DNA from: Candidatus Poribacteria bacterium
GTDB lineage: Bacteria > Poribacteria > WGA-4E > PCPOR2b
Reading direction: 5' to 3'
Assembly: GCA_965215015.1 (NCBI GenBank)
Contig: OZ244042.1
Coordinates: 3,456,001 to 3,520,000, forward strand
Length of the DNA: 64,000 bases
Part shown: positions 1 to 64,000 of the stretch, piece after piece
Position numbering within the stretch: the stretch's first letter is position 1
How the letters are laid out: every line of letters begins with the position of its first letter
Translations under genes and position numbers: made by a program
The notes under the pieces: model-generated
What the model was told of the DNA's origin: nothing
Databases searched by the model: none
The model's input: the letters and a program-made list of their open reading frames with translations, nothing else

Positions 1-248
1 AGTAGGTCGAGCACACCGCTCAATCCGAGGGACTCGGCATGTAGTGAGATGTGGAATTTACGGCTGCCAGCCTCAAGCCCATAGCGGGCGAGGGTTCGAC
101 GCCGCTCTAGGACACTCAACACCTCGTGTTGGACTGCGCCGATTTGCATCGGATGCGTTGTTGGACGTGTCACAGGGGTGTAGTAGGTGTGGTAGACCAC
201 TCGTGGGCAGTAGAAGTATTGTTTGATGTCGCTGACGCGTATGTTCAT
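1..248 (-). CDS. cas4: CRISPR-associated Cas4, N-terminal part (runs off window edge)
   Basis: Not in ORF track. Manual translation from ATG at 248 (AAGGAG RBS): MNIRVSDIKQYFYCPRVVYHTYY...LGLSGVLDL, with the Cas4 S-D-I-K-Q-Y-x-Y-C-P-R and L-x-G-x-x-D motifs; directly after cas2. Confidence 0.9.
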   Translation of the reverse strand, partial: MNIRVSDIKQYFYCPRVVYHTYYTPVTRPTTHPMQIGAVQHEVLSVLERRRTLARYGLEAGSRKFHISLHAESLGLSGVLDL

Positions 249-300
249 TTTTGGCTCCTTATAATAAAAACAAGGTGCAGAGGACGAAGAGAGACTGCAC

Positions 301-326
301 GCGCAATGAATTGCGCTACTACGAAC
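301..326. repeat. GTAG-type REP element (representative of several dispersed intergenic repeat families)
   Basis: GCGCAATGAATTGCGCTACTAC recurs at ~33450 and ~53383. Other families: TGTCGCCCCGCTGGGGCT (~10488, 19999, 28338, 53111), CTTACGCAGTTGAAC (~24399, 30078, 33063, 53305), TGTCTGAATCAGGATT (~633, 2046, 11864, 44678). Confidence 0.75.
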
Positions 327-374
327 TGGGATTATAATAAATACAATCTGTTGTACGTGTTCTTAGCATGAGTG

Positions 375-626
375 TCATTCTCCAGTCTCCTCAATAACGG
401 TTCGTTTGTCGAAGTCTTTCGCGCAGACGCTGAGGACTTCGATCTTCCCTTCCGCTTTGCCGAGTTGTTCGGTCAGTTTTTCCTCTAACGCCCGCCTGCG
501 TGTGGTATTGATGTCGCCGAGGAATGCGCTATATTGGATGCGTTTTAAGCCGTAATCGAGGCAGACATCGGCGATTTTTTTGCGGATGCGGTCTTTAACA
601 ATGTCGTAGATGACGTAGGTGTGCAT
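375..626 (-). CDS. cas2: CRISPR-associated endonuclease Cas2
   Basis: YVIYDI...RKKIADVCLDYGLKRIQYSAF motif, 83 aa, between cas1 and cas4. Confidence 0.95.
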   Translation of the reverse strand: MHTYVIYDIVKDRIRKKIADVCLDYGLKRIQYSAFLGDINTTRRRALEEKLTEQLGKAEGKIEVLSVCAKDFDKRTVIEETGE

Positions 627-786
627 AATTATTGTCTAAATCGCGGATTAAGCGGAGGACACGGATTGGGAAACGAATCCCGCGATGCGCTTAGATGGCA
701 ATTTGGGTTAATAGTGTAGAAGGGGTTAGAAACCGAGTTTTGCAGAGACGGGTGGGGAAACCCCGCCCCGATGGTTTCTAGGTTGT

Positions 787-1896
787 TTACCATGTGGAGG
801 TGAAGGGGTGATAATCCCGTTCGCGGCGTAGGCACATCGCTAGATGACGGGCTTGGATTTGGATAATGTTGCACAGTTTTTGTTCCTTTCGCTCGAATCG
901 CTCGGTCTCTTGAAGCCTCGCTAGGACGCGGTCGGCAAGGGCGCGTCGGGTCCCTTGGCTGAGGCGGCGTTGTGTTGGGGTTTCGTCCTCGGTATCGGGT
1001 TTTGAGGATTGGTGCGCGGCTTTGGCGGCGTCCCTGTCGGGATCTTCCCACTCCACTTTGAATCGCTTGTTGATCATCACAAACACCACTCGATCCACGA
1101 TCGGTTGGCGGAACTCTTCGATAAAGTCGAGCACTAATGAGGGTTTACCGGGGCGGTCAACGTGTAGGAATCCGGCGAACGGTTCAAGCCCAGCCAATGT
1201 GAGTGCGCTCCAGACCTGTGAGTAGAGTATGCCGTAGCCGTAGTTGAGCAGTGCGTTGACGTCATCGACCACGCCTTGATGGTTTCGGGTGGTGAAGCGT
1301 CCGGCGGGCAGCAGCCGTTGGACGCATTCCCAGTAGAGTGCGCCGGCGCGTCCTTCAAGGTTGAGTAGTGTCCCCCGTGCGCTGTCAATCGGCGGTTCAT
1401 CGGCTGCCGCAACGGTTGGGGATTGGACAGACCGAATCTCGTCAATAAGTCCTTCGATCTTGGTCAGCCGTTCGATCAATTCGACGTATTTTTTGGGTGC
1501 CCGTTTCTTGCGGTATTTGCCGAAGTAGCGGACGAGGTTGATTTGGTTCTTCAGTTTGCCTGCGGTGAATTGTTTGGCGATTTCTAAGCCGCGCTCGTCG
1601 TGGTAGGCGGCGAGCTGCTCACGTCGGGAAATCACGGTCGCTGTCAGCGATGGGCTGTTGAGTTTCGCATAGGGTTTGCCGTTGAAACTGAGGAATGAGA
1701 TTTCGATGCCGCGCTCGGTGCACGCTTCAATAAGGTCTGAGGACATGCTGACGCCGCGTGAGGCGATGACGATCTGGTCGAGGTCCATCAGAGGGTGCTC
1801 CTCTTTTTCGCGGTCTTTGTCTCGGTATCGGACGCTGACGCGTTCGGAGCGTTTGCCGAGGTATGTGCCGTAGTCGGAGATGATGAGTTGTTCCAC
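787..1896 (-). CDS. cas1: CRISPR-associated endonuclease Cas1
   Basis: LEGRAGALYW, NALLNYGYGILY, GFLH and SLVLDFIEEFRQPIVDR catalytic motifs. Confidence 0.97.
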   Translation of the reverse strand: MEQLIISDYGTYLGKRSERVSVRYRDKDREKEEHPLMDLDQIVIASRGVSMSSDLIEACTERGIEISFLSFNGKPYAKLNSPSLTATVISRREQLAAYHDERGLEIAKQFTAGKLKNQINLVRYFGKYRKKRAPKKYVELIERLTKIEGLIDEIRSVQSPTVAAADEPPIDSARGTLLNLEGRAGALYWECVQRLLPAGRFTTRNHQGVVDDVNALLNYGYGILYSQVWSALTLAGLEPFAGFLHVDRPGKPSLVLDFIEEFRQPIVDRVVFVMINKRFKVEWEDPDRDAAKAAHQSSKPDTEDETPTQRRLSQGTRRALADRVLARLQETERFERKEQKLCNIIQIQARHLAMCLRRERDYHPFTSTW

Positions 1897-2030
1897 TGTG
1901 CTGCTTCCTTTCGATTTACGTCGATCTTGAATTTCGGGTATACTTTAATCAGGAACGTAGATTTGCGTTCCCTATGCCAGTTGTCAGCAATTATGGGAGA
2001 TTGGCTGAGGTGGTTCTCGTTAATTGAGGG

Positions 2031-2345
2031 GTGTGCATAATAATTGTCTGAATCAGGATTTTCTGGATTGAAGGATTAATAGGATTATGGGACTCAAGTT
2101 GACACCGAAGGGACAAGAAAGGTCTGCCGAGAAGTGTGCATAATAATTGTCTGAATCAGGATTTTCTGGATTGAAGGATTAACAGGATTATGGGACTCAA
2201 GTTGACACCGAAGGGACAAGAAAGGTCTGCTGAGAAGCGTGCATAATAATTGTCTGAATCAGGATTTTCTGGATTGAAGGATTAATAGGATTATGGGACT
2301 CAAGTTGACACCGAAGGGACAAGAAAGGCCGGCCGAGCAGCGTGC
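2031..2345. repeat. Three tandem near-identical 103-bp repeats upstream of cas1
   Basis: Units start at 2031, 2134 and 2237 (GYGTGCATAATAATTGTCTGAATCAGGATT...GGACAAGAAAGGYC), with a few bases of a fourth at 2340. Confidence 0.95.
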
Positions 2346-2407
2346 GTCATTTACTGCCCAAGGCTGACAACTTCTCAGAAGCATAACGCATCTGATTGCT
2401 ATTTCGG

Positions 2408-2575
2408 TCAACAGCGGAAAACTTTGGCTTGCCCCTCGAAGGGGGCTTGGAGGCGATGCCTTATTATACGCTCCACAAGAATATTGTTGAGACTGACGTG
2501 GAGGCGGGGAAGCGTATTCTCGTGGAGAAATTCGGTGAGGTCGCGGAGTTCTGTAACCGTAATTGAAAGCTCCAT
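2408..2575 (-). CDS. Small or truncated hypothetical protein (55 aa) coupled to the NDT gene
   Basis: ATG overlaps the NDT stop (TGATG); MELSITVTELRDLTEFLHENTLPRL...; may be a 5' gene fragment. Confidence 0.4.
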   Translation of the reverse strand: MELSITVTELRDLTEFLHENTLPRLHVSLNNILVERIIRHRLQAPFEGQAKVFRC

Positions 2576-3108
2576 CACCCGCCTCCTTCTAACTCGATAT
2601 CAGTATGGAACGCGCGGCTACTCGCGTTCCATACATCTTTTTTGCCCCCGGCGTCTCTAGCCCATTGATAGATAGAACTATGCGCCTTTTCGATGCTATC
2701 TAACGACGTTAGCAGCCAGTAAGCCCAATTCTGTCTGGGGAGCGCAGCAGCTAACATGAGGTTGATAGGATATTCGCTTCTCTCACCAGAATCGCGGAGG
2801 TCGTCATGAAAGATAAATACTTCTTTTTCGAGTATAGCCGCAGCGCCTAGTTCAAACATCACGCCCGGGTCAGGTGGTATCCCGTTGACGACAGCAAAAA
2901 TCCCGTCGGCTTCTTTGATGTCGAGAACGTTCTTCATGGCAAGTTCGTAAGCCCACTCCTCGGACTTGCCGATGATATGATTGTTCCGTTGAAACGGTTC
3001 CCAAACTTCAAGCCCTATCGCTTCAAGACGCTTGACGAATTCGGGGAGTACGAGTTGCCGTTCGACCGTTGAGAAGCCAAAGTCGTTGGCTAAATAGATG
3101 GTCTTCAT
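2575..3108 (-). CDS. Nucleoside 2-deoxyribosyltransferase (NDT)-family protein
   Basis: IYLA N-terminus, EVWEPF, ADGIFAVVNG-PPDPGVMFELG (catalytic Glu position) and YPINLML. Confidence 0.85.
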   Translation of the reverse strand: MKTIYLANDFGFSTVERQLVLPEFVKRLEAIGLEVWEPFQRNNHIIGKSEEWAYELAMKNVLDIKEADGIFAVVNGIPPDPGVMFELGAAAILEKEVFIFHDDLRDSGERSEYPINLMLAAALPRQNWAYWLLTSLDSIEKAHSSIYQWARDAGGKKDVWNASSRAFHTDIELEGGG

Positions 3109-3122
3109 TCAAACCTCCGCGG

Positions 3123-3548
3123 TCAACCTGAAAGCACGATGATTATGGATTCTGCTTGGAATGTCTCGAGTAAGAATCTCTCACTATCGAGAATTAACAG
3201 CGCTCCTTCCGTTACTGAGACTAAAACTACAGGGAGAACAGTCGAATCCATAAGAAAGTAAACTTTGCCCGCCCGGTAATAAAAAGCCCGGAAGTTTTCA
3301 ACCGTAATACGATCGTCGTCTATGCGAATTACTCCATTATCATCGTAGTCAGCAGCAGTGAGAGGATGTTCGATTACGATCACACTATCTGTCGAGCCAT
3401 CGAGCCCCTGCTCCCCTTTCGGACCCGGCAGCCCCTGTGGGCCCATTGACCCCATTGGCCCTGTAAGCCCTTGCGGCCCCGTGGGCCCCGGCGGCCCCTC
3501 GCATCCGATGGAAATAACTAATAGTAAAACACACAACATCTCTTTCAT
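3123..3548 (-). CDS. Collagen-like lipoprotein, copy 1 (12 Gly-X-Y triplets)
   Basis: Hydrophobic signal with SIG-C lipobox, then GPP GPT GPQ..., then a ~90-aa globular domain (IEHPLT...[14 protein letters not shown]). Confidence 0.85.
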
Positions 3549-3654
3549 TGCTTTATCCTTTCATGGTGCGCCCGAACAGGCACTTAAACAAGTTTTAATT
3601 GAATTGCCTATGTAAATAAATCCATTGATTGCTCTAATCAAAAGCGTTCTACGC

Positions 3655-3720
3655 GGTTGCATGATGCTTGATTTCCCGGCGTTATTAGCACCTGCGAGGA
3701 GCGTTAAAGAGCGGATTGTG
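3655..3720 (-). pseudogene. Fragment of AAA/ABC-type ATPase N-terminus (Walker A)
   Basis: IRSLTLLAGANNAGKSSIMQP inside ORF 3561-3749; no remainder of the gene is present. Confidence 0.6.
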
Positions 3721-4103
3721 TAAAAGTACCGCCGATAGCATCTCCTCAACCTGACTGAACCCGAACTGACTCGCCAATTCGGGAACTACTTCCTCGGCTA
3801 ACTCTCGATTTACATCAGAGAGGAAGGCTCGCCTTCCCATCACGTATTCCTGCCATTCGTCAAGTTCTTTACCAACATCATGTGCGAGAACGCTGGTTAA
3901 GAGCACTTGCTCCTCGGACTCCGTCAGTGGGGGTGAGAAAGTATGCTGAAGCAGCGGTAACAATGTGATTAAAGCGTCAATTTCGATAAGTGTATGGTCA
4001 AAATAAGCTTTGCTCAAAATTTCTTCGCTTTGCGATTTTTTTTCTTCCAATCGCGATTGAGCATGAATTCAACAGCCTCTCTTCTGAATGCTTGATAATC
4101 CAT
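3685..4103 (-). pseudogene. Truncated, frameshifted Cas3''/Cas10d-type HD-domain gene
   Basis: ATG 4103 with GGAGG RBS. Removing one base from the A8 run (4036-4043) and one from the T4 run (~4000) gives MDYQAFRR...KKKIAKRRNFEQSLFDHTL...LAHDVGKELDEWQEYV. Confidence 0.7.
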
Positions 4104-4145
4104 ATTTCAACGCCTCCATGGAAACAAATTCTTGAATTGATTATA

Positions 4146-4179
4146 ATTATAACCCCTATTCCCGTCAGAACACGTCGGT
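4146..4179 (-). promoter_or_regulatory. Putative WYL operator/promoter, copy 2
   Basis: Minus strand ACCGACGTGTTCTGACGG-N10-TATAAT; same motif and spacing as 14513-14546. Confidence 0.7.
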
Positions 4180-4417
4180 GATCGGAAAATTCTGCAATTT
4201 TTCGGGCGCGTGTCATATTTTTTTACGTCTTATCTGCCGCGACAGCAATGTTCGCAAGGGGCAATAGCGAACCCGCTAGCTGCAGAGTTGCCTGTTGTCA
4301 ACCCAATCTACGTTCTTAATCAGTGGTGTTAGCAGCGGTGGGGCACTAATCGAATGTCAACCCCGCCGCTGACTGGGTTGGACTTGGCAGTCTAGCTCAA
4401 CCAAAGTCAAAAACAGT

Positions 4418-5128
4418 TTAATTTTCGCCGGTAGTAGATGGGGTAACCAATCGTTCATAATCGCTAAAACTACGACTCGATCTGTGCAATCGGTAGGGAA
4501 GCATGGCAAGGAAGGTATGCCGTTCCTTGCCAACACGGATCTTCTTCCCACTGTAGATATCAGCTTGATCGAAACTCATTTTAGCGTTGCAATCATCTAA
4601 GTGTTGTAACTGACTTTCGATGTGCCATGTCTCTGCTTGTTCAACTAGAGATATGAAGTCAGAAGGTAGTGCTTCAACTGATTGGATCGGCGGAAGAAAC
4701 TGGAAGAACCCACCACGTTTCCCAAAGTAAGTAATATTAAGCAGTAGCCGCTGCAACTGTTCTTCCTGTGAATCATCGTGAATTTCAAAGCCCAACCTCA
4801 TTTTGCCAACGAAATGGACATATTCGCGGTAGCCGATGGTTCTCTCGAATCCCTCCTTATCGCTAGAATGAGGCGGCTTGAGGATACGAGTAAATACGTT
4901 GTTGACCAAAGCGCGTTCTGGCAAATGCACTGCTAACGACAAAGTGCGAATCCATTCCCACGCTTGTTTGCCGTAGTTGATTCCTTCTGTACGGAGAGCT
5001 GCATCCAACAAGCCCATCTTTATCGCATAGGGGGTTGGTGTCAACAACGTTTTACCGCCTGACGATGTGGCATTGCTCGGCTTGAGTGAAAAGAAGGTCG
5101 TGGGTTGATAAGTTGCTAAGACCCACAT
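4418..5128 (-). CDS. cas5: Type I-A-like Cas5
   Basis: N-terminal FFSLK...TLLTPTPYAIKMGL, YREYV and YFGKRGGF Gly loop; follows cas7. Confidence 0.85.
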   Translation of the reverse strand: MWVLATYQPTTFFSLKPSNATSSGGKTLLTPTPYAIKMGLLDAALRTEGINYGKQAWEWIRTLSLAVHLPERALVNNVFTRILKPPHSSDKEGFERTIGYREYVHFVGKMRLGFEIHDDSQEEQLQRLLLNITYFGKRGGFFQFLPPIQSVEALPSDFISLVEQAETWHIESQLQHLDDCNAKMSFDQADIYSGKKIRVGKERHTFLAMLPYRLHRSSRSFSDYERLVTPSTTGEN

Positions 5129-5129
5129 T

Positions 5130-6140
5130 TTAAGTGCCTCCGTTATAGTTAATTTTGTAAGGTGCAGTTGTGTTAGCTAGGTTTGCCATAACTTCAGCAT
5201 ACTCGCCTAATGAATCAAATTTGCAGAGTTTAATCGCGCTTGTCTCGATCTGATTGAGTGCGTCTGCGACACGTCTGATTTCGTCCTTGTACTTGTCATT
5301 AAGTGGACTAACTGTAGGTGCGGGCAAAATCTTTGTGCTGAGACTAACAATTCCGTCGAAGTTCACAAGATGAGGGTGCTGAGCACTTCGCATTGCGCCG
5401 TTTGGCTCAACAAAAGTACACAGTAGGCTTTCAATCAGTGTTTTGTATCGTTGATTGCGCTCACTGTCATCAATCGCGTATTTCTGGTTGATATCGTTGA
5501 AACCAAGCCGTGAAACTTCAATGCCTGCTACAACTGCGTAAACCCCTGAATTGGCTGGACGGTGGAAGATATTCTGACCGAGATTGGCACCACTTTCATC
5601 TGTATTATCACCATTATCTGCATTCTGCTGTCCACGATCAGGTACATATTTGACATGAAAGTAGTTGTCGGTCTTAGTCAGCTCTGGTATGCCCACCACC
5701 CAACCGAACTCTACAATTGACTTGCGGGGTGTGGCCTTCTTCTTGGATCGATTTGTAACAAGGATGCCTTCAATGTCATCCATTGCACACATTTCCAACA
5801 TCGTTGTAATCATTTTGTCATCCGGTGTGCTCTGTTCGTAGCTGCTGTCAAAGGTTGAATCGTCGAGAATGCGATTTGCGCTGAACCTTTGGCAACCTGA
5901 ACATAGCTTCAGTCCACTATTTCTGCTCAAGTGGAACAGATGTTCGGCTTGAATGTGTTTGAACATATCACCTGAAATTGCGTTCACGGCAGCGAGTTTA
6001 CCCGCTTGATCATAGATGTTAACCATTCGGGTTGCGATTTGATTTCCTTCACTGCCTTCGTTATTGAGGGAGTGCATATCAATTGTGGCTCTGCCGCAGA
6101 TGGTGAGGGAGTAAAGGGCTTTGCTATCACTCATTGTCAT
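5130..6140 (-). CDS. cas7: Cas7 (DevR/Csa2 family)
   Basis: HSLNNEGSEGN, AISGDMFKH, C-x-x-C and RKSIVEFGW motifs typical of DevR/Csa2-type Cas7. Confidence 0.9.
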   Translation of the reverse strand: MTMSDSKALYSLTICGRATIDMHSLNNEGSEGNQIATRMVNIYDQAGKLAAVNAISGDMFKHIQAEHLFHLSRNSGLKLCSGCQRFSANRILDDSTFDSSYEQSTPDDKMITTMLEMCAMDDIEGILVTNRSKKKATPRKSIVEFGWVVGIPELTKTDNYFHVKYVPDRGQQNADNGDNTDESGANLGQNIFHRPANSGVYAVVAGIEVSRLGFNDINQKYAIDDSERNQRYKTLIESLLCTFVEPNGAMRSAQHPHLVNFDGIVSLSTKILPAPTVSPLNDKYKDEIRRVADALNQIETSAIKLCKFDSLGEYAEVMANLANTTAPYKINYNGGT

Positions 6141-6200
6141 TCTCCTTTTCGGTATGAGGGGGTGTGGCGATATTGCTTGTTGGTCTATCTTGTCGAAAGA

Positions 6201-6641
6201 TTAAGAAGGAATATCTCCTGAACTTGTGTCAGTGGTTGTGGTAGTATCAGTTGTTGATACATCATCTCTGCTAGTAGAAGCGTATCCGAACGCCAATAGT
6301 AGATGACAAATTGTTTGAGGACCATGTTCATCAATTAATTGAACAATTTCGGTAATGTCGTCTTCACGGACACTTTTCCGCCAGTGTTGGGCTGAGTTTT
6401 CGGCTACGCTGGCATTTTCGGCGTTGAAAGAGTGAAGAAAATTACCTAACGCCTGAATGAACTCGTCCGGGTAGTTTGCCTTGCGTCGTAATTCTTGACC
6501 AAGTCCATATCGGATGTCATACGGAGGTCTTCCACTTTTTGCCATATATTGCAGCGTCACAGTACTTTGACGGATGGATCTGGCGATGTTTTGAAAGCCT
6601 TCGCTTTTAATAATTGGCGTAAGTTCTTTCTGCTTGCTCAT
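6201..6641 (-). CDS. Putative internally translated small subunit (Cas11-like), in frame within cas8
   Basis: GAGGAG-7nt-ATG inside cas8 (RBS 6649-6654, ATG 6641); 146 aa starting MSKQKELTPIIKSEGFQNIARSIR. Confidence 0.65.
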   Translation of the reverse strand: MSKQKELTPIIKSEGFQNIARSIRQSTVTLQYMAKSGRPPYDIRYGLGQELRRKANYPDEFIQALGNFLHSFNAENASVAENSAQHWRKSVREDDITEIVQLIDEHGPQTICHLLLAFGYASTSRDDVSTTDTTTTTDTSSGDIPS

Positions 6642-8006
6642 CAGTAGACTCCTCAAATTGGTTGCGCTCAACGGCTTAACCCAGAAGTTTTCCTTCACTA
6701 AGGCGTTGAGCAGATAGTTTGGATATTGTGATGTGAATTCAAAGAACGCTGTAAAATCGTTTGCGGAAAGAAAATTTCGATAGTGCTGGAGTAGTTGGTA
6801 ACCCTCACTCCGTTCCTCCTCTAAACTTTTTACGATGTTGAGGTGTTCCTCTATCACCCCCTGGTACACTTGCACATCATTTCTATCTTTAATGTTCATC
6901 CAGCTGGGTAGATTGATAAAGGAAAGGTTCATTACGGCGGCCGAGTTGCCGAGATCCTTATAAAATGCGGTGTGTAAGCCCGCTACAAAGTTTTCAGGGG
7001 CACGCCCCTGCAACTCCACAGCTAAGGAAGCACTTGCTTCTGCTTCACAGTGTCGTAGAAAGCACTTTGTGTAGCTGAGTGCAGCAAAGATGTCCGATTT
7101 AATTGCGTGTCGGTTCCCTACCACATCCCTGAATCTTGCGAAAATTGTGTTGTGCTCATCCAATGTGATATTGACCGGGGCTAGTGCAAAGGTCTTCCGA
7201 TCCTTCGGGGGCTCGCCCTGTTTTACTAACACGAAGCGGGGTACTGCACAATGGTAGAAACCAACCATCTTCAGATATTCGCATAGCCAGAAGCTGTTTA
7301 CATTCTTCATTGACAAGCTGCTTGCTTTGGTGGCGTTCTGTCCTTTGCCTGTGCTTGGGTTGAACACTTGGAGCATATTCAAGCGATCTTTACCGATAAA
7401 CTGTTTCTCTTTTTTGAGTTTTTTCCATGCTTGCTCACAGGTCGCAACTGGGTTTGGAATTTTAGCATGGAGTGCCAGCAACAGCTTGAGTAACTCCGCG
7501 AAGTGCTCACGGGTTTCATACCAATTGGTGACGGCTGAATTGTAAGCACTAATCCCTGACATCATGTTGATTTTCTGCCAAATGCGATAATTGGGGTCTG
7601 GTTCACTTTCTCTCAAAACTGTAAGTGCTTCGCTGTCGTCGGCATTCTGCTTTAGTGTATCACCTAGAGTCCTGCGTAATTCGTTGTAGTCATCGTAACG
7701 CTCTTTTTCTCCGTTGTAATCTATGTTGTAAATATCCTCCGGCATTGTTTCACTGTTCTTTGGTGTTTTAATAAAAGGGATAGGGGCAAAGGAGCTTTTT
7801 AAATTCTCAACCCATTCTGCTTGTAACGCAGGAATGAGTTCAATCGCATAGGTTGTCCCCCTATCCAAAATCTTGATAGTATGGGACTCATATTCGCCGA
7901 GGGTACGTTGCAAAAGTTGGTGTAAGATAGTTGCTAATCCATAAGCGGAACAGACATCAGCAAATGTGCCTGTTTGTTTGTCAACGAAATAGGTCTGTTG
8001 GTACAT
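6201..8006 (-). CDS. cas8: Large Cascade subunit Cas8a-like
   Basis: 601 aa between cas3 and cas7; NPSTGKGQN motif; helical C-terminal domain. Confidence 0.75.
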   Translation of the reverse strand: MYQQTYFVDKQTGTFADVCSAYGLATILHQLLQRTLGEYESHTIKILDRGTTYAIELIPALQAEWVENLKSSFAPIPFIKTPKNSETMPEDIYNIDYNGEKERYDDYNELRRTLGDTLKQNADDSEALTVLRESEPDPNYRIWQKINMMSGISAYNSAVTNWYETREHFAELLKLLLALHAKIPNPVATCEQAWKKLKKEKQFIGKDRLNMLQVFNPSTGKGQNATKASSLSMKNVNSFWLCEYLKMVGFYHCAVPRFVLVKQGEPPKDRKTFALAPVNITLDEHNTIFARFRDVVGNRHAIKSDIFAALSYTKCFLRHCEAEASASLAVELQGRAPENFVAGLHTAFYKDLGNSAAVMNLSFINLPSWMNIKDRNDVQVYQGVIEEHLNIVKSLEEERSEGYQLLQHYRNFLSANDFTAFFEFTSQYPNYLLNALVKENFWVKPLSATNLRSLLMSKQKELTPIIKSEGFQNIARSIRQSTVTLQYMAKSGRPPYDIRYGLGQELRRKANYPDEFIQALGNFLHSFNAENASVAENSAQHWRKSVREDDITEIVQLIDEHGPQTICHLLLAFGYASTSRDDVSTTDTTTTTDTSSGDIPS

Positions 8007-8019
8007 CAGTTCTCACTCC

Positions 8020-10437
8020 TTATATACTGATTTGTGAAGTTGCTTCTTGGTCAGCGAGTCGTAAGGCTCGGACAATTAAAAAATAAGTCAACAGCGAAGG
8101 TGTGTTGCTTGGGGACACAAACATACCGGTTAATGACCGGGGTTGATCTTGTGTACAAATCTTTTCTAAGTGGGTTTGAGCCACCTGCCCCGCCTCCCCA
8201 ATCATTTGTAAAGTTGTTTCGATTGAAGTTTGGAAATCGGGATGGAGTTCGTAAGTCTGGTATTGATCGGCTTTCGGCGCATGATGACGCGCAATTGCAG
8301 TAAGACTAGCTTTGAATAAAATCTCTTGATCGTAGAAAGTAGCCCCTAGTAAAGGTGCGACGGCGCGCATACTCTCAACAGCATGTGGGGGCCGTTTAAC
8401 AGGGAAATGTTTCTCCTTTTCGCGTACTGCGGAGTTACCTCGGTTGTAATCGGTATGGGCCGCCATATAGTTTGGATCAATAGGTTTATCAATCAACCGT
8501 TGCCATTCATGTGCCCACCGCTGCCAACCACACGTCAGTTTTCCGATATCGTGCAGAGCAATGCAGAGTCGAATCGTCTGATCAATTGCGCCCTCTTTTG
8601 TTTCCAACCTCTGCTCAAGTTGGGAGGCGGCGTAACTTAGTTCAGCCTCTAGCCCAGCGTCGTATACGTTTAGCAAGCGTTCGATGTGTTCCGTGTATGT
8701 CTCACGGCGATAACCTGTGCTGAGCTCACGTTCTCGGGGGGCTTCGCCCTCAGAGATGCTTAATGCACAAGGCTTTTCCCCCGTTTCAAGCTGAAAGCCT
8801 ATTTTGTCATCGTATGCGACCAATTGTGGATGCACAATAAACAGTGGCGAAATCCCTAAAGTTTCCTTCTCCTTTACTTCGCGCCAGTTGTAGGTGATTG
8901 TAGTACGGCTGTTTGGTGAATCGTCCTCGGCTTCAATAGGATACTTTAGCACCCAACCCAGTCCTTGCTTTTGTGCCTCTTCTTGAAGTTTATCCCACGC
9001 TCCAAAGAGTGTGCCGCGATAGAGATTGAAGCCTTCAACTCGAAACGGTTTATCAAGTGTCTCAGGTTTGTCATGCACGAGAAGCGTTCGGGAATCATTC
9101 TTACGAATCAACTCACGAGCAAGAGCCAATTCTTGGTTAGATATTGCCCTCTCCATTTTATCGCGCTTATCGCTGCTCGCAAGTTGCTCTAATATCTTCT
9201 CATCGCTTTCGCGGTGGACTTCGTTGATAACCTCTTGCTCTGCCGTAAAGTTCAACACCCTTCCGTTTCGTTGCTGGAATGCAGCTATTGTCAGTTCACA
9301 AGTTTTCTTTTCGTAGGGGGCGTAATTTAGTGAGCCATCAGGCCGAGATGGCACGGGATAGATTCGCACTGTGCCTGATTCATTTTTGAACCTAGCACAC
9401 CGTCCGGCCCGTTGAAAAATTGCGCTTGCTGGTGCCAGTTCTGTGTGCAAATTTTCACACGTAATGTCTAAGCCAACCTCGATCACCTGTGTAGCAACCA
9501 AAATCACGTTATCGGGGCCCACACCTCGTTTGAAACGCTTGCGTATCATATCCTCTTTAGCTTTACGATCTTCCTTCAGAAAGCGAGAGTGCAATAGCAA
9601 CACTTCCGTTGTGCCACGCTGTGGGTTATCCCGCAACGACTGATACATCTTCTGTGCCCGTGCCACCGTATTGCAAATGACAATACTGCGTTGCTGGTGT
9701 TGAGTGATAACGGCGTCTGTGCTGCACAAAAGTGTTTGATTCTCAATCTTATATTCGCGGCGTTTTCCACACTGAGAAGGAATTTGTTTTAGTTCGTTCT
9801 CAGTCACCTGAACAACTTCGGCGTTAAAATATTCGCTCAAACGGTTGAGTAGCGGTTCCGAAAAAGTCGCAGTCATCAGTAAAAACGGTGTGATACCATT
9901 GAGCATTTTCAGCATTTCAATCACAGTTCCCAACGAAGTATCAGGATCGAATAAGTGAAATTCATCAAAGACTAGATATGCGCCAACAACTGCTCCCGCG
10001 TTGACATTACCCTGACGTAACCCTAGCGCATAAGGGATGTTAAGAAAACTACTCAAGACCTGATCGATTGTCGTAAAAATCAAGTCGCTACGAAACTGAC
10101 GGTCCTCCTGATTTTCACCCGTCTGAATGTTTGCCGTGAGAGTCTGTTGTCTTCCTATTGGCGATTCTTGGAAGTCGGTGTGAAAATTCTTTGCCAAAAC
10201 CCGCATTGGCGTGGCGTAAAGCAACTTCCGGGGAAATGGTTTGTCTTCCTGCTGGGCTAGCAGGAACGGAAACAACGCGGCTTTCGTCTTGCCCGCCCCC
10301 GTTGGTGCTTGTAAAATCACATTGCGCCTGTTTAACAGATGCTGTGCTACCTTGCGTTGAAATGTAAAGGGAATGAATTCAAACATTCTCTGAAACTGGT
10401 TATCCCAATACCGTTTATCTTTATCAAAATTTGACAT
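8020..10437 (-). CDS. cas3: Cas3 helicase with C-terminal HD nuclease
   Basis: APTGAGKT, DEFH, MTAT, ATQVIEVGLDI and QRAGRCAR helicase motifs; then H...LHDIGK...HH...LADQ HD domain. Confidence 0.95.
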   Translation of the reverse strand: MSNFDKDKRYWDNQFQRMFEFIPFTFQRKVAQHLLNRRNVILQAPTGAGKTKAALFPFLLAQQEDKPFPRKLLYATPMRVLAKNFHTDFQESPIGRQQTLTANIQTGENQEDRQFRSDLIFTTIDQVLSSFLNIPYALGLRQGNVNAGAVVGAYLVFDEFHLFDPDTSLGTVIEMLKMLNGITPFLLMTATFSEPLLNRLSEYFNAEVVQVTENELKQIPSQCGKRREYKIENQTLLCSTDAVITQHQQRSIVICNTVARAQKMYQSLRDNPQRGTTEVLLLHSRFLKEDRKAKEDMIRKRFKRGVGPDNVILVATQVIEVGLDITCENLHTELAPASAIFQRAGRCARFKNESGTVRIYPVPSRPDGSLNYAPYEKKTCELTIAAFQQRNGRVLNFTAEQEVINEVHRESDEKILEQLASSDKRDKMERAISNQELALARELIRKNDSRTLLVHDKPETLDKPFRVEGFNLYRGTLFGAWDKLQEEAQKQGLGWVLKYPIEAEDDSPNSRTTITYNWREVKEKETLGISPLFIVHPQLVAYDDKIGFQLETGEKPCALSISEGEAPRERELSTGYRRETYTEHIERLLNVYDAGLEAELSYAASQLEQRLETKEGAIDQTIRLCIALHDIGKLTCGWQRWAHEWQRLIDKPIDPNYMAAHTDYNRGNSAVREKEKHFPVKRPPHAVESMRAVAPLLGATFYDQEILFKASLTAIARHHAPKADQYQTYELHPDFQTSIETTLQMIGEAGQVAQTHLEKICTQDQPRSLTGMFVSPSNTPSLLTYFLIVRALRLADQEATSQISI

Positions 10438-10783
10438 TGTAAAACCTCCTTGAGTTTGATACGTGATTTATAATTCAAGTTGCTACTTGTCGTCCCGTTG
10501 GGGCTTTGGGTTGTAGTGACTCGTTCTTGATATACACATCGCGCTCCTCTAGAGCGCGAAGATTGGACCTATTACTATTCTATAGACATCTTGCTCCATA
10601 TGACCCTGTATGATGAAAGCCCATTGCTTGGTACAGCGATCTCAGCAAGTTGCATTGCCCGTTGCTAAATCATTGCGAAAGGCAGAGTCCTCCAGTTTTA
10701 ATAGAAATATTGATGGATTTTCAATAACCAACAACTTGGGTTAAAATGGTAGCCACAAAGGCTACCTCCATTATCTCTACGCC

Positions 10784-11722
10784 TTATCCAACCTTATACT
10801 TCCCCAACCCAAACGTTGCATTTTTGCCGACGTGTAGAAACGCACCCAACGCCACAAATGGCAGGAACGCCGCCAAATCGCCCGCATAGGTTACGCTGCC
10901 GACTAGCCCGCCGAGTTGCATTTTCTGATTCTGCCGCGACGAATAGCGCGTCCAATCGTGCCAACGTAATTTGCTCTGGACCGTTTGGACGGTTTCTGCC
11001 TGTGCGATGAGTCCCTTAAAATCGAGATTCAGCGATTCGCCGCAGTGGAAATATGCCAAGGCGGAGATGCGTCCAATTAAACGTCGCCAGAAGAGGTGGA
11101 ACGGGAGTTTATCCGTTATTTGCCCCTTGTGTGTGACCCGCGTGGGGGTGAGTAGGTGGACGGTCAATGAATCGGTTGGCAAAGATTCTACTTGCCGCTG
11201 GATTTCGTCGAAACAGAGTGCGTTATTGCGGTTGTGTGCCATCTGGGTGTCGCTGTCGTAGATTGATTCCCCACTATCGGTCAGGACTTGGGTCAGTTGG
11301 AAACGGCCGCGCCCCTTGCCGATGCCGATCTCACCCAAATCGCGGAAGCTGACAAGAAAATAGGGGAGGTAGTCGATGGCACGGCCGATAAGGGTGAGAC
11401 GGAACGCAAACGAATTGCCTCGGCGGTATTCACCTCGTGTGTTCAACGGATCGATGACAAAGGGTCTTGGCACATCGCCGTATGTCCGCAGTTGTTGCGC
11501 GCCCTCAAATGGGGCGGTCTCGAAGATGTACGGGTATGGGCAGACCGTTTTAAGGGTGCAGTCCCGGCAGTCAATGGGCCCTTGGGTGCAGACCATTTTT
11601 CGGAAGGCGTGTCCGAATCCGCCGCGGAGTGTGGAGCCGGCGTAGGGGGGCATCAGAATGGTTGAGAGTGCTGTTAGGATCACATGGTAGCGTGCGAATC
11701 GGAAGTTTTGAAGTGGATTCAT
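10784..11722 (-). CDS. cas6: Cas6 crRNA-processing RAMP endoribonuclease
   Basis: GSTLRGGFG, Cys cluster, VPRPFVI and C-terminal HVGKNATFGLG Gly loop. Confidence 0.92.
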   Translation of the reverse strand: MNPLQNFRFARYHVILTALSTILMPPYAGSTLRGGFGHAFRKMVCTQGPIDCRDCTLKTVCPYPYIFETAPFEGAQQLRTYGDVPRPFVIDPLNTRGEYRRGNSFAFRLTLIGRAIDYLPYFLVSFRDLGEIGIGKGRGRFQLTQVLTDSGESIYDSDTQMAHNRNNALCFDEIQRQVESLPTDSLTVHLLTPTRVTHKGQITDKLPFHLFWRRLIGRISALAYFHCGESLNLDFKGLIAQAETVQTVQSKLRWHDWTRYSSRQNQKMQLGGLVGSVTYAGDLAAFLPFVALGAFLHVGKNATFGLGKYKVG

Positions 11723-11982
11723 TATTGTGTCCTTTTCTTACATTGTCCGCTTTTCATCGCGTCATTGGGAGATGATTGATTCTCTTTTTAATAAAAAAAA
11801 CAATATTTATTTCAGTCCCCTTTTCATCGGGGCAAAATTTAAGTGAGGGGTGCTCATAATAATTGTCTGAATCGCAGATAGAGTCGATGGTACAGAAAGC
11901 ACGGATACAGATATGGGGCGCAGGTTGTTCAGGCATATCGTGCGGGGTAATCATAAAAAGGGACTGTGGCACGATACAGGTA

Positions 11983-12057
11983 TCATAAAGCAGGTAGTAC
12001 AAGCTGCCGCTCGACTGTTGAGAAACCGAAGTCGTTCGCTAAATAGATTGTCTTCAT
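11983..12057 (-). pseudogene. NDT gene 5' fragment (about 22 codons of homology)
   Basis: [24 protein letters not shown]; identical start to the intact NDT at 2575-3108. Confidence 0.8.
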
Positions 12058-12521
12058 TCAAACCTCCGCGGCCCACCCGAAAGCACGATAACTAGGGATT
12101 CTGCTCCGATCTTGAGTAAGTATTTGTCCTCATCGGAAATAAACAACGAGCCTTCCGCTACTGCGACTATCAAGATATAAGCACCCGAATCGATATGAAC
12201 GTAAATTTCGCCTGCCCGGTAATACAAAGCCCGGAAGTTTTCAAGCGTGATACGATCATCATCTATGAAAACTATTCCATTATCGTAGTGATCAATGGTA
12301 AGAGGCCGTTCGATTACGATCACACTATTTGCCGGGCCGGGGAAACCCTGTAGACCCTGCTCCCCTTTCTGCCCCGGCAGCCCCTGCGGGCCTATTGACC
12401 CCATTGGTCCTGTAGGCCCTTGCGGTCCTGTAGGACCCGGCGGCCCCTCGCATCCGACGAATATAACGAATAGTAAAACACTCAACATCAGTGAGTTTGT
12501 CAACGCTTTCATGACTTTCAT
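12054..12521 (-). CDS. Collagen-like lipoprotein, copy 2 (13 Gly-X-Y triplets)
   Basis: FVG-C lipobox, collagen run and a divergent version of the same C-terminal domain. Confidence 0.85.
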
Positions 12522-12744
12522 TGCTTTATCCTTTCATGTTGCGCCCGAACAGGCACTCTTGCGTAAGCGATCTGAAGCCGCTTACCGTTATTTTAGTGAT
12601 GCCTTGAGTCGTTTTTTATAGCCTTTCATGGCGTGTAGCCCATTGTATCGACACCGACTGAGATACAGTTATCTCAAGGTTCTCAGGATCGCCTCCGAGC
12701 AGATCGAGTGCAGCAGTGCCAGTGACGCGCCTTTCGTTCTGCAA
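12521..12744. repeat. ~225-bp segment duplicated at ~14265-14492 (unknown gene tail plus collagen-gene leader)
   Basis: Both copies encode ...LQNERRVTG.AALDLLGGD.ENLEITVSQSV.IQWATRHERL* and share the leader hairpins GTAAGCG...CGCTTAC and GTGCCTGTTCGGGCGC. Confidence 0.9.
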
Positions 12745-12978
12745 CCGCAGCGATTCTTTTTTAAAGCGGTCTCTCATTCGTACCGCTAACTCGGATCGGT
12801 TCTCAATGTCGAAGAAGCAGCCCCACTGTTCGGATTTGCCGACGATACGATTGTTCCGTTCAAACGGCTCCCAGACTTCAAGCCCTATCGCTTCAAGCCG
12901 CTTGACGAATTCGGGGAGCACGAGCTGCCGTTCAACTGCTGAGAAACCGAAGGCGTTGGCTAAATAGATAGTTTTCAT
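12616..12978 (-). pseudogene. Chimeric ORF: NDT N-terminus (~53 aa) fused to the C-terminal tail of an unknown gene
   Basis: Matches the intact NDT up to GKSEQW (~12823), then switches to sequence whose tail recurs at 14363-14491. Confidence 0.8.
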
Positions 12979-13737
12979 TCAGACCTCCCGCGGTGAATCC
13001 TCAAGCACGATGACTATGGCTTCTGGTTCTATCTGAAGTAAGATTTTGTCAGGATCGGCAATCCGCACCGCTCCTTCCTCGACTCCGACCACCAATACGG
13101 GTCTAAAATGTGTATCAATAAGAACATAAACGTGACTGTCCCTGTAATACAAAGCTCGGAAGCTTTCAAGAGTGATACGATCGTCAAATATGCGAATGAT
13201 TCGATTATGATCGTAGCTCGCAGCAGTAAAAGGCTGTTCGATGACGATCACACGATTTGCCGGGCCGGGGAACCCCTGCTCCCCTTTGGGTCCCGTGAGT
13301 CCTGTAGCCCCTTTCGGACCCGGAGGCCCTTCTATGCCCTGCAGACCCTTTGGCCCTATGGGTCCGAGTGGGCCTTCTATGCCCTGTAGACCTCGCTCAC
13401 CCCGTAAACCTTGTATGCCCTGCAGGCCCTGTAGACCTTGGGGGCCCTCGGGTCCGATTAGCCCCGGCGGCCCTTCTATGCCTTGCGGCCCTCGCTCACC
13501 TCGTAACCCTTCTGTGCCTTGCGGCCCTCGCTCACCTCGTAACCCTTGTATGCCCTGCAGGCCCTGTAGACCTTGTTCGCCTTGTTCGCCCTGTTCGCCC
13601 GCCGGCCCCATTGGACCCATTGGACCCGTCGGCCCTGTGGGCCCCGGCGGCCCCTCGCATCCGACGAATATAACGAATAACAAAACACTCAACATCCGTG
13701 AGTGTATCAACGCTTTCATTGCTTTCATGACTTTCAT
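12979..13737 (-). CDS. Collagen-like lipoprotein, copy 3 (44 Gly-X-Y triplets)
   Basis: FVG-C lipobox, long uninterrupted collagen run with GLRGER three times, divergent C-terminal domain. Confidence 0.88.
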
Positions 13738-13741
13738 TGTT

Positions 13742-13816
13742 TTATCCTTTCATGGTGCGCCCGAACAGGCGCTGAGTTGAGAAACCGAAGTCGTTCGCTA
13801 AATAGATGGTCTTCAT
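13742..13816 (-). pseudogene. NDT gene 5' fragment (14 codons) joined to the next collagen-gene leader
   Basis: [14 protein letters not shown], then a junction at ~13775 into GCGCCTGTTCGGGCGC. Confidence 0.8.
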
Positions 13817-13830
13817 TCAAACCTCCGCGG

Positions 13831-14265
13831 TCAACCTGAAAGCACGATGATTATGGATTCTGCTTGGAATGTCTCGAGTAAGAATCTCTCGCTATCGACA
13901 ATTAACAGCGCTCCTTCCGTTACTGAGACTAAAACTACAGGGAGAACAGTCGAATCCATAAGAAAGTAAACTTTGCCCGCCCGGTAATAAAAAGTCCGGA
14001 AGTTTTCAACCGTAATACGATCGTCATCGATGCGAATGACTCCATTATCATCGTAGTCAGCAGCAGTGAGAGGATGTTCGATTGCAATCACACTATCTGC
14101 CGAGCCATCGAGCCCCTGCTCCCCTTTCGGACCCGGCAGTCCTTGTGGTCCCATTGACCCCATTGGACCTGTAGGCCCTTGCGGCCCCATGGGACCCGGC
14201 GGCCCCTCGCATCCGACGAATATAACGAATAGAAAAACACATAACATCTCTTTCATGACTTTCAT
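13831..14265 (-). CDS. Collagen-like lipoprotein, copy 4 (12 Gly-X-Y triplets), near-identical to copy 1
   Basis: FVG-C lipobox; mature protein differs from copy 1 at about 6 positions. Confidence 0.85.
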
Positions 14266-14512
14266 TGCTTTATCCTTTCATGTTGCGCCCGAACAGGCAC
14301 TCTTGCGTAAGCGATCTGAAGCCGCTTACCGTTATTTTAATGAGGCCTTGAATAGTCATTTTTTATAGCCTTTCATGGCGTGTAGCCCATTGTATCGGCA
14401 CTGACTGGGATACAGTGATCTCAAGGTTCTCAGAATCGCCTCCAAGCAGATCGAGTGCAGCAGCGCCGGTTACACGCCTTTCGTTTTGCAACTTAACTGA
14501 GTTTTCAATTAT

Positions 14513-14546
14513 ATTATACAGATCCATACCGTCAGAACATGTCGGT
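14513..14546 (-). promoter_or_regulatory. Putative WYL operator/promoter, copy 1
   Basis: Minus strand ACCGACATGTTCTGACGG-TATGGATCTG-TATAAT, immediately downstream of the WYL gene. Confidence 0.72.
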
Positions 14547-14571
14547 TGTCTAAAATTTTTGTTGTTTTTTA

Positions 14572-15561
14572 CTAGCTCTGGTATTTTTTTATCATTTTTG
14601 TGATTTCTTGGGCGATTTCCTCACGAAAATCGGGGGGCGTGAGCACTTCCGCACAACTGCCCCATTGCAAAATCTGACGCATTAGCCCTTCTCGGCCTTC
14701 GGTATCGAAATGCAGCTCGATTTGGTCGTCCCCGAGGTCAATCTGTTTTTGCAAACCCTGCCATTTCTGGGCGCGTACCCAGCGGGACGCGGGTGGGTTC
14801 ACACGGATGATCGCCTGTACAGGTTGGTCTTTCATGCCGCCGAAGCCGCGTGTGATGTACTCGTTGAGGTCAAAGTCCTCCTGAAGTTCAAAGGTTTCGT
14901 CGAGAAGTGTCAGGGAGCGCATCCGGTCGTCAAATACAAATTCGCGGAGTGCTTTTCGGGTATGGCAATAGCCGATTAGTCGCAGCGCGTTGTCCGAATA
15001 GGCGATGCCGTAAGGGTCAACCTTGCGTTGGCGGGATTCGCCCCGGCTCGCAGAATGATAGAGGAGGTCGAGGCGTTTCCGTTCTTCACAGGCGGTTTGT
15101 GCTTGGCTGATGTGTGGTGCGACATTTTGAAAATCTGTCACGGGTTGGAGTCGAAACGCGAGGATGTTTTGAATACGGTTAAAGTAGTCCTGACTTTCAA
15201 CCGGCAGTGTGGCGTGAATTTTTTTAAGGGCGTTGGTGAGTGCTTCAAAGTATGGCGTTCCTTTGAGGAACGTGGTGGCATCTTGTGCGATGGTCAACGC
15301 CAACCGTTCGGGTACCGACAGATCGAGTGCTGGGAACTGGTAATCTTCCTTGAATCTATAGCGCACTTGCTGCCCCTCCCTCTCTTTCAGAATTGATGGA
15401 AAATACCGCATGAGGCTAGGGAGGTCCCGGTCAATCGTGCGTTCACTGACACCGATCTCAGCAATCAGCTGTTGCTTTGTGATACCGTAACGTCTGTTAA
15501 TCTTCTGCAGAATCAGCCATTGCCGCTCTATTTGCTTTTCGTCTGCAATTCGTTGGGGCAT
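14572..15561 (-). CDS. wHTH-WYL-WCX transcriptional regulator
   Basis: HTH (GVSERTIDRDL), WYL domain (RKVDPYGI...LIGYCHTRKALREF) and WCX (ILQWGSCAEVLTPPDFR). Confidence 0.93.
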   Translation of the reverse strand: MPQRIADEKQIERQWLILQKINRRYGITKQQLIAEIGVSERTIDRDLPSLMRYFPSILKEREGQQVRYRFKEDYQFPALDLSVPERLALTIAQDATTFLKGTPYFEALTNALKKIHATLPVESQDYFNRIQNILAFRLQPVTDFQNVAPHISQAQTACEERKRLDLLYHSASRGESRQRKVDPYGIAYSDNALRLIGYCHTRKALREFVFDDRMRSLTLLDETFELQEDFDLNEYITRGFGGMKDQPVQAIIRVNPPASRWVRAQKWQGLQKQIDLGDDQIELHFDTEGREGLMRQILQWGSCAEVLTPPDFREEIAQEITKMIKKYQS

Positions 15562-15731
15562 TATTTGTTCCTTTTTCTGAATTGGTATTTCTATGAAGGA
15601 TGAACAAACGGAATGTAGATTTCCGTTCTCTACGAATTAATCGAGCGATTCGGGTTAGAGGTAAGGCCGGGTAAAAGTGTTGTTAAAATTTTGGGATGTG
15701 AAGTTTTTTGGGGGGATGGTTCTATTTTTCG

Positions 15732-15760
15732 TTGCAAATTGCTATTGATCATGGTAAAAT
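15732..15760 (+). promoter_or_regulatory. Sigma70-type promoter upstream of ORF 15956
   Basis: TTGCAA-17nt-TAAAAT. Confidence 0.5.
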
Positions 15761-15955
15761 GATCTTGCTTTCGCTTTCAAAATCGGCAAAAGAAAAGCCC
15801 CGCGTGATCTGATGGTGAAAGTAATTGTTTGCCGTGAACCTATAGACACGACAGACAAGACAAGACGAAAACTGATAAGTTCTAAAGCCGCTATCGCTCC
15901 CAAGATGGAGGCTTTTCCTTTGCTGGGCAATATTTTACTACATTTGAGGTAAGGA

Positions 15956-16543
15956 ATGAAAGAAAATACTGAACAACGCAGTAAGGTGCAGCAATCTCGG
16001 GAATGGGAAAGGAAACGAGCTGAGGCTCAAGATAAGAAAGAGGCTGAGGCTAGAGCGGGCGGTAGTGGTTCAAGAGGGTTGAGTTCTCCATCTCCAAATG
16101 AACCTCGGGATTACGGGTTGGAAGCAAGGATAGAAGCTAAGCGACAGGCAGCGGGTGGGCCTGATTATGCTGAGCAACCTGTGCGTGATATGATGGATGT
16201 TGAATCAGGGAATGTTGAATCTAAGGATGCTGAATCTGGTGAGACTAATGAAGATGAATTTACAAAGTTTGGTATGGAGGCTATTGCGGATGGGACGAAG
16301 ATTGCGGATTTAGAAGATGAGAATGAGATACTTAAGGAACAGCTCGAGAATTTTAAGAAAGGAAATAATGTTTTTAGCGAAGAGGGTATTAAACAGATGA
16401 ATAGTGAAGTGCAGCAATTGAATATAGATTTGAATATCGTGATGGACTGGGTCCAAAATGGAATCATCACTGGGGAGTGGGCAGAGGAGTTTAAACGACG
16501 TAGTCTTCAAGGGATTTTGAACAGGTTACCGCCTGAAAAATAA
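15956..16543 (+). CDS. Hypothetical charged/coiled-coil protein
   Basis: 195-aa ORF with GAGGTAAGGA RBS; no recognisable family. Confidence 0.7.
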   Translation: MKENTEQRSKVQQSREWERKRAEAQDKKEAEARAGGSGSRGLSSPSPNEPRDYGLEARIEAKRQAAGGPDYAEQPVRDMMDVESGNVESKDAESGETNEDEFTKFGMEAIADGTKIADLEDENEILKEQLENFKKGNNVFSEEGIKQMNSEVQQLNIDLNIVMDWVQNGIITGEWAEEFKRRSLQGILNRLPPEK

Positions 16544-16733
16544 AATGTGAAACGACGCGCCCCTTCCGGGAAAAACAAAAAAGGCGTTGATCGGATATGT
16601 TTCATCCGATCGACGCCTTTATAAGATTAAAACTTGGCGTTCGCGCGTATTTTCATCACTGCCAACCTCCACGACATGTGCATCTTCCTTTTTAGATAAA
16701 TATACAATTATTTTTGTTCTAGCGAAAAAATCA

Positions 16734-16961
16734 ATGAAACCTGAACAAGTGATCAACCAAGACCCTGATATTTTTGAAGGAGCACCCGTGTTTACGGGGA
16801 CCCGTATTCCCGTGCAGTCACTTATTGACCACCTGAAAGCAGGAGTGAGTCTTGACGAATTTCTGTATGGATTCCCCTCTGTTTCTCGTGAACAGTCCGT
16901 CGCCTTTTTAGAAATAGCGTTGACCGCGGCGATAGGAACTCGCGATGCACGTGCTGCTTGA
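16734..16961 (+). CDS. DUF433-family antitoxin
   Basis: DPDIFEGAPVFTGTRIPV...LDEFLYGFPSV; start revised to ATG 16734. Confidence 0.88.
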   Translation: MKPEQVINQDPDIFEGAPVFTGTRIPVQSLIDHLKAGVSLDEFLYGFPSVSREQSVAFLEIALTAAIGTRDARAA

Positions 16962-17229
16962 TGAACATCTGGATTGGCGATTGACACAAGATTTCGATAG
17001 CGATTTTCAGGTGAGCACCGTCCGTCGGCAAAATTGGTCCGGCAAACAAAATGGCGAACTGCTTCGGCTCGCATCCACCAAGTTTGATAGCTTAGTGACG
17101 ATGGACAAAGGCATCGAACATCAACAAAACCTGAGCCAATACCCTCTCAATATCATCATAATCTCAGCCAGAAGCAACCTGCTTTCCGCCATTTGGGATT
17201 TGTCAACATTCTGCGCCTGCGCTTGTTAG
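16945..17229 (+). CDS. DUF5615 PIN-like toxin (C-terminus possibly truncated)
   Basis: VLLDEHL...WSGKQNGELL...LVTMDKG...QQNL; overlaps the DUF433 gene. Confidence 0.8.
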   Translation: MHVLLDEHLDWRLTQDFDSDFQVSTVRRQNWSGKQNGELLRLASTKFDSLVTMDKGIEHQQNLSQYPLNIIIISARSNLLSAIWDLSTFCACAC

Positions 17230-17514
17230 CTCTCTGTTAGCGGCTTCGCAGTTTGTTAGCGGAACGCTAACAGAGCGACCCGATGCGATTTCCCTTTTCA
17301 CATATGTGAAAAGGGCTCCCCCTCCGCAAAAATTCTCGTTTCTTGACAAAACAACTGGATTCTCGCGCAATGTCCCGGGCGGATTGAACCAGGATTGTCG
17401 CACCATCGTGTCTGGTATGCTCCTACGTAATGTTCTCGGCATTTTCGGTTTTGGAAGCTTGACCGCCAGAAGTTTGTTGTATGCCCAATGGTTGCGGCAT
17501 ACGGCGTATGCCTA

Positions 17515-18261
17515 CTACTTTGTGGTGTATCCGCCGTCGACTGTCATCACTGAGCCAGTGACATACGATGACTCATCGCTCGCCAAGAATAGGGCGGCAT
17601 AGGCGACCTCTATCGGTTCCGCAAAACGGCCAAAAAGATTTGCCTTGCGATACGGTGCCAGATGTTCCTCTGGGATGTTTGCCGCCATGGGTGTGTTCAT
17701 AGATCCGGGACAGATTGCATTGACCCGGATATGCTCTTGAGCGTGGTCGCACGCCATGGATCTGACTAGCCCGATGACACCGTGCTTGGAGGCATTGTAG
17801 GACGCCTGATTTGGCTGCCCAACAAGGCCTGAAATAGACGAGATACAGATGATGCTCCCGCCACCCTGACGACGCATCTGCGGGATAGCGGCTCTTGAGC
17901 ACAGAAAGGTGCCTTTGAGGTTCACACCCAAGACATAATCCCACTCTTCTTCGGTGGTGTCGGGGACGTTCTTCTCAACCTGCACCCCTGCATTATTGAC
18001 TAAGACATTGATGTGACCGTAGGACTCGACAGCTGCGGCAATCATACCTTCAGCGTCGTTCCTCGTGGAGACATCCGCTCGGACAAAAACCGCGTTGCCT
18101 CCTTCCTTGCGGATAGCGTGCACCGTTTCTTCTCCAGCCTCCATATTGATGTCAGCCACAACGATTTTGGCACCTTCACGGCTGAATAGCGTCGCCATCG
18201 CCTGACCTAATCCCATACCCGAGCCGGTGATAATAGCAACCCTGTCCTTCAGTCGTAACAT
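17515..18261 (-). CDS. SDR family oxidoreductase
   Basis: TGSGMGLG, NNAG and YNASK motifs. Confidence 0.95.
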   Translation of the reverse strand: MLRLKDRVAIITGSGMGLGQAMATLFSREGAKIVVADINMEAGEETVHAIRKEGGNAVFVRADVSTRNDAEGMIAAAVESYGHINVLVNNAGVQVEKNVPDTTEEEWDYVLGVNLKGTFLCSRAAIPQMRRQGGGSIICISSISGLVGQPNQASYNASKHGVIGLVRSMACDHAQEHIRVNAICPGSMNTPMAANIPEEHLAPYRKANLFGRFAEPIEVAYAALFLASDESSYVTGSVMTVDGGYTTK

Positions 18262-18385
18262 TGGCTCTTACCTCCTCTCTGTTCAAAAATGGTTTGGGTT
18301 CATTTAGAGGTGGCTCATGTTAAAAGGAAATGCAAAATACGAAAAGAAATCGAGTTTTCAAAAGACCCGGTTTCTGTTACATGGT

Positions 18386-19930
18386 TTAGAAGTTTGGGAA
18401 CGTCAAGGGTTGGTCGGTAAACACCTTTTCATCCATCGTTGAAACCTCCTCGACGATTGGTTTGAAGCCTATTGGGTTTAGCACGTCGCGTTGGATGTCA
18501 ATCCCCGGCGCAACTTCCTTTAACATAACGCCGCGATTCGTCAATTGAAAGGTGGCGCGTTCCGTGATGTACAACACCTCTTGTCCAGTTTCGCGGGCGT
18601 ATCTACCGCTGAAGGTAATCTGCTCAACCTCCTCGACCAACTTGGGTGCTACACCTTCCTTAACAACCCTGACCCTGCCCTCCTGAATTTCAACTTCTGC
18701 CTTCACGGCGAGTGTGCCGCAGAAAACGACCTTCTTGGCATTCTGGGAGATATCGATGAAACCACCGCAGCCGGGGATACGGTTGCCAAACTTGCTGACG
18801 TTCACGTTGCCGTATCCATCGACTTGGGCATGGGAGAGAAATGCGATGTCGATGCCCCCACCCTGATATGAATCGAACTGGTAGGGCTGATCCAAGATTG
18901 CCATTGGATAAAACATTGCACCGGAATCGAGTCCGCCTGCGGGGATGCCACCCAAGCTACCCTGCTCAATACTGAGGGTAATCTGATCTTTAATCCCGCT
19001 CTCTTCGGCAATCATTCCGACGCCGAAGGGCATGCCGAATCCGAGATTCACGATGGCATTCGGACGTAATTCCAACGCCGCCCGTTTGACGATGACTTTG
19101 CGTTCATCAAGCGACAGTCGTCCCATACTCAGATCGCCGTCACGGGCATCGCCGCACAGTGCCGGATCGAAGTCGATCTGGTAGGTCTGTTTCTGATCTG
19201 GGGCAAGGACAATAGCATCGACAAGAATACCGGGGATTTTGACCATACGGGGATCGATACCGCGTTTCCCAACCGTCCGCTTAACCTGTGCGATGACCTT
19301 CCCCCCGGAATTCCTCGCCGCCTGTGCAACCGATAGCATCTCGAAATAGGCCGCTTCATCCTCCATTGAAATATTGCCGTCGGGGTCGGCGGTGGTGCCG
19401 CGGATAAAAGCGACATTGACGGGGAAGCTGTGGTACAGCAGATACTCCTTGTCTCGCAACGTTACCACTTCGACCAGATCTTCCGTTGTCCGTGCGTTGA
19501 GTTTACCGCCTTCGATTCGGGGGTCTGCGAATGTGTGCAAGCCGACATGAGTCACGTAGCCCGGCGCACCGGCGGCGATGCTCCGCATCAAGCATGACAA
19601 CGCCCCCTGCGGGAGGTTGTACGCCTCGGTTTTGTTTTCGATGGCGAGTTTCGCCATTGGGGGCGACATTCCCCAATGCCCGCCGATGTCCCGTTTAATT
19701 AGGCGCGGGTCAGCGAGATGTCCCAAGCCGAGTTCGCCCTGATCGCCCATGCCGCTGATGTGAACGACTGTCAGGTCGCGTGGCTGCAGCGTTGACCGGA
19801 ATCGTCCCCCCAGTGCCTTGATGAGCGATTCGGGGATGGCATGTCCTGCGCCGCTCCCTCCGATAACGAGGGTATCCCCACTTTGTACTATCTGTACAGC
19901 TTCTTCTGCGGTGATAATTGGTTTTATCAT
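18386..19930 (-). CDS. Acyl-CoA:acetate/3-ketoacid (propionate) CoA-transferase, fused alpha-beta
   Basis: YNLPQG, RGTTAD, VNLGFGMP, SIEQG and GCGGFIDISQNAKKVVFCG; start revised to ATG 19930 (AGGAG RBS). Confidence 0.9.
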   Translation of the reverse strand: MIKPIITAEEAVQIVQSGDTLVIGGSGAGHAIPESLIKALGGRFRSTLQPRDLTVVHISGMGDQGELGLGHLADPRLIKRDIGGHWGMSPPMAKLAIENKTEAYNLPQGALSCLMRSIAAGAPGYVTHVGLHTFADPRIEGGKLNARTTEDLVEVVTLRDKEYLLYHSFPVNVAFIRGTTADPDGNISMEDEAAYFEMLSVAQAARNSGGKVIAQVKRTVGKRGIDPRMVKIPGILVDAIVLAPDQKQTYQIDFDPALCGDARDGDLSMGRLSLDERKVIVKRAALELRPNAIVNLGFGMPFGVGMIAEESGIKDQITLSIEQGSLGGIPAGGLDSGAMFYPMAILDQPYQFDSYQGGGIDIAFLSHAQVDGYGNVNVSKFGNRIPGCGGFIDISQNAKKVVFCGTLAVKAEVEIQEGRVRVVKEGVAPKLVEEVEQITFSGRYARETGQEVLYITERATFQLTNRGVMLKEVAPGIDIQRDVLNPIGFKPIVEEVSTMDEKVFTDQPLTFPNF

Positions 19931-20303
19931 TTTGATGACTCCTGAAAGCCAGCGTTGATTACGGTCAGAGACCAAGAGTCTCCGACTAGCTATATACCTG
20001 TCGCCCCGCTAGGGCTATTCGGGCAGGATGCCCGACCTACGGGTGTGATGTGTTTTGATACACATTGCGCTCCTCTAGCGCGCGGGGTTGCAGGTGTTAC
20101 GGTTTTATAGACATAGTGCTCCGTTGGAGCGATGGGACATTTGGTTTGCTGAAGGCATCCCTATCCCTAAATTCCCCGTAATGGGTATGCCAACTCGTGG
20201 GTCTTGGAAACCAAGCCCCTGAGATTTACCTCGCCCGAATTTAGCGATGATGTTCCCTTTAATTACATTCACCTGATTGATTAAATGACGTGTCAAACTG
20301 GTT

Positions 20304-22406
20304 TTATGCTTCCACACAGTGTATAACCGCAACTTCCCAAGGCTCGATGACAAGCTGGAGTGCACCATCTGTAATTGACACATCCCGATGAGTCAACAGG
20401 TTATGGGCATAGTTCGTCCTCCATTTGGGACGTAGGGTGACATGCGCCTGCCGCGGTTCAACGTTGAAAGCAAACAGCAGCCACCCGCCACGACGCGATT
20501 TTCGCACAATCGTCACCACGCGGTCTCCTCCGACTGATACTGCGGGGTATATTCCAAACTCCTCCGTCAGTCCAAGAACCAGGTCGGCCTGCCCTATATT
20601 CCCGAATCCCGCCGACAGTGTGAAGCCGAACCATGTGAAACGCCGATCCCCGGTCTGCACGGCTACGGTATCGTCGCCCAGAGACGCTATGGACCGGGTA
20701 TCGTTACGCGGTTCTAGAATAGCATACCCACACGGTGTCGAGACAGTTACTTGCCCGTAGGAGGTTTCGACGATATTCCGTCCACTCTCAATGTCGTGTG
20801 GGGTGACCGCCGAGAAGTCCGCCACCCTCACACCGAACCGGGCGGCGAACCCTTCCGGCGGCCGATAGCTGGATTGTCCATCGGCAGAGTACATACCGAA
20901 ACTTCCCTCCGCCACGAAATGTGTTTCTGGGCTTTCCAATAACGTCCGTTCAATCCATTCCTGTGTCTCTGCGTTCATCAGTGTGACGTTGGGTAGAAAC
21001 AGCATCCGGTATCCCGACCAGTCCATCCGCGGTGTGATAATATCCGTAGAAATGCCATGCCCCCAGAGCGTCCGGTACACACCACGCAGATCTGCCAAGA
21101 AACGGTCGGATTCGTCGTTATAGCTGAAAAGTTCTTGCGATTCGGGGTGATATACAATGCCTACGTCGGCCCGTGGACATTCCAACGGCAGGTGTTCGGC
21201 GAATCCTTCAATCTGCGCGATAGCACGCGCGACCGCATCGAAACGGGCTGTCGGCTCACCGTCCAGTGAAACTAAGTTGTAGCCGGGTGACTCGAAACTG
21301 AGATATTCGGGGCGATATTGCCAGAACATCGTCCCCGCGGCGCCGCTCGCTAAGGTCATCCAGAGCAGCGTAGTCAGTTCTCGCGGATCGGATTGCTTTT
21401 TCCATGTGACGCCGCCTCTCGACATGCCTGCGTAGATTTCTTCATTCCACCAACGTCCGTTGCGTCCGGCACTCCGCGCCCAGTCGAAACTGAACGCTCG
21501 ATCCGCAATCTGGTAAGGGTCATCTGATGTGAGTAGATTGTTAGATGGCATTGACATCCCCCAGCTATCCACAATCCGCGCACATCGCTCATCCCAAGTT
21601 CGTGGAGACCAGCCACCGTGTGATCGCACCTCATGATAGGGGTCAATTCCCTTGACTTCGTCCACCATCCATTGCAGATGATTTGCCAAGTTTTCATAGT
21701 GAAATTCGCGGTAGAGCAGCATCTCAACGACATTCTGATCGGATCGGGGCGGCTCCACATCTTCCCAACGGCGGTAGCGGCGTGAGAAACGGGTATTAAG
21801 GGCGTCCAGCGTGAATCGCTCGCGCAGCCACTCTTTGTACTTAGCAATCGTGTTTTCGCAGTAGCACGGGTAGCCATCGCTATCTCGACTCCACACCGAT
21901 GCCAAGTTGACCCCATCCCAGAGTCCCCAGATTAGTAGGTTGGAACGGTCCTTGTAGCGGTGAACGACATGGCGCAACAGTCCACCGCCATACTCGCGCC
22001 AAGCGGGATGGTCATAGCAGTGGATCATCGCACCTTGGGGATAGGCGGGCCCTGCGTGTGCCTCCGCGCGTTGACCACGGTAGTTGACGACCCGCATATC
22101 AGGATGCTCACGGGTCAACCACTCCGGGCACGCGCCGTGTGTTCCCAGCACGATGTCGATCCAGACGGACAATCCGTGTTTTTCTGCCAAATCGAACAGG
22201 AGGTCGAAGTCATCCAATTCGTAGAGGCCCGGGCGTGGTTCCATCCAGTTCCAGTAAGTAAAACTGCGTACAATCCGGAAACCTGCTGCGCTCAATCGGT
22301 CGAAGTCTTTATCCCAGCAGTCGGGCTTGGGAGTGGGTGCACGGTAGTACTCGACCCCGACGGGAAATGGAGTCTTCGGATGTTCAAAACATTTTGTGGT
22401 AGGCAT
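20304..22406 (-). CDS. GH42-like beta-galactosidase
   Basis: GVEYY, WNWMEPRPG.Y...DFD, ACPEWL and FWQYR motifs plus a trimerisation-like C-terminal domain. Confidence 0.8.
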   Translation of the reverse strand: MPTTKCFEHPKTPFPVGVEYYRAPTPKPDCWDKDFDRLSAAGFRIVRSFTYWNWMEPRPGLYELDDFDLLFDLAEKHGLSVWIDIVLGTHGACPEWLTREHPDMRVVNYRGQRAEAHAGPAYPQGAMIHCYDHPAWREYGGGLLRHVVHRYKDRSNLLIWGLWDGVNLASVWSRDSDGYPCYCENTIAKYKEWLRERFTLDALNTRFSRRYRRWEDVEPPRSDQNVVEMLLYREFHYENLANHLQWMVDEVKGIDPYHEVRSHGGWSPRTWDERCARIVDSWGMSMPSNNLLTSDDPYQIADRAFSFDWARSAGRNGRWWNEEIYAGMSRGGVTWKKQSDPRELTTLLWMTLASGAAGTMFWQYRPEYLSFESPGYNLVSLDGEPTARFDAVARAIAQIEGFAEHLPLECPRADVGIVYHPESQELFSYNDESDRFLADLRGVYRTLWGHGISTDIITPRMDWSGYRMLFLPNVTLMNAETQEWIERTLLESPETHFVAEGSFGMYSADGQSSYRPPEGFAARFGVRVADFSAVTPHDIESGRNIVETSYGQVTVSTPCGYAILEPRNDTRSIASLGDDTVAVQTGDRRFTWFGFTLSAGFGNIGQADLVLGLTEEFGIYPAVSVGGDRVVTIVRKSRRGGWLLFAFNVEPRQAHVTLRPKWRTNYAHNLLTHRDVSITDGALQLVIEPWEVAVIHCVEA

Positions 22407-22723
22407 CTGGTATCTCCTGTATATCTATTTTAGTGTATTGGTTCGTCAATAAATTAGTTCATCGAGCAACAGGACATGGACTCATAAACGAATCAACTTC
22501 CATTGGGTTAGTGGTAACTTGGGTTATCTAACTCGCTATTTGCGTTGTTGACAGGAATTCAGGTCCCTGTTATACTGAGTCAAACCAACGATTGAGAACC
22601 AGTACCGCCCATCGTTCCATCGGTATTTTTGGGCGGCTATATCCCGCGTCACTTTTGTAGGGGCAGGTTTTGTGTCTGCCCAAAGCAGGCAACTACAAGG
22701 GTTGCTGTTTAGGAGGAGAAATT

Positions 22724-23389
22724 ATGAAGCTTATCCTCGTCGGCTGTGAATATGCCGGTAAGACAACGTTAGCCAATGAAATTGTGAAATGGATTGACAG
22801 CACACTGGGTGGTGCTCGCGGCTTCCATGACCATTTTACCATCCCCTCTTCTGAATTAACAGCAGAAGATCGGGATCAATTTATGGCACTGAGTCCGCGG
22901 CTCAAGGAGATGTTCCAGCGTTATATTATTGAGTATCATCTTCAACCTGCGTTTTATGCTGATCCGGACCACAACATGACAGGTTTTCATATTGAGGAGG
23001 CGGTCTATGCGCCGTTGTATTATGGTTACGGTGGCAAAGGCGAATATGCCGAGCGCACGACGTTAGCGCGAGCGGTGGAGAAAACGATTATGAAGGAAGC
23101 ACCTGATACGGTGCTTATCCTGCTCAAAGCGTCAGCCGAAGTCATCGCGCAACGGCTGCGAGAAAATCCACAACCGCTCGGTGTCCTACAGGAGAAGGAT
23201 ATCGAATATGTCCTACAACGGTTCGACGAGGAGTACCAAGCCTCGCTAATCCGTAGAAAGTTTAGCCTTGATACCACAACGGCAACTGTGGAGGAAACCC
23301 TCTCCGAATTTGCCGAGCAGATTGAGCTGTACCTGTCGGATGCGGACCGCCTGCGGATGCTCGCTCATCAGGCTTTACAGGCGAAATGA
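22724..23389 (+). CDS. P-loop nucleoside/nucleotide kinase-like protein
   Basis: ILVGCEYAGKTT Walker A; AGGAGG RBS before ATG 22724. Confidence 0.75.
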   Translation: MKLILVGCEYAGKTTLANEIVKWIDSTLGGARGFHDHFTIPSSELTAEDRDQFMALSPRLKEMFQRYIIEYHLQPAFYADPDHNMTGFHIEEAVYAPLYYGYGGKGEYAERTTLARAVEKTIMKEAPDTVLILLKASAEVIAQRLRENPQPLGVLQEKDIEYVLQRFDEEYQASLIRRKFSLDTTTATVEETLSEFAEQIELYLSDADRLRMLAHQALQAK

Positions 23390-24279
23390 GTTTAAAAGGA
23401 AAATCTATGAAACGTCTGGCTTATGCAATCGCTGCGACGCTTGCCGTTTTTATGTGTGTTGCTGCTTGGGCACCAATGGATTTCGCAAGGATTAAAATTA
23501 AAACCACTCACGTTGCCGGCAACATCTATATGCTGGAAGGGGCTGGTGGGAATATCGGCGTATCGGTGGGACCTGACGGAATTCTGCTCGTTGACGACCA
23601 ATTCGCGCCGCTGGCGGAAAAGATTCGGAACGCGCTCAAAGAACTGGGGGAGGGTCCGTTAAAATTTCTGATCAATACCCACTTCCACGGTGATCACACC
23701 GGCGGCAACGTCGTCTTCGGAGCTGAGGTGCCCATCATCTCTCATGCCAATGTCCGAAAACGGCTGCAGATGAAATCTCCGCCTAAAGAAGCCTTGCCGG
23801 TTGTCACATTCGATGATTCGTTGTCTATTCACTTCAACGGTGAAGATATTCGCGTTATTCACTTTCCAAATAGTCATACGGATGGGGACAGCGTCATTTT
23901 CTTCACCGGATCGAACGTTGTGCATATGGGAGATCTCTTTTTCTCGGGTCGATTTCCCTATATTGATTTGGACAGCGGCGGGGATGTGGAGGGATTAATA
24001 AAGCATATTGAGGTGCTCTTAACCGAACTCCCATCTGATGTGAAGCTGATTCCGGGACACGGTCCACTTTCGGATATTGGTGACCTCAAGACTTATCACC
24101 AGACGCTTGTGGCGACAATGGATATAGTTCGAGATCAGATAGAAGCAGGGGAAAGTCTGGATAAAATTAAAGCGGCGGGACTTCCCAAAAAGTGGCGTTC
24201 TTGGGGAAGCGGTTTCATCTCGATGGGACGCTGGATTGAAATTGTCCACCGGAGTCTGACGAAAGAGCGTAAAGGGTAA
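23386..24279 (+). CDS. Secreted MBL-fold metallo-hydrolase (cyclase-like)
   Basis: THFHGDHTGGN, HTDGD, MGD and PGHG motifs; signal peptide. Confidence 0.9.
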   Translation: MSLKGKSMKRLAYAIAATLAVFMCVAAWAPMDFARIKIKTTHVAGNIYMLEGAGGNIGVSVGPDGILLVDDQFAPLAEKIRNALKELGEGPLKFLINTHFHGDHTGGNVVFGAEVPIISHANVRKRLQMKSPPKEALPVVTFDDSLSIHFNGEDIRVIHFPNSHTDGDSVIFFTGSNVVHMGDLFFSGRFPYIDLDSGGDVEGLIKHIEVLLTELPSDVKLIPGHGPLSDIGDLKTYHQTLVATMDIVRDQIEAGESLDKIKAAGLPKKWRSWGSGFISMGRWIEIVHRSLTKERKG

Positions 24280-24407
24280 TACAGAACTGCGGATTCATAA
24301 TGATCAAACCCGATGAAAAGGGGACTGAAATTATGAAAAAGGGACTGAAAAACGCAGATTTCGCAGATAAAAACAGCGGTTCATGTAAAGAAGTAGGACT
24401 TACGCAG

Positions 24408-24472
24408 TTGAACGCTCCATGCCTAAAGGACCGGATATGCATCCCGATCCTTTAGGTGTAGGAGCACGTCAA
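24408..24472. mobile_element. Miniature palindromic element resembling IS200/IS605 ends
   Basis: TTGAACGCTCCATGCCTAAAGGACCGG / CCGATCCTTTAGGTGTAGGAGCACGTCAA inverted pair; a similar end lies at 26289-26325. Confidence 0.5.
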
Positions 24473-24720
24473 AAAATGGTGTTATTGAAAGGCGGAACCG
24501 CTATTGGCATTAATAACATTGGTTTTGAACTGTTCAATATACAGTAGTAGGCACGTTCCGCTGTGCTGTTACCCCTCTCAAATCCCGAATACCCCACGGT
24601 TCTTTTCCCCTAAGCCCCTCCACCGGGTTGCGTCCCCGCTTGCGGGGGGTGGGGGGCCTTAGCGGGAGGAAGGGGGGGACGGCATACGGTGTGTGCCTAC
24701 TACTAGCAACTTGAGTCATT

Positions 24721-26109
24721 CTATAGGTTGTAGCCGCTTTCATTGTGGAGAGAGAGGTCTAGTCCTTCTCGCTCGTCGTTGTATTTGACGCGTAAACCAA
24801 CTGTTCTATCAACAACCTTGAGAATGATGAAGGAGACAATCCCGCTCCAAAGTATAGTCACAACGATGCTGATAAACTGACTGACAAGTTGTTGACCAAT
24901 ATTTATGTCTGCCAGCCCACCTAATCCCTTTGCAGCGAATATGCCGGTCAACAAGCAGCCAACAATACCACCGACGCCGTGTACGCCAAAGGCATCGAGT
25001 GAATCGTCGTATCCGAGGCGCCGCTTGAGGCTGGTTGCACCCCAAAAACAGATTACACCTGAAGCCAACCCGATGACCAACGCGCCTGGTGGCCCAACGC
25101 TGCCGGATGCCGGCGTAATTGCCACAAGCCCTGCGACAGCACCGGTGACAATCCCCAGTACGCTTGGCTTGCCGTGCTTTATCCACTCAACAAACATCCA
25201 AGCCAATGCGGCAGTGCCTGTAGAGATTTGCGTTACCAGCATTGCCATCCCCGCCGCACCATCAGCGGCCAAAGCACTGCCAGCATTGAAACCGAACCAG
25301 CCTACCCAGAGCATAGAGGCACCAATGACTGTCAGAGTCAAGTTGTGAGGCGGCATGGGGGTCTCCGGGTAGCCGAGGCGTTTGCCAATTAATAATGCGG
25401 CAACCAGAGCAGCAACACCCGCGTTAATGTGTACCACCGTTCCGCCTGCAAAATCGAGTGCGCCCAACACATCTCCAAAGTATGAGCCATCCCCGCTCCA
25501 CGTCATGTGGCAAATTGGCGCGTACACAATTATAGACCAGATTCCCATGAACCATAGCATGGCGGAGAATTTCATTCGTTCGGCGAAGGCACCTGCAATC
25601 AGTGCCGGTGTGATGATGGCAAAGGTCAACTGGAAGCAGATAAATACTGTTTCCGGGATAGTACCTGATACACTATCCACATTCACACCACGAAGGAAAG
25701 CCTTGCCAAATCCGCCGAAAAATGAATGGGCATTGGTCACTTTCATCGCCATACCTGTTGTATCAAAGGCGATACTGTAGCCAATCACAATCCATATAAT
25801 GGTAATTAGCCCGGTCAGCGAAAAACACTGCATCAATAGCGATAGGACATTTTTGGTGCGCACGAGTCCGCCATAGAAAAGGGCAAGACCGGGAATGGTC
25901 ATGAATAGGACCAGTGCTGTTGATGTAAGCATCCAGGCGGTGTCGCCCGAATCGAGCGCGGCTTCAGCCAAAGCAAGTTTCGGGAGTGCTAAGAACATCA
26001 GTACCAACAGCATTCCTATAGCAACTCTGGGCTTACCGTGTCTTAAAAACCTTCTAGGTTTTACTATATGTTTTTGAAACCTATACACATTCTGTGGTTG
26101 TTGGTGCAT
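24721..26109 (-). CDS. amtB: Ammonium transporter (AmtB-type)
   Basis: PGLALFYGG, AFAERMKF, DFAGGTVVH, WVGWFGFNAGS and DDSLDAFGVHG. Confidence 0.96.
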   Translation of the reverse strand: MHQQPQNVYRFQKHIVKPRRFLRHGKPRVAIGMLLVLMFLALPKLALAEAALDSGDTAWMLTSTALVLFMTIPGLALFYGGLVRTKNVLSLLMQCFSLTGLITIIWIVIGYSIAFDTTGMAMKVTNAHSFFGGFGKAFLRGVNVDSVSGTIPETVFICFQLTFAIITPALIAGAFAERMKFSAMLWFMGIWSIIVYAPICHMTWSGDGSYFGDVLGALDFAGGTVVHINAGVAALVAALLIGKRLGYPETPMPPHNLTLTVIGASMLWVGWFGFNAGSALAADGAAGMAMLVTQISTGTAALAWMFVEWIKHGKPSVLGIVTGAVAGLVAITPASGSVGPPGALVIGLASGVICFWGATSLKRRLGYDDSLDAFGVHGVGGIVGCLLTGIFAAKGLGGLADINIGQQLVSQFISIVVTILWSGIVSFIILKVVDRTVGLRVKYNDEREGLDLSLHNESGYNL

Positions 26110-26288
26110 TTTGACCTCCATTTGGGTTTAGACGATCATTACCTGCTTGAAAACAGTTTCAGACTTCTCGTCAGGCAGTATAACACCATAGGTTTCAAAA
26201 GTAAACAGAAATTTTTCGATTTTATCTAATCTTGTTGACAAGACCCCACAGCCCAAACCCTTTAATTTGACCGCTATTGGGACGGGTC

Positions 26289-26325
26289 AGAATCCCTAAC
26301 CCTTTAGGGTATGGGAGTAGGTCAA
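26289..26325 (+). mobile_element. IS605-family right-end-like remnant
   Basis: AGAATCCCTAACCCTTTAGGGTATGGGAGTAGGTCAA hairpin ending in GTCAA. Confidence 0.5.
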
Positions 26326-26400
26326 TTTAGTCGTATCGGAAGCGAGTGACTCAGTGGCGTTTACGCCACCGTACCAAATGCCTGTTGATTTTTCTCGAAT

Positions 26401-26456
26401 AAAAAAAGGCGTTCATTTGTCGCTATTCCACCAGCGACGAATGGACGCCTTTGTCC
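26401..26456 (-). terminator. Intrinsic terminator overlapped by an ANTAR-type hexaloop hairpin
   Basis: Minus strand GGAC-AAAGGC-GTCC overlaps the long stem AAAGGCGTCCATTCGTCGCT...AGCGACAAATGAACGCC, followed by a U-tract. Confidence 0.7.
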
Positions 26457-26560
26457 ACATCGAAGTCTTATTGGCCTCAGTTATTCAAGGAGGAACTGAT
26501 AAGTTGTGGTATATTCGTAAGCGTTCAGATATAGCTTTTACTTCAACGTTTATCTATCTT

Positions 26561-27928
26561 CTAGTTAATGGAAGATATTGTAAAATCTGGATACGCGTTT
26601 GCACCGTGTTCTCCGTAATCCAATCCAGCCAACTCTTCTTCTTCACTAACGCGCAACCCGACGATAGCTTTGATACCGTAAAATAGGATAAAGCCTGTTA
26701 CCATACACCACACAAACACGGCAGCAACACCAATGAATTGGGCACCGAAGAACTTGAAAGCTGCGCCTTTATCCGCTGCGTAGAGAATTCCTTGCTCTGT
26801 GTGGAACAGTCCAAGCAAGAGCGTTCCCAAAGCCCCGCAAGTGCCGTGTACAGAAATTGCGCCAACCGGGTCATCAATTCTTAGGTTTTCAAGTATCAGT
26901 ACCGAAAATACGACCACAATACCTGCAATCCCACCAATAATTATTGCCGCTACTGGTGTAACAAACGCACACGGTGCAGTAATCGCAACGAGTCCGGCAA
27001 GTGCGCCGTTGAGTGCCATACCGGCATCCGGTTTCTTGAGTTTGAACCAAGCGGTTATCATGGCTAGAATTGCGCCCGCTGCGGCAGCGATGTTTGTCGT
27101 TACAGCGATTAGGGCGATGGGTTTTGCGTCTGCCCCCATCTGGCTACCTGAATTAAAGCCAAACCATCCAAGCCATAGGATGAATACACCGAGTGCTGCT
27201 AACGGCAGGTTATGTCCGGGAATCGGACGGGGCCTTCCATTTGCGTCATATTTGCCTGTGCGAGCACCGAGTACGATTGCGCCTGTTAAAGCGAGCCAGC
27301 CACCGGTTGAGTGGACGACTGTAGATCCCGCAAAATCCAACATTCCTAGATTCGCCAGCCAACCGCCTCCCCAGATCCAGTGTCCGACGATTGGATAGAT
27401 TAAACCAGTAATAAAGATGCTATAGATTAGATAGCTTCTGAACTTGGTGCGTTCAGCCATTGCACCGGAAACGATTGTCGCTGCGGTGGCAGCGAAGACC
27501 AGTTGGAATAACCAGGCAGAGAGCGTTGGGACAGAACTCCACTCCAGTGCGCTGAAACCTTTCGTCTCTGCTGAGATAAACCATCCACTCAATCCGAGGA
27601 AGCTATTGCCATCGCCAAACATAATTGCGAATCCGATCGCCCAGTAAGCAATAGACCCCATCGAGAAATCCATCAAATTTTTCATCAAGATATTGACAGC
27701 ATTTTTCGCACGGGTAAATCCCGCTTCGACCATGGAAAATCCCGCCTGCATAAAGAAAACCAGACAGGCGGCAACCAATACCCAGATGGTGTCAGCAATA
27801 TACTTTGAAGTTTCAATCTTTTCACCTTCGACAAAGCCATCTAAGGCGAAAGCGTTCATACCTAGACATAGCGTCACAATCAGAACAATTCCTGCAATCC
27901 TGTAATCGCTCAGAGGGAATTTTTTCAT
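26561..27928 (-). CDS. amt: Ammonium transporter (second, distinct Amt clade)
   Basis: FFMQAGFSMVEAG, IVSGAMAER, DFAGSTVVH and DDPVGAISVHG; start revised to ATG 27928 (AAGGAG RBS). Confidence 0.96.
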   Translation of the reverse strand: MKKFPLSDYRIAGIVLIVTLCLGMNAFALDGFVEGEKIETSKYIADTIWVLVAACLVFFMQAGFSMVEAGFTRAKNAVNILMKNLMDFSMGSIAYWAIGFAIMFGDGNSFLGLSGWFISAETKGFSALEWSSVPTLSAWLFQLVFAATAATIVSGAMAERTKFRSYLIYSIFITGLIYPIVGHWIWGGGWLANLGMLDFAGSTVVHSTGGWLALTGAIVLGARTGKYDANGRPRPIPGHNLPLAALGVFILWLGWFGFNSGSQMGADAKPIALIAVTTNIAAAAGAILAMITAWFKLKKPDAGMALNGALAGLVAITAPCAFVTPVAAIIIGGIAGIVVVFSVLILENLRIDDPVGAISVHGTCGALGTLLLGLFHTEQGILYAADKGAAFKFFGAQFIGVAAVFVWCMVTGFILFYGIKAIVGLRVSEEEELAGLDYGEHGANAYPDFTISSIN

Positions 27929-28074
27929 TTTTTTCTCCTTATAGGTGGGCACCTTCGTCGGCGTATTGTAAATTATCCGTAAAGCGGCGGAAAGATTAAC
28001 GAAAGGCTGTAGCACTTAAATCCTTTATCTTTCCAATGCCAAGAACCGAATCTTGACCCTAATAATCAATCGTA

Positions 28075-28090
28075 GGCAAAAAAAATGCCA
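28075..28090 (-). promoter_or_regulatory. Sigma54 (-24/-12) promoter for amt
   Basis: Minus strand TGGCATTTTTTTTGCC = GG-N10-GC. Confidence 0.7.
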
Positions 28091-28223
28091 GTGATTGATG
28101 AGGGTATTTTTTATAGAAGGGAAGGCGGCTGAAAGGCAGTGATAGCGGGTTGATGACGGAATTTTTTAAGATGATTAGCTGCGGGGTGCCCATTATAAAA
28201 CGTTGATGTACTTTCCAGCAATC

Positions 28224-28263
28224 TGCTGAAAATTTAGGCAGCGAATCACCTAAATTTCAGGCA
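28224..28263. promoter_or_regulatory. Tandem NtrC-like upstream activator sites
   Basis: TGCTGAAAATTTAGGCA and CACCTAAATTTCAGGCA (TGC-N11-GCA-like), 135-175 bp upstream of the sigma54 site. Confidence 0.55.
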
Positions 28264-29069
28264 AGGGGGATGCACCTGAGGCCGATTCTTGTGTGCTTGA
28301 TCATGGCTTTACATTGTGCGGAGTTTTAGATATAATTGAATAACGCAGATTACCACCTGTCGCCCCGCAGGAGCAAATAAAAAAACGCAATGAGTAGATA
28401 GGGGTTTTTCTCTGAATTTAACTTACCCCCTCAGTCCCCCCAAGCAGGGGGAGGCGCAAGCGGGGGGTGTAAGCCCTGATTCCCTTGCCCTTCCAAGGGA
28501 ATGCTTACCGAATCGTGGATTCACGGTTTCATCGGGATTGGAACAAGAAACGAAACCGGAACTTTCCCTTACGAAGGGGAAGACGGGAAGCCGATTCTCT
28601 CGCTTTCGCGTTTTCTTTTTTTACGTCTTAATCCTCTGGGGGGCTTGCGTTTTATTAAAAGCCAGTAAGACTTATCCCTTAAAAATACGTAGGGCGTGAT
28701 GTGGAAGAAAAACCATCTCGATACCTTACATAACATATTTAGGTATCAGGTATCGGGTTTTCTTTGTCCCACACCCCTTTCAAATGCTACTCCGCCCCGG
28801 TAAGATCGGGGGCCCAAAGCAACTGGAGCGAAAGAAAATAGCGACATTTTTCTATAGACATATCGCTCCACTGGGGCTATAGGTCGGGCAAGATGCTCGA
28901 CCTACGGGTGTGGTGTGTTTTGACACCTATCACAAATACCCGGCACTCACCAAACTGTTCTAGGCTCAATGAACCAAGACCGGGTATTTGGGCTTTAGGC
29001 GACAACTTGAGTTATTCGATATCTGATGATTGGGACAATGGATTTTCGACTCCCACCTTAGGAGGCATC

Positions 29070-30059
29070 ATGAGTCATCCGGTAAAAATCGGTTTTGTTG
29101 GAACAGGCGGCATCGCAAATAGCCATCTCCGCAACCTTGCAGAAATGGAAAATGTGGGTATCGCAGCTCTATGTGATATTGACGAGTCGCGTGCGAATGC
29201 GGCTGTCGAAACTTACGGCGGACGAGCATACACAGATTATCGCAAGATGTTTGATGAAATGGATCTGGATGCTGTCTATTTCTGTCTACCTCCCTTCGCT
29301 CACTGCGATGCAGAAATAATCGCAGCGGAACGAGGACTTCATCTGTTCGTGCAAAAACCGGTTGTGCTAGAACTTGAGGCCGGGATTCGCATTGCGGAAG
29401 CTATTGAAAAAGCAGGCGTAATTTCCTGTGTTGGCTATCAAGGACGGTATGGCAATGTCGCAGCTGCTACGCGTGATTTCCTCAAGGATAAAACCATCGG
29501 TATGGTTGCTTGCCATCGTTGGGGAGGTGTTCCCGGGGGACCTAACCATTGGTGGCGCGTGATGGAAAAATCGGGGGGGATGCTTCATGAACAGGCAACT
29601 CACCAACTCGATATGATTCGGTACACCGCCGGTGAAATTGTCGAGGTCTATAAGATTGATGCCATGCAGATTAATGTCGATCAGGAAAATCATACGATTC
29701 CTGATGCGGAGGTAGTTACGCTTGAGTTTGAGAGTGGGGCAGTTGGTTATATTTCGACTAGTTCAGCGTTGATTAATGGTGGCGGCGGATCGCGCACCGA
29801 TTTTATCGTCGAAGGGCACTACACCGTTCAGCTCGGTTGGGGGGATGTGCGAATCGTTCCCGCAGACGCGGCGACGATTGCGGTGCCCGATGGGCAACCC
29901 TTCTCGATTGATGAGGCGTTTATCCGAGCGATTCAGACGGGGGACAGATCGGTGATCCGGTCTTCCTATGCAGATGGACTCAAATCGGCAGCGGTGTCGA
30001 TTGCTGCGAACCAATCATCGCGTGAACGTCAACCGGTGCGCGTGCCAGCGATCTCGTAG
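29070..30059 (+). CDS. Gfo/Idh/MocA oxidoreductase
   Basis: IGFVGTGGIA, FVQKP and HQLD motifs; GGAGG RBS before ATG 29070. Confidence 0.9.
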   Translation: MSHPVKIGFVGTGGIANSHLRNLAEMENVGIAALCDIDESRANAAVETYGGRAYTDYRKMFDEMDLDAVYFCLPPFAHCDAEIIAAERGLHLFVQKPVVLELEAGIRIAEAIEKAGVISCVGYQGRYGNVAAATRDFLKDKTIGMVACHRWGGVPGGPNHWWRVMEKSGGMLHEQATHQLDMIRYTAGEIVEVYKIDAMQINVDQENHTIPDAEVVTLEFESGAVGYISTSSALINGGGGSRTDFIVEGHYTVQLGWGDVRIVPADAATIAVPDGQPFSIDEAFIRAIQTGDRSVIRSSYADGLKSAAVSIAANQSSRERQPVRVPAIS

Positions 30060-30336
30060 GAGACAATTCATTAGGAGTTACGCAGTTGAACGTTCAAAGC
30101 CTCGTAGTAAGTAAATCGAGGTTCATATCTTGACACAAGACCGTTAATTTGCCAAGATTGACAGACATCAGGGCACCCCTTGGGGGTGCCCGCAAACATT
30201 ACAAACCGGGGATACATCATTTCGTAGGGAACGGCGATCCGCGTTCCCTAGCTCCGCTCACTAAATTGCGCGACTGCCAGCTGAAGTGCGTAACCCCTAA
30301 TTCATACTAGGAGAAATTCAATAATGGAGGTAGCGA

Positions 30337-31179
30337 ATGATTATTGACACACATACACATTTCTATGATCCAACGCGGCCCGAGGGCATACCTTGGCCCG
30401 ACCCTGACGATGACGTGCTTTATCGTCCTGTGTACCCGGAGCACCACAAGGCACTTGCCATTCCTGAAGGTGTAACTGGAACCGTCGTTGTTGAAGCGAG
30501 CACATGGGTTGAGGATAACCAATGGATACTTGACCTTGCGGAAAATGAACCATTTATTGTTGGATTTATTGGGAATTTAGACATTGACTCGGCGGATTTT
30601 GAGGGTAATCTTGAACGCTATGCCGCGAACCCACTTTTCCGGGGTGTACGGCTTCGAGGGATAGATATCGGGGCGGTTGTAAGCAGTGGAAATCTCACGA
30701 ACATTGAGCGGTTGGCTGCGAAGGATTTATCGGTAGACCTTTTATCATCGCCAGGTGATTTGCCGAGCGTCGCCGCACTAGCATCGAAAATCCCTGAACT
30801 GCGTATTGTCATTAACCATGTTGCCGGTGTGCCTATTGATGGGAAGGCACCAGATGCGGCGTGGGTTGAAGGAATGCAGAGGGCAGCGGAAAACGACCAT
30901 GTCTACTGTAAGGTATCAGGATTAGTGGAAAATACGCAAGACAAGCCCTCACCTACCGATGTGGCCTACTATGCACCGACGGTGGATGTACTGTGGGACG
31001 CATTTGGGGCGGATCGGTTGGTCTACGGAAGCAATTGGCCCGTATCTGAACGCTTTGCCGACTATGCGACGGTACAGCGCATTGTATCCCAATACTTCAA
31101 TACCAAGGGGGTCGTCGCCGCTGAGAAGTATTTTTGGAGGAATGCCACGGCGGCATACAAGTGGTTAGATCGGGGATAA
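30337..31179 (+). CDS. Amidohydrolase-2 family protein (sugar lactonase-like)
   Basis: IDTHTH, VINH, KVSGL and YGSNWP. Confidence 0.9.
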   Translation: MIIDTHTHFYDPTRPEGIPWPDPDDDVLYRPVYPEHHKALAIPEGVTGTVVVEASTWVEDNQWILDLAENEPFIVGFIGNLDIDSADFEGNLERYAANPLFRGVRLRGIDIGAVVSSGNLTNIERLAAKDLSVDLLSSPGDLPSVAALASKIPELRIVINHVAGVPIDGKAPDAAWVEGMQRAAENDHVYCKVSGLVENTQDKPSPTDVAYYAPTVDVLWDAFGADRLVYGSNWPVSERFADYATVQRIVSQYFNTKGVVAAEKYFWRNATAAYKWLDRG

Positions 31180-31548
31180 CTTGAAACGTTATCGTGATAC
31201 CGCGCCGTGGGTAAGGAGTGCGGCGGGTGAATCTAGGACGTGTTGACATTTTGCTGTTGCCAATTAGCAATCTGTAAAATGTTAACAATTTGTAGTATAG
31301 TCTCAACCCTGGTAAATCGGGATTTCGCTACACTCAACCTATGGATCTATATTCATATCTCAACAAAATACCCGGACTATAGCGCAACATTCCTGACGGA
31401 TTGAGTCAATCATGTGGCGCAACAGCGTCTGGTATTCTGTTGTGTAATGTTCTAGCTATCTTCGATTAATGTCAACAGAACCGAGGCACCATGAACTGAC
31501 TCGCAACCGTACGGGCTTACTCAGCCAAGACGGTCGGCGGAGAGAGGG

Positions 31549-32508
31549 CTAGGTATCTGCAAGAACTTCTCTTATACCTGCAACGATGTTATCCCGATCC
31601 GGGAATACATGGTCTTCGAGTCCGGGGCTATACGGTATCGGTACGTGCAATGCACAGACACGCTTGGGCGGTGCTTTCAGCTTTGTAAAGGTCTCCCTAT
31701 CCTCAGTGACTACAGTCACGATCTCTGCCGACGCCCCTGCGGTGGGACCCGCCTCGTCAGCGATGACCAACCTACCGGTTTTCTGCACAGAGGCACAAAT
31801 TGCTGCCTCATCCAGAGGCACGAGGGTGCGCGGATCAATGACTTCAACGGAAACGCCCTCTTTCTCAAGTGTTCTGGCTGCGGCAAGTCCCTCGTGCACG
31901 AGCCAAGCCAATGCCACCAATGTGACATCGCCCCCTTCCCGTTTGGTGTCAGCGACCCCCAATGGCACGGTGTAGTCCTCCTCCGGCACCTCACCTTCAA
32001 CGCCCATGAGCCGATTGGATTCAAACGAGATGACGGGGTTATCGTCGCGGATGGCGGATTTGAGCAATCCTTTCATATCGTAAGGTGTTGAAGGCAACAC
32101 CATCTTCAATCCCGCAAGATTCATAAACATTGAATAAGGGCTCTGGGAATGTTGAGCAGCAACCCGCCTGCCGCCTCCGACCGAGGCGCGAAATGTGATG
32201 GGAAACTTCGCTTGGCCCCCAAACATATAGTGAATTTTCGCTGCCTGATTCACGATTTGGTCCATGGCGACAAAGGAAAATGTTATCATGCCCCAGTTGA
32301 TGATCGGTCGATAGCCGGACCCTGCTGCGCCGATGGCAATGCCTGTAAACGCACCTTCGGCGATGGGTGTGGCACGCACCCGTTCGGTGCCAAATTCATT
32401 GACCAGTTCGTCCGGCGCGCTAGTTGCGAGGTGAAATGTAGCTGCATCCCGCTGCATCTCTTCGATGAGCGCGTCAGTTCCGGCTTGTGCATACGAGATT
32501 TTTCGCAT
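31549..32508 (-). CDS. 2-oxoacid/acetoin dehydrogenase E1 beta subunit
   Basis: TPIAE, AMDQIVNQAAK, AAQHSQS and EVIDPRTLVPLD; start revised to ATG 32508. Confidence 0.9.
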   Translation of the reverse strand: MRKISYAQAGTDALIEEMQRDAATFHLATSAPDELVNEFGTERVRATPIAEGAFTGIAIGAAGSGYRPIINWGMITFSFVAMDQIVNQAAKIHYMFGGQAKFPITFRASVGGGRRVAAQHSQSPYSMFMNLAGLKMVLPSTPYDMKGLLKSAIRDDNPVISFESNRLMGVEGEVPEEDYTVPLGVADTKREGGDVTLVALAWLVHEGLAAARTLEKEGVSVEVIDPRTLVPLDEAAICASVQKTGRLVIADEAGPTAGASAEIVTVVTEDRETFTKLKAPPKRVCALHVPIPYSPGLEDHVFPDRDNIVAGIREVLADT

Positions 32509-32551
32509 AATAGGTTGCCCTCCATAATTTTCGATTAGGATTGAAAGGATT

Positions 32552-32983
32552 TCACGGAAGAAAACGGCATTTCTCTTCGGGGCTCGGAATTCGACATGTA
32601 TCTCTCTGCCCGAACCATCGGTATCGATTTCGAGCGACAGTTCGATAAACGAAATCCCGCATACCTCGTGGGACAAGACGCAACAGGTTCAAGAACCACC
32701 ATACCCCTCCCAAACGGCGATATACCTCCAGAAAAGCATCTGATCTCTCATAAATTCCCTGCTCGTCTAAATAGAGCATAGACCACTTTTGAGGTGCTTC
32801 GGAAAGTGGCGGTAGCAATTGCTTGGCAGTTTCACCTTGAATTGGCGCGAATCTGAAAATCTGTTTGCTGTCAATTCTCAAGATCAGATCTACGAATCGG
32901 TTGCACATACCGCACACACCGTCAAAGAAGATGATAGGTGGGTTCGCGATACCCTTTGTTATTTTGTCTGTCTCTGGGTGCAT
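32552..32983 (-). CDS. DCC1-like thiol-disulfide oxidoreductase (DUF393)
   Basis: FFDGVCGMC and RDFVYRTVARNRYRWFG. Confidence 0.9.
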   Translation of the reverse strand: MHPETDKITKGIANPPIIFFDGVCGMCNRFVDLILRIDSKQIFRFAPIQGETAKQLLPPLSEAPQKWSMLYLDEQGIYERSDAFLEVYRRLGGVWWFLNLLRLVPRGMRDFVYRTVARNRYRWFGQRDTCRIPSPEEKCRFLP

Positions 32984-33615
32984 GATAGAGGTGAGCGGTT
33001 GAGTCCGGCGACAGTGCGTGTAATTTAATCTAAGCTGCTACCTAATTTAAACCTATCAGGTCTTACGCAGTTGAACCCTCGAAGCCTTGCCGGTCGAGAT
33101 TCTTATCTCGAACCCAAATATCCATAGTCTCGACTTTGGAAAATCGACCGACAGAGGGCCTATGTGGGTGCATTTGGTAGTTTAGGTGCCCCCGATTTCA
33201 GTGAGGGCAGGCTCTGCCTCACGATTACAAATTCGGTGAAGATACCTCTCAATGCCCGATGAATCGGGGGCGACGGATTGAGAAACGATTGAACGTTCGG
33301 GAAAATCTGTTGGCTCGTGTGAATAGCAATTAGCGAAGATTCGGGTAGATTCATGGTTGAAAAATACCCTCCGCCAATCTCCGCCAATTGATATGAATGA
33401 AAAAGGTGTTGGATCTCGGCTTTAGCGGAGGGCATAGATAGGGACAAACGCGCCATGAATTGCGCTACTACGAACAGTGTTATTTATTTTGAGAGGAAAC
33501 CCAACCCCTACAGGTTGGTGTTCCGTCTATAAGTTGTTTCTAGTAGATGTCGAGTAAGGAAACTTGACCTATGGGTTATCTAGCAACTTGGATTAATCTA
33601 GAAAAAAGTGTCTGA

Positions 33616-34581
33616 TTATTCGGCGAAGATATCTTCGACAGCCGCCTCTGGATCTGGAAATGGGCTTTCCTCGGCAAATTTGACCGCGTCCTCAATTGCT
33701 CTGAGGATTTCAGTGTTCATTTTTTGCCACCCTTCCTCGGTCAAAAGTCCTTGATCCATTAGGTTCGTCGCAAAGCGGTTGATGGGATCCCGCTGCCGCC
33801 ACGCTTCAATTTCTTCTTGCGGACGTGGGTCCGTTTGCCCCGGTCTCTCGGTATGTCCGCGCCAACGATAGGTCTTGCACTCGATGAGAGTGGGCCCTTG
33901 GCCCGCACGCGCCCGGCCGACCGCGGCTTCCGCAGCTTCATAGACCGCCATCACATCGTTGCCATCAACGACCACCCCCGGAATGCCATAGCCGGCGGCG
34001 CGGGCTGCCACGTCACTAAGGGCTAAGGTTTCGGCTGCTGTGGTGCCGGCGGAATAGAGATTGTTCTCGCAGACGTAGAGCATCGGCAGTTTCCACGTAG
34101 CAGCGATGTTGATCGATTCGTGGAACGGACCTGCGTTCGAAGCACCGTCCCCAAAGAAGGAAACGGCGACACGGCCCTTGCCTTCGAGTTGGGCAGCCAG
34201 GCCGGCACCGGTTACGATAGGAATGCCGCCGGCGACAATGCCGTTGGCTCCCAACATGCCGATGCTGAAATCGGCGATGTGCATGGAGCCGCCTTTGCCT
34301 TTGCAGTAACCAGTTTGTCTGCCGTACAGTTCAGCCATCATCCGATTCAGATCGGCACCCTTGGCGAGACAATGTCCGTGCCCGCGGTGGGTGCTGATGA
34401 TCTGGTCATCTCTATTCAGTGCTGCACACACCCCTACAGCGACAGCTTCCTCACCGATGTAGCAGTGCACGACGCCGTAGATGGCACCCGCCTGATAGTC
34501 ATCAGATGCTCGCTCCTCAAAGCGACGGATGGTCTGCATCGAGCGTAGCATCTCAAGCTGTTTCTCTGTTGTGAACGTCAT
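33616..34581 (-). CDS. 2-oxoacid/acetoin dehydrogenase E1 alpha subunit
   Basis: STHRGHGH, KGKGGSMH, GDGA...ENN TPP motif and TYRWRGH. Confidence 0.93.
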   Translation of the reverse strand: MTFTTEKQLEMLRSMQTIRRFEERASDDYQAGAIYGVVHCYIGEEAVAVGVCAALNRDDQIISTHRGHGHCLAKGADLNRMMAELYGRQTGYCKGKGGSMHIADFSIGMLGANGIVAGGIPIVTGAGLAAQLEGKGRVAVSFFGDGASNAGPFHESINIAATWKLPMLYVCENNLYSAGTTAAETLALSDVAARAAGYGIPGVVVDGNDVMAVYEAAEAAVGRARAGQGPTLIECKTYRWRGHTERPGQTDPRPQEEIEAWRQRDPINRFATNLMDQGLLTEEGWQKMNTEILRAIEDAVKFAEESPFPDPEAAVEDIFAE

Positions 34582-34614
34582 GTTTGTTTCCTCCCCAAGG
34601 CCTCATCTATCGCC

Positions 34615-35157
34615 TCAAGTCTCAGTCTTTGCTTGTCGAAGCAGCACCGTCCGCCCTAACACAATGACAGCAATTAAGAGCGCAACGACAGGACCGAACC
34701 AAGTATGTTCTTTTGGCGCGGTCAATATGAAAATATAGATAAATCCAAGCAGATACCATATCCTATCTAGCCACCCTTGCACTGACCGAGCAGCGAGATA
34801 CGTGCAAGCCAGCGTGCTAAACGCAATCCATATCCATGAGAATAACCCCGGGGTCCAGCCATAGAAAGGAATGCTTATAAGAGCAGCACCTTTCCAACCC
34901 TTTGGGAATAGATCAAAGGCGTGGTGGACAGCGAAACCGATACTGATACCCATCGCAAACGCGTGTAGTCCAAAGCGAATTCTTAATGCCAGTAAAAACA
35001 GTATAAGGGGAATCAGTGGACTGTGCGTGATGATGGAGCGGTGGAGTAGCAGGTTGGTCCATTGATCGATATCTGGCATGACGATGCCGCAGCGAAGCCC
35101 TGCTACAACGAATACCGGAGCTACCAAGGTAACTAGGAATCTACCCATCGCCTGCAT
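34615..35157 (-). CDS. Membrane protein, metal-dependent hydrolase-like
   Basis: PDID...HRSIITHS...HHAFD motifs and several transmembrane segments. Confidence 0.65.
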   Translation of the reverse strand: MQAMGRFLVTLVAPVFVVAGLRCGIVMPDIDQWTNLLLHRSIITHSPLIPLILFLLALRIRFGLHAFAMGISIGFAVHHAFDLFPKGWKGAALISIPFYGWTPGLFSWIWIAFSTLACTYLAARSVQGWLDRIWYLLGFIYIFILTAPKEHTWFGPVVALLIAVIVLGRTVLLRQAKTET

Positions 35158-35178
35158 GTCAGTCCTCCTATTATGCTA

Positions 35179-36909
35179 TTATGCGGGTCTATCGCCCTTC
35201 TGCACCGGTGCGGTCCGGCTATCGACGCCGGGCAACATTTTTGCCGGATCTCGAGTCACAATCACGTCAATGATGGTGGGTATATCGTGTGCAGCGATGC
35301 CTTTGGCGAATGCTGCCCCTAGTTTGGAAGGTTCTGACACCCGAATACCGTGGCACCCGAGCTCACGAGCGACGTTTGCATAATGGGTTTCACTTAAATC
35401 GCTTGATTGATAGCGTCCGCCGTACAGACTGTGCTGGAGGGCCTTGACGTAGCCGGAGGCGGCGTTGTTCACGATGGCAAGGGTGAAACCGAGACCGAGA
35501 CGGCGCGCTGTCTCAAGTTCCCCAAGCATCATGTTGAATCCGGCATCGCCGGTAAGCCCGACCACCGGTGAATCTGGCGCAGCAAGCTGTGCACCGATAG
35601 TTCCCGGTAGCCCGTATCCGATGGAGGCGAATCCTCGATTTGCGATGTAGGAACGTCCCGCGCGGGTTGAGTCGTAGAGCAATCCAGTCCAATGGGCGGC
35701 AAATCCGCCATCAACGACAAGAATCCCGTCATCGGGCATGACGCCTTGCAGTTCGCGGACCAATCTCGCCATGTGAATTGGACGTTCTTCGGAGGCGTAG
35801 CGCGGTTCTGCCTCTGCCCGCCAAGCTGCCATTCGCTGTGCCACTTCCGCTAGGTAGGTTGTGTGTTGGGTCTGTAAGGTTTCGGCGTCGTTAGCAAGGC
35901 TAGCGTGGAGGTCGAGCAATCCTTCAGCGGCATCTCCCCAAAGCGCGACTTCCGTGGGGGTCGTGCGTCCAATTTCCTCCGCCACGATATCGAGATGGAT
36001 GAACGGAACACCCCGCGGCATTAGGGCGTAGCGTTTGGTGGCAATCTCGCCCATTTTGCAGCCGACTGCGAGGATGCAATCTGAAGTTTCGATTAGGTCG
36101 TTGGCAATCCGAGACCACCGACCGAATAGCCCTACACTCAGTGGATGTGTACACGGAATGGCACCCTTCCCGCTCAATGTCTGAGCAACCGGAACGCTGA
36201 AATCTTCGGCGAATTTGAGCAGTGCTTCATAGGCACCTGAGAGATGGATGCCACCTCCGGCGAGTATGATCGGTCGCTTGGAGCGACGGAACTGTGCTAT
36301 GGCTCGTGCAACCGCTTCGCGCCCCGGACGGGGCCGCTGGGCTGGGATGCGGATGGTTGCTGGATCGGCATAAAACTCATCGCTTGGGTAGTCAAATTCT
36401 CCATGTGCCACGTCTTCGGGGACATCCAGAACGACGGGGCCTGGTCGCCCGGAGGTGGCGATGGCGTAGGCACGTCGCACCAGTTCGGGGATGCGAAGCC
36501 CATCTTCGATCCGAATCAACGCCTTGACCGATGGGGCGAGAATCTCCGACTGGCGTGCCTCCTGGGTCATATTTTTCCAAGAATGGGCACGATTGCTGTT
36601 GCCAACGATAACGATGAGGGGCACCCCCGCATTCAACGACTCGACGAGTCCGGTCACTAAATTTGTGGCTCCCGGACCGAGCGTGGCGTCGCAGATACCG
36701 GGGCGTCCGGTCACTCGTGCCCATGCGTCGGCGGCGAACACACCGCACCGCTCGTCGTTGATGAGTGTATGTTTGAGCCCGAGTTCGCGCACTGCGTCGT
36801 AAAAGGGCAATAGCTGGAACCCAGCCATACCGAACATCGGGGCGGGGTTATGGCACTTGAGCATTTCGGCGAGCCCTTGTCCGCCGTTCATCTGTCGAAA
36901 TGAAGACAT
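35179..36909 (-). CDS. Thiamine-diphosphate enzyme (acetolactate synthase-like)
   Basis: GPGATN, GRPGPV and GDAGF...NN TPP-binding motif. Confidence 0.9.
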   Translation of the reverse strand: MSSFRQMNGGQGLAEMLKCHNPAPMFGMAGFQLLPFYDAVRELGLKHTLINDERCGVFAADAWARVTGRPGICDATLGPGATNLVTGLVESLNAGVPLIVIVGNSNRAHSWKNMTQEARQSEILAPSVKALIRIEDGLRIPELVRRAYAIATSGRPGPVVLDVPEDVAHGEFDYPSDEFYADPATIRIPAQRPRPGREAVARAIAQFRRSKRPIILAGGGIHLSGAYEALLKFAEDFSVPVAQTLSGKGAIPCTHPLSVGLFGRWSRIANDLIETSDCILAVGCKMGEIATKRYALMPRGVPFIHLDIVAEEIGRTTPTEVALWGDAAEGLLDLHASLANDAETLQTQHTTYLAEVAQRMAAWRAEAEPRYASEERPIHMARLVRELQGVMPDDGILVVDGGFAAHWTGLLYDSTRAGRSYIANRGFASIGYGLPGTIGAQLAAPDSPVVGLTGDAGFNMMLGELETARRLGLGFTLAIVNNAASGYVKALQHSLYGGRYQSSDLSETHYANVARELGCHGIRVSEPSKLGAAFAKGIAAHDIPTIIDVIVTRDPAKMLPGVDSRTAPVQKGDRPA

Positions 36910-36928
36910 AAATCCTCCTTGCCCTCAG

Positions 36929-37747
36929 TTACGAAGTAAGCAATTCTGCGAAGGCGGGCACCGTCATGCCGATGGTGGCACCGCGTTTGGCAGCTTGCGT
37001 GTTGATATGTGAGATGACTCCGCTCCGCCATGCTGAACGCGCATCGCCGATGCGAGCGGTCATGGTGTCAACTGTGGCCGCCGGAGTGGAATTTTGGTCA
37101 AGGATTCTGAGACGCTGAACCCCAGCCCTATCTATCCCGACGCCGGCATCGTTGAACACTGCGCCTCGTGCCTGTACTGCAAGTCCATAACCGGGTCTAC
37201 CAGCAAGTCTCCCACCATGCGAACCTGTAATGATGAGTGCCCCGGCATCGTCGGGCGTGACAAGCGATGCTGAGTCGCAGGCAAGCACTCTCACCGGCAC
37301 TTCACGCAGCAATTTGCGCGTTTCCTCGTAGGCCGGTGCCTCGCTTTCAAATGCGTTGCCGCGTTGCATAATTTCTGCTGCTTCTCGGCAGGTCTGACCT
37401 ATCACACATCCGAGGGAGATGGCGACTGTATTGCAGTGACTAATCTGTCCGCGTGCGAGCATGTCAGCACCATCTCCGATACGTGCCGATGTATGGCCAA
37501 CCGCTGCTGCTGCCATCCCTAGTAACTGTAGGTAATCGAGGGCCCCGATGCCCGCGCTATCCATCCCGACACCCGCATCATTGAAAATCACACCGCGCAA
37601 GCCTGCGAGTGCTGCCAGATACCCGCAGTAGCTGCCACCGTGGGAGCCGACTACGAGCACGGTTCCCCGGAATTGGGGACCGAGTTTGGTGATGCTGTCG
37701 GCGACTTGAATGGTCCCGATTTCATCGGGATTCAAAACAACTTGCAT
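36929..37747 (-). CDS. Hypothetical protein with a tandem-duplicated domain
   Basis: Two copies of DS...GSHGG...FNDAGVG.D.AG...ARIGD...G.ISH.N. Confidence 0.75.
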   Translation of the reverse strand: MQVVLNPDEIGTIQVADSITKLGPQFRGTVLVVGSHGGSYCGYLAALAGLRGVIFNDAGVGMDSAGIGALDYLQLLGMAAAAVGHTSARIGDGADMLARGQISHCNTVAISLGCVIGQTCREAAEIMQRGNAFESEAPAYEETRKLLREVPVRVLACDSASLVTPDDAGALIITGSHGGRLAGRPGYGLAVQARGAVFNDAGVGIDRAGVQRLRILDQNSTPAATVDTMTARIGDARSAWRSGVISHINTQAAKRGATIGMTVPAFAELLTS

Positions 37748-38083
37748 CGAATCTCCCTTGCTAGTTGTCAGATATGTCGATTTTGGAGAATTGACCTATT
37801 AAAAATAGCGCAGGTTGTGCCCTATGCCCCCGTTGGGGCTTTAGCAACTCCTGTTAAAATATACCTGTTAAAATATATACGTACCGCTCCCCGATATACA
37901 TATCGCTCCTCTGACATTTCATTGCAACCAGATAATCGAAGGTTTTGCACAAACGCATGGTCCTCCGTATGGGTTGGGTCTCCCAACCCCTTGTTTACAC
38001 ATCAGAGACGATTCCGGACAGCTGTCGGTTGATTTTCCAAAATCGAAAATACCGAGAACATGACGACGGAGTATGCCACTGCT

Positions 38084-39220
38084 TTAATGGGGGGCAACCC
38101 GGAAGTGTTTCACTACATCTTCATTTAGCTCAAACCCCAATCCCGGACGGTCGGGCACTTGGATAAATCCGTCTGCATCAACCTCTACCGTTGGTGTCAG
38201 GAGTTCGGAGATGATTGGTGAATCCGGAAATGCGATGGGTGTCTCGAAATACGGCATATTCGGAAGCACCGCAGCGAGATGGATTTCTGCCGCCACGCCG
38301 ACGACGTGACACCAAGCATGTGGTACACAAATCAACCCTCTGCGATAGGCTGCCTCAGCAATCCGCGCTATCTCTCGAATCCCGCCTGAGCGGACTGAAC
38401 TAGGCTGGACCACATCCACACGTCCCTTCTCCATAATATCCTCAAACTCAAACCGTGTGGTGAAGCCCCAATCGCCTACGGCAATGCGGGTATCTACTGC
38501 ATCCGCCAATCGAGCGTACCCGGCGAGATTATCCGCCGGCAGGGGGGCTTCGATGAAAAACGGGCGGTATTCCTCAATCGCGCGGATCGAGGCGATAGCT
38601 TGTCCGACCTCGTACCAGCAATTCTGTACATCGATAAGGATTTCCCGGTCCTCACCGATGGTCTCGCGGACAGCACCCACAATTTCAGCGTCCCGCTGTA
38701 CGTTGACATGCCCGAAACCGCCGGGCCACTCCTCCAGTTTCATTGCGTAGAAATTTCGTTCCTTTGCCAGCGTGAAACGCTCGACAATCTCTGCTACATC
38801 CTCACCCGGTGGGTAGACGGTCGCATAGGGCATCACCTTCTTCTTAATCTCGCCGGTTTCCCGCACGGTACAGCAGGCGTGCCAGATCAGTTCGCAGACC
38901 GGCTTACCGAGTGTTTTGCCCGCAATATCCCAGAGTGCGGTCTCTACCGCTCCGATGGCTGCAATGGTAACGCCGCGTCGTCCAAATAAGCCTGTAGCGG
39001 AGTACATCTTCTGCCAGAGACGTTCAACCTGCAGCGGATCCTCGCCGTACAGAAGCCCCTGTAAGCCGCCATCGGTGCGAACAATGGCATCAATCACCAG
39101 TGACGGGGATTCAGCCTGTCCGATCCCGGTGATGCCCTCGTCGGTATGTACGCGCACTAGAGTCTCGTCCGCTTTGCCCGGATCTGTCAACGCAATGGTT
39201 TCTATTTCTGTGATTTTCAT
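38084..39220 (-). CDS. Mandelate racemase/enolase-superfamily enzyme
   Basis: VRVHTDEGITGIG, ALWDIAGK, FIEAP and PDRPGLGFE. Confidence 0.9.
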   Translation of the reverse strand: MKITEIETIALTDPGKADETLVRVHTDEGITGIGQAESPSLVIDAIVRTDGGLQGLLYGEDPLQVERLWQKMYSATGLFGRRGVTIAAIGAVETALWDIAGKTLGKPVCELIWHACCTVRETGEIKKKVMPYATVYPPGEDVAEIVERFTLAKERNFYAMKLEEWPGGFGHVNVQRDAEIVGAVRETIGEDREILIDVQNCWYEVGQAIASIRAIEEYRPFFIEAPLPADNLAGYARLADAVDTRIAVGDWGFTTRFEFEDIMEKGRVDVVQPSSVRSGGIREIARIAEAAYRRGLICVPHAWCHVVGVAAEIHLAAVLPNMPYFETPIAFPDSPIISELLTPTVEVDADGFIQVPDRPGLGFELNEDVVKHFRVAPH

Positions 39221-39658
39221 TATGGTTTCGTTCCTCGTTCTTGATACCTTGAGATCCTCTCAAGAGCAAATTATAGCACGTTTTTTGAAGTTGAATCAAG
39301 CAGATTTTGCTGGCTGCAAACGCCCTCCTCTTTGGCAATCTGCGTTCTCTACGCAACTAACCGTGAGAGGAGCAATTACAAAGGGCGTGCTTCAACGTTC
39401 ATTTTTTAGAATCCGTCTTACTGGCTTAAATCAACCGCAGAGACGCAGGGTGCACAGGGTTTCCTTATTCTCTCCTCCATATCCTCTATATTCCCGCGTT
39501 CTCGGCGTTAAATAAGTGTGTAATGACTCATTGCGAATCGCTTATGGTCGGGTGACAGGCCCGGTTTTGATGTTGAGTTTTGTCTGCTCCGGTTGTATAA
39601 TTTACACAAGGGTCAACGAACGTTCAACCGGGCACATTTTCAAGGAGGAATCACACCG

Positions 39659-40822
39659 ATGAAAAGTCGAATGGGTATATTTTTGGCGGATCGATTGCCT
39701 ATCAGAGATGTGGAAAATCACCTCAAGAAGCCGCTACCGAAGCATATCAATTGGCTTTTCTCTCTGGGGAGCATGGCAGCCTTTCTGCTGATTCTTCAAG
39801 CTATTACCGGGGCGTTTTTAGCGTTTTACTATTCGCCTTCGCCCGACCACGCTTATAACGCTGTAAATTACATCAGCAAGGAGGTAGCTTTCGGCGGCTT
39901 TGTGCGCGGGTTGCACCATTGGGGTGCCAGTGCTATGGTGATTGTCGTGTGCTTACACCTGTTACGCGTTGTGGTTTACGCATCCTATAAACCTCCAAGA
40001 GAGATAACGTGGATAACCGGAGTCTTGATGCTCCTGATCGTTTTGGGATTCGGTTTCACAGGTTATCTGTTGCCGTGGGATCAGAAGGCGTACTGGGCGA
40101 CCGTGGTTGGAGTTAAAATTGCCGGTACAACCCCTATCATCGGGGATTTTGTCGGGAAGGTCCTCCGTGGGGGGGAGGAGATTGGTGCGGTTACCCTCAC
40201 TCGGTTTTATGCTCTGCACACAATTTGGCTGCCATGGCTCGCTTTTGGGTTGGTCGGTGTACATCTATTCTTCGTACGCTATTACGGTTCGGCGGGAACC
40301 CCCAAGAATACCCACAAAGATATGCAGTCGGGTAAACCGTTTTACCCGGATCAGCTCTTTGAGGATGCTGTCGCTATCCTTATCTTATTCATCATCCTCG
40401 CTGCGATGGCGATCTTTATCCCCGTGCCGCTTGAAGAGCTTGCCGACCCCACGGATGCCAGTTACGACCCACGCCCGGAGTGGTATTTCCTGTTTTTGTT
40501 CCAACTTCTCAAGTATTTTGAGGGACCCCTTGAGGTGGTTGGCACTTTTGTGATTCCCACCGTTGGGTTTATCCTGCTTCTGTTCCTCCCCTTTTTGGAT
40601 AAGAAGGAGCGGACTTCTTTGATGAAACGTCCTGTCGCGCTTACGGTCACTAGTCTATCAGTTATACTGATTGTGTTGCTCACCATTCTTGGGGCGATTT
40701 CGCCTAGGCTGGAGCCTGCTCCTGAGCAAACCCCCACGGCTGAACAGACAGGGCCAAGTCAAGGTGAGACTCCGGAGGGAAAGTCGGAGGATACGGCGGT
40801 TTTTGACTTTGGTTTAGAGTAA
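39659..40822 (+). CDS. Cytochrome b (fused b6 plus subunit IV) of a bc-type complex
   Basis: RGLHHWGAS, GYLLPWDQKAYWA, RFYALH and RPEWYFL; AAGGAGG RBS before ATG 39659. Confidence 0.92.
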   Translation: MKSRMGIFLADRLPIRDVENHLKKPLPKHINWLFSLGSMAAFLLILQAITGAFLAFYYSPSPDHAYNAVNYISKEVAFGGFVRGLHHWGASAMVIVVCLHLLRVVVYASYKPPREITWITGVLMLLIVLGFGFTGYLLPWDQKAYWATVVGVKIAGTTPIIGDFVGKVLRGGEEIGAVTLTRFYALHTIWLPWLAFGLVGVHLFFVRYYGSAGTPKNTHKDMQSGKPFYPDQLFEDAVAILILFIILAAMAIFIPVPLEELADPTDASYDPRPEWYFLFLFQLLKYFEGPLEVVGTFVIPTVGFILLLFLPFLDKKERTSLMKRPVALTVTSLSVILIVLLTILGAISPRLEPAPEQTPTAEQTGPSQGETPEGKSEDTAVFDFGLE

Positions 40823-41057
40823 CCTGAGTGGGCACCTTGATTAAGTAAGGAAGGTCCTCCTGATAAATCGGGATTTACAACCGCTCACCCCAAAGGGTTA
40901 GAAACCGAGTTTTTTTACCAATATAGGACACCATTGGGGCGAAAATCTGCCTGATTTGCCCAGATCCTATGAAAAGGCAGGCACAAGCCCCATCCCTACG
41001 GTTGCTCTTAGGGTAGGGGGCAATTTGCGTTATAAATAATAAATAGGAGCAAAGCAC

Positions 41058-44000
41058 ATGACTGACCAAGAAATCAAAAAGAGCGAAATTGAATCTGCTT
41101 TAGCGAAAATACCCTTCGGCGATTTTCTAGAAACCTCAAAGGAGCTGCTGGCGGTTTTGGGTTATCGGAGCCAACGCACTGTGAAACTTTCGGGTACAGC
41201 AGATGACTTTATTCATAGTTTTCCAGTCGAGAACAAAAACACCAAAACGGAACAAGAATTCCGCAACAACGCCACATCGGTAGAGCTAGTTTTTCAAGTT
41301 ACCAATGATGAAATTGCGGACAGTCAGCCAGACCTCTTTAAATCACGGCCCTTTGATAAAGGTTTGATAAAGAGCTTTCTTTTCTTTACGGTCGAGTTGG
41401 AAGGTAACGACTATCCTCGGAGCAAATACGCCCAGTTTACGAGAGAGATCAACAAGCGGCTGTCCATCCCAACGGTGGTTCTCTTCCGTATTGAACGTCG
41501 TTTGACCATAGCTTTTGTCGGTCGCCGTCCAAACCAGCGGGATACCTCCAAAGAGGTCCTTGAAAAAGTAACCCTGATCAAGGATATTCGTCCGGATAAT
41601 CCACACAGAGCGCATCTGGACATTTTATCTGAACTTTCGCTGGGGGCGTGCGCGAAGTGGATGGATGCCAACCATCAACCGAAAAACTTCGATGGTTTGC
41701 TCGAGGCTTGGCTCGCTCGACTGGACACCGAAGCACTCAATAAGCAGTTCTACCGGGAATTGTTCGCTTGGTTTGAATGGGCAGTTGATGAAGGGAAGTT
41801 CCCCACAAACGAAAATCGTACCTTGAAACAGGAGGAGCACGTCATCCGCTTAATCACGCGGCTGCTGTTCGTCTGGTTTATCAAAGAGAAGGGACTGGTC
41901 GCCGATGAACTGTTCAACGAAACGCACATCGCCCCATTGCTGAAAGACTATGACCGGGGCACGGGCGATTCCTACTACCGGGCGGTGCTACAGAACCTGT
42001 TTTTTGCCACGCTGAACACGGAGATAGAGAAGCGTGGCTTTAGCGAAGGGGGCAACCCGGTTCATCGCAATTTCTCACGGTATCGCTACAAAGACCAGAT
42101 AGCCAATCCCGACAAGCTGATCGGACTGTTCGCCCAAACACCATTTATCAACGGTGGCTTATTCGATTGTCTCGACAGCGAGGAGGCGACACGGGATGGT
42201 GGCTACCGGGTGGATTGCTTCTCCGATGTGCATTACAGTCAATTAAGTATTCCTAACCGTCTCTTCTTCGATGATGATTACGGTCTGATTCCCCTATTGG
42301 AACGGTACAAGTTCACCGTTGAGGAAAACACACCGATAGAGCAGGAGGTCGCATTGGATCCGGAGCTGCTCGGTAAGGTGTTTGAAAACCTGCTCGCTGC
42401 GTATAACCCTGAAACCGGCGCGACAGCACGGAGGCAGACCGGTTCCTATTACACCCCACGTGCCATAGTGGACTACATGGTAGAGGAGGCGTTAGTAGCT
42501 ACGCTTGCAGGACGGGTGTCGCCGACGGACGGAGACCCGAAGTTTTGGGACGATCGGTTGTGCTATCTGTTCGATTATGCGAAGGCGTTTGACGATGCGA
42601 GCGAACGGTTCGATAGCTGTGAATCGGACCGGGTTGTGCGGGCAATTTCAGAACTGAAGATACTTGACCCCGCCGTCGGTTCCGGGGCGTTTCCGATGGG
42701 GATACTGCATAAACTGACGCTTGCCCTACGACGGCTGGACCCCGATAACACCCGATGGGAGACATTGCAAAAGGAACGTGCCGCCCAGCGCGCGGCGGAT
42801 GCGTTCGATACGGCAGATGACCACATACGCCGTGAGGCACTCCTCGAAATCAACGAAACTTTCAAACGGTACCGCGATTCGGATTTCGGACGGAAGTTGT
42901 ATCTGATCCAAAACAGCATCTTTGGTGTGGACATTCAATCCATCGCCTGCCAAATTGCCAAACTCCGCTTCTTCATCTCCCTTGCCATTGAGCAGGAGCC
43001 GGATAGGGCCGCAGATAACTTTGGGATTAAGCCGTTGCCGAATCTGGAGACACGCTTTATCGCGGCAAATACGCTAATCGGTCTCGAAGGCGAACGAACC
43101 CTGACCAGCCCCAGGGCGAAAGCATTGGAAGGGAAATTGAGTGAGAACCGCGAGCGGCATTTTCACGCCACAACACGCTCACAGAAACTCGACTGTAAAC
43201 GAGCGGACAAAAAATTGAGACAAGAATTGGCGACGGAATTACGCCATATCGGGATGCCCGCCGATGATGCGAATAAAGTCGCCGCTTGGGACCCTTATGA
43301 CCAGAACGCAAGCGCGGATTGGTTCGATCCGGAGTGGATGTTTGGGGTTACGGACGGCTTTGATGTCGTCATTGGCAATCCGCCGTATATTCAATTGCAA
43401 AGAGATGGCGGGAGATTGGGACATTTGTATGCACCGTGCAATTTTGACAGTTTTATCAGGACAGGGGATATTTACTGTCTGTTCTATGAAAAAGCGAATC
43501 AACTGTTGAAAAACGGCGGGCATGGCTGTCTTATTACCTCCAACAAATGGATGCGTGCAGCGTATGGCAAAAAGTTGAGGGATTACTTGATTGGATATAC
43601 CCAACCCATTCAACTGCTCGACATGGGGCCGGATGTGTTTGATGCCACCGTGGACACCAACATCTTGCTACTCAGAAATACTATGCCCGATGCTTACTCG
43701 GTATTCAAAGCGGCAACTATCAAATCCGATTTTGACATACACACCGGTGCCATAGCCCCATACCTGAACGCTAGCGGCGTAGCTATGGAACTGCCCGCTA
43801 CAGGCGAACCGTGGGCGATACTCTCACCTGCGGAACTTGCCTTGAAACGCAAAATAGAGCATGTCGGCAAACCGCTCAAGGATTGGGATATAAACATCTA
43901 TTTCGGAATTAAAACAGGTTGTAACGAAGCATTTATCATAGACGAAGCCAAGCGCGAAGAACTGGTGGCAGAAGACCCAAAGTCAGCCGAAATCATCAAA

Positions 44001-44684
44001 CCACTTCTGCGCGGCCGAGACATTGAGCGCTATTATCCCCGATGGTCGGGATTGTACATACTGGCAACCGATTACGATCTGGATGTCCCCAACGACTATC
44101 CCGCTATCTATAGCTACCTGCAAACCATAGGGGAGCAGATAGCAGATAAAATCGCGCGACAAACGCAAGCAAGACGTAGAGGACTGTTTAATAGGGATGA
44201 TCAAGGTGAGAATTGGTGGAATCTGAGAGCTTGTGCTTACTACCCTGAATTTGAGCGGGAGAAGATTGTTTGGCAAGAGATGGCAACGAAAGGAACATTT
44301 CTTATTGATAGAAACCAATTCTATTCGCTTGATACCACACGGATATTAACGGGCAAAAATCTTACCTACCTTATTGGTATCCTAAATTCAAAGTTCTTTC
44401 TTTTCGCATTTAGGAATTACTATGCGGGGGGTCATTTAGGTTCAAGAGGAGTCAGATTTAAGAGTGAGTTCATGAAACGCTTCCCTGTTCCCCCTGTTAC
44501 AGAAGCAAACCAACACCTTGCTGCACAGATAGAAGCGCGTGTTGACCAAATCCTCGCTGCCAAAGAGACTGACCCGGAGGCGGATGTATCTAAACTTGAA
44601 AATGAGATTGATCAGATAGTATACTTGTTATACGGTCTGACTCCTGAAGAAATCGGTATTGTGGATTGTGCGGAACATGTCTGA
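41058..44684 (+). CDS. Large type IIG/Eco57I-like N6-adenine RM methyltransferase with TaqI-like C-terminal recognition domain
   Basis: PFINGGLF, GSYYTP, DPAVGSGAFPMG, IGNPPY and GIKTGCNEAF; 1208 aa. Confidence 0.9.
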   Translation: MTDQEIKKSEIESALAKIPFGDFLETSKELLAVLGYRSQRTVKLSGTADDFIHSFPVENKNTKTEQEFRNNATSVELVFQVTNDEIADSQPDLFKSRPFDKGLIKSFLFFTVELEGNDYPRSKYAQFTREINKRLSIPTVVLFRIERRLTIAFVGRRPNQRDTSKEVLEKVTLIKDIRPDNPHRAHLDILSELSLGACAKWMDANHQPKNFDGLLEAWLARLDTEALNKQFYRELFAWFEWAVDEGKFPTNENRTLKQEEHVIRLITRLLFVWFIKEKGLVADELFNETHIAPLLKDYDRGTGDSYYRAVLQNLFFATLNTEIEKRGFSEGGNPVHRNFSRYRYKDQIANPDKLIGLFAQTPFINGGLFDCLDSEEATRDGGYRVDCFSDVHYSQLSIPNRLFFDDDYGLIPLLERYKFTVEENTPIEQEVALDPELLGKVFENLLAAYNPETGATARRQTGSYYTPRAIVDYMVEEALVATLAGRVSPTDGDPKFWDDRLCYLFDYAKAFDDASERFDSCESDRVVRAISELKILDPAVGSGAFPMGILHKLTLALRRLDPDNTRWETLQKERAAQRAADAFDTADDHIRREALLEINETFKRYRDSDFGRKLYLIQNSIFGVDIQSIACQIAKLRFFISLAIEQEPDRAADNFGIKPLPNLETRFIAANTLIGLEGERTLTSPRAKALEGKLSENRERHFHATTRSQKLDCKRADKKLRQELATELRHIGMPADDANKVAAWDPYDQNASADWFDPEWMFGVTDGFDVVIGNPPYIQLQRDGGRLGHLYAPCNFDSFIRTGDIYCLFYEKANQLLKNGGHGCLITSNKWMRAAYGKKLRDYLIGYTQPIQLLDMGPDVFDATVDTNILLLRNTMPDAYSVFKAATIKSDFDIHTGAIAPYLNASGVAMELPATGEPWAILSPAELALKRKIEHVGKPLKDWDINIYFGIKTGCNEAFIIDEAKREELVAEDPKSAEIIKPLLRGRDIERYYPRWSGLYILATDYDLDVPNDYPAIYSYLQTIGEQIADKIARQTQARRRGLFNRDDQGENWWNLRACAYYPEFEREKIVWQEMATKGTFLIDRNQFYSLDTTRILTGKNLTYLIGILNSKFFLFAFRNYYAGGHLGSRGVRFKSEFMKRFPVPPVTEANQHLAAQIEARVDQILAAKETDPEADVSKLENEIDQIVYLLYGLTPEEIGIVDCAEHV

Positions 44685-44878
44685 ATCAGGATTTTCAGGC
44701 TGGCGGGATAAACAGGATAGAAATGGCAGCATCTAAAAATCGTGAGAATCCTAGAATCTGGTGAATCCTGATTCTGACAATTGTATACTATTGATGCCTC
44801 TGTAAGCCGATAGCCCTCGCTTAATCCTTGACATGCCTCCTTGTAATGTTCTATACTGTCTAAAAAGGAGGTTGTGAC

Positions 44879-47239
44879 GTGGTACGACGGACAACGCCAG
44901 AAGTGCTATTCACCGAAACGCCTCGGACTCACATTGAACCCCTTCGCGTTTCAGCGGTTTTGCTGATAGCGTGGGCGTGTCTGTTGCGATCCGCGCTTGC
45001 CCAACATACGGATCCGTTAGGAAACCCCGTTTTTGATAAGAGTGGGAAAGAGCTGTATACACTCCAAGCGAGCTTTGGTGTCTTGGGAGGGGACTCGCTC
45101 CTGCGCCGTGACTCGGAATTTCGTAAGAAGACGAGCAATCGGAACTTCTTCACCTTCAACATTCCGGGCGAAAATGTGCTCCATCAGTTGACAGTCGGTA
45201 ACTTTCCGACCAAATTTTCGAGCTTCACGCTCAATAAGGAGCTCTTTGATGCAGCCCGCTGGAATATAACGGTTCCGAAAGCAGGTGGCAGGGTGTCCGC
45301 GTTTGTGGGGAGGGTAACGCACAACACTTTTGCGCTCTCCGGGGATCGGGTCAAACCGATTGAGGACAGAGATGTTGTGAGTCAATCCGACTGGTTCATG
45401 GCGGGTTTACGAGTGGAAGCAAATCTCGGTGCCCATGGAGTTCAATGGGGGGCGTTGCCAGAGTTTACTGTACCGTTGCCTAGGGTCGGGTTTAACTATG
45501 TGAATCGGTTCTTTACTAACTATGACCTCACTCGCACGACCAATCCGTTTCGGGGTGTTACGATTGCCAACCCGCCGCCGGAATTGTACCTGCGTTTCAG
45601 CGATGCCTCGCCGGAGAACCCCGGCGGCGCAAAGATTTTTCGTGTCCGCGTTTTTATTGATGATGCCGTGGCGTACGACATCATCGGCGGCAGAGAGCTG
45701 CCCGGTGTGCTGCTATTCCCGAATAACAGTATGCGAGACGGAGATTCACGCTGGGTAGATGGCGAAGGGACGTTTACCTATCGATTCTTCCTGTTCAGTC
45801 CACAGGAGATCAACCGGGTACGGTTTGAGATTGATATCGCCAACGACTACCAGGTTGAACTTTCAACAAACAATCAGGATTTTCAGCTCGAGTTAAGTGC
45901 GCCGGGCAACGTTAAGGACGAATCGAATCGGAAGGTACATCGGTTTGAATATGGGGAATTGACCGATGAGGCAACGATGGGATTTGATCTTCAAACGACG
46001 CTGCTCGGATTTTCGATTGAGGCAGAACGGGCATGGTATGTGCAAACGAAACAGTATCCGCTCCTCAGCGGTAGGCGGGCCCACCGCACAACCGGGGCGT
46101 GGTTCATTGACGTGAATCGGAATTTTGGTCCGGTGACTTGGCGCAGTGAGATTACGCGGATTGCTCCCTTTTACACCGCAAGAAATTTCATAGACGATAA
46201 CGACGACGATGACCCCTATGCGGATTCCCGTGAGCCGGAGATTTTAATTTCAGGGAATACAAAGGACGATCTGGACGGCGATCGGGTCAAGGATTGGGAT
46301 GACGATTTCCTGCTGTTCTTCGCGGATCCGCCGAGATTCCGCTTAGGACTCAACCGCGAATCGATCGACTTCAACAACAACGGTCAGCCGGATAATCTTG
46401 AAGACGATGATAAACCGGACTACCGTTACGATTATGATGAGGGCTCTTCTGGACATCATACCTACCTCAAGGTTGAATTGCCATTTGTAGAAGGGCTTTC
46501 GGTGCTACCCGGATATTATGAAAAACATCTGATTCTTCAACACAAGAGCGCGAGAGGATGGTATAATGTTCTATCTTACGCGCCGAAGTCAATTCCCCAT
46601 TTTGGGACGATTCTCTTTCGGTACACTTTTCGCAGATCTCATGATATTATCCCTGATGATGTTGTGATTCGCAGTACCGGCGATCTGATTGAAGATAACT
46701 TGGTGCTTCAAAGGTATCTCGGCAACATTTTCACAATGATTGTTGATTACCAAAATATCAAGAATCTCACGATTCGCAGCAAATTCAAATACCAGCGGGA
46801 TACATTGTTCCACAGTCGTCAGCGGGTTATCGACACGGCTTTGATTAATCAGATCCGCTATGACTATAAAATTCGTGAAGACCTGACTATTGCCCCGGCA
46901 TTTCGGAGTGATCGAAACATCGGTTATACTTTTCCTTTTCACAAACGAAATACCGTTGATACTATCCGAAACGCTTATATCTTGATTTTGACCCATCAGG
47001 TTGCGGCTCAGTTACAATTGAGTGCCGGCGCACAATTTTTGACGTGGCGCGACTTCAACGATTCGCAACGAAATTTTAACCGAACCGTTAGCTTTTTGGA
47101 ACTTGTGCTACAGGGTGATGCCTTTGGTCAGCGAATGGGGCTATTGATTACCGCTGATTATGTTATCCAGAACTTCCTTGAACCGATTGGGGGCGCAGAA
47201 AGACACACGAACATTGGGATTTCGTTGTTCTTGTTGTAG
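44879..47239 (+). CDS. Secreted/outer-membrane hypothetical protein with Asp-rich Ca-binding-like segments
   Basis: Signal-like N-terminus; DDNDDDD, DLDGD and DFNNNG motifs; beta-rich C-terminus ending ISLFLL. Confidence 0.65.
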   Translation: MVRRTTPEVLFTETPRTHIEPLRVSAVLLIAWACLLRSALAQHTDPLGNPVFDKSGKELYTLQASFGVLGGDSLLRRDSEFRKKTSNRNFFTFNIPGENVLHQLTVGNFPTKFSSFTLNKELFDAARWNITVPKAGGRVSAFVGRVTHNTFALSGDRVKPIEDRDVVSQSDWFMAGLRVEANLGAHGVQWGALPEFTVPLPRVGFNYVNRFFTNYDLTRTTNPFRGVTIANPPPELYLRFSDASPENPGGAKIFRVRVFIDDAVAYDIIGGRELPGVLLFPNNSMRDGDSRWVDGEGTFTYRFFLFSPQEINRVRFEIDIANDYQVELSTNNQDFQLELSAPGNVKDESNRKVHRFEYGELTDEATMGFDLQTTLLGFSIEAERAWYVQTKQYPLLSGRRAHRTTGAWFIDVNRNFGPVTWRSEITRIAPFYTARNFIDDNDDDDPYADSREPEILISGNTKDDLDGDRVKDWDDDFLLFFADPPRFRLGLNRESIDFNNNGQPDNLEDDDKPDYRYDYDEGSSGHHTYLKVELPFVEGLSVLPGYYEKHLILQHKSARGWYNVLSYAPKSIPHFGTILFRYTFRRSHDIIPDDVVIRSTGDLIEDNLVLQRYLGNIFTMIVDYQNIKNLTIRSKFKYQRDTLFHSRQRVIDTALINQIRYDYKIREDLTIAPAFRSDRNIGYTFPFHKRNTVDTIRNAYILILTHQVAAQLQLSAGAQFLTWRDFNDSQRNFNRTVSFLELVLQGDAFGQRMGLLITADYVIQNFLEPIGGAERHTNIGISLFLL

Positions 47240-47389
47240 TACCCTGCCAAGATCAAGGATTAGAAATTTAAATAAAGGTTCATGTCAAAAGAACGTGCAA
47301 AACGCTAAGAGAACTCGAATTTTTGGCAAAAACTTGGTTTCTGTTGCACGATTTCTTAACATGAATCTAAATAGAAAGGAGTAACAACC

Positions 47390-48355
47390 ATGCAAGGACA
47401 ACCGTGGGATGAGATGCAGCCGTATTTTCGACTCATTACTCCCAAACGTATTATTTTGGTGATTGTTATTTTACTTGCTATCGTCATATCCTTGACCAGT
47501 ATGTACACCGTCCAGGCGGATGAGGTGGTTGTGGTGCTAAGGTTTGGCAAGTATATCGACACGACTCAACCCGGCTTGCGCTTCAAGCTACCGTTTGGCA
47601 TTGACCAAGTCATCGGTGTGCCTGTCAAAAGGATATTCAAAGAGGAGTTTGGGTTTCGTACGCTTCGCGCAGGGGTTCGTACCCAATATGACCCCAGAGA
47701 TTATTCTGATGAATCACTTCTGTTGACCGGAGATCTCAGCATCGCTGATGTTGAATGGGTGGTTCAATATCAGATTAGTGATCCAAGGAAGTTCCTGTTT
47801 GACATCCGCGATGCGACCCGTTCCCTGCGCGATCTCTCCGAAGCGGTTATGCGGACTGTCGTGGGTGACCGGACCGTCACGGAAGTATTGACCGTCGGGC
47901 GTATTGAGATTGCCGCCGAGGTGAAACAACGCCTTCAAGAGCTACTGGATCGGTACAACACCGGTTTGCTCCTTGTAAACGTGACCCTGCAAGATGTGAA
48001 TCCCCCGGAAACAGTGAAGCCCTCTTTCAATGCTGTCAATGAGGCAAAACAGGAGAAAGAGAAGCTAATCAACGAGGCGCGGAAAGATTACAACGAATCT
48101 GTCCCGAAAGCCAAGGGGGTTGCGCGGCAACAGATTTTGGAAGCGGAGGGATACGCGCTCAAGCGTGTCAACGAAGCCAGAGGGGATGCCGACCGATTCA
48201 ACGCCATCCGTCGAGAGTATCAAAATGCCAAGGCAGTGACCCGTCGCAGACTCTATCTGGAAGCGATGAACACGGTGCTGCCCAAGGTCAAAGAAATTTA
48301 TGTGATCGATGGTGAGGCGAATACTCCACTCCCCATTTTACAACTCGATAGATAG
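47390..48355 (+). CDS. hflK: FtsH protease modulator HflK
   Basis: SPFH domain, LLTGD, LQDVNPP and RRLYLE. Confidence 0.93.
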   Translation: MQGQPWDEMQPYFRLITPKRIILVIVILLAIVISLTSMYTVQADEVVVVLRFGKYIDTTQPGLRFKLPFGIDQVIGVPVKRIFKEEFGFRTLRAGVRTQYDPRDYSDESLLLTGDLSIADVEWVVQYQISDPRKFLFDIRDATRSLRDLSEAVMRTVVGDRTVTEVLTVGRIEIAAEVKQRLQELLDRYNTGLLLVNVTLQDVNPPETVKPSFNAVNEAKQEKEKLINEARKDYNESVPKAKGVARQQILEAEGYALKRVNEARGDADRFNAIRREYQNAKAVTRRRLYLEAMNTVLPKVKEIYVIDGEANTPLPILQLDR

Positions 48356-48385
48356 CAATATTCATCTCACGAAAGGATATCCACG

Positions 48386-49360
48386 ATGACCTCTAAAACA
48401 CTGATATCAATAATCGTTGTTCTCATCATCGCTGTTTTCTTAGCCTCAACTGTATTCTACACGGTTCGTGAAGATGAACAGGTGGTGATTACCCAATTTG
48501 GCGAAGCGATCAAAGCAACGGCTGAAGCGGGATTGAAGATGAAGACGCCGTTCATCCAGAAAGTCCAGCGTTTGGAAAAACGGATTCTCGAATGGGATGG
48601 TTCCCCCAACGAGATTACGACGAAGGATAAGCGGTTCATCTGGTTAGATACCACCGCCCGCTGGCGCATTACAAATGCTCTGGCATTCTACGAGAAATTC
48701 CGAGGCGGGAGTCCAGAAGGGCTTGCTCAATCTCGGTTAGATGACATCATTGATTCGGCTGCCCGTGATTTGGTGACGGGCCAACTGCTAGTCGAAGTCG
48801 TACGCAACTCAGACCGTATTCTGGATCTTAACCTGGAGGAACTGGATCAAGACGAAGGGAGTGGGAATAGCGAACCGTTGGAGAGTATTTCGGTCGGACG
48901 GGATAAAATTGCGAAAATGATCCTCGAAAAAGCGCGTCAGAGCACCCCTCAAGACTGGGGGATTGAGCTAATTGATGTACGGATTAAACGGATTAACTAT
49001 GTAGAGACAGTCCGTCGGGAGGTTTTCGCCCAAATGATTTCCGAACGAGATCGAATTGCTGCCAAGTACCGGTCAGAGGGCCAAGGTGAGGCTGCAGATA
49101 TCATGGGACGGAAACAGAAGGAGCTGGAGCGCATTCAGTCTGAAGCTTACAAAACGGCGGAGCAGCTTAAGGGTGACGCCGACGCGCAAGCGATTCAGAT
49201 TTACGCCCAATCACACGGTCAAGATCCGGAGTTTTACGCGTTCCTCCAAACGCTGGAGACCTATCGTCAGACAATTGACTCCAACACTAAGCTGATTTTG
49301 ACGACGGATAGTGATCTCTATGACTATCTCAAAGGCACCGGACTGACAAACAGGCGGTAG
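48386..49360 (+). CDS. hflC: FtsH protease modulator HflC
   Basis: TKDKR, DVRIKRI, MISER...YRSEG and DPEFYAF. Confidence 0.93.
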   Translation: MTSKTLISIIVVLIIAVFLASTVFYTVREDEQVVITQFGEAIKATAEAGLKMKTPFIQKVQRLEKRILEWDGSPNEITTKDKRFIWLDTTARWRITNALAFYEKFRGGSPEGLAQSRLDDIIDSAARDLVTGQLLVEVVRNSDRILDLNLEELDQDEGSGNSEPLESISVGRDKIAKMILEKARQSTPQDWGIELIDVRIKRINYVETVRREVFAQMISERDRIAAKYRSEGQGEAADIMGRKQKELERIQSEAYKTAEQLKGDADAQAIQIYAQSHGQDPEFYAFLQTLETYRQTIDSNTKLILTTDSDLYDYLKGTGLTNRR

Positions 49361-49382
49361 CATCGGAAAGAGGTAGATATGA

Positions 49383-50315
49383 ATGATTAAATCACTCCGG
49401 TTATACCAAGAAAACAGCAATAGTGTTCCATGCGCGCCCGGCACAAAATCCGTTCAATACTCCCCTACCCGCCGGCACCCACCGTGGATTCGCGCACGCG
49501 TTCCATCGGGACCGAACTACACCGAACTCAAGCGGTTGATGCGTGATCTTGCGCTCCACACCGTCTGTGAGGAGGCGCAGTGTCCAAATATAGGTGAGTG
49601 CTGGGAAAGCCGATCAGCTACCTTCATGATCTTGGGCGATGTCTGTACCCGTCGGTGCATGTTTTGCGCGGTCACCAAAGGAAAGCCGGAGGGAGTTGAT
49701 TTTGATGAACCCCGTCGGCTCGGCGAAGCTGTGGGCCACTTGAAGCTGAAGCATGTGGTAATCACTTCCGTCAACCGCGATGAGCTTCCCGATGGTGGTG
49801 CCAGCATCTTTGCGGCGTGTATCCATGAGTCCCGTCGGCATAGTCCCGGCTGCACTGTTGAGGTGCTGATCCCAGACCTTGAAGGAAATTGGGACGCGCT
49901 TGCCGTGGTTGTCGAAGCCAAACCTGACGTTCTCAATCATAATACGGAGACGGTGCCGCGCCTCTATCGTAGGACTCGTCCGCAAGCTAAATATCAGCGG
50001 ACCTTAGACCTATTGCGTATCAGTAAAGAGATGGACGGAACGATGCTGACCAAGTCAGGCTTGATGGTGGGGTTAGGGGAGAGCACCACAGAATTGCTGC
50101 AAACGATGCAGGATATCCGCAATGCGAATTGTGACCTTTTGACAATCGGACAGTACCTTTCGCCGACATCGAGGCATCTGCCGATTCAGCAGTATTATAC
50201 CCCAGAGGAATTTGAAGAACTGAAAGCAGCGGGCATGGAGATGGGATTTCGGCATGTGGAATCGGGCCCGCTCGTCCGGAGTTCGTATCATGCGCGAGAA
50301 CAGGCGCAATTGTAA
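49383..50315 (+). CDS. lipA: Lipoyl synthase
   Basis: CEEAQCPNIGEC, CTRRCMFC and GPLVRSSYHA. Confidence 0.97.
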   Translation: MIKSLRLYQENSNSVPCAPGTKSVQYSPTRRHPPWIRARVPSGPNYTELKRLMRDLALHTVCEEAQCPNIGECWESRSATFMILGDVCTRRCMFCAVTKGKPEGVDFDEPRRLGEAVGHLKLKHVVITSVNRDELPDGGASIFAACIHESRRHSPGCTVEVLIPDLEGNWDALAVVVEAKPDVLNHNTETVPRLYRRTRPQAKYQRTLDLLRISKEMDGTMLTKSGLMVGLGESTTELLQTMQDIRNANCDLLTIGQYLSPTSRHLPIQQYYTPEEFEELKAAGMEMGFRHVESGPLVRSSYHAREQAQL

Positions 50316-50770
50316 TCTATCGCTGTCTTGGCTGAGGATTTAGATTTATCCTTTTCTTTTGACATGAACCGTTGAAACGGAACTGAGTAAAGGGCTATCA
50401 GCGATCTTTTGATAAAGCACAACAGTTGATAGCCCCGTATGGCACAGACGAGGGACTTCTAACCCCCCTCAGTCCCCCCGCAGGCGGGGGGAGGCCACCA
50501 AGAACCCCCACCCCCGCAAGTGGGGACGCAACAATATCCACACGGTTCTTTTCCCCTCCGCTTGCGGGGGATTAGGGAGCCTTCCTGTGATGCACCGTCG
50601 GCCGATGCCGGCTCTGAAAACTCTGCTAGCTGTCTGTCAGGTGTTTGGACAATTGGGATTTGGGACCTCCCGAACCCTTGAACATTCTGACTTGTTAGGC
50701 GGCCGTTTTAAACCGTCTGTTGTGCTTGTCGCTAACAGGCGCAGAATGTTATACGAAAAGGAAATCCACA

Positions 50771-51772
50771 ATGCCATCCCAATACAGAATTTTGATAGCC
50801 GATGCCCCGTGGTCTATAGAGCCGGAACGGGAGGTCTTCGGAGAGATAGGCGCGAAGTTAATCGTTGCCGAGACTAAGACAGCGGAGGAACTGCTCTCTT
50901 TAGCCCCTCAAGTAGATGGGATACTTACTGACAGGCAGTCAATAACCGGCGATATCATAAGGGTTGCACAACGGTGCAAAGCCATCGCTCGATACGGGGT
51001 CGGGTTTGACAATGTGGCACTGGCGGAGGCGACAGCTGTGGGCATCGTTGTTACCAATGTCCCGGCTTACTGCATTGATGAAGTTACCGACCATGCCATG
51101 GCATTGCTGTTAGCGTGCGCTCGAAAGATTCCTCTGTTCGATAAGCACATCAATAGTTGGAATCGGGATGTGGGCCCCCCGATGCGCCGTATCCGTGGGC
51201 GGACGTTAGGCGTCATCGGGTTTGGTCGGATCGGGCGGGCAATCGCACCGAAGGCACAAGCCTTTGGATTGGAGATTATCGTTTTTGATCAGTATATTAC
51301 GTCGGAAGCCATTCAAGCGGCAGGGGCGGTGAAGGTTGAACTCCCTGAACTCCTCGCAAAATCTGATTTCATCTCGATTCATACGCCGTTAACGCCTGAA
51401 ACGCAGAACTTGATTGGTGAAGCCGAGCTTCGTCAAATGAAGCCCAACGCCTACCTCATCAACACTGCGCGAGGGGGTATCATTGATACAGTTGCGCTCT
51501 ACAAGGCATTGAACGAGGGTTGGATTGCTGGGGCAGGGCAGGATGTTCTGCCCCAGGAGCCCCCGGCCCCTGATGAGCCGCTGCTCACGCTGGAAAACGT
51601 CATTTTAACACCGCACGTTGCGTTCCTCTCCGAGGAGTCAACATACGATGCCCAGCGAACGGCAGCGTCAGAAGTTGCAAGGGTGTTGACGGGACAGCTG
51701 CCTGAATCGGTGGTGAATCCAGAGGTTCTAGACAGCCCCGCACTTCGCGCCAAAGGGCTCGCTGGAAAATGA
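50771..51772 (+). CDS. D-2-hydroxyacid dehydrogenase (CtBP-like)
   Basis: GVGFDNV, GFGRIG, INTARG and LTPHVA; start revised to ATG 50771. Confidence 0.92.
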   Translation: MPSQYRILIADAPWSIEPEREVFGEIGAKLIVAETKTAEELLSLAPQVDGILTDRQSITGDIIRVAQRCKAIARYGVGFDNVALAEATAVGIVVTNVPAYCIDEVTDHAMALLLACARKIPLFDKHINSWNRDVGPPMRRIRGRTLGVIGFGRIGRAIAPKAQAFGLEIIVFDQYITSEAIQAAGAVKVELPELLAKSDFISIHTPLTPETQNLIGEAELRQMKPNAYLINTARGGIIDTVALYKALNEGWIAGAGQDVLPQEPPAPDEPLLTLENVILTPHVAFLSEESTYDAQRTAASEVARVLTGQLPESVVNPEVLDSPALRAKGLAGK

Positions 51773-51894
51773 GAAGACAAGATGGTGAAAATGATCGGTT
51801 CCGATTTTGTTGTTCCGAGGGAACTTACGAAACCGTGAATACCGATCCTTGATCGGGAGATCCAAAGCAATATGCCTATTACTAGCAACTTGGG

Positions 51895-52968
51895 CTATAC
51901 CGCTTCCGCTACGCCGGACGCCGCGGAGCGATAGGCGGCGTCAAGCAGCTCCACCCCTCGCATAGCGGCTTCCCCCGGCGACCAATTCACATCGGTTATT
52001 CCGAGAATCAGGTCCACGAAGTTGTTGGGGGGACCGTTGCACTCATAGGCCCCTCCATCTGGCGCAACGTCGGCAACTTCGTCAACCTCGTTGTGCCTAC
52101 GCAGCTCCATGCGAGCGCGTTCGGCATCTAGGAGAAGCATTCCCTCAGTGCCAAAGAAGCGGATATCTACCTGAAATGGGCGATGGGTCGGGACCGTACC
52201 TGTGCCACTGACTGTACCAACCGCGCCGCTTATGAAGCGGGTTGTAATTGCATCATACAGGTCCACCTGCGCCCCCGGCGCAGTCATCATGCTAAAGACG
52301 GTTTCTGCCCGTAAATCTGACAGCCAGAACATCAACCCCACCGAGTGCGAAATCTGTCCGTGCCCATAGCCTCCGCCCGCAACTTGAGGGTCTGCCCATG
52401 TTGCAGGATCAGGACTAAACATTGTCCTCTCCGATTGTCCGCTCACTTCAGCAACGTCCATTCCTTTGCCGCTAAGCAGCCCCCGAATCGGTGAAGCCAT
52501 GTGACACAGCACATACTCTATTGTACCGATTCCGCCGGCGTCCATGAGTCGTTTGGCGTGTTGGATAAATGGCTTGTGATGCCAGCCGTAGGGCACTAGC
52601 AGTTGAACACCTTTTTCTTTTGCGAGCCTCACCAATTCTTGTGCATGTTTGGCGCGAGTGGTTAGGGGTTTCTCACACATAACGTGTAAGCCTTTTTCAA
52701 GCGCGGCGCGGGCGTGCTCGTAGTGGAGTGTGTGGGGTGAAGCCACAACCACACCATCCAATTCACACTTGTCTAGCAGGTCGTGATAGTCTTCGGTCGC
52801 ATACGCAAACCCGAAAGCCTCTTGTACCTGCCGTAATTCTTCGGTTCCCAGACGACAGACCCCTACCAATTCGATATCCTCGCGGCCCGCAAAAACAGGC
52901 ATGTGGTTGCTGGTTGCCCACCATCCCGCGCCAATGAACCCCAGACGCGCTTTTTTTTCTGTGTTCAT
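51895..52968 (-). CDS. Gfo/Idh/MocA oxidoreductase
   Basis: GFIGAG and HVMCEKP. Confidence 0.9.
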   Translation of the reverse strand: MNTEKKARLGFIGAGWWATSNHMPVFAGREDIELVGVCRLGTEELRQVQEAFGFAYATEDYHDLLDKCELDGVVVASPHTLHYEHARAALEKGLHVMCEKPLTTRAKHAQELVRLAKEKGVQLLVPYGWHHKPFIQHAKRLMDAGGIGTIEYVLCHMASPIRGLLSGKGMDVAEVSGQSERTMFSPDPATWADPQVAGGGYGHGQISHSVGLMFWLSDLRAETVFSMMTAPGAQVDLYDAITTRFISGAVGTVSGTGTVPTHRPFQVDIRFFGTEGMLLLDAERARMELRRHNEVDEVADVAPDGGAYECNGPPNNFVDLILGITDVNWSPGEAAMRGVELLDAAYRSAASGVAEAV

Positions 52969-53775
52969 AATGTTTTCTCCGTTCTAACTTAAGTTGCTAG
53001 ATAGCCTGTAGGTGGAGCTTCCATGCTTAATACTAAAGAGAAGCTGTTAAGGTCGCTGATCTACGGGCAGTTTTCTCGATTTGCCGTGCCTTACCCTAAT
53101 ACTGCACACATGTCGCCCCGCTGGGGCTTTAAGACATATTATTCTACCCCGATAAGGTCGGGTTCAGAACAAGTGGGGCTATGCGAGCAAGATGCCCTGC
53201 CTACAGGTGTGAGATGTAGATTGGGTTGAACGGGGCAAACCGAATTGGTCTCAATGCCGATAGCGGTTCAGTTTCTCAACAATACTGTTTTAGAAATAGC
53301 TGGACTTACGCAGTTGAACGTTCAAACCCTAGTAATTCGGTAATGAATCATCGGACAATACGACTCCCTTAAAGACGCGGGTTGAATTGCGCGACTACAA
53401 ACTCAAGTGTGTAACTGCTATTATCAAGCGTTGGGTGTCACTGTATTTGTGAGATTTGACGCTGATTGGGGCGTTGTATTCAAAAAGGAACGACTTGGTA
53501 TGTTTTATGAGCACTGTTCAACCCAACTCCGTTCCGAGGACTCCGATAAATCGGAGGAATCCCGATTTGTCGGGAGATTCAAAGCAATATGCCTACTACT
53601 AGCGGCTTAAGTTATTCTGAGGGGTGTACATGATTCGAGACACATTATAGCGGAATTTAAGCGAGGGCACCTGGGGCAATCGTATTGGAGAGGCGTTGAG
53701 AAGTATACGCATCAAAATCTATTTATGAGCACCCTTCAGTTATTCTAGGGAAAGATTCTAATGCTAATGCTAATG

Positions 53776-54744
53776 CTAACGCCTAACAAGCCAGAATTCG
53801 CCTTCGCTATGGGTTGCCAACATACCTAGCAACACAGCACCGGGAAAATCTTCCGCCATATCAATCGCCATTGTAAAGATTCGGGTATCAGTCGTTGTGT
53901 GTTGCGCGATTGCCTTTAGGTCGGGAATCCCTGAAGTCAGAATGCCATCGCTAAATAGCACCACGATTGTGGGCTCCCTGTTGTGCGTTTCTTGTAATGC
54001 TTCAAGCATATCTTTGTCTGAATAGCGCGAACTTTTCACAGGCTTTGCGCTCTCAAGGTGGGCGATGGTATCAGCGATGTTCACATCACTGACGGGGAGG
54101 AAGTTGGGTTGATAAAATTGGATCTCTTCGCTGAAGCTACAGACGTTGAACTGATCGTGCGATTCGAGAAATTCTAGCGAATTCGTCATGATGGTGAGAA
54201 TCCTCCGAAGCTTTCGCGGCTTCAAGCCGACCATGCTTGATGAAAGGTCTACACAGTAGATAATCCGCTGCGGTCCTTCTTGCCTTTCGATGAATTTAAC
54301 CAATCGGCTTTTGGGGCGTTCCTCCGGATCTACTTTTTTAATAGGATTCGTTATCACGCGTTCCATTTGCGGCATCGCTTGCGGCGCGATGCTGCCCGTT
54401 GATAATCCCACATTGTCACTCAGATTCAGTGGTCCGAGACTAAATTGTGTTGGCTCGGCTGCTGAAACAACTCCTCGCTCCGTGGGGGGGGCGTTGCTCG
54501 TTAAAATCTTCAGCGACGGTTGGTTGGTTTGCACAGTCGTTTTCTGTCTCCGTACTTGCGGACGTTTGGGGCGATTCATCCGTTTCGTCCTAGGTTTTTC
54601 AATCTTCATCAGTACTGCATTGATAGAATCTTGGTCCGAAAAAAACTGCTGTGCGGGCCAGAAGAAAAAACCCACAACACCAACAATGAGGTGTAAGATG
54701 AACGAAACAACGAGGGCTTTACTTGATTTAGACTTTGATTGCAT
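53776..54744 (-). CDS. Membrane-anchored VWA-domain protein
   Basis: SFILH transmembrane anchor, DLSSSM MIDAS and FSDG. Confidence 0.85.
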   Translation of the reverse strand: MQSKSKSSKALVVSFILHLIVGVVGFFFWPAQQFFSDQDSINAVLMKIEKPRTKRMNRPKRPQVRRQKTTVQTNQPSLKILTSNAPPTERGVVSAAEPTQFSLGPLNLSDNVGLSTGSIAPQAMPQMERVITNPIKKVDPEERPKSRLVKFIERQEGPQRIIYCVDLSSSMVGLKPRKLRRILTIMTNSLEFLESHDQFNVCSFSEEIQFYQPNFLPVSDVNIADTIAHLESAKPVKSSRYSDKDMLEALQETHNREPTIVVLFSDGILTSGIPDLKAIAQHTTTDTRIFTMAIDMAEDFPGAVLLGMLATHSEGEFWLVRR

Positions 54745-54842
54745 TCTGAAAGACTCTCAAATAATTTAGTTTTGCTCATGTAAAGAATGAGTGCAACAGA
54801 AGCCATAAGGGCTTACCTCTCCCCCTGGTCGCCATCCCTCCC

Positions 54843-54905
54843 CCGCTTGCGAATTCCCCACCGCTTGCGAATTCCCCACCGCTTGCGAATTCCCCACCGC
54901 TTGCG
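54843..54905. repeat. 18-bp tandem repeat (CCGCTTGCGAATTCCCCA) x3.5
   Basis: Units at 54843, 54861 and 54879, partial at 54897; lies inside a GC-rich REP-like element. Confidence 0.9.
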
Positions 54906-55014
54906 GGGGGTTGGGGGGGCTTGGGGGGACGAAGGGCCCCTTCTCTTCGTATTTTGACTTTCTTTATAACATGAGCCTTGTTGTAAGCGTGTTATAGCCG
55001 ACTTATGGGTTGCA

Positions 55015-58000
55015 TTATCGCATCGACATTTTCTCAGAATCGCTCTTGCGCCGGAGGACAACGCCCCATTGACCGACTATCCATAGCGTATCGTCGTTTG
55101 GAGAGCGAACGATAGTGTACAGGTTGTTGGATATATCCGTATGTTCTCGCTCCCATGTTGTGCCGCCATCCATTGAGCGGAGGATTGTGCCGGATGCACC
55201 AACAACATAGATTTCCCGATCTGATAACGCGAGGATGCCGTAAAGTGCTTCGGTGACGCCGCTCGACAGGGCTTCCCACTTAAATCCGCCTCCGGTTGTG
55301 CGGAGGATAAGGCCGTAATCGCCGGCTGCCCAGCCCTTCCGTTTGGTGATGAATGACACTCCATACAGATTGTAGCCGGTGTCGGTTTCATGGTGTTTCC
55401 AATATCCGCCGCCGTTGATTGTTCGCTGGACAATGCCGCTATGTCCAACCGCCCAACCGAGCGGCGCAAATTTCATTTCGACCCTTTCGAGGTCTTTCCC
55501 TGTGGAGGTACGTTGAGGCGTCCAGATGGGACCTCCATCTTGGTTATGGATAATTTGTCCATCCCTGCCGACCGCCCAACCTTCGGAGAAGTCGCCAAAC
55601 GCGACATCGCTGATGGCAAACGGCAACGGTGGGTCTTCCTCAAATAGCCCCGGACGCGTCGGGGTTTGGCCCGCTGACCATTTTACACCGTTGGTAGTAT
55701 ACAGCACTGTGCCATCGCGCCGCATTGACCAGCCCCATCGCGTTGTTCCTTCGGATTCGTCGGCGTTTAACCCCGATACATCGGCAAAATGAATGCCGAC
55801 AAGGGGTTGTTCAGTTCCACTTTTCACTGGTTTCCAAGTCTGCCCACCATCTTGGGTTTCCAGCAGTAAGCCATTATCTCCGGTAATCCAACCGTGCGTG
55901 CTGTCTAGGAAGAGGATAGCGCGGAAGTCATCAAGTTGCTCGCCGAGTTGACGTTCCCACGTTTGTCCGCCATTTTCAGTGTAATAGATATGTCCAGCGT
56001 CGCCAACTGCCCACGCGTGTTGGTCGCCGACAAAGTGCACATTTGTGATTGGCAGCCCAGATTGACGCCAGCCCCGGCGTCGACGGGCTATCGGTTTTTC
56101 TTGGTCTTCTGCCTTTGTGTCTGTTTGTATGCTAGCTGTATCTTCAGTGTCGGTCTCAATTTCGCCTTCAGGCGTGAAACGCCCGGCGCGTGATCGCTGC
56201 TCGCTCAAATCTCTCTGAAAGATGTCGGCAAAATTTTCGTCTAGCGGATTGCTAATCGCTGGTTGTGGCTCTTGAGGTTTATCCGCTTCTGCCTCCATGT
56301 CTGCCTGTTTACTCTGAGCAATGAGTTCCGCCATTGTCTCAAGCCCCACGTAGGTTGGTAGCCAACTCTCGCCTTGGTCGCTTGTCACAAGGATAGCCCC
56401 GTTACGGTTAATTCCCCATGCACGCTGATGGTCGTAGAACTTAATCCGGCGAAGCCCTTCCACCGCGATTTCCGGGAAGAGTTGTTGCCACGTTATGCCG
56501 CCATCCTGCGTGATGAGAGACTTGCCATCTCTGCCCACAATCCAGCCGGACTTCGCATCAGCGAAGTGCACCGCGGCAGCAGGCTGATGGGTTTTATCCT
56601 GAATTTCCCAGTAGTCCCCACCGTTGACAGTATGCAGAATAAGCCCGCCTTCGACCCGTTGAGGGGTAACAGCCCACCCTTCGGTACTATTAATGAAATG
56701 AAGTGCTGTGATTGGTTGGTTTGTCGTCCCGGTTTTCTGACGTTTCCAAGTTACGCCGCCATCCGTGGTGTGGAGCGTTTGTCCCTGATCCGCACCCAGC
56801 CAACCTTCTTGCGTGTTGATAAACTGCATCGCACCAATCCTGCGGAAGTTTTGCACCACCTTTTTGATAACTTGCCACGTTTGCCCACCGTTTTCTGTGC
56901 GAAGCAGCACACCATTTCCGGCAATCCATCCGTGGTCTTCATCGACAAAAGTGATGCGATGCAAATTATCCTTCACGCCACTGTGTTGGGGCATCCACGT
57001 TTTGCCGCCATCCGTCGTGTGAGCAATTACACCTCCGGATCCAACCGCCCACCCGCGTAAAGTAGCGGGTTCATCCGCCGTACGATGGAAATAGGTGTCG
57101 GCAAAATCGGTCTGCCAAGTTGCTTGACGGACGATTTCCCAATGATAGGTAACCTCTTCAACAGTCGGTGGTTCCTCGATAGTTTCGGTGGTTTGCGTTC
57201 GCTCTGCCATAGGGGGGAGTTCGGCTGGAAGCTCTTCCGCGTCAACAGAGTAACGCATCGCAATTCCACCTTTGCCGACAGCGACCATCCCTTCCGGGGA
57301 CAGGGCGAATCCGTATAGGTCGTTCTCCGTATCGCTCTCCTGCGGCTCCCATTTTGTCCCGCCGTTGGTGGTGGTCAGGATAACGCCATCATCCCCTACG
57401 ATGAGACCGTGCTTTGCATCGGCGAAGTAGACCTTATTCAAATTTGCCTCCGTGCCGCTCCATTGGAATTTCCACGTTTTTCCCCCATCTTTGGTGTGCA
57501 AAATTTCTCCAAACTGCCCGGTAACCCAGCCGGTTTTGTTGTCGATAAAGTAGATTGCGTACAATTCATTGTAGGTAGGTGTCTTTTGTTGTGTCCATGT
57601 CAGTCCACCGTTGGCTGTGTGAATGACAATGCCGGGCCAACCGACTGACCAACCTTCCTTATCGTTGAGAAAGAATACCTCTTTGAGCATGTGAAATTCG
57701 CCCGGCGTCTGCTGCACCCATGATTCACCGCCATCAGCGGTATGTAGAACTGTCCCGAGATCGCCAACAACCCAACCTTTTTTTGGGCTGACGAAATAGG
57801 TGCCCCGGAGCGAATACCACCATCCGCTTTTTTGAGTTTCCCAACTCTGCCCACCATCAGCGGTGTGGACAATCATGCCGCGATCGCCGACCGCCCAACC
57901 CTCTAGGTCTGAGACAAAATAGAGGCTTCGGATGTTGTCCCAGATGTCCGTTTGAACCTCAGTCCACGTTTGTCCACCGTCTTGAGTCACAGCGATGGTG

Positions 58001-59073
58001 CCTTTTTCACCGACAGCGATTGCCCGATTCCCATCAGCAAACTGTATCTCCTCAAGGTTGTTGGCGGTAGTACCGCTAGCTATTGTCCACGTCTCCCCGC
58101 CATCTTCTGAGTGCATGATTGTGCCGTGCCAACCTACCGCCCACGCCTCGCTTGGGGTGGTGAACTGAACCCCGGTCAGATTATTTTCGGTACCGCTCTC
58201 TAGCAATCGCCAGTTATCTCCTCCGTCCTCTGTGAACGTGATGAAACCGATATCAGCAACAGCGACGCCGCGTTGGTTGTCCACAAAATGGATACTGTTG
58301 ACAGTGTCCCGAACATGCCCATTAATCAGTGGGATGCGGCTATCCTGACGCGTCCATTCGGCACCCCCATTTGTTGTGTGGAAGATTGATCCGTCAGTCC
58401 CGACAAGCCAACCCTCGTTTTGGCTGATGAAGAAGACCCGCTTGTTATCGTTGATCATCCGGTCGCGTTCGCCCTGGTAACGGTTACTCTGCTGCCGCCA
58501 CGTTTTGCCACCGTCCTCTGTGAAGAGAATCCGATCGTTTGCGCCGACAGTCCAACCGCGGCGTTTGCTAACAAACCAGATGCCGCTGAGTGGAAAATCG
58601 CTGATGTATTCATACTGTTCCCACGTTTTCCCGCCGTTCTTTGTGTACAATACATCGGCATCCTCTCCGACGATCCACCCCTCATCGGAATTTGCAAAGT
58701 GGACATCCCTGAGCATTGCTAAGGTGCCGCTGTCCTGGAGATGCCAGTGGCGTCCGCCGTCATCGGTGGTAGCGATTAACCCCTTATCGCCGACCGCCCA
58801 ACCGTAACGGGGATTGGTGAAATAGACCGCCTTGAAATCACCTTCCGTTTCAGTTTCTTGGCGTTCCCACGTTTTTCCACCATCGTTTGTATGGATGATG
58901 ATTCCCTTTTCGCCGACGATCCATCCGCGTTCGGCATCTGCGAAGTGCAAATCTGTGAAATTGGCTTCCCAATCTGCTTTACGGGTCACGTCTTGCCTAC
59001 AACCGATGAGTATGGTTATGAGTGCGAAAGCAAGTGTTGTCCCTCGGAATATATGTTGGTATGTCTGTTTCAT
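55015..59073 (-). CDS. Large YCF48/BNR (Asp-box) repeat beta-propeller lipoprotein
   Basis: More than 20 repeats of GW.VG..G.I..T.DGG.TW; LIG-C lipobox; AAGGAGG RBS before ATG 59073. Confidence 0.9.
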   Translation of the reverse strand: MKQTYQHIFRGTTLAFALITILIGCRQDVTRKADWEANFTDLHFADAERGWIVGEKGIIIHTNDGGKTWERQETETEGDFKAVYFTNPRYGWAVGDKGLIATTDDGGRHWHLQDSGTLAMLRDVHFANSDEGWIVGEDADVLYTKNGGKTWEQYEYISDFPLSGIWFVSKRRGWTVGANDRILFTEDGGKTWRQQSNRYQGERDRMINDNKRVFFISQNEGWLVGTDGSIFHTTNGGAEWTRQDSRIPLINGHVRDTVNSIHFVDNQRGVAVADIGFITFTEDGGDNWRLLESGTENNLTGVQFTTPSEAWAVGWHGTIMHSEDGGETWTIASGTTANNLEEIQFADGNRAIAVGEKGTIAVTQDGGQTWTEVQTDIWDNIRSLYFVSDLEGWAVGDRGMIVHTADGGQSWETQKSGWWYSLRGTYFVSPKKGWVVGDLGTVLHTADGGESWVQQTPGEFHMLKEVFFLNDKEGWSVGWPGIVIHTANGGLTWTQQKTPTYNELYAIYFIDNKTGWVTGQFGEILHTKDGGKTWKFQWSGTEANLNKVYFADAKHGLIVGDDGVILTTTNGGTKWEPQESDTENDLYGFALSPEGMVAVGKGGIAMRYSVDAEELPAELPPMAERTQTTETIEEPPTVEEVTYHWEIVRQATWQTDFADTYFHRTADEPATLRGWAVGSGGVIAHTTDGGKTWMPQHSGVKDNLHRITFVDEDHGWIAGNGVLLRTENGGQTWQVIKKVVQNFRRIGAMQFINTQEGWLGADQGQTLHTTDGGVTWKRQKTGTTNQPITALHFINSTEGWAVTPQRVEGGLILHTVNGGDYWEIQDKTHQPAAAVHFADAKSGWIVGRDGKSLITQDGGITWQQLFPEIAVEGLRRIKFYDHQRAWGINRNGAILVTSDQGESWLPTYVGLETMAELIAQSKQADMEAEADKPQEPQPAISNPLDENFADIFQRDLSEQRSRAGRFTPEGEIETDTEDTASIQTDTKAEDQEKPIARRRRGWRQSGLPITNVHFVGDQHAWAVGDAGHIYYTENGGQTWERQLGEQLDDFRAILFLDSTHGWITGDNGLLLETQDGGQTWKPVKSGTEQPLVGIHFADVSGLNADESEGTTRWGWSMRRDGTVLYTTNGVKWSAGQTPTRPGLFEEDPPLPFAISDVAFGDFSEGWAVGRDGQIIHNQDGGPIWTPQRTSTGKDLERVEMKFAPLGWAVGHSGIVQRTINGGGYWKHHETDTGYNLYGVSFITKRKGWAAGDYGLILRTTGGGFKWEALSSGVTEALYGILALSDREIYVVGASGTILRSMDGGTTWEREHTDISNNLYTIVRSPNDDTLWIVGQWGVVLRRKSDSEKMSMR

Positions 59074-59812
59074 TTGATTTTTCCTCCTTGAAAGTGTCAT
59101 AACGCTCTCAGAAACACGGAAAGCCCGATATCCAGTGGCATGCCAAATCGGCTTGAGTCCATCGTAACTCGACGGTTGAGCGGAGAACGATGGTGAAAAC
59201 GCTTCCCAAAATTCTCGATTCTTTGGACGTAACAGCTTCCTAAATGTTGAAGTGATCAATCCGTTTCTATCTTAATCTTACAAAGTATAACATAACCGGG
59301 CCCTAAACCCTATATCAAAATTTGCTGAACGGGAGTGTTTGTCCGATCGTTCGGCTAGAAATTGCAAAGTAGGTCAAGGTTCCTCGATGAAACGTCAGGC
59401 ATTACCTCCAGCGGTTTACCTGTTTTCTCATCTACTCGCTTGGGTATTTATATGATTCATCGGTATTCTTCTGTTCCTGTTGGATTTGACATTCCAACGA
59501 GTGTGAGGCAGTTGGAGGGACCTGCCTTTTTGCTTGCATTCCAACAATGAGTGTGCTAGGATGAACACACTATCCTTGGCGAAGTGATACAAGTTGTGCA
59601 CATCTCATTGAGAAACGTTCTCAGACTGGATTTACAGGGCTTAAAATTGGTGGGATTGATGATGGGGTTGAGAATCTTTAAGTATTGATAATAACCGATA
59701 GCATATAGAATCAGAATCGCAGCAGCGTCGGCATGCGTCGCTGGTAGAACGGATTAAATACCGAAAGGCGAGGAGACAATATGCGTTTTTTCGTGAACTC
59801 AGGCTTCGGTTC

Positions 59813-60073
59813 TTGATGGTTTCGTTATGTGAGTCTTTATGTGAGTCTTTCAAAACAGATTATGACATGCGCGCCAAAGCCTTGTGTTATTGTGCTGTAT
59901 GTTGTGACGAGCTATGCTACAATGAGCGTGCCGAATGTTATTTTGAGAAAGCAGAAGAAAGTGGTTTTGTCAATGACCCCCAACCTCATTACTTAGGAGC
60001 AATAGTTCAAAAGTCGGAAGATCTCAAAAAACGGGTTATAGAAAAACTTGGTATTACTGAAGATCCTGAGTAA
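59813..60073 (+). CDS. Hypothetical protein or fragment
   Basis: 86-aa ORF with weak TPR-like character and no clear RBS. Confidence 0.3.
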   Translation: MMVSLCESLCESFKTDYDMRAKALCYCAVCCDELCYNERAECYFEKAEESGFVNDPQPHYLGAIVQKSEDLKKRVIEKLGITEDPE

Positions 60074-60302
60074 ACCGCAACAACAACGAGCGGGAGGGAT
60101 TATGAACGAATTGATGATTCAAGATGGGGGAACGTTGGCAATAAGGGGTAATAATAAAATCAGAATATTGGTAATATGGTGATGCGTTGCTGGTGGAGAT
60201 GCAGGTCGTTGGCAGGTGGAAATCCTCATAGATGCCTGCCCACTATGCCAAAGCAGAGTTGGCGGAACGGAGCGCAATGGACCGGTTTAGGGCCGGAAAG
60301 AG

Positions 60303-60653
60303 GTGATAATTTTGGATTTATACCTGCTTATGGGGGTTGGTGGTATCGCTTGGAGTGGTTCAATCAGGATTTCTGAATCCTATTCAAATCCTCCTACTGT
60401 TTCTCCTTTGGAATGTCCGCCTTGGGCAGGTCGTCCAACGGGCGTAAAGTTTATAACGATATTTAATATCGCTATGATTGTTTTACCCTTCCTGAACGGA
60501 TATATCTTGGGTGGTGTGCTAGGCATGTTCATTAGCATTGCTGGCACGTGGGTGGTTATGAAACTTGTTCGACATTTTTTCACTTACAGGTTTGAATACG
60601 CTATCCGAGTGTTTTTTTTTTGGTTCGCCGTATGTAATCTGGACTTTGGTTAA
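60303..60653 (+). CDS. Hypothetical membrane protein
   Basis: AGAGG RBS, hydrophobic segments and a T10 run near the 3' end. Confidence 0.5.
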   Translation: MIILDLYLLMGVGGIAWSGSIRISESYSNPPTVSPLECPPWAGRPTGVKFITIFNIAMIVLPFLNGYILGGVLGMFISIAGTWVVMKLVRHFFTYRFEYAIRVFFFWFAVCNLDFG

Positions 60654-60705
60654 TTTGGGTCGGCTTTAGTTGACTAATCCTAAAAGTGAAAGTGTGCGTA
60701 ACATC

Positions 60706-61044
60706 ATGGGGCATGAAAACGCTGGTTGGGTTGAGGCGGTTGGTACTGGTGTGAAATCGGTGAAACCCGGTGACGATCAAACTGCACCTTCCAACCTACT
60801 GGTGTGCACCCAACTTCTCCTATATGATGGCTGAGGATACCCACCGTGAACTTTTGACGGTTCGAGGAATCCACGAGTCACGGTTCGTTGGAAAGATCAT
60901 TTCGCTGCGAGGGCAATTGAGGGGGGTGTGAACGCTGGCAAATCCTTCTCAGAGGCTTTTCCGGATGAAGTATCTGAAAACCTGTGTCAACTCAGCGATC
61001 TCTTCCAGGATGAAATTAGTGTCAAACTTGCTGAGGGCGCATAA
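60706..61044 (+). pseudogene. Fused remnants of a Zn-alcohol dehydrogenase and a DUF59-type metal-sulfur assembly protein
   Basis: MGHENAGWVEAVGTGVKSVKPGD, then in other frames LHLPTYWCAPNFSYMMAED and DHFAARAIEGGVNAGKSFSEAFP. Confidence 0.7.
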
Positions 61045-61104
61045 AACCGCAGTGCAATCGGCAACCGTGCAACATCAACTTGACCATTGTTGCGAGGAAC
61101 GCCT

Positions 61105-62214
61105 ATGATCGCGGCGCATACCGATGTCGTTGGAAGTTTGCTCCGTCCGCCTGAACTGCTCAAAGCGAGGAACGAGATTGCCGCGGGCAAAATGACGCCA
61201 GCGGCGTTCAAGGCTATCGAAGATCAAGCAGTTGATAAAGCTGTCGCCCTTCAGGAAGGGGTGGGCTTGGAGGTCGTTACCGATGGTGAAATGCGTCGGT
61301 TATCTTTCCAGAGCCAGATGACAGAAGCGGTCGCCGGTTTCGGTAAATATAACCTCAATGCCTTCCTCTGGGGTGATTGGCGCGGCGACGGAGGTGCGGG
61401 GAGCTTGAGTATAGAACGCCCCAAGGGTTTGGGTGTTGTCGGCAAGCTCAACCGCAAGCGTCATCTTTCAGGGGAAGAGTTCACCTACCTGCGAGCGCGG
61501 ACGACTCGCATACCGAAGATTACGTTGCCTAGTCCCAGCATGTGGACAAACTTCTGGTCGTCAGAGCACTCTCCGCCCGCCTATCCTACGCTCGAGAGTT
61601 TTCTTGTGGATGTCGTTGACCTTATACGGGGCGAGGTCGCCGAGTTGGTCCGACTGGGTGCAACCTACATTCAGCTGGATGCTCCCCATTATCCGTTGCT
61701 ACTCGATCCTAAGACTAGAGCTTTCTACGAAAGACAAGGCTGGGGGCTTGATCAGTGGCTGGACCGAGGCGTTGAGATGGACAACGCTGTGATTGGCGAT
61801 TTTTCAGATGTGACGTTTGGCTTTCACCTCTGACGCGGCAATCAGAGCAGCCGGTGGTTGGTCGAAGGAGGTTATGAGCTGATAGCCAAACCGATTTTCC
61901 AAGGCATCCGGGCCCAGCGTCTACTGCTTGAATACGATGACGAACGCTCCGGTTCATTTGAACCGTTGAAGGAGATTCCTGATGACAAGATTGTCGTTTT
62001 AGGGTTGGTTACGACGAAAACGCCACGCCGAGAAACGCCGGAAGCACTCACCGCACGCGTTAAGGAAGCCAGCCAATTTGTGCCGATAGAACGGCTTGCA
62101 TTGAGTCCACAGTGTGGCTTTTCAACTTCGGTTGTTGGCAATCGCATTACAGTAGAAGACCAGAGGCATAAGTTGTCGGTGGTTGTTGAGACTGCTAGAA
62201 GGGTGTGGGGCTAA
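61105..62214 (+). CDS. Cobalamin-independent methionine synthase II-like Zn enzyme with in-frame UGA (probable selenocysteine)
   Basis: VGSLLRP, TDGEMRR, IQLDAP, H-L-UGA-R-G-N, LLEYD and LSPQCGF; ORFs 61087-61833 and 61858-62214 are in frame; SECIS-like hairpin at 61845-61863. Confidence 0.85.
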
Positions 62215-62225
62215 ACTGGGGAGAC

Positions 62226-62312
62226 TCATGTTAAAGGAAAGTGTAAAACGCTAAGAGCTCCCAAGTTTTTCCGAAAAAATTCGGGAGCTGTTGCACGATT
62301 TCTTAACATGAG
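62226..62312. repeat. ~85-bp inverted-repeat (MITE/REP-like) element
   Basis: CTCATGTTAA...TTGCACGATTTCTTAACATGAG; related copies at ~47280-47365 and ~18314-18385. Confidence 0.7.
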
Positions 62313-62414
62313 CCACTGGAGAAAACAGACAAGGTACACCTAGCATCAGATTAAATGGTGCTTTTTGAAGCGTACATTAAAAAACATGAATACGAGTTCA
62401 ATTGGAGGAAGGAT

Positions 62415-62621
62415 ATGGCGCAAACTCCTAAAAACCATCAAACCCGAACTGAATCTATTGGGAAATGGACAATTCGGATTAGATCTTACCAACTCGGTGA
62501 TGTGTATATCTGTACTGTAGACAATGTGAGCCCCGGTGCCGTCATTGCTCGATCTACGGCTGCAGCCCGCGCGGAGGCAGAATCCGAGGCGTTGGCGCAA
62601 GCGAAAGCCGCGATGGCATAA
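62415..62621 (+). CDS. Small hypothetical protein
   Basis: GGAGG RBS, 68 aa, SYQLGDVYICTVDNVSPGAVIAR. Confidence 0.65.
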   Translation: MAQTPKNHQTRTESIGKWTIRIRSYQLGDVYICTVDNVSPGAVIARSTAAARAEAESEALAQAKAAMA

Positions 62622-62745
62622 TCGCGTTATACGAAATTGGCTCATGGAAAAAGAAAGTGCAAAGCGCAAAGAGAAGCCGAGCCTTGCCGAAAAAACTCGG
62701 TTTTTGGTGTCTTTGTAGAAAGTAAGAAAAGTTGGGAGCGATAGG

Positions 62746-63807
62746 ATGAACCTAAATAAGTTGTCACGAAAACACACCCTCACAAGTCTGGCAAAAACAT
62801 GCGGGTGAGCGGCGAAGGTCAGTCCAGTTGGACTAGGAGAACTCTTGGCAAAATTGCCGAAGAAAAAGGACCCGAATCTGCTCGTTGGATTTGAAACGAG
62901 CGACGATGCCGGCATCTACCGCCTCGATGATGAAATGGCACTGGTTACGACCGCCGATTTTATCACGCCGCCGGTGGATGACCCGTATCTGTTTGGTCAG
63001 ATTGCTGCAGCCAATTCAATCAGTGATATTTATGCAATGGGCGGCAGACCTGTGACCTGTCTGAATCTGGTGGGGTTTCCGGCGGATAAATTGGGTCCAG
63101 AAATCCTGCACGGAATTGTCGAAGGCGCGTTGAGCAAAATCACCGAAGCCGGCGCAGTCTTGGCGGGCGGGCATACGACCGACGATGAGGAGCCCAAGTT
63201 TGGGTTATCGGTCACTGGGATTGTGCATCCGGAAAAATATTGGCGAAATGTCGGTGCGGAACCGGGGGATGTACTGATCTTGACCAAACCGATTGGCAGC
63301 GGCGTGATTTTTAACGCCAATCTGAAAAACTGGGTGTCAGACCAAGCGTTAGACGAATGTATACAGACTCTCACGATGCTCAACAAGCAGGCGGCGTCGG
63401 TTATGGCTGACTTTGACATCCATGCGGTAACGGACATCACCGGATTCGGATTGGGTGGGCATGCATTGGAAATGGCGGAAGGGTCGGTTGTGACTTTGGA
63501 AATTCACACCGACGCCGTGCCGATTATGCGCGAGGCACTAGAGATGTACCAAAAAGGGATGCGGACCGGTGTCAACGCCGCCAATCGAGCCTTGATTGAA
63601 GATTCCGCACGTTTTGAAAAATCGCTCCCTCCATGGCATGAGGAAATCTTCGTTGATCCGCAGACCAGCGGTGGATTGCTGATGTCTGTGCCGGCTGCTC
63701 AAAGCGAATCGCTGTTGACGGTTCTACACAATGGGGGTGTGGCAAAAGCACAGGTTATTGGAGTTGTGAAGTCCTTTGTCGAACCGAACTATCTTGTTTT
63801 TGTATAA
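62746..63807 (+). CDS. selD: Selenophosphate synthetase (SelD/SenC), selenocysteine-containing
   Basis: MNLNK...LTSLAKTCG-UGA-AAKVSP is in frame with ORF 62845-63807 (DDAGIY, AANSISDIYAMGG, DITGFGL, DPQTSGGLL); hairpin AGTCC-AGTT-GGACT 12 nt after the UGA. Confidence 0.93.
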
Positions 63808-63810
63808 ACT

Positions 63811-64000
63811 ATGAAAATCTGCTTAATTACCCCCGCCCCGACATACTCTCGGAAGGGCAACCGCGTGACAGCCCTGCGTTGGGCTCATATCTTACGAGAA
63901 CTAGGCCACCGCGTCATTATCGTTCAAGAATATCAAGGAGAGCGATGCGACCTGTTAGTCGCGCTCCACGCGCGCCGCAGCCACGCTTCTATTGCGCGTT
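63811..64000 (+). CDS. senB: Selenosugar synthase SenB-type glycosyltransferase, N-terminus (runs off window)
   Basis: Not in ORF track. [31 protein letters not shown]...[12 protein letters not shown]; directly after selD. Confidence 0.85.

Follow-up and report, generated by a model that had tools for sequence, protein, structure and literature searches.

The collagen-like lipoprotein genes (col) in this CRISPR-Cas locus belong to a family that is probably a member of WYL regulons and not a Cas accessory. Their placement among cas genes would then be a case of promoter capture, in a slot whose cargo varies. The window, the whole stretch of 64,000 nucleotides that was analysed, comes from a Candidatus Poribacteria genome. 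The reading that best accounts for the evidence as a whole, which we hold with middling confidence, is that col encodes a horizontally acquired, WYL-controlled envelope lipoprotein, transcribed here with cas6. The locus and its relatives in a second phylum, which lie behind the same kind of regulator, point to a putative cell-envelope protein induced by stress or phage.

The type I CRISPR-Cas locus hosts four intact col paralogues, all co-oriented with the cas genes; every gene, promoter and remnant of the window described below is on the minus strand. A wHTH-WYL-WCX transcription regulator is encoded at 14572-15561 (Pfam WYL, 4.6e-16; WCX, 3.7e-14; HTH_11; PADLOC CRISPR-associated WYL, 1.4e-39). 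Downstream of it are col4 (13831-14265, 144 aa), col3 (12979-13737, 252 aa) and col2 (12054-12521, 155 aa), followed by cas6 (10784-11722; Pfam CRISPR_Cas6, 8.4e-18; PADLOC Cas6, 2.2e-108). The effector module (4418-10437) consists of cas3 with a helicase and a C-terminal HD domain (8020-10437), a cas8-like gene (6201-8006), cas7/DevR (5130-6140) and cas5 (4418-5128). The fourth paralogue, col1 (3123-3548, 141 aa; 3123-3584 with its 36-nt short leader), lies between cas5 and cas1 (787-1896; Pfam Cas1, 6.9e-73), and cas2 follows at 375-626 (Pfam Cas2, 5.7e-16). A CRISPR array of 25 repeats is located 0.8-3.4 kb to the left of the window. The sequence-only reading had described four intact paralogues at these positions, three between WYL and cas6 and one between cas5 and cas1, and both the genes and their neighbours were confirmed by open reading frames, Pfam and PADLOC.

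All four col open reading frames matched Pfam Collagen (PF01391) above the cut-off, with an E-value of 2.1e-23 for the long-stalked col3. A lipobox-compatible sequence, [IF][VI]GC-EGPPGP, was present in all four proteins, the lipobox expression itself having been run on two of the copies (P0001 and P0009). The Gly-X-Y runs of col1, col2, col3 and col4 contain 13, 14, 45 and 13 triplets when the Gly preceding the Cys is counted, and 12-44 otherwise. Each protein ends in a head of about 90 aa, and the heads fall into type A (col1 and col4), type B (col2) and type C (col3). The identity to the col1 head is 96% for col4, 57% for col2 and 53% for col3, and I-E-x-P-x-T, DDRIT-x-E-x-F-R and YYR are among the invariant residues, so that the proposed division into three divergent types sharing these motifs holds. 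The head had no sequence match in Pfam or PDB. Hence, col is a small predicted lipoprotein with a lipobox Cys, a collagen segment immediately after it, and a head of an undescribed family. It is likely that the product is a lipidated, trimeric envelope protein; trimerisation, head fold and localisation are all predictions from sequence. Between head types, dN/dS was 0.68-0.93 for the head, compared with 0.20-0.37 for the signal peptide and collagen part. Although dS between head types was 0.3-0.5, all four frames are intact; the heads diverge fast while the reading frames stay open. A head dN/dS near 1 is also expected from relaxed constraint after duplication.

3' of every col gene is a gene of the nucleoside 2-deoxyribosyltransferase family (NDT) or its stub, and we therefore regard the four copies as decayed versions of one col-NDT cassette. 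Only col1 keeps the full NDT gene (2575-3108, 177 aa; Pfam Nuc_deoxyrib_tr PF05014, 6.9e-23 over the full profile), which starts 14 nt past the stop codon of col1 and carries a GGAGG of its own. The other copies retain stubs of about 42, 66 and 180 nt. The junction between col4 and col3 (13738-13830) is made of a spacer, the start stub of about 42 nt (NDT residues 1-14 by tblastn) and the 37-nt short leader of col3. Downstream of col3, the first ~60 NDT codons are fused in frame to a remnant of a gene designated X (12616-12978; PF05014 at 0.0011, below the cut-off; 78% identity to NDT residues 1-60 by tblastn). The 3' end of the inserted block (11765-12057) contains the start stub of about 66 nt, a fragment of a dispersed repeat that measures about 100 nt, and an orphan CRISPR half-repeat (11808-11832). 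The leader 5' of col4 (14266-14492) comprises a gene-X 3' remnant of about 42 codons, a palindrome with arms of 7 bp (GTAAGCG-N9-CGCTTAC), one short hairpin and the Shine-Dalgarno site, and it recurs at 12501-12745 with 91-93% identity. A full-length gene X was absent from the source genome, as were col family members beyond the four copies. The start of a small open reading frame of about 50 aa (2424-2590) overlaps the stop codon of the full-length NDT gene. The 3' half of this frame consists of ancestral sequence 5' of cas1, and the frame had no match in Pfam or PADLOC. An NDT paralogue elsewhere in the source genome is flanked by Schlafen/AlbA_2, PLD-SNF2 and AAA_21 genes.

The array had been open to suspicion as an assembly artefact, which was dispelled by unique junction pieces found with 0 differences in Logan contigs from two studies. 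Runs X1 and X4 of one study, which may be the source sample itself, both contain 12019-12462 and 12621-13438; in addition, X1 contains 13797-14139 and 14368-16500, and X4 contains 14368-15055. Run X5 of the second study contains 12676-13313.

Two promoters tie the cassettes to the putative WYL operator. P1 (14508-14546) carries an operator-like imperfect palindrome, ACCGACA-N5-TGACGGT, over its -35 box, and with a score of 10 out of 12 it is one of the three best promoter-like sites in 1-16000. Three col copies, in a decayed tandem array, interrupt the cas6 operon within its 5' leader, some 25 nt past the P1 -10 box. The fourth copy, which alone keeps an entire NDT gene, is found in the cas5-cas1 interval; P2 (4140-4179), the second copy of the motif and a Cas10d remnant all precede it. 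Across the 5.94-Mb genome there are just two copies of the 18-nt palindromic motif. Both are in the CRISPR locus, 5' of col cassettes, and each overlaps the -35 box of one of the top promoter-like sites (P1 or P2). The motif is kept just downstream of WYL in relatives; the WYL orthologues of four genus relatives are 82-85% identical. In the relative L048, the stretch preceding cas3 matches P2 at 90% identity. From P1 to cas6, the minus strand contains only two weak terminator-like sites, both within coding sequence. Since no convincing terminator separates the array from cas6, co-induction with Cascade/Cas3, as proposed by the sequence-only reading, is a fair reading of the shared WYL-adjacent promoters, and col is probably transcribed with cas6 in this genome; a role of col as Cas accessory proteins found no support. 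WYL-dependent expression of col seems reasonably likely.

Judged by comparison with the genus, the cassettes are genome-specific insertions. The gap between homologous blocks from WYL to cas6 is 56-96 nt in three relatives and 2,749 nt in the window, where homology picks up again at 11764, just past the inserted block. Likewise, L048 has 118 nt from cas5 to cas1, where the window has about 2,500 nt. Neither col nor NDT had a tblastn match in any of six relative loci, and the col family was missing from all 175 other genomes of the source phylum (present in 1/176). The fragment upstream of col1 (3685-4050) is a pseudogene remnant of the N-terminal HD part of Cas10d (PADLOC Cas10d, 1.7e-30, profile positions 30-126 of 847), and a second Cas10d copy was absent from the source genome. 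A history of insertion and horizontal transfer is highly probable.

Col family members were found in 30 of 168 genomes of the second phylum, the only other one in which the family is common. The sequence-only reading had suggested scoring how often such homologues neighbour cas, WYL or prophage genes, and the outcome was divided. No phmmer match (E<=1e-6) to Cas1, 2, 3, 5, 6, 7 or 8 of the window was obtained at any of 40 col loci, and no col relatives were found on viral contigs. The association with WYL stood: a WYL gene occurred within ±10 kb of col in 14/40 loci, upstream and co-oriented in all 14, and conversely 14 of 24 copies of the close WYL orthologue have col at most 10 kb downstream. 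These 14 loci are syntenic kin, so the association across phyla represents only two independent evolutionary events. Even so, WYL genes are scarce, with 1-3 per genome, and adjacency in two phyla is therefore not expected by chance. The NDT partner was next to col in none of the 40 loci, and one JGI metagenome contig shows the same WYL-col arrangement.

In the second phylum a palindrome related to the window motif, TGCGAC-RYGATCT-GTCGCA, precedes the start codon by about 65 nt in 19 of 42 col genes (20 of 43 hits), and it also overlaps the WYL stop codon. It was counted 57 times in 732 kb, compared with 0 for the reversed control, and genome-wide it clusters at the WYL-col region (7/7 copies in genome G290, 4/5 in G159). 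Its position at -64 to -66 is fixed in most type-1 col genes, including those at five loci without a WYL gene within range; hence, it is a property of the col gene and not of the place. The palindrome and the window motif have 12-13 of 19 positions in common and share the layout CGAC-N7-G[TA]CG. By gene neighbourhood and predicted sites, the conserved partner of col is the WYL regulator with its palindromic site and not the cas genes.

The surroundings of col include a PDDEXK_4 protein, which matches the PADLOC candidate system PDC-S26, as well as an ADP-ribosylglycohydrolase and ParE. An IetA-like double-AAA ATPase gene lies 28 nt past col. No PADLOC model matched col or NDT themselves, and a literature search returned no paper that connects collagen-like proteins with WYL or with defence islands. 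These defence-island-like neighbours and the fast-evolving heads are only circumstantial hints of function. The characterised relatives of the regulator, CapW and BrxR, are released by DNA damage or ssDNA. We propose that the wHTH-WYL-WCX regulator would bind the palindrome over the -35 box as its operator, and that upon its release the col genes would be transcribed ahead of and along with the cas genes. By analogy with CapW and BrxR, the trigger may be DNA damage or ssDNA; CapW is reported to sense ssDNA (PMC11662680). After export and lipidation, the products would form trimers by way of the collagen segment, displaying three fast-evolving heads on a stalk of 10-40 nm at the envelope, where they might bind a variable ligand. 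The ligand class that we favour is surface structures of phages or other invaders, which would make col an envelope-level exclusion layer. This is the weakest step, and an anti-phage role is plausible, though less likely than not.

A somewhat unlikely alternative is that col genes are passenger cargo that entered a defence island at a site prone to recombination. The products would be ordinary collagen-like surface adhesins, or proteins that bind matrix or host, comparable to Scl, Lcl and Pcl, and nearness to WYL and cas would show only where foreign DNA is tolerated, with no function in common. In the relative G038, a sigma-70-like (r2/r4) gene occupies the slot between P1 and cas6. Since the slot takes unrelated cargo, a hot spot of recombination may account for insertion there, rather than selection for control by WYL. 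Effector modules are swapped among relatives, and the cassettes are bordered by dispersed repeats and the Cas10d relic, all of which indicates heavy recombination. In the second phylum, 23 of 43 col hits lack both the palindrome and a nearby WYL gene, and variable heads would suit adhesins that bind a host or ligand, such as Pasteuria Pcl7 (PMC10987987). However, mere tolerance of foreign DNA does not explain a palindrome at a fixed distance even where WYL is out of reach, two genomic motif copies that both precede col cassettes, or the adjacency to so scarce a regulator in two phyla. A true Cas accessory function, with lipoproteins coupling envelope events, for example, to interference or adaptation, is very improbable. 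It would fit the shared orientation, the probable transcription with cas6 and the copy between cas5 and cas1, as well as run X6, in which a related strain from a different study apparently has WYL, the leader with a col start, a col2-like piece, cas6 and a different effector module. Yet the cassettes are missing from all four orthologous WYL-cas6 loci that are intact in the genus, one of them with the same effector subtype, the second-phylum loci lack matches to the window Cas proteins, and no Cas-associated model of PADLOC or NCBIfam matched col. The strict form of the sequence-only reading, with col as part of the Cas machinery, was not supported.

An envelope-structural or damage-response role with no invader target, as an Lpp-like periplasmic spacer or tether or as an envelope or division modifier under a WYL-type DNA damage response, is improbable. 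WYL regulators, including PafBC and DriD, do govern non-defence damage responses, the lipidated Cys adjoins a rod that would form trimers, and stalk length varies from 12 to 44 triplets; nevertheless, fast head divergence, patchy distribution and horizontal acquisition are ill-suited to housekeeping, and the neighbours look defence-like. We give hardly any credence to non-functional debris, be it duplicated pseudogenes in decay or a repeat that was assembled wrongly. Decay is clear in the NDT copies, and the Cas10d relic sits beside col1, but the four col frames are intact at a dS of 0.3-0.5 between head types with dN/dS below 1, each copy keeps its Shine-Dalgarno sequence and leader, and the junctions recur in contigs of two studies.

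The WYL-controlled envelope lipoprotein that we favour resembles several known systems in part. Membrane-associated accessories of type III CRISPR systems, for example CorA, Cam1 and Csx23, are tied to signalling by cyclic oligoadenylates, and their association with cas genes is conserved. Like them, col is a predicted envelope protein encoded inside a CRISPR-Cas locus, but the locus is of type I, col has no CARF or SAVED domain and its cas link is not conserved. Superinfection-exclusion lipoproteins of prophages and plasmids (Llp of T5, Cor, Ltp and TraT) are small envelope lipoproteins acting against incoming phage or DNA, the functional analogy drawn by the sequence-only reading; unlike these, col carries a collagen stalk and is not in a prophage. 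In Lpp (Braun's lipoprotein), a trimeric rod directly follows the lipidated N-terminal Cys. The Lpp rod is an alpha-helical coiled coil, whereas that of col would be a collagen triple helix; Lpp ends in a C-terminal Lys cross-linked to peptidoglycan and col in a globular head, and Lpp is a housekeeping protein, whereas the col family is patchily distributed and was gained by horizontal transfer. Bacterial collagen-like surface proteins (Scl1/Scl2 of Streptococcus, BclA of Bacillus, Lcl of Legionella and Pcl of Pasteuria) have the same Gly-X-Y triple-helix stalk and variable globular head, a 'lollipop' trimer, and are secreted and surface-associated, with head variability tied to ligand specificity, as would hold for col. 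Those families use an LPXTG or basal-layer anchor, whereas the predicted anchor of col is an N-terminal lipobox Cys abutting the collagen; its stalk is very short in three of four copies, its genes lie behind putative WYL-type operators, and the NCBIfam Lcl, SclA and SclB models gave weak collagen-only matches far below their cut-offs (27 vs 500 bits). WYL-regulated defence operons include CapW-CBASS, BrxR-BREX and Sll7009-type I-D CRISPR. The col cargo, under putative WYL regulation, differs in encoding a lipoprotein predicted to be exported, in which nuclease, nucleotide-signalling and other known effector domains are all absent. It shares with them the co-oriented upstream wHTH-WYL-WCX gene, the palindrome over the promoter, and a variable, horizontally mobile cargo in defence-island-like surroundings.

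The sequence-only reading of the window had described four intact, co-oriented collagen-like lipoprotein paralogues, and this description was borne out. All four genes are intact open reading frames on the minus strand: col1 (3123-3548, 141 aa), col2 (12054-12521, 155 aa), col3 (12979-13737, 252 aa) and col4 (13831-14265, 144 aa). Each product contains the collagen triple-helix repeat (Pfam Collagen, PF01391; 28.0-82.2 bits, cut-off 27.2), with uninterrupted Gly-X-Y runs of 13, 14, 45 and 13 triplets in col1, col2, col3 and col4, respectively. The N-termini consist of a Lys-rich n-region and a hydrophobic core ending in [IF][VI]GC, with EGPPGP directly after the Cys, and VIFVGC-EGP is common to col3 and col4. 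The lipobox pattern applied, [LVI..][ASTVI..][GAS]-C, after PROSITE PS51257, matched col1 (Cys16) and col2 (Cys24) and 76 of the 89 stored proteins overall, a lipoprotein signature. Judging from these features, the col proteins are probably lipidated, trimeric and located in the envelope.

The heads, of about 90 aa, fall into three types. Those of col1 and col4 share 96% identity; the head of col1 shares 57% with that of col2 and 53% with that of col3. As the earlier reading had also held, the divergent types keep the motifs I-E-x-P-x-T, DDRIT-x-E-x-F-R and YYR, which were invariant in the head comparison. The head domain is previously undescribed: Pfam gave no significant match for 9 heads, and the broader head profile A3 found nothing in the PDB at E ≤ 10. 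In PADLOC-DB 2.0, col1 and its partner gene NDT (nucleoside 2-deoxyribosyltransferase family) had no match at E ≤ 0.01 and are thus not among its known or candidate defence proteins. Between head types dN/dS was 0.68-0.93 at dS 0.30-0.50, and for the signal peptide and collagen part it was 0.20-0.37. Since every head is still an open reading frame, the heads are under some constraint, and their high dN/dS is compatible with either diversifying selection or relaxed constraint.

Relatives of the family were sought with several profiles. A profile of the four heads retrieved 6 representatives at E ≤ 0.001 among 1.84 billion, and profile A3, from 2,373 candidates, retrieved 88 clusters at E ≤ 0.01, of which two belong to the window itself (the figure of about 88 refers to clusters at 90% identity). 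Nearly all members have the same build of lipobox, Cys, [EQ]GP, collagen and head. The named records come from MAGs labelled Latescibacterota or Gemmatimonadaceae, and in the phylum of these records, a second phylum where the family is common (phylum B), it was present in 30 of 168 species genomes. Profile A4 found no relative on genome contigs and none on metagenome contigs, and viral contigs yielded none with either A4 or A6. With A6, 20 loci were obtained from metagenome contigs; the only full-length relative was L071, and the other 19 match the signal peptide and collagen part alone. A phage tail-fibre origin was rejected because of the lipobox, the lack of phage genes nearby and the lack of viral-contig relatives. 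One metagenome contig (L086, 8392-9018) encodes a lipobox-C-EGP-collagen protein with an unrelated, larger head, and the lipid-anchored collagen stalk may be a module common to several head families.

The col genes of the window are one cassette that was copied and has decayed. Downstream of col1 stands a full NDT gene, whose ATG lies 14 nt past the col1 stop behind its own GGAGG and whose product matches the whole PF05014 profile (positions 1-117 of 117; 81.5 bits, cut-off 28.8). A D-x-G-x-x-F-E-L-G stretch is visible in it, with a Glu at the presumed catalytic position. The other col genes are followed by NDT pieces of about 42 nt (col4), 180 nt (col3) and 66 nt (col2). A leader of about 230 nt is common to col4 and col2 (91-93% identity), and only its last 36-37 nt are kept in front of col1 and col3. 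The col4/col2 leader contains the last ~42 codons of another gene, gene X, of which the genome has no complete copy. This remnant (12616-12840 and 14366-14492), ending ...ITVSQSV.IQWATRHERL, travels with the col leader. Neither the remnant nor the small ORF downstream of NDT had a Pfam or PADLOC match; because of this and of the missing full copy, we take the remnant to mark the donor context. An integron-like array was among the ideas set aside; palindromes were noted at the cassette borders. The GC content of the inserts (0.48-0.50) does not distinguish them from the genome (0.49), and no further copy of the col family was found in the 5.94-Mb genome. The genome's only NDT paralogue (156 aa, 51% identical) lies at genome 5874001-5887000 (L069) in an apparent defence island, flanked by a Schlafen/AlbA_2-HATPase_c_4 protein, a PLD-SNF2 helicase and an AAA_21/AAA_15 ATPase.

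The array was compared with Logan contigs of sequencing runs. In runs X1 and X4, which belong to one study and may be the source sample, unique pieces were reproduced with 0 differences, and run X5 of a second study covered 12676-13313 (NDT fragment and col3 head), again with 0 differences. Run X6, from a third study, contained a relative at ~95% identity with WYL, the leader and col start, a col2-like piece and cas6; the cassette was apparently acquired before the split from this strain. Parts without contig cover in X5 or X6 were not counted as absence. A run labelled sponge metagenome contained only a 0.07 share of the words, and no habitat conclusion was drawn from it. Three tandem repeats of ~103 nt at 2025-2350 belong to a family dispersed and tandemly repeated throughout the genome (also at ~11850-11890 and ~300-330); this query accounted for most of the 641 blastn hit lines, and the contig joints of the Logan comparison jump between its copies.

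The cassettes lie in a CRISPR-Cas locus on the minus strand. Its order is WYL (a wHTH-WYL-WCX regulator gene, 14572-15561), the promoter-like site P1, col4, col3, a truncated NDT, col2, cas6, cas3 (a helicase with a C-terminal HD domain), a Cas8-like large subunit, cas7 (DevR family), cas5, a second promoter-like site P2, a Cas10d N-terminal fragment, col1, the full-length NDT, the small ORF, the three ~103-nt repeats, cas1 and cas2. Just past cas2, to the left of the window and 0.8-3.4 kb from its end, is an array of 25 repeats (37-nt repeat, period ~73; genome 3452602-3455207). Since the Cas3 helicase-HD, Cas5, Cas7, large subunit, Cas6, Cas1, Cas2 and this array are all present, the locus is a complete type I system. 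The best PADLOC models were Cas8a and Cas5a, and no NCBIfam subtype model scored above its cut-off. Rfam gave no match on window positions 1-16500 at E ≤ 0.1. Upstream of cas6, the inserted block contains an orphan half-repeat (11808-11832), 22 nt of which are identical to the CRISPR repeat. The 5' leader of cas6 has a repeat-like hairpin (GACGCGATGAAAAGCGGAC; ~11745-11763) that is conserved in four relatives. Cas6 might bind to this hairpin or regulate its own expression there, or the hairpin might be where processing parts col from cas6 RNA. The fragment at 3685-4225 is a frameshifted, truncated N-terminal part of Cas10d, the type I-D large subunit, with its own copy of the operator-like motif and promoter; it has no second copy in the genome and is either a relic of effector-module exchange or was imported with the cassette.

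Comparison within the genus placed the insertions. WYL matches at E ≤ 1e-20 were found in 16 of 20 genus genomes, the window's own included, and four genus genomes have an intact WYL orthologue (82-85% identity) beside cas6. WYL, P1, cas6, cas1 and cas2 are 80-94% identical at the nucleotide level in all four of these intact relatives. No col or NDT match was found in any of the six relative loci fetched, col is absent from all four intact orthologous loci, and the head is absent from all 175 other genomes of the phylum. With 176 species genomes in the collection, the phylum is too small for the cyanobacterial origin considered at first, which was dropped. Three relatives have 56-96 nt between the WYL/P1 block and that of cas6, where the window has 2,749 nt (14513 to 11764), and the cas5-to-cas1 gap measures 118 nt in genome G038, which has the same effector subtype, versus ~2,500 nt in the window. 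Because the relatives lack col and have short gaps, and the phylum otherwise lacks the head, the comparison indicates that the cassette was acquired horizontally and then amplified.

Homology breaks ~25 nt after the P1 -10 box, and therefore the array stands in the 5' leader of the cas6 operon. In G038 the slot between P1 and cas6 (L048, 16936-17610) holds a 224-aa sigma-70 family gene (r2 1.4e-09, r4 4.7e-05) in place of the col array, and this slot is thus a variable cargo position with three fillings within the genus: nothing, a sigma-factor-like gene or the col array. Behind the sigma-70 gene, too, stands a half-site that resembles the CRISPR repeat. Type I effector cassettes are exchanged as modules within the genus: from cas6 to cas1, three genomes (loci L046, L047 and L049) have a swapped effector module compared with L048 and the window (4400-10450), and their Cas3 is only 24-31% identical to that of the window. 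Just downstream of the P1 -10 box, the cas6 leader of L046, L047, L048 and L049 has a terminator-like hairpin (GAAACCGAG...CTCGGTTTC then a T-run), which could be an attenuator; the window lacks it because the insertion replaces this stretch.

In phylum B, the regions ±10 kb around 43 hits were collected as 40 loci. A wHTH-WYL-WCX gene was present in 14 of the 40, and in all 14 it lies 0.2-9.6 kb upstream of col, with both genes on one strand. Conversely, of 24 copies of close WYL orthologues (≥71% identity, 23 genomes), 14 are followed by col no more than 10 kb downstream. WYL genes are rare, with 1, 1, 3 and 3 PF13280 hits in four phylum B genomes and 2 in the window genome. The phylum B proteins align with the window's WYL over the full length (24-28% identity, E 3e-25) and match the same PADLOC WYL models, and one metagenome contig also has WYL upstream of, and co-oriented with, col. 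Col is therefore found downstream of and co-oriented with WYL in independent lineages, with only two independent events: the phylum B loci count as one because they are syntenic kin, and the window is the second because WYL was inherited vertically with the CRISPR locus and col was inserted. The conserved partner of col is WYL, not cas.

The same regions contain further genes. A 691-aa cytoplasmic double-AAA ATPase, whose C-terminal AAA domain resembles IetA (1.6e-24), begins 28 nt after col and forms an apparent operon with it. Among the variable genes that separate WYL from col are a PDDEXK_4 nuclease (PADLOC candidate PDC-S26), a DUF4377 lipoprotein, an ADP-ribosylglycohydrolase and ParE. 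In loci L011, L012 and L022-L034, a 19-nt palindrome stands in front of col and also of several other genes downstream of WYL, and the region looks like an array of separately marked cassettes. The settings of col in phylum B and of the NDT paralogue in the window genome are defence-island-like, by guilt by association only. In the portions of the literature accessible to our search, collagen-like proteins were not connected with WYL domains, defence islands or symbiont lipoproteins in any paper.

Both phyla carry palindromes in front of col. In the window genome, ACCGAC[AG]TGTTCTGACGG occurs exactly twice in 5.94 Mb at up to 2 mismatches (backwards control, 0), at 14529-14546 and 4162-4179, both on the minus strand upstream of col cassettes. 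Each copy overlaps the -35 box of a promoter-like site scoring 10 of 12, the top score on the strand. This motif forms an imperfect inverted repeat, ACCGACA-N5-TGACGGT, which the relatives keep just after WYL. The phylum B palindrome, TGCGAC-[GA][CT]GATCT-GTCGCA, overlaps the WYL stop codon and recurs 64-66 nt before the start codon of most type-1 col genes. For 20 of 43 hits (19 of 42 genes), five of them in loci without WYL in reach, it shares the strand of the head and lies at most 450 nt upstream of it. In 732 kb of phylum B loci it was found 57 times versus 0 for the reversed control, and 7 of 7 (G290), 4 of 5 (G159), 3 of 5 (G264), 2 of 3 (G299) and 1 of 3 (G300) genome-wide copies fall within the WYL-col region. 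By comparison, the motifs of the two phyla share 12-13 of 19 positions in the layout CGAC-N7-G[TA]CG. Hence, in the window as in phylum B, a palindrome of the regulator's flank is repeated in front of col, and we infer that this palindrome is the putative operator of WYL and that col is a WYL regulon member in both phyla.

What was observed is the protein architecture, the history of the cassette, its insertion behind P1 and P2, and the occurrence of col together with WYL genes and palindromes in two phyla; the mechanism considered here starts from these. The WYL repressor would sit on the palindromic operator, and DNA damage or infection would release it; for CapW, release is reported to be caused by ssDNA or DNA damage (PMC11662680). 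It is reasonably likely that WYL represses P1 and P2 and that release switches on col along with the cas genes. The released cell would then display trimeric stalks, whose rapidly diversifying heads would bind or block phage particles or their entry. That the heads bind phage or invader structures and so provide envelope-level exclusion, as the sequence-only reading had proposed, is a tentative idea and somewhat unlikely.

Several other explanations were weighed. The col genes could be passenger adhesin-type cargo in a recombination hot spot, a reading to which the changing contents of the P1-cas6 slot and the swapped effector modules would lend themselves, and on the other side stand the palindromes and co-oriented WYL genes of phylum B; we regard it as possible, if somewhat unlikely. 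A non-immune envelope or damage-response role would fit the lipobox, the stalk and a damage-released repressor, and the neighbouring genes of phylum B resemble a defence island; this role appears improbable. The claim that the col proteins are Cas accessories drew on their place within the cas operon and did not hold: phmmer searches (E ≤ 1e-6) with the window's Cas1, 2, 3, 5, 6, 7 and 8 and NDT matched none of the 40 phylum B loci, and the four intact genus loci do without col, so that a true accessory role is very improbable. Debris or artefact, to which the truncated NDT pieces and the Cas10d relic might point, is the least credible of these explanations, the col frames being intact; nor is the array an assembly artefact, the outcome that the earlier reading had named as undoing it, since contigs of two studies reproduce its unique pieces. 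The boldest reading considered is that collagen-stalk lipoproteins form a hitherto unrecognised class of envelope immunity proteins under WYL control, their cassette amplified to three head types in the cas operon leader, with envelope exclusion and CRISPR interference induced together; taken as a whole, it is speculative and rather unlikely to hold in every part.

To our knowledge, the cargo of WYL-type regulators has so far consisted of intracellular nucleic-acid or nucleotide-based defence systems. If the reading of col as a WYL-controlled envelope protein is true, an exported, structural-looking protein family would join this cargo, and the locus would be a concrete case in which accessory genes have captured a CRISPR-Cas operon's regulated promoter. 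The consensus CGAC-N7-G[TA]CG offers a testable operator common to WYL regulators of two phyla. If the passenger explanation is right, the locus still documents a modular, recombination-prone cas operon leader.

Among known systems, the col proteins share the bacterial collagen-like 'lollipop' build with Scl, BclA, Lcl and Pcl, but differ from them in the N-terminal lipid anchor, the very short stalk and the new head. In their putative regulation, they resemble the cargo of CapW/BrxR-type WYL repressors.

Follow-up and report, generated by a model that had tools for sequence, protein, structure and literature searches.

A WYL-headed CRISPR-Cas island in a poribacterium with four divergent collagen-stalk lipoprotein genes and truncated flanking genes

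Among the closest described systems are the T6SS orphan-immunity arrays of Vibrio cholerae, which the available portions of the reports on them (PMC5361080, PMC8189183) attribute to sequential displacement or homology-facilitated illegitimate recombination, with alleles coming from different strains and mosaics arising by frequent homologous recombination. As in those arrays, the locus described here holds divergent alleles behind a conserved 5' anchor, the retained gene being intact and its neighbours truncated to variable extents, and one of its units (A) is likewise a mosaic. As far as those accounts go, it differs from the Vibrio arrays in lacking both a secretion system and any effector that could be identified; in addition, the gene that is kept encodes a collagen lipoprotein, remnants are seen on both sides, and the anchor consists of a WYL regulator and promoter within a CRISPR-Cas locus. 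The encoded proteins have a Gly-X-Y stalk of variable length and a globular head in common with the collagen-like proteins Scl1/Scl2, Lcl and BclA, but they are lipid-anchored at the N-terminus and their head has no family match. Integron cassette and CRISPR arrays resemble the locus as polar stacks of acquired units behind one promoter, whereas here we saw neither an integrase nor attC, the units show no repeat-spacer period, and their ends are imprecise. Cor, Llp and Ltp are phage superinfection-exclusion lipoproteins, and exclusion by lipoproteins that are small and variable is a known strategy. The proteins of this locus share these traits and could likewise keep phage from entering, but we found no sequence or structural link to Cor, Llp or Ltp, and those reported here are chromosomal and collagen-stalked.

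The window analysed is a 64-kb stretch of contig OZ244042.1 from a Candidatus Poribacteria bacterium, and all features discussed below lie on its minus strand. Its CRISPR-Cas region contains four genes for collagen-stalk lipoproteins, of which A, B and C are in tandem and D is 9 kb off; all four match Pfam Collagen and have the common lipobox GCEG. The island is headed by an HTH-WYL-WCX regulator (14572..15561; Pfam WYL, WCX and HTH_11; PADLOC CRISPR-associated WYL, E 1e-39), and the array begins directly behind promoter P1, which combines a WYL box of the DriD/DdaA type and a -10 element (14508..14544; box CGAC-N7-GACG, with TATAAT 10 nt past TGACGG). There follow a 130-nt 3' tail of a gene termed geneX (14363..14492, ending QWATRHERL*), an intergenic leader nearly identical to that of C (14266..14362; 8-bp palindrome, hairpin at 14300-14285 and ribosome-binding site), and lipoprotein A (13831..14265, 144 aa). 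As had been predicted originally, each lipoprotein gene is followed by the start of the same nucleoside 2-deoxyribosyltransferase-family gene (NDT), cut at variable points; behind A this scrap measures 41 nt or 13.7 codons (13776..13816). It is abutted by the hairpin and leader of B (13738..13773), after which come lipoprotein B with an expanded collagen stalk (12979..13737, 252 aa), an NDT scrap of 157 nt or 52.3 codons (12822..12978), a geneX 3' tail of up to ~206 nt, 130 nt of it verified by homology (12616..12821), lipoprotein C (12054..12521, 155 aa; hairpin at 12556-12541) and an NDT scrap of 65 nt or 21.7 codons (11993..12057). Downstream of the array lies a type I-A-like cas6-cas3-cas8a-cas7-cas5 operon (4418..11722), then a second promoter, P2 (4140..4177), and the truncated 5' end of cas10d, a type I-D remnant (3685..4103; PADLOC Cas10d, E 1.7e-30, profile positions 30-126 of 847) that probably carries a frameshift close to its start. 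A crumb of a Walker-A ATPase, LLAGANNAGKS (3660..3719), was recognized from its translation, P-loop matches being weak only. The hairpin (3583-3568) and gene (3548-3123, 141 aa) of lipoprotein D occupy 3123..3584, and the NDT gene behind D is intact (2575..3108, 177 aa; PF05014, E 7e-23), with a 56-aa ORF lacking a family match overlapping its stop (2408..2578), for which the searches gave no evidence for or against its being the beginning of geneX; cas1, cas2 and the start of cas4 lie at 3..1896. The scraps of Cas10d and the ATPase in front of D had been missed in the original prediction. The units measure 0.7-1 kb and have no flanking repeat, their mutual BLASTN identity of 74-93% (E as low as 0) is far above chance, and the GC of the array (0.49-0.56) equals that of the surrounding genes.

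No stop or frameshift was found within any of the scraps. In comparison with the NDT of D, scrap C shows 9 synonymous and 0 non-synonymous changes, scrap A 3 and 0, and scrap B 13 and 6, with dN/dS values of 0-0.10. The geneX tails of A and C differ by 8 synonymous versus 3 non-synonymous changes (Fisher p 0.0008; dN/dS 0.11), and their reading frame is the best of six. The scraps diverged under purifying selection, as working genes, and this rejects duplication of fragments followed by neutral decay, the in-situ history that had been named at the outset as part of what would overturn the prediction. NDT scrap B scores 50/52 to an intact NDT from another contig (P0005), as against 46/52 to D. 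None of the three NDT cuts lies beyond nt 157 of the 534 (probability 0.025 under a uniform distribution, a post hoc figure), and this clustering hints at selection against extra NDT. Of the predicted geneX tails of unequal length before A and C, both are indeed present, but the excess length of the latter is without homology support: positions 12745-12616 are homologous to A, and a further 77 nt (12821-12746) are merely in frame, with no match elsewhere. NDT scrap B and geneX tail C are fused in frame as a 120-aa ORF (12978-12616), which was also the sole return, one of 87 candidates, when geneX homologues were sought among longer proteins. The geneX tail gave no usable ESM Atlas match, no plasmid match and no NCBIfam or PHROG match; a candidate relationship with a stretch of phiKZ-like DNA polymerase (three phage records at E 0.2) was taken as chance.

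Lipoprotein A is a recombinant, with a D-like head in C-like flanks: it is D-like at 14191-13808 and C-like on both sides of this segment (0/500 permutations). The original prediction had overlooked this mosaicism. In the tree, the heads of the four window copies group together to the exclusion of every relative from the 12 loci (support 100/100). Their dN/dS is 0.64-0.85 in five of the six window pairs and 0.18 in the A-D pair, and for relatives with a single copy the median over 21 pairs is 0.38; as these values are below 1, diversifying selection on the heads is not established. The model of head C is all-beta (pLDDT 86). The C-terminal head (~95 aa) has no match in Pfam, NCBIfam, PHROG or PDB sequences, and no structural match rose over background in the fold searches (Z 6.0 at best; Foldseek without any E < 0.001), the top VIA-align rows including neck and tail proteins of phages with Z < 6. 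A word search for head homologues returned D alone (1/12 candidates), and a profile search gave six matches, one of them D itself; P0074, a 3678-aa repeat protein, had no matched stretch and was dropped as spurious. The best Atlas cluster for the head (0.93), with collagen in 16% of its members, is a lead only. The lipoproteins constitute a previously unannotated family with four window copies, 12 genome loci and four remoter proteins, and the literature, searched mainly as open-access main texts, yielded no description of the family or of a comparable array.

The DriD, DdaA and PafBC regulons, as described in the available parts of the reports on them (PMC12340889, PMC12392091, PMC8635444), resemble this locus in combining an HTH-WYL-WCX protein with a palindromic box whose spacing to the -10 element is constant. 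Here that element lies 10 nt past a TG[TA]CG[GC] half-site, comparable to the tGTCgg(N10)tA(N3)T arrangement of WYL regulons, and the DdaA regulon is reported to include cas and RM operons as well (PMC12340889, PMC12392091, PMC8635444). The P1 box is an exact match to the DdaA consensus CGWCA-N5-TGWCG given in the available text of two of these reports (PMC12392091, PMC8635444), while the P2 box has one mismatch to it and its TATAAT is spaced as in P1. Compared with CGAC-N7-GTCG, the box has one mismatch in the window and is exact in most relatives. P1 and P2, the latter of which precedes the cas10d stump, are homologous (0/500 shuffles) and contain the only two WYL boxes of the 64-kb window, both with a -10 element at the fixed distance. 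The box pattern itself was drawn up from the sequences studied here, and its own shuffle control measures recurrence and not independent discovery. Unlike in the WYL regulons so described, the boxes recur before cassettes of one island and are not spread over repair genes, and a collagen lipoprotein is not among the regulon members described in the portions available (PMC12340889, PMC12392091, PMC8635444). The DdaA box is reported to lie ~50 bp upstream of the start site; the spacing here differs, which counts against the reading that we favour below. The similarity of the regulator to solved WYL proteins is weak (E 2e-8). Neither box promoter, at 14544 or at 4177, had been spotted in the original prediction.

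Relatives of the lipoprotein were found at 12 loci, all on MAG chromosomes or contigs, with Latescibacterota and Gemmatimonadota among them, and the family stands behind a box of the DNA-damage/phage type in at least two named phyla in addition to the window organism. Each relative is single-copy within its 17-20 kb locus, and geneX and NDT are absent from all 12. A WYL box lies directly upstream of the lipoprotein gene in 11/12 loci, followed after 10 nt by a -10 element of the form TAnnnT (7) or CAGGTT (4); a WYL gene is located upstream on the same strand in eight loci, and none is present within 10 kb in the other four. Most of these loci are WYL-headed, defence-like islands, with AbiE, PD-(D/E)XK nucleases, methylases, ADP-ribosylglycohydrolase and TA pairs, and with similarly ragged gene scraps: DnaB-like genes truncated at 339, 815 or 881 nt, truncations of AbiEii at 50, 110 or 329 nt, and recurrent 3' tails of AAA-ATPases of 63-136 nt. 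In one locus (L001) the 3' tail of the WYL gene and the box are repeated downstream of an inserted piece. Several junctions are plain internal deletions, in AbiEii (L004), DnaB (L010) and an outer-membrane gene (L002), and raggedness can therefore arise with no need of import. Among 75 ORFs scanned in eight of the 12 loci there was no cas gene or integrase, and the raggedness was the same.

Our preferred reading, which we hold to be about evenly poised, is that divergent alleles of one chromosomal cassette have been stacked at a recombination hot spot behind the WYL regulator. The cassette would consist of the leader, the collagen-stalk lipoprotein and NDT, with geneX in front in some alleles. 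DNA from related strains would enter by homologous recombination at the conserved WYL gene, promoter and leader and by illegitimate recombination on the opposite side, or, alternatively, incoming DNA might enter whole and be trimmed later by deletion. Residents would be displaced downstream, their neighbours remaining as ragged scraps while selection retains the lipoprotein, and the leader/collagen region and NDT start could act as arms for the ordinary recombination that swaps heads, as in unit A. On encountering ssDNA from DNA damage or phage, the WYL protein would bind the box and induce A-B-C together with the cas operon behind them. The donors, the order of events, and the binding and induction are inferred; the conserved sequence upstream is present, and the WYL gene with P1 presumably served as the homology anchor. 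Allele stacking is supported by the purifying divergence of the scraps, the mosaicism of A, the box in 11/12 relatives and the equal raggedness there, the closeness of scrap B to the outside P0005, the two homologous box promoters together with the repeated WYL tail and box of L001, and the higher head dN/dS in window pairs than in single-copy relatives. Against it count the four relatives without a WYL gene within 10 kb, the one without a box, and the want of an intact donor, no intact geneX-lipoprotein-NDT locus having been found in phage or plasmid records or at the 12 relatives' loci. The original prediction of serial acquisition from mobile elements is supported as regards units that were already diverged, with the lipoprotein alone kept, and finds no support as regards the mobile donor.

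Concerning function, the beta-sandwich heads, variable and held out on membrane-anchored collagen stalks, may hide phage receptors or act as decoys for them, with more alleles widening the cover. This shield or decoy role is the weakest step of the argument and is put forward tentatively, as somewhat doubtful; the lack of a functional match for the head fold counts against it. Its place behind the WYL box makes the family a well-defined candidate for a defence that is inducible and acts at the cell surface. If the heads are phage-specific, the array would correspond, at the scale of genes, to a spacer array; otherwise it would document with rare clarity the past of an ordinary recombination hot spot. 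Displacement of the Vibrio type at WYL-controlled defence hot spots is suggested, and would explain the turnover of islands without an integrase. That WYL islands are recombinase-free, integron-like archives, the regulator gene with its recurrent box promoters serving as induction switch and homology anchor for stacking gene-sized alleles, which here store a repertoire of a new inducible anti-phage surface protein with heads swapped between the conserved arms and co-induced with CRISPR-Cas, seems to us unlikely.

A history in which a working geneX-lipoprotein-NDT operon was duplicated in tandem in situ, diverged over a long time while functional, and recently suffered deletions that spared the lipoproteins would account for several of the same observations. 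Such duplication of whole functional units with late trimming is an alternative to serial acquisition that retains some probability, albeit a low one. The monophyly of the window heads, which in-situ paralogy predicts equally well, the evident gene conversion between copies, the internal deletions in related islands and a GC equal to that of the surroundings are all consistent with it. It requires, however, that three to four working NDT copies persisted to dS 0.5-1.3 and were then lost nearly simultaneously without decay, and it is at odds with a B scrap that is nearer to an outside NDT than to D and with the single copy per locus in 12/12 relatives.

The origin proposed under allele stacking could also be coupled to another role, the lipoproteins being stress-co-induced adhesins or proteins interacting with a host or biofilm, or else orphans that once gave immunity to a toxin, either geneX or NDT, which we consider improbable. 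A collagen stalk with a beta head is a typical adhesin architecture, and NCBIfam collagen-protein models, Scl/Lcl among them, are matched in the collagen part only, at 23-92 bits, far under their cut-offs of 325-500; the likeness to orphan-immunity arrays and the early NDT cuts could point to immunity. The WYL box and defence neighbours of most relatives, on the other hand, favour a role in defence or DNA damage. An immunity role is further opposed by a conserved geneX tail accompanying variable heads, the reverse of what is seen in toxin C-termini, and by relatives that retain the lipoprotein without geneX or NDT. No toxin family was matched by geneX.

Little probability attaches to the capture of phage or plasmid fragments whose lipoprotein, a superinfection- or entry-exclusion protein, was archived by the host. 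Exclusion by such proteins is established, the NDT matches phrog_7995 (E 2e-11), the P0005 contig is 2 kb long and ambiguous in nature, and phage neck and tail proteins stand in the best VIA-align rows. Against this, NDT, the geneX tail and the head had no significant match in collections of 50,697 records for phages and 72,556 for plasmids (lowest E values 0.06 and 0.2), which speaks against the mobile-element donor originally proposed; none of three heads had a PHROG match, the relatives are preceded by WYL boxes of the host and have defence and housekeeping genes as neighbours, and no integrase or transposase was found among the ORFs of 1-22000.

Insertion of cassettes at the leader or hairpin by Cas1-Cas2 or an integron-like recombinase is largely refuted, with next to no probability left: although cas1-cas2-cas4 lie in the same island, B and D start at the same base and AACTCAG occurs at both ends of A, the ends are ragged, no Rfam CRISPR repeat is found at the unit ends, the five window junctions have no common motif except the hairpin itself, and relatives scanned for cas and integrase genes are equally ragged without them. 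The 7-nt AACTCAG as a target-site duplication (null 0.018) is not significant as one of 10 comparisons, and as the window units show neither a repeat nor an att site, nor a target duplication of significance, the suggested link to spacer acquisition is unsupported. At 18 junctions inspected in the relatives, the overlap was 0 to ~5 nt where both parents were found. The claim that B and D begin at the leader hairpin proved correct: in both, similarity to the remaining units sets in at an identical base, 1 nt ahead of the hairpin (13773 and 3584). Its pattern has four exact matches and one with two mismatches in the 64 kb (shuffle mean 1.04 at <=3 mismatches), and it folds no better than shuffles (z -0.96 to +0.39). 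The hairpin as a CRISPR repeat or Cas6 site found no Rfam match, and the leaders of B and D as remnants of the P1 leader were not significant (307/2000 shuffles; 63/908 AT-rich 30-mers score equally). The stretch TGAAAGGA after the hairpin reads as a ribosome-binding site.

Re-examination of the four collagen-stalk lipoprotein genes and their flanks (units A-D) showed that the ragged-flank array of the original prediction is real and was correctly placed. Read along the minus strand, the gene for an HTH-WYL-WCX regulator (WYL; 15561-14572) comes first and is followed by units A (14492-13776), B (13773-12822) and C (12821-11993). Behind these lie cas6-cas3-cas8a-cas7-cas5, then a truncated cas10d with an ATPase crumb, then unit D (3584-2575), a 56-aa ORF (ORF56) and finally cas1-cas2-cas4. 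All four units share a plan consisting of a leader hairpin, which occurs exactly four times in the 64 kb and shows nothing unusual in its stability, a lipoprotein with a GCEG lipobox, a collagen stalk and a head of ~95 aa, and the start of a nucleoside 2-deoxyribosyltransferase-family (NDT) gene. As predicted, this start follows every collagen gene and ends at different points, namely 41 nt in A, 157 nt in B, 65 nt in C and 534 nt in D. None of the three cuts lies beyond nt 157 of the 534 (0.025 under a uniform distribution, calculated post hoc), which suggests selection against excess NDT or for a reduced distance to cas6. The 3' tail of geneX, a gene represented only by this tail, likewise precedes A and C as claimed. 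In B and D, similarity to the other units starts at one and the same base ahead of the hairpin. At the B/C junction (12616-12978, minus strand) 52 NDT codons are fused in frame to the geneX tail, generating a 120-aa chimeric ORF that has entered protein databases as a gene (P0003).

Nei-Gojobori counts against the NDT of D gave 9 synonymous and 0 non-synonymous changes for scrap C (21 codons), 3 and 0 for A (13 codons) and 13 and 6 for B (52 codons); the geneX tails of A and C differ by 8 synonymous and 3 non-synonymous changes (p 0.0008), in the best of six frames. None of the scraps contains a stop or frameshift. This pattern of mostly synonymous change shows that they diverged while still working genes, and that the cuts are much younger than the divergence, so that simple duplication with neutral decay, which the original prediction had held up as its counter-explanation, is rejected for the fragments. 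Scrap B is identical at 50 of 52 positions to P0005, an intact NDT on a separate 2-kb contig, and at 46 of 52 to D. Unit A is a recombinant: its informative sites agree with D over 14191-13808 and with C to either side of that stretch (0/500 permutations). Its head was swapped, the exchange being bounded by the conserved leader/collagen at one end and by the NDT start at the other. The heads change faster, with dN/dS of 0.64-0.85 in five of six window pairs (0.18 for A-D), compared with a median of 0.38 for seven single-copy relatives (21 pairs); as these values stay below 1, they do not demonstrate positive selection.

A profile search of 1.84 billion representatives recovered six matches, comprising D itself, four proteins of the lipobox-collagen-head layout and a repeat protein that was dropped as spurious. 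Scanning GTDB yielded 12 loci out of 154 candidate stretches (by title, 11 Latescibacterota/Latescibacteria and one Gemmatimonadaceae), each with a single lipoprotein copy, frameshifted in L011; geneX, NDT and ORF56 are absent from all 12. In 11 of these relatives the palindrome CGAC-N7-GTCG, or a version with one mismatch, directly precedes the lipoprotein gene and is followed 10 nt past the half-site by TAnnnT (7) or CAGGTT (4), and 8 of the 12 loci carry an upstream WYL gene in the same orientation. This pattern, derived post hoc, occurs exactly twice in the window (shuffle mean 0.1), once at 14544, immediately ahead of unit A, and once at 4177, ahead of the cas10d stump and unit D. The two boxes are mutually homologous (0/500 shuffles), and TATAAT follows both at equal spacing. 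By sequence they fit the reported consensuses of the WYL regulators DriD (CGAC-N7-GTCG; PMC12340889) and DdaA (CGWCA-N5-TGWCG; PMC12392091), and share the spacing to the -10 element of the reported PafBC motif tGTCgg(N10)tA(N3)T (PMC8635444); they are predicted WYL-regulated sites. DdaA reportedly activates cas and RM operons, although its box is described ~50 bp upstream of the start site.

Raggedness is general across WYL islands. In the subset of ORFs scanned (75 from 8 of the 12 loci plus 22), the islands of the relatives encode AbiE, PD-(D/E)XK nucleases, methylases, an AAA ATPase, ADP-ribosylglycohydrolase, TA pairs and a DnaB-like protein in shuffled order, with no cas genes or integrases; ten of the islands carry 2-7 boxes per locus. 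DnaB-like genes are whole or cut at 339, 815 or 881 nt, AbiEii is cut at 50, 110 or 329 nt, 3' tails of AAA genes, 63-136 nt long, reappear before other modules, and L004 holds complete AAA and DnaB-like genes in two copies each. The 18 junctions inspected show an overlap of 0 to ~5 nt where both parents were found, and several are plain internal deletions. In L001 the order of WYL gene, box, inserted piece and a second WYL 3' tail with box is the footprint expected from WYL-anchored insertion. The box overlaps the WYL stop codon in L001 (degenerate), L003-L006 and L008-L010 (e.g. L003 8189, L004 5664), and immediately beyond it the sequence differs from genome to genome, marking a sharp boundary of the variable region. 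DnaB-like helicase genes are repeated or truncated cargo in L002-L004, L006, L008 and L010 (e.g. L004 8340-9692, 14196-15548), in many cases following a beta-barrel outer-membrane gene that has a box of its own, and are possibly decoys or defence-associated helicases.

We give about an even chance to the array having been built by sequential displacement behind WYL from related strains, as has been proposed for the T6SS immunity arrays of Vibrio (PMC5361080, PMC8189183); the stacking principle is already known. Related strains would carry single cassette alleles behind WYL, and incoming DNA would recombine at the conserved WYL/promoter/leader and join illegitimately further on, or enter whole and be trimmed later. 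Older units would shift downstream with the lipoprotein kept and geneX and NDT left as scraps, and the box at 4177, together with the cas10d stump, would represent an earlier layer of this stack. In the main rival, which we consider improbable, long-diverged in-situ paralogues were trimmed at a late stage; it draws on the four window heads forming one clade against distant relatives. The mobile-element donor originally proposed is unsupported: NDT, the geneX tail and head C lack significant matches in 50,697 phage and 72,556 plasmid records, the heads match no PHROG, and GC content is ordinary. NDT itself does match a PHROG, phrog_7995 (E 2e-11). There is no sign of directed capture, as the hairpin is the only motif common to the five junctions and Rfam detects no CRISPR repeat where the units end. 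Two further candidates failed controls: a 7-nt repeat flanking A on either side, and a resemblance of the leader at the 14544 promoter to sequence upstream of D.

Given the lipid anchor, variable stalk and head, WYL box and defence neighbours, a tentative role for the lipoproteins, somewhat short of an even bet, is that of inducible surface proteins which shield the cell from phages or serve as decoys; an adhesin or orphan-immunity role is less likely. A bolder reading, in which the array archives genes of anti-phage surface proteins without a recombinase, is doubtful. Head C is confidently predicted as an all-beta domain (pLDDT 86), with no match above background (best Z 6.0) in structure and PDB sequence searches. 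A literature search, mostly at title level, found no description of the family, its link to WYL boxes or stacking inside a CRISPR-Cas locus.

The cas3 gene (8020-10437) encodes an HD domain C-terminal to the helicase, and it seems that a type I-A-like effector operon has taken the place of a type I-D system, of which only the cas10d stump (3685-4103) is left. The window contains no CRISPR array; one may lie beyond cas4. Upstream of cas6, a single CRISPR-repeat-like sequence (11809-11845, minus; Rfam CRISPR-DR10 E 0.62, DR32 E 4.7, both below gathering) could be a solitary regulatory repeat, or may be a dispersed one, as a 23-mer of it is identical at 24309-24331 (plus) in an unrelated intergenic region. 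Three tandem copies of a 103-bp dispersed intergenic repeat lie between ORF56 and cas1 (2020-2345), with relatives between cas1 and cas2 (608-648), before cas6 (11839-11873) and at 44.7 kb (44658-44782). Divergent from the WYL gene, an acidic 195-aa ORF (15956-16543, plus), with no convincing family in Pfam, NCBIfam or PHROG, is followed by a DUF433-DUF5615 pair. A 1414-aa protein with many short repeats (55015-59259, minus), which we take to be YCF48/photosystem II assembly-like, adjoins a vWA-like gene (53776-54744).

Follow-up and report, generated by a model that had tools for sequence, protein, structure and literature searches.

Switching-on of CRISPR-Cas loci is known for few systems, and the regulators closest to the locus analysed here belong to the WYL-domain proteins. 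PafBC recognises the consensus tGTCgg(N10)tA(N3)T in promoters that have no -35 and carry a '-26 element' at -23 to -28 (PMC8635444). DriD binds ATACGAC(X)7GTCGTAT, or in general form CGXC(X)7GXCG, with an AT-rich centre (PMC10853764), and both regulators are activated by ssDNA (PMC9186387, PMC11804915). SiwR is a homodimeric activator acting on a 19-bp palindrome between -35 and -10 (PMC10693628), and DdaA has the consensus CGWCA-N5-TGWCG (PMC12392091). BrxR and CapW are defence-locus WYL repressors (PMC9122601), as are Sll7009 of the Synechocystis type I-D locus (PMC10212523) and the Vibrio WYL repressors of defence loci (PMC13622015). The type I-D review gives no binding site for CRISPR-associated WYL regulators, including Sll7009 (PMC10212523). 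The original prediction for this stretch of DNA had drawn on the PafBC consensus, the DriD palindrome and ssDNA sensing, and its account agrees with these sources (PMC8635444, PMC10853764, PMC9186387, PMC11804915). The two sites examined below are most likely regulated CRISPR-Cas promoters in a sponge-symbiont-type genome, switched by the WYL regulator encoded beside one of them.

The window, a stretch of 64,000 nucleotides that was analysed as a whole, contains ACCGACRTGTTCTGACGG-N10-TATAAT on the minus strand at 14546..14513 (site 1) and at 4179..4146 (site 2), with no third copy in the 5.94-Mb genome. At site 1 the box ACCGACATGTTCTGACGG (14546..14529) begins 25 nt past the stop codon of the WYL gene that we call WYL-A, and is followed by the spacer tatggatctg (10 nt) and the -10 TATAAT (14518..14513). 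At site 2 the box ACCGACGTGTTCTGACGG (4179..4162) is followed by the spacer gaataggggt, again 10 nt, and TATAAT (4151..4146). Re-reading the letters confirmed the duplicated minus-strand arrangement as first reported, with equal spacing and unrelated spacers (1 of 10 positions identical), and the two regions align poorly beyond the box and the -10. At each site the palindrome is imperfect (CCGAC-N7-GACGG, 17 bp). Both sites fit CGXC-N7-GXCG, as CGAC-ATGTTCT-GACG and CGAC-GTGTTCT-GACG, and site 1 also fits the DdaA consensus exactly.

Within the window, the 18-mer with up to 3 mismatches was found twice against 0.07 matches expected, and none of 100 shuffles gave two or more. A search of the whole 5,943,281-base genome for the 17-mer with 0-1 mismatch returned sites 1 and 2 only, the next best place having 2 mismatches, and the looser pattern CGNC-N7-GNCG-N11-TATAAT matched the same two places across the genome. 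Still more permissive patterns in this genome gave six places for CGWC-N7-GWCG + N11 + TANNNT, two of which are our sites, and three for TG[AT]CGG-N10-TATAAT, the third (1739063) lying within a 367-aa ORF. There are 18 other CCGWC-N7-GWCGG places in the genome, and the three inspected fall inside ORFs of at least 108 aa.

With a start assumed 7 nt past the -10, the dyad falls at about -31, which is 19 nt upstream of the -10, and the proximal half-site TGACGG spans about -28 to -23; the starts are predicted, not mapped, at ~14506 for site 1 and ~4139 for site 2. TGACGG-N10-TATAAT at both sites takes up the '-26 element' position of PafBC and SiwR. At 16-18 nt upstream of the conserved -10 no hexamer matched TTGACA in 4 of 6 positions, and the sequence there reads CATGTT. 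Canonical TTGACT-N18-TATAAT promoters do exist in the phylum. Unlike the sites of DriD and DdaA, the box does not lie upstream of the -35, since its end is 10 nt from the -10, and no T-run was seen after the box at either site. A second TATAAT was observed at 14508..14513 (minus strand), overlapping the first -10 of site 1, and another at 4145..4140 (minus strand) at site 2. In this genome each of them forms a -35/-10-like pair with the CTGACG contained in the box, spaced by 16-17 nt (16 nt at site 1), an arrangement in which binding of the dimer would cause repression. The overlapping TATAAT of site 1 was not seen at related sites of other genomes.

Judged from sequence comparison, site 1 is the ancestral cas6 promoter and site 2 the ancestral effector-operon promoter, standing here before a cas10d stump. 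All genes of the locus are on the minus strand. The ancestral first gene behind site 1 is cas6 (10784..11722; Pfam CRISPR_Cas6; PADLOC Cas6, E 2e-108), from which the promoter is separated, in this genome only, by an insertion (11754..14512). The insertion holds three collagen-like lipoprotein genes (14265..13831, 13737..12979, 12521..12054), 5' pieces of an NDT gene (12978..12616, 12057..11992), an 82-aa ORF and repeated leaders of ~140 nt (14492.., 12745..). The effector operon cas3-cas8a-cas7-cas5a (4418..10437) comprises cas3 (10437..8020), a cas8a-like gene (8006..6201), a cas7/csa2-like gene (6140..5130) and a cas5a-like gene (5128..4418). The site 2 box precedes the effector operon in G038, whereas here the cas6-cas3 spacer is without that box. 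Behind site 2 the ancestral first gene was cas10d, of which a frameshifted 5' stump remains (3561..4103, HD part); its three short ORFs in different frames match the start of the 926-aa Cas10d of G014 in one frame. A collagen-like lipoprotein gene (3548..3123) and an NDT-family gene (3108..2575) now lie downstream of site 2, followed by cas1 (1896..787) and cas2 (626..375), and a CRISPR array is present immediately to the left of the window. The collagen-like and NDT genes, first put forward as targets of the regulator, are insertions seen in this genome only, with no collagen-like homologue among 28 other genomes of the family, and the gene read as 'HD' is this cas10d stump.

WYL-A (14572..15561, minus strand), which adjoins site 1, encodes a 329-aa protein that we classify, on its sequence, as an HTH-WYL-WCX transcription factor. 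Pfam returned WYL (PF13280, 59 bits, cut-off 21.8) and WCX (PF25583, 53.2 bits, cut-off 23.9), and two PADLOC CAS-associated WYL profiles matched (PDLC01457, E 1.4e-39; another, E 7.6e-34). HTH_11 scored 20.2 bits in WYL-A, below its cut-off of 25, and 29.1 bits in an orthologue of 53-54% identity; the HMMER alignment of WYL-A to DriD includes the HTH, from residue 24. The closest solved relative was DriD (8tp8/9pfq; E 2e-8, residues 24-321), followed by PafBC (1.8e-7) and, with weak similarity, by CapW (0.0045) and BrxR (0.0094). The recognition helix SERTIDRD contains R41 and R45, and R41/D44/R45, invariant in all six WYL-A family sequences, align to the DriD base readers R37/E40/R41. The WYL domain reads REFVFDDR against RSWRLDR in DriD, so that R206 and R213 are kept and the middle arginine is replaced by V209. 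PafB needs both R211 and R214 to bind ssDNA (PMC11804915), and because one of this pair is V209 in WYL-A, its ligand may not be ssDNA; DdaA is also without the first arginine of the pair (PMC12392091).

The homodimer model of WYL-A scored 0.55 against 0.00 for the best of three controls. Of proteins solved as pairs, 20 of 30 reached the mark set for this score, compared with 1 of 23 solved as single chains; the pass of WYL-A may stem from likeness to the solved DriD dimers. The runs shared at least 59% of contacts with pLDDT of at least 74, and the predicted interface involves residues 79-118 and 295-327 (WCX and helical-bundle regions). The AlphaFold2 monomer, built from a 6-row alignment, had a mean pLDDT of 47.4 and was too poor for a fold search. 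No box was found upstream of the WYL-A gene itself, so no autoregulatory site was seen, and no terminator was seen between the gene and the box of site 1.

The closest described systems share different parts of this arrangement. SiwR of Mycobacterium smegmatis is likewise a homodimeric HTH-WYL regulator whose gene adjoins its target operon, with an imperfect palindrome between -35 and -10, activation that needs the -26 region, and an HTH arginine pair at i/i+4 (R38/R42, here R41/R45) for DNA binding (PMC10693628). It differs in its DinB-like gene targets, its occurrence in Actinobacteria and its palindrome sequence, and unlike in SiwR the operator here is duplicated and comes after the regulator gene, on the strand that encodes it (PMC10693628). 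PafBC resembles this locus in having TG(T/A)CGG exactly 10 nt before a sigma-70 -10, no -35, a WYL-WCX architecture, and, in its RecA-NDp or '-26 element' promoters, the same contact zone of -23 to -28 (PMC8635444, PMC11804915). However, PafB and PafC form a heterodimer on a non-palindromic site, their DNA binding requires RNA polymerase, and the regulon includes ~150 genes, compared with one regulator gene, a palindrome and two genomic sites here (PMC8635444, PMC11804915). By analogy, the SiwR homodimer is the nearer model for WYL-A than the PafBC heterodimer. DriD of Caulobacter crescentus also acts as a homodimer on CGXC-N7-GXCG with an AT-rich centre (PMC10853764), but its didA site ends at -36, upstream of the -35, while ours overlaps the -35 position; DriD controls DNA-damage genes and its own promoter, and no site precedes the regulator gene here (PMC10853764, PMC9186387). 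DdaA of Moraxellaceae is a WYL activator with a palindrome in CRISPR-Cas promoters and raises cas transcription (PMC12392091). Unlike WYL-A, which is encoded at the locus and has two sites in the genome, DdaA is a global regulator encoded elsewhere that replaces the SOS system, and its motif lies ~50 bp before the start, where its authors argue against sigma adaptation; our dyad is at about -31 (PMC12392091). Sll7009, BrxR and CapW are WYL regulators inside or beside defence loci, as here, and the type I-D subtype of the Sll7009 locus is that of several relatives of this locus (PMC10212523, PMC9122601). These three are repressors, in contrast to the reading that we favour, and the target of BrxR consists of 11-bp inverted repeats, separated by 5 bp, that lie downstream of the BrxR promoter (PMC10212523, PMC9122601).

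Across the order, 19 of 159 genomes contained the 17-mer with at most one mismatch, at 24 places in total (reversed control, 0); TATAAT stood exactly 10 nt on at 16 of these places and not at the other eight. The full pattern of box, N10 and TATAAT with at most two mismatches was present in 13 of 176 genomes from the phylum, at 18 places in all and 1-3 per genome, and the control gave none. The mean majority frequency per column over 18 distinct sites was 0.96 for the box and 1.00 for the -10, dropping to 0.59 for the spacer and 0.48 for the 40 nt downstream. TATAAT stood at N10 in 18 of 18 phylum sites and N10 was constant in 22 of 22 distinct sites, but these sites share descent, so that the counts are not independent and the constant N10 may partly reflect inheritance. 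TGTCGG itself was present in 5 of the 22, and the A/T tracts upstream of the sites are conserved. Identical box and -10 were observed upstream of cas6, cas3, cas10d, cas8, WYL-B (a paralogue of WYL-A), an ECF sigma gene and genes of no known function, and together they form a portable cassette.

The box was found downstream of all eight full-length WYL-A copies (71-100% identity; one with an internal TAG), at ~25-35 nt from the stop in seven and ~330 nt in G002. The gene order WYL-A, box, cas6 was observed in G024, G027, G034, G038, G013 and G002, and two genomes with a broken WYL-A only (G033, G029) had no box. The orthologue of 53-54% identity comes from another family; its neighbours are SSB and exonuclease genes, and no cas gene was seen in the searched stretch. 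It retains the half-sites, N10 and the recognition helix, with CCGAC-ACCAGTT-GTCGG-N10-CATAAT ~200-280 nt downstream at 4 of 4 distinct loci. Orthologues of 44-45% identity (G041-G043 and one metagenome locus) had no box; G041, G043 and the metagenome locus carry, ahead of an unrelated gene, a site that resembles an ordinary promoter (TTGACT-N18-TAnnAT), and G042 has neither. Fifteen more distant WYL paralogues (24-31% identity) had no CGNC-N7-GNCG with a -10 within ~1.5 kb, except at the known G014 site. The suggestion that the adjacent WYL protein controls both blocks is partly supported: the box is a conserved operator-promoter travelling with the WYL gene, but its ancestral targets are cas6 and the CRISPR effector operon.

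The CCGAC box before effector operons is strictly kept in G014, G030, G031 and G039, all of them without WYL-A, and in G030 and G039 the single WYL-domain gene is WYL-B. G035 also keeps the box, with neither WYL-A nor WYL-B at the locus and only an unlinked paralogue, WYL-C (genome position 1362332-1363354). Directly past the WYL-B stop we observed a different palindrome, AGTGCG-NN-TATATT-GCACT + N9 + TATAAT, with eight exact matches in eight genomes and none in genomes having WYL-A only, and here too 19 nt separate the dyad from the -10. The WYL-B recognition helix, RSTRIxYED, is unlike that of WYL-A, with Glu in place of the second arginine. We rejected WYL-C as the binder of the box in WYL-A-less genomes, since its helix NRATIQRD is without the first arginine (aligned by eye) and it was not found in G030 or G039.

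Our leading reading, held tentatively at a little under an even chance, is that the two sites are regulator-dependent sigma-70-type CRISPR-Cas promoters, bound by a WYL-A homodimer and activated through a WYL ligand. The homodimer would bind the palindrome in the manner of DriD, with R41 reading the G of CGAC and R45 the G opposite its last C. A nucleic-acid-type ligand arising from infection or DNA damage would load the WYL domain, and ligand-loaded WYL-A would help RNA polymerase to start, by activation of the PafBC/SiwR type. Through rearrangements in this genome, collagen-like lipoprotein and NDT genes now stand behind both sites, and the cas10d stump behind site 2. Activation is the favoured direction of control, as suggested by the missing -35 in a phylum that also has canonical promoters, by closest solved relatives of activator type (DriD, PafBC) and by the lack of a box before the WYL-A gene. 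Repression by WYL-A from the same operator, with the dimer covering -23 to -39 and released on ligand, is a somewhat unlikely but serious alternative. It would follow the pattern of BrxR, CapW and Sll7009, since most characterised WYL regulators of defence loci repress (PMC9122601, PMC10212523), and the perfect TATAAT of all 18 phylum sites with the conserved upstream A/T tracts might fire without a factor. The second TATAATs, which turn CTGACG of the box into a -35-like element, point the same way, and with no terminator after the WYL-A gene a bound dimer could also block read-through. A repressed promoter would still have a conserved -10 with no -35 to account for, and simple occlusion needs no fixed geometry, yet two palindromes unrelated to each other, and the distant orthologue as well, share one dyad-to--10 distance. 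The sequence of WYL-A is also nearer to DriD and PafBC than to BrxR and CapW, and no autoregulatory box stands before its gene. Persistence of the box in genomes without WYL-A counts against activation through WYL-A; an activator-independent promoter would still work there, but conservation of a site for repression alone would be equally unexpected.

That persistence, before effector operons in four WYL-B-bearing genomes and in G035, is also what would argue for another factor common to the box-bearing genomes, either non-WYL or WYL-B through cross-recognition, with WYL-A a mere neighbour. We regard this as improbable. Genes of the WYL-A family are followed by the box at both the CRISPR and the SSB/exonuclease loci, which are unrelated contexts, and the box matches the consensus of those WYL regulators with which WYL-A shares the base-reading arginines. 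Its 1-3 copies per genome suit a regulator that acts locally. For WYL-B there is a separate box as well as the Glu substitution, and WYL-C fails on the grounds given above. Far less credible again is that the box has no regulatory role, as a relic of duplication of the WYL 3' end, a chance repeat, a REP element or an RNA hairpin or terminator. An A-rich stretch upstream of site 2 does resemble the last codons of WYL-A, and in G027 a second box follows a C-terminal WYL-A fragment, which suggests that sites spread by duplication. The box and -10 are nevertheless kept while their flanks decay, a pattern that already contradicts a relic, and the shuffles speak against chance. A REP-type dispersed repeat, which the original prediction had named as the finding that would count against it, was ruled out by the genome-wide motif scan, with two copies in 5.94 Mb and 1-3 per genome in 13 genomes. 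An intrinsic terminator or structured RNA was likewise rejected, as folding was no better than in shuffles (z-scores 0.41 and 0.40), no Rfam match was found in the window and no T-run follows the box.

If WYL-A proves to activate, the promoter logic of PafBC/SiwR would reach adaptive immunity and a phylum outside Actinobacteria; should it repress instead, this would still be the first defined operator of this CRISPR-associated WYL clade in the literature searched. What the locus offers is an operator that is both precise and conserved, a predicted code of contacts in which R41/R45 face the G and C of CGAC, a natural specificity swap in WYL-B, and a fixed dyad-to--10 distance. Although the organisms are uncultivated, short DNA probes and a heterologous reporter would allow all four to be tested. 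A broader proposal, which we consider rather doubtful, is that '-26 element' promoters, described until now for PafBC and SiwR of Actinobacteria, occur in this unrelated, uncultivated phylum as well and render CRISPR-Cas inducible. Two paralogous locus-encoded WYL homodimers, with the palindromes CCGAC-N7-GWCGG and AGTGC-N9-GCACT, each with its dyad 19 nt ahead of a consensus -10 and no -35, would switch on cas6 and effector operons upon a nucleic-acid ligand. The portable cassette would mark the 5' edge of effector modules that can be exchanged, and would have captured genes for collagen-like lipoproteins, NDT, ECF sigma and SSB.

WYL-B matched PafBC at 2e-21. Its cyanobacterial relatives (34-35% identity) were observed on plasmids of Synechocystis PCC 6714, Nostoc CENA543 and Cylindrospermopsis, where they have no CCGAC box and share the gene order WYL, cas6, cas3, cmx8. 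A GATGCC..AGGCG motif in the spacers, considered as a cyanobacterial operator, proved to be the Cylindrospermopsis CRISPR repeat and degenerate copies of it.

The reading of the two putative sites as operator-promoters is well supported by comparative evidence. Both consist of a palindromic box (the CCGAC box), a 10-nt spacer and TATAAT on the minus strand, at 14546..14513 (site 1, ACCGACATGTTCTGACGG-tatggatctg-TATAAT) and 4179..4146 (site 2, ACCGACGTGTTCTGACGG-gaataggggt-TATAAT), and the pair noted in the original prediction is real, the spacing being the same with 1 of the 10 spacer bases in common. The flanks align poorly, upstream A/T tracts excepted. A search with the 18-mer allowing up to 3 mismatches returned 2 matches in the window, namely sites 1 and 2 (0.07 expected), a number reached by none of 100 shuffles. 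Within the window's whole genome (5,943,281 bases) the 17-mer at 0-1 mismatch matched these two sites only, as did the loose form CGNC-N7-GNCG-N11-TATAAT, and we therefore rule out that the box is a REP-type repeat, a doubt that the original prediction had itself raised.

In the order (159 genomes), a 17-mer search allowing up to 1 mismatch gave 24 places in 19 genomes, and the reversed 17-mer control gave none. TATAAT stood exactly 10 nt on in 16 of the 24, while the other eight lay in unrelated sequence, including four copies of one repeated gene (genomes G108 and G133) and one place truncated where its locus ends. The complete pattern of box, N10 and TATAAT (up to 2 mismatches) was found in 18 places across the phylum (13 of 176 genomes), with 1-3 per genome and 0 for the control. 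Averaged over columns, the majority frequency among the 18 distinct sites was 0.96 in the box and 1.00 in the -10, compared with 0.59 in the spacer, 0.48 in the 40 nt downstream and 0.59 at -60..-21; the sites share descent, and counts across them are not independent events. The repeated gene-like sequence, from another family of the order (loci L024, L025, L029, L030; G108, G133) and present in three copies in G108, holds GCGACGTGTTCTGACGG without a -10 and is likely an insertion sequence with no relation to the promoters.

The box was observed repeatedly beside WYL-A, the HTH-WYL-WCX regulator gene adjoining site 1 (15561..14572, minus). Full-length WYL-A copies (71-100% identity) had a box downstream in 8 of 8 cases, counting a copy next to cas6 in G013 that carries an internal TAG, and the distance from stop codon to box was ~25-35 nt in seven of these and ~330 nt in G002. 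No box was found in G033 and G029, which hold broken WYL-A copies only. In another family of the order, an orthologue at 53-54% identity lies among SSB, exonuclease-like and unknown genes, with no cas genes found in the 18 kb looked at. All four distinct loci (drawn from two genomes and four metagenome contigs, some identical in sequence) had CCGAC-ACCAGTT-GTCGG-N10-CATAAT ~200-280 nt 3' of this orthologue, ahead of an 85-aa gene and an SSB gene. Compared with WYL-A, the orthologue retains the half-sites, N7, N10 and recognition helix (SERTIERD), though not the box centre; the spacers differ among the loci. No box was found with the 44-45% identical orthologues. We also observed that the 53-54% orthologue (L083 12851-17123, L084, L087-L090) lies between two SSB paralogues, with RNase H/3'-5' exonuclease-like and small unknown genes, and that the box there also precedes a 180-aa gene; a small module linked to DNA damage or to a mobile element is a possible reading of the locus.

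Two positions of the box were distinguished in other genomes, type 1 between the WYL-A gene and cas6 (G024, G027, G034, G038, G013, G002) and type 2 between cas6 and the effector operon. Type 2 boxes precede cas3-cas8-cas7-cas5 in G038, a module equal to the window's, cas10d of type I-D in G014, G031, G039 and G035, cas8-cas7-cas5-cas3 in G030, and the paralogue WYL-B in G013. G013 also holds a second WYL-A copy, after which come a box, an ECF-type sigma gene and a type I-D module (L086 5263-6127). G027 carries a C-terminal WYL-A fragment with WCX alone, and behind it a box and three genes of 234, 243 and 298 aa (L067 8445-11914) without any Pfam or PADLOC match. The place syntenic with window 1-15600 (L061, L062, L066, L069, L070, L086) has CoA-transferase, SDR and glyoxalase genes on one side, with cas6 and cas1 82-93% identical among close genomes and widely differing effector modules between them (I-A-like, several I-D forms and a cas8-7-5-3 form). 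IS200-like transposase genes adjoin cas1/cas2 in three of these loci. In relatives, the gene immediately 5' of the WYL gene belongs to the glyoxalase family (L062 13781-14293, L069 2597-3109, L085 2573-3109), and a glyoxalase-like gene is described upstream of siwR in some Actinobacteria (PMC10693628), a shared neighbour that may be coincidence.

WYL-B is 25-28% identical to WYL-A, has the helix RSTRIxYED, and finds its best solved relative in PafBC (E 2e-21). Directly 3' of its stop codon, before cas6 or effector genes, stands a different palindrome, AGTGCG-NN-TATATT-GCACT, followed by N9 and TATAAT (L061 9470-9510; L062 12310-12350, minus; also G013, G016, G017, G031, G037, G039). Its 8 exact matches occurred in 8 of the 29 genomes searched, each adjoining a WYL-B gene (a ninth match, with 3 mismatches, is outside this count), and no exact match was found in WYL-A-only genomes, the window's included. 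The dyad lies 19 nt from the first T of the -10 for both this 19-bp palindrome and the 17-bp CCGAC box. If the two palindromes are aligned in one frame, that of WYL-B would retain the G contacted by the first arginine and would have the base pair of the second arginine inverted, where WYL-B has Glu. On plasmids of three cyanobacteria (L105-L107), WYL-B homologues (34-35% identity) precede cas6 (Cmx6)-cas3-cmx8, with a GATGCC..AGGCG motif repeated in the WYL-cas6 interval; its copies look like degenerate CRISPR repeats, because the motif in Cylindrospermopsis is the repeat of the neighbouring array.

The best solved relative of WYL-A is DriD (residues 24-321, E 2e-8), which binds XCGXC(X)7GXCGX with an AT-rich centre, R37 contacting G2, R41 the G opposite C4 and E40 C1 (PMC10853764); WYL-A R41, D44 and R45 align to DriD R37, E40 and R41. 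DdaA of Moraxellaceae, described as activating CRISPR-Cas, binds CGWCA-N5-TGWCG ~50 bp before the start (PMC12392091), and site 1 fits this consensus exactly. PafBC promoters are given as tGTCgg(N10)tA(N3)T with no -35 and contacts at -23..-28 (PMC8635444), and the PafBC and DriD sites cited in the original prediction agree with the consensus sequences in these papers. SiwR is reported to bind, as a homodimer, a 19-bp palindrome placed between the -35 and the -10 and to activate via the -26 region (PMC10693628). Here TGACGG lies exactly 10 nt before TATAAT (TGTCGG in 5 of 22 sites), and no -35-like hexamer was found 16-18 nt before the conserved -10. Given the consensus fits, the N10 to TATAAT and this lack of a -35, the candidate site is DriD-like in sequence and PafBC/SiwR-like in position, and the WYL regulator with its putative operator is closest in logic to SiwR. 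A complex model supports a WYL-A homodimer, scoring 0.55 (best control 0.00) against a mark passed by 20 of the 30 solved pairs and by one of the 23 single chains, with at least 59% of contacts in common between runs and pLDDT of at least 74, a pass that may come from likeness to solved DriD dimers.

We tentatively favour activation by WYL-A over repression, because the conserved -10 has no -35, the dyad distance is fixed in three box families, the WYL proteins are closer in sequence to activators and no box stands upstream of the WYL-A gene. Repression by WYL-A at the two sites seems less likely on these same comparisons. Both window sites do carry a second TATAAT (14508-14513; 4140-4145), 5-6 nt past the conserved one, that forms with CTGACG of the box a -35/-10-like pair at 16-17-nt spacing; it is absent from relatives' sites. 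This second TATAAT does not fit with the WYL-A reading, nor does the valine that replaces the middle arginine of DriD RSWRLDR (both arginines of this pair are described as needed for ssDNA binding by PafB; PMC11804915), nor do boxes in genomes without WYL-A. Type 2 CCGAC boxes are kept in G014, G030, G031 and G039, where WYL-B is present and WYL-A absent (one WYL-domain gene each in G030 and G039), and in G035, whose locus has WYL and cas6 deleted. Such boxes possibly ride at the 5' edge of effector modules exchanged between loci. Close genomes vary widely in the modules that lie between their conserved cas6 and cas1 genes. Cross-binding or another factor is also possible. The CRISPR targets, the seemingly portable box and the parallel WYL-A/WYL-B pair are the notable features, and a literature search, limited to one library, found no published account of these boxes or of WYL regulators in Poribacteria.

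A collagen/cas6 block and an HD/collagen/NDT block had been proposed as the targets. The sites do precede these blocks; since the sites elsewhere have CRISPR contexts and collagen-like genes occur, within the family, in the window's genome only, each block is an ancestral CRISPR promoter that has acquired new cargo downstream. Collagen-like genes were found in 0 of the 28 other genomes of the family and are confined to this locus in the window's genome. In a large protein collection, two other clusters alone match the collagen-like protein over its full length, and 12,606 nt is the longest contig listed for one collagen-like cluster and for a 96%-identical WYL-A cluster.

In minus-strand order, WYL-A and site 1 are followed by three collagen-like lipoprotein genes with NDT-family 5' pieces between them, cas6 (11722..10784), cas3, cas8a-like, cas7 (Csa2/DevR-like) and cas5a-like genes (10437..4418), site 2, three short ORFs (4103..3561) that differ in frame and carry an HD motif, the fourth collagen-like gene (3548..3123), an intact NDT gene (3108..2575), three tandem copies of a 103-bp repeat (2033-2345), and lastly cas1 and cas2. 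The cas6-cas3 spacer is without a box, yet aligns to G038 at both ends; site 2 instead stands before the start of cas10d, which frameshifts break after ~140-180 of 926 codons. This cas10d (type I-D large subunit, 3561-4103) is a frameshifted 5' stump, the other I-D module genes being gone, and the I-A-like module (cas3, cas8a-like, csa2-like, cas5a-like) stands upstream of it. The four collagen-like lipoprotein genes lie with whole or cut NDT-family genes in tandem units (11754-14512, 2575-3584), in which a leader, a collagen gene and the NDT 5' end are repeated; the proteins have a signal peptide with Cys, G-X-Y repeats and a ~90-aa tail. The 103-bp unit (3.0 copies at 96% identity) is not a CRISPR array, and 35 of its bases recur at 11839-11873, near an 82-aa ORF. 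Immediately to the left of the window is the CRISPR array belonging to this locus (G000:C1:3453519-3455204; 24 repeats, period ~73 nt), with one outlying repeat at genome position 3452602.

Follow-up and report, generated by a model that had tools for sequence, protein, structure and literature searches.

Is a methionine synthase-like gene that carries one in-frame TGA a damaged or split gene, or does it encode a selenoprotein with selenocysteine (Sec) at a metal site? The question is raised by the right end of the window, a stretch of 64,000 nucleotides from a Candidatus Poribacteria bacterium (contig OZ244042.1, positions 3,456,001 to 3,520,000, forward strand). An earlier note, made from the letters of this DNA, had proposed a selenoprotein form of a MetE-like zinc enzyme. 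Its observation is confirmed by the analysis reported here, and its selenoprotein interpretation is supported. On the strength of sequence comparison, the gene is almost certainly a real selenoprotein gene. The full reading, in which the gene is intact, Sec is inserted at UGA 243 under the direction of a SECIS, and the product is a MetE-like zinc enzyme with Sec in the place of its first cysteine, is very likely. Positions of the features are given in Table 1.

Table 1. Features of the MetE-like locus (positions in the window)
Feature	Positions	Strand	Basis or remark
MetE-like gene ("cobalamin-independent methionine synthase II family")	61105..62214	+	369 codons, one UGA read as selenocysteine
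His241-Leu242-Sec243 (CAC CTC TGA), H-x-C zinc-ligand motif, UGA at Cys position	61825..61833	+	translation, homologue alignment
SECIS-type hairpin inside the coding sequence	61845..61863	+	5' arm GAGCAGCC (61845-61852), loop GGT, GGU in the RNA (61853-61855), 3' arm GGTTGGTC (61856-61863)
Glu276 (LLEYD), third predicted zinc ligand	61930..61932	+	invariant, 121/121 aligned sequences
Cys337 (SPQCGF), fourth predicted zinc ligand	62113..62115	+	invariant, 121/121 aligned sequences
Small conserved gene between MetE-like gene and selD	62415..62621	+	68 aa from ATG behind GGAGGA
selD/senC selenophosphate synthetase, Sec at codon 21 (TGA 62806-62808, G-U-A-A-K)	62746..63807	+	TIGR00476
senB (selenosugar synthase), start; gene extends beyond the window	63811..64000	+	TIGR04348, 405 bits (cut-off 300)

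A single-domain MetE-like protein

The frame opens with the ATG at 61105, preceded by GAGGAA (61094-61099), and is terminated by TAA at 62212-62214. Its sole in-frame stop is the TGA at 61831-61833 (codon 243), within F-H-L-U-R-G-N. The frame does run on past this codon, as the earlier note had claimed, and the LLEYD and SPQCGF motifs were both found in it. The protein matched PF01717 (Meth_synt_2, the MetE catalytic domain) with 58.3 bits, against a Pfam gathering threshold of 21. The closest solved structure was 1ypx (E 5e-51, and 1e-59 with a profile), to which residues 5-369 aligned end to end. An AlphaFold model of the protein had a pLDDT of 80, and MetE C-terminal domains matched this model in Foldseek with TMq values of 0.72-0.76.

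The protein is not a canonical MetE. Canonical MetE has about 750 aa in two domains, with a folate-binding N-terminal half, and the model of this enzyme, TIGR01371 (cut-off 930 bits), gave 35.5 bits over model positions 428-601 only. Scores for the short methionine synthases of NCBIfam were likewise below their cut-offs (PRK06520, 235.2 versus 313; PRK06233, 225 versus 576), and therefore no function can be transferred from these named models. The product is best described as a single-domain MetE-like TIM barrel of the 1YPX type, without the folate-binding N-terminal domain. No full-length MetE was found in the genome itself. That the protein might be the sole methionine synthase of the genome was considered and dropped, because the genome does contain pieces that resemble MetH and two further core MetE-like paralogues.

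The TGA is conserved and alternates with cysteine codons

Open reading frame calling with table 11 yields two pieces, 61087-61833 and 61858-62214, as would be expected if the TGA were a true stop and the locus either a pseudogene or a split gene with products of 242 and 118 aa, the second starting at a TTG (61858). We consider this extremely improbable in view of how the codon is distributed. TGA was present at codon 243 in 20/20 loci of the genus and in all 23 Poribacteria matches (E<=1e-100; 176 genomes of the phylum searched). A wider sample was formed by the 80 best-matching loci, out of at least 573 relatives, in species-representative genomes, comprising 9 Poribacteria and 71 other loci. 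TGA was found in 41 of these 80 loci, belonging to about ten phyla, and a cysteine codon, TGT or TGC, in the other 39. The aligned UGA/Cys pairs whose search the earlier note had advised thus exist, and neither TAA nor TAG occurred at codon 243 in any locus read. Among the 120 best full-length homologues, position 243 was Cys in every case. A stop at one and the same codon in many phyla, always TGA and replaced by Cys where it is missing, argues against a true stop, as does the fact that a split enzyme would be without one zinc ligand. Switching between Cys and Sec required at least eight changes on a quick tree, of which at least three were forced by well-supported branches.

A second TGA was seen in one orthologue (G005), where CGA has become TGA at the invariant Arg130; this copy may be dead.

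Selection on the gene was estimated from 13 of 20 orthologues. The dN/dS ratio was 0.109 on the 5' side of the TGA and 0.104 on the 3' side. Synonymous diversity was at its lowest in the gene at codons 242-255, and the five least diverse windows of 9 codons all fell within codons 242-254 (pS 0.06-0.10, for a gene mean of 0.41). Equal constraint on both sides, and the suppression of synonymous change directly after the TGA, also speak against a true stop.

The genome is equipped to read the codon. Genes selA, selB and tRNA-Sec lie side by side at C1:4763111-4766646, and selD is present as well. In other lineages, selB was detected in 5/5 sampled TGA-form genomes, again at odds with a true stop, and in 3/5 sampled Cys-form genomes. 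The earlier note had named three findings that would count against a selenoprotein, namely a UGA confined to this assembly, relaxed selection downstream of it, and a genome devoid of Sec machinery; none of the three was found. We propose that UGA 243 would be decoded as selenocysteine by SelA, SelB and tRNA-Sec. Gene callers systematically split or truncate the TGA-form genes, and this introduces errors into proteomes and into counts of selenoproteins.

A SECIS-type hairpin follows the TGA

The hairpin with a GGT loop that the earlier note had described, starting after an 11-nt spacer, was found at the expected place (Table 1). Of all folds of the 40 nt that follow the UGA, it has the lowest energy (-8.3 kcal/mol). 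The bSECIS model, as given in the sections of PMC13188914 used here, calls for a loop of 3-9 nt with a G in its first two positions, a stem of at least 4 bp, a distance of 16-37 nt from the UGA to the loop, and a minimum free energy of at most -7.5 kcal/mol. The hairpin satisfies this model, with a 3-nt GGU loop located 19 nt from the UGA and 5+2 pairs with one mismatch. Its stability is no greater than that of shuffled sequence (z 0.07 for 40 nt), and the 60 nt after the UGA fold into a different structure (z -0.45). A scan of positions 59000-64000 of the window against Rfam (E<=10) returned chance-level matches only, and no SECIS family. The above-chance status of the hairpin rests on comparative evidence, not on folding energy.

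In the Sec forms (42 sequences), 88.1% of cells were paired, versus 84.8 +/- 0.6 in shuffled alignments, and neither this value nor the covariation score was reached by any of 500 shuffles, a significance that such controls overstate because the compared sequences are related to one another. Pair 18-30 was kept in 38 of the 42 sequences, with five changes on both sides. In contrast, for the Cys forms taken as a control, the observed pairing was reached by 177/500 shuffles, and pair 18-30 was kept in only 22/38. The core of the stem (pairs 19-22 with 26-29) is largely set by the conserved Ser-Arg-Trp-Leu codons and forms in Cys-form genes too. The evidence at the RNA level therefore rests on pair 18-30, on the suppressed synonymous change and on the loop base, which is the third base of the Arg250 codon. 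This base was G in 33 Sec forms, T in 8 and C in 0, versus C in 29/39 Cys forms. Together these features are consistent with a hairpin inside the coding sequence, with its G-G-U loop and beginning 11 nt after the UGA, that would direct Sec insertion at codon 243.

A probable selenocysteine at a predicted zinc site

The UGA had been said to sit exactly at the Cys of the H-x-C-R-G-N motif of the family, and in our alignment it coincides with the Cys of H-I-C in both 1ypx and 3rpd. The HxC motif of 3rpd, which is MesD, corresponds to the zinc ligand Cys643 of E. coli MetE, and the zinc ligands of MetE are H641, C643, E665 and C726 (Price et al. 2021, PMC7857596). By motif order, Glu276 would be the equivalent of Glu665. 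Cys337 aligned with the Cys of "nCGm" in 3rpd and with that of "PDCGL" in Candida MetE. All four predicted positions, H241, C/U243, E276 and C337, were invariant in the 121 aligned sequences, and Sec243 is probably a zinc ligand.

Sec is the reactive centre in most known selenoproteins (PMC13188914), and repeated Cys/Sec switching is the pattern of catalytic residues. Sec243 might accordingly act mainly as a reactive residue, a carrier of methyl or selenium that passes through Se-C, Se-S or Se-Se intermediates, in an enzyme whose chemistry has diverged from that of MetE. This is improbable, given that the four positions of the zinc site are invariant together, that the H-x-C motif aligns with zinc-bound solved homologues, and that the sequence bears no sign of a resolving Cys beside position 243.

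With Sec243 as a ligand, the His-x-Cys ... Glu ... Cys zinc site would have Sec where its first cysteine normally stands. The resulting Zn(His, Sec, Glu, Cys) centre would bind a thiol or selenol, remove its proton and transfer an alkyl group to it, in all likelihood methyl, as MetE does with homocysteine. As a softer donor than a thiolate, the selenolate would modulate how reactive the zinc-bound nucleophile is. Residues S11, E62 and D192, invariant among homologues, aligned with the GS, GE and DEP homocysteine-binding motifs of Candida MetE. Because these three motifs are kept, the substrate may carry an alpha-amino-acid group, like homocysteine or selenohomocysteine, and the likeliest reaction is one in which zinc assists the transfer of methyl to a homocysteine-like thiol or selenol. 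Whether the methyl acceptor is itself of the homocysteine type we judge, from these motifs, to be an even call.

Selenium genes around the MetE-like gene

The Sec-type selD that the earlier note had placed 0.5 kb downstream begins 531 nt 3' of the MetE-like gene and scored 375 bits with its model (cut-off 125). The small gene that lies between the two had tblastn matches of 74-92% identity in 19/20 genus loci; it had no match in Pfam or NCBIfam, and Atlas gave hypothetical proteins only. In senB, an in-frame TGA is present at codon 145, outside the window. This codon was TGA in 7 of the 28 senB-holding genomes of the family, and Cys in the relatives read. The genome also has senA (NF041186, 517 bits, cut-off 420) and egtD, 215 kb away.

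These neighbours led the earlier note to suggest a role in selenium metabolism. One form of this idea is that the enzyme serves selenoneine (sen) metabolism as a dedicated accessory and is not a general methionine synthase. It might recycle homocysteine to methionine and so feed the three SAM-dependent methylations toward hercynine; it might add a methyl group to, or remove one from, a selenium or histidine-betaine metabolite such as selenoneine, a selenosugar or hercynine; or it might handle seleno-amino acids. Its chemistry would overlap with the zinc-assisted transfer proposed above, and its physiological role would differ. We hold such a role to be doubtful, the genomic evidence being divided. 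Sen genes were found within 6 kb of the MetE-like gene in 9/9 Poribacteria loci, and in the genome analysed here, which has its own senA and egtD, the MetE-like-selD-senB block has been kept while three genes found upstream in relatives have decayed. Outside Poribacteria, only 3 of 71 loci had a sen gene within 6 kb. In a Sec-form locus of Latescibacterota (L087), the MetE-like gene, a transglutaminase-like gene, senA and senB follow on one strand. In Thiohalorhabdus (L127, Cys form), the stop of the MetE-like gene shares 4 nt with the start of a gene for an oxidoreductase-SelD fusion, and senB and senA adjoin. In a locus of Gemmatimonadetes (L104, Cys form), the order is egtD, the MetE-like gene, a putative selenate ABC transporter (TIGR04553), selD and senA. 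In a further locus (L074), the gene directly 5' of the MetE-like gene encodes a quaternary-amine methyltransferase of the MttB family.

Against a dedicated accessory, no sen gene was found within 6 kb in the remaining 68 of the 71 loci, whose neighbours are heterogeneous. Two genera of Poribacteria, g5 (4/4) and g6 (1/1), have senB and no MetE-like match at E<=1e-100; the sen pathway can therefore do without the MetE-like protein. Moreover, the kept alpha-amino-acid motifs would suit homocysteine better than a trimethylammonium betaine, and the adjacency in Poribacteria could reflect shared selenium regulation. Selenoprotein genes frequently cluster with genes of the Sec machinery, such as selD.

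For the neighbours at large, 824 ORFs from the 80 loci were clustered, and 118 immediately adjacent ORFs of the 71 non-Poribacteria loci were compared with Pfam. They were very mixed, and no shared pathway emerged across lineages. TauE/SafE neighbours accounted for 10 of the 118 scanned ORFs, all within the deltaproteobacterial/Binatia Sec clade. Amidohydro_2 neighbours were found in four other lineages and in the 8 Poribacteria loci examined, and the other neighbours noted were isochorismatase (2), one MttB and one MAAL-like protein. One apparent cluster (cluster 3) was discarded as probable antisense ORFs, since it includes ORFs, among them its representative (L069:5368-7452, minus strand), that run opposite to the MetE-like gene and overlap it.

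Altogether, the MetE-like gene adjoins sen genes in four phyla, in both its Sec and its Cys forms. This lends indirect support to the possible selenium-metabolite link of the earlier note. A bolder reading, which we put forward tentatively, is that the Sec/Cys enzyme takes part, so far unrecognised, in the bacterial metabolism of small selenium molecules, and is encoded in an operon of three selenoproteins with Sec-SelD and Sec-SenB. Its zinc-selenolate site might then, and we are no surer of this, methylate or demethylate selenoneine, selenosugar, hercynine or selenohomocysteine, or else supply methionine for hercynine. If this is true, it would be the first known case of an enzyme whose catalytic zinc is coordinated by selenocysteine.

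Comparison with known systems

To our knowledge, nearly all known selenoproteins are redox enzymes. A Sec that apparently coordinates a redox-inert catalytic zinc, in an enzyme of alkyl transfer, would widen the range of uses of this residue, and a natural Sec/Cys pair would allow the study of how a ligand tunes zinc-thiolate reactivity.

The MetE-like protein has the length, the fold and the H-x-C-R-G-N, LEYD and SPQCGF motifs of 1YPX-type single-domain proteins (PRK06520/PRK06233; Listeria 1ypx), a group in which we know of no member with a proven substrate. It differs from them by the change of the first Cys to Sec, and its Foldseek identity to 1ypx is 27%. With the MetE C-terminal domain and MesA-MesD, it has in common the TIM barrel, the His/Cys/Glu/Cys zinc site and the three homocysteine-binding motifs. 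Like the core methionine synthases MesA-MesD, it is without the folate-binding N-terminal half; MesD (3rpd) is a distant relative (E 1.8e-10). The parts of Price et al. 2021 (PMC7857596) covered here contain no mention of Sec at the position of MetE Cys643.

With respect to the senA-senB-senC cluster of Kayrouz et al. 2022 (bioRxiv 10.1101/2022.04.13.486033), senC/selD and senB directly follow the MetE-like gene, whereas senA and egtD are located elsewhere in this genome. In the main text of that work, the terms "methionine synthase", "MetE" and "methyltransferase" have 0 occurrences, and the passages searched name no MetE-like gene as a member of the cluster. The repeated placement in sen clusters, together with SenB as a second uncatalogued Sec/Cys protein, points to an undescribed link between Sec decoding and selenoneine biosynthesis.

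Neither the Sec MetE-like family nor SenB is among the 119 prokaryotic selenoprotein families in Table 1 of a 2026 catalogue (PMC13188914). The Sec MetE-like family was also not found by word searches in the main texts of PMC9312934, PMC12013277, PMC2398784 and PMC1976440, whose supplementary lists may bear on novelty. This family, very probably one of selenoproteins, is widespread, is missing from the published lists compared, and at times resides inside selenoneine gene clusters.

In the manner of its decoding, the MetE-like gene resembles bacterial selenoproteins with a SECIS inside the ORF, where a small hairpin comes after the UGA, its G-G/U loop at a distance of 16-37 nt. It also has in common with bacterial selenoproteins the existence of Cys homologues and the dependence on SelA, SelB and tRNA-Sec (both comparisons from the sections of PMC13188914 used here). 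As for the site itself, Sec belongs to the coordination sphere of a metal in formate dehydrogenase (Mo or W) and in [NiFeSe] hydrogenase (Ni) (PMC13188914), and the same is predicted for the MetE-like enzyme. In contrast with these redox centres, the metal here would be a redox-inert zinc, in an enzyme of alkyl transfer.

Reading frame and zinc site of the MetE-like gene

The MetE-like gene carries GAGGAA five bases ahead of its ATG, and is cut by standard ORF calling into two pieces, 61087-61833 and 61858-62214. The read-through product matches the MetE catalytic domain in Pfam (PF01717, 58 bits versus a threshold of 21), and its closest NCBIfam models are PRK06520 (235 bits, cut-off 313) and PRK06233 (225 bits, cut-off 576). 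Since the first is passed and the other two are missed, the product is a superfamily member outside both curated models. The closest solved structure is 1ypx, an uncharacterised Listeria protein, aligned over residues 5-369 (E 5e-51, improving to 1e-59 with a 12-sequence profile as query). The AlphaFold model (pLDDT 80, pTM 0.85) superposes on 1ypx, on MesD (3rpd) and on the MetE C-terminal domains of Neurospora, Candida, Thermotoga and Arabidopsis, with TM 0.70-0.76. The folate-binding half is absent from the protein.

Price et al. (2021, PMC7857596) give His641, Cys643, Glu665 and Cys726 as the zinc ligands of E. coli MetE, and Ser433, Glu484 and Asp599 as its homocysteine-binding residues. 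Codon 243 lies in the context F-H-L-U-R-G-N, aligned with H-I-C-R-G-N in 1ypx and H-I-C in MesD, which confirms the claim of the earlier note that the UGA sits at the Cys of the zinc motif. As that note also proposed, the frame runs on to the remaining ligands: His241, Cys243, Glu276 (LLEYD) and Cys337 (SPQCGF) were invariant in 121/121 rows (the query and its 120 best full-length homologues, 71-77% identical to it), a set that is Cys-only by construction because TGA cannot occur in full-length database proteins. Ser11, Glu62 and Asp192 do not vary in a 12-sequence alignment and fall on Candida MetE's GS, GE and DEP motifs; by motif identity, not residue numbering, they would be the equivalents of Ser433, Glu484 and Asp599.

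Features of the MetE-like locus (window coordinates)
Feature	Position	Strand	Remarks
MetE-like gene	61105-62214	+	369 codons, ATG to TAA; one internal TGA, 61831-61833
SECIS-type hairpin	61845-61852 paired with 61856-61863		loop GGU; one G-G mismatch; fold of the 40 nt after UGA, -8.3 kcal/mol
Small conserved gene	62415-62621		downstream of the MetE-like gene; in 19/20 genus loci; no family match
selD	62746-63807		downstream of the small gene; codon 21 is TGA
senB	from 63811		downstream of selD; TIGR04348, 405 bits versus cut-off 300
Remnants of two genes	60706-61005		23-aa zinc alcohol dehydrogenase piece; frameshifted FeS_assembly_P-domain pieces
Intergenic repeat copies	62215-62320 and 62640-62725		imperfectly palindromic; one each side of the small gene
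Repeat protein gene	55015-59259	-	1414 aa, many DGG(K/E/Q)TW repeats; opposite strand, upstream

Conservation of the UGA and selection on the gene

TGA was found at precisely codon 243 in all 20 fetched loci of the genus. Among 176 genomes of the phylum, 23 gave an orthologue match at E≤1e-100, and TGA was present in 23/23: the genome under study, 19/19 others of its genus (g1), and one genome each in genera g2, g4 and g14. The same search gave no match at this threshold in genera g3, g5, g6 or the remaining families. A scan of bacteria and archaea, one genome per species, detected at least 573 relatives. Among the 80 best, which were kept for analysis, codon 243 was TGA in 41 and TGT or TGC in 39, so that the UGA is not unique to this assembly. 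Outside Poribacteria, the TGA forms among the best 80 loci belonged to Chloroflexota, Gemmatimonadota, Acidobacteriota, Latescibacterota, Bacteroidota, Myxococcota/'Deltaproteobacteria', Binatota and Thermodesulfobacteriota. Neither TAA nor TAG occurred at this codon among the loci read. The Sec/Cys label changes at least eight times on a quick maximum-likelihood tree with 83 rows (row L059 was too short and was excluded), and well-supported branches force at least three of these changes.

The Sec machinery is complete in the genome under study, a single 5.94-Mb contig: selA (610 bits), selB (371 bits) and tRNA-Sec are adjacent at C1:4763111-4766646, and the TGA of selD lies in G-U-A-A-K. In other lineages, selB scored above its cut-off in 5/5 sampled TGA-form genomes and in 3/5 Cys-form genomes. 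The mechanism is ordinary Sec decoding.

The selection estimates use 13 genus orthologues out of 20; the start-motif pattern missed six, and one of different length was dropped. The dN/dS ratio was 0.109 for codons 1-242 versus 0.104 for codons 244-367, the same degree of purifying selection on either side of the TGA. The five least synonymously diverse 9-codon windows of the gene all fall in codons 242-254 (pS 0.06-0.10 versus a mean of 0.41), as expected where an RNA element lies over the codons. Second-lowest in synonymous diversity are codons 129-140 (window 61489-61524, pS 0.11-0.16 versus the same mean). One of the 23 Poribacteria orthologues (loci L030 and L059, genome G005) has a second TGA in place of the CGA codon of the invariant Arg130, probably through an inactivating mutation or an error in sequencing.

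A probable SECIS hairpin and its conservation in Sec and Cys forms

The hairpin claimed earlier was reproduced by the 40-nt fold. A 2026 review (PMC13188914) describes the consensus bacterial SECIS by a 3-9-nt loop that opens with two G followed by G or U, a stem no shorter than 4 bp, a UGA-to-loop distance of 16-37 nt, and an MFE of at most -7.5 kcal/mol. The hairpin agrees with all four constraints of this model, its UGA-to-loop spacing being 19 nt. Its energy was no better than that of shuffles (z 0.07), and the 60-nt fold after the UGA differs from the 40-nt hairpin; comparative counts are more telling here than folding energy.

In 42 distinct Sec-form sequences, 88.1% of cells were paired, versus 84.8 +/- 0.6 in shuffles, and 0/500 shuffles reached the pairing or covariation score, controls that overstate independence because the compared sequences share ancestry. 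In the Cys-form control (39 sequences), the structure was no better than shuffles, 177/500 of which reached the observed value. Pair 18-30, formed by the third positions of Gly248 and Leu252, was kept in 38/42 Sec forms, with G-C, A-U, G-U and U-G variants, whereas it was present in only 22/38 Cys forms. Similarly, the middle loop base (third position of the Arg250 codon) was G in 33, T in 8 and C in none of 41 Sec forms, whereas it was C in 29/39 Cys forms. Pairs 19-22 with 26-29, the inner stem, follow from conserved Ser-Arg-Trp-Leu codons and are found in both groups, which may have eased repeated Cys-to-Sec conversion.

Sequence comparison points to a real, intact selenoprotein gene, and supports as a whole the selenoprotein reading of the earlier note. 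PMC13188914 calls its inventory of 119 selenoprotein families the most comprehensive; its Table 1 lists neither a MetE-like/PF01717 family nor SenB, and no MetE-like selenoprotein family was found in the main texts of other selenoproteome papers or in literature searches. The gene would add a family to the known selenoproteins, strictly speaking a Sec-containing variant, with Sec in a zinc-ligand position, within an enzyme superfamily already known.

Gene neighbourhood and linkage to selenoneine genes

The Sec-type selD and the senB neighbourhood noticed previously were both recovered. A selD gene lies within 1.5 kb in 18/20 genus loci and within 6 kb in 9/9 Poribacteria loci, and senA (NF041186, 517 bits versus 420) and egtD are found 215 kb upstream in the same genome. 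Outside Poribacteria, sen genes were present within 6 kb in three of 71 loci. In L087 (Latescibacterota, Sec form), one strand carries the MetE-like gene, a transglutaminase-like gene, senA and senB. In L127 (Thiohalorhabdus, Cys form), the end of the MetE-like gene and the start of an oxidoreductase-SelD fusion share 4 nt, and senB and senA lie next to them. In L104 (Gemmatimonadetes, Cys form), the order is egtD, MetE-like gene, putative selenate ABC transporter, selD, senA. By a rough estimate, rather than a computed test, sen adjacency in four lineages is far above chance expectation. The link is not obligatory: 68/71 of these loci had no sen gene within 6 kb, the immediate neighbours in other lineages are highly varied, and Poribacteria genera g5 and g6 have senB and no MetE-like orthologue at E≤1e-100. 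Directly upstream of Sec-form genes lie an MttB-family methyltransferase (L074:4409-5965, Anaerolineales, 704 bits) and a methylaspartate-ammonia-lyase-like gene (L081:4536-5816, Ardenticatenaceae).

In the other eight Poribacteria loci examined, a set that excludes L058, the genes for ADH, the FeS_assembly_P protein and Amidohydro_2 are intact and lie upstream of the MetE-like gene; at the present locus the amidohydrolase is missing, and 59260-61087 has no long ORF. The repeat protein encoded further upstream may be of BNR type. The intergenic repeat consists of a core, GAAAGTGYAAARCGCWAAGAG, followed by a variable hairpin, and its strict core occurs seven times in the genome.

SenB as a further candidate selenoprotein

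The SenB gene (L039:812-1762, the locus running past the window) has an in-frame TGA at codon 145 (L039:1244-1246, 243 nt beyond the window end). Seven of the 28 senB-holding genomes of the family, spanning five genera, have TGA at this codon; TGT or TGC stands there in 9/9 other genus loci, genome G065 and L087, and a Leu codon in L127. The 20 nt of a possible GUCC/GGAC hairpin with a CGUGAA loop are near-invariant in the seven TGA forms, and synonymous sites vary there in Cys forms. With its recurrent TGA/Cys exchange and these near-invariant 20 nt, SenB looks, on sequence grounds, like a second uncatalogued Sec/Cys selenoprotein. Codon 145 of the Latescibacterota SenB (L087:9430-10380) encodes Cys; its codon 130, opposite an Ala of the Poribacteria protein, is an in-frame TGA that may be Sec, an error or a sign of decay.

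Possible function

Sequence comparison establishes that the protein belongs to the MetE catalytic-domain superfamily, keeps the four zinc-site positions and the substrate-binding motifs, and lacks a folate-binding half. Sec would be one ligand of the zinc centre, which would activate a homocysteine-like thiol or selenol as methyl acceptor. In sen clusters, a plausible role is conversion of homocysteine to methionine for the three SAM-dependent histidine methylations; the main text of the Kayrouz preprint mentions no methionine synthase or methyltransferase gene in such clusters. A bolder alternative is that the enzyme acts on selenium or betaine metabolites.

The genome under study yielded no full-length MetE and has two further core MetE-like paralogues; essentiality of the MetE-like gene cannot be argued. 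Outside the window, matches to MetH-like homocysteine, pterin, B12 and activation domains lie in separate frames (G000:C1:381126-390464 and 525191-526048).

As a methyltransferase, the enzyme would resemble the 'core' methionine synthases, for which use of corrinoid proteins is probable (PMC7857596); the likeness would lie in methyl transfer to a zinc-activated, homocysteine-like thiol or selenol.
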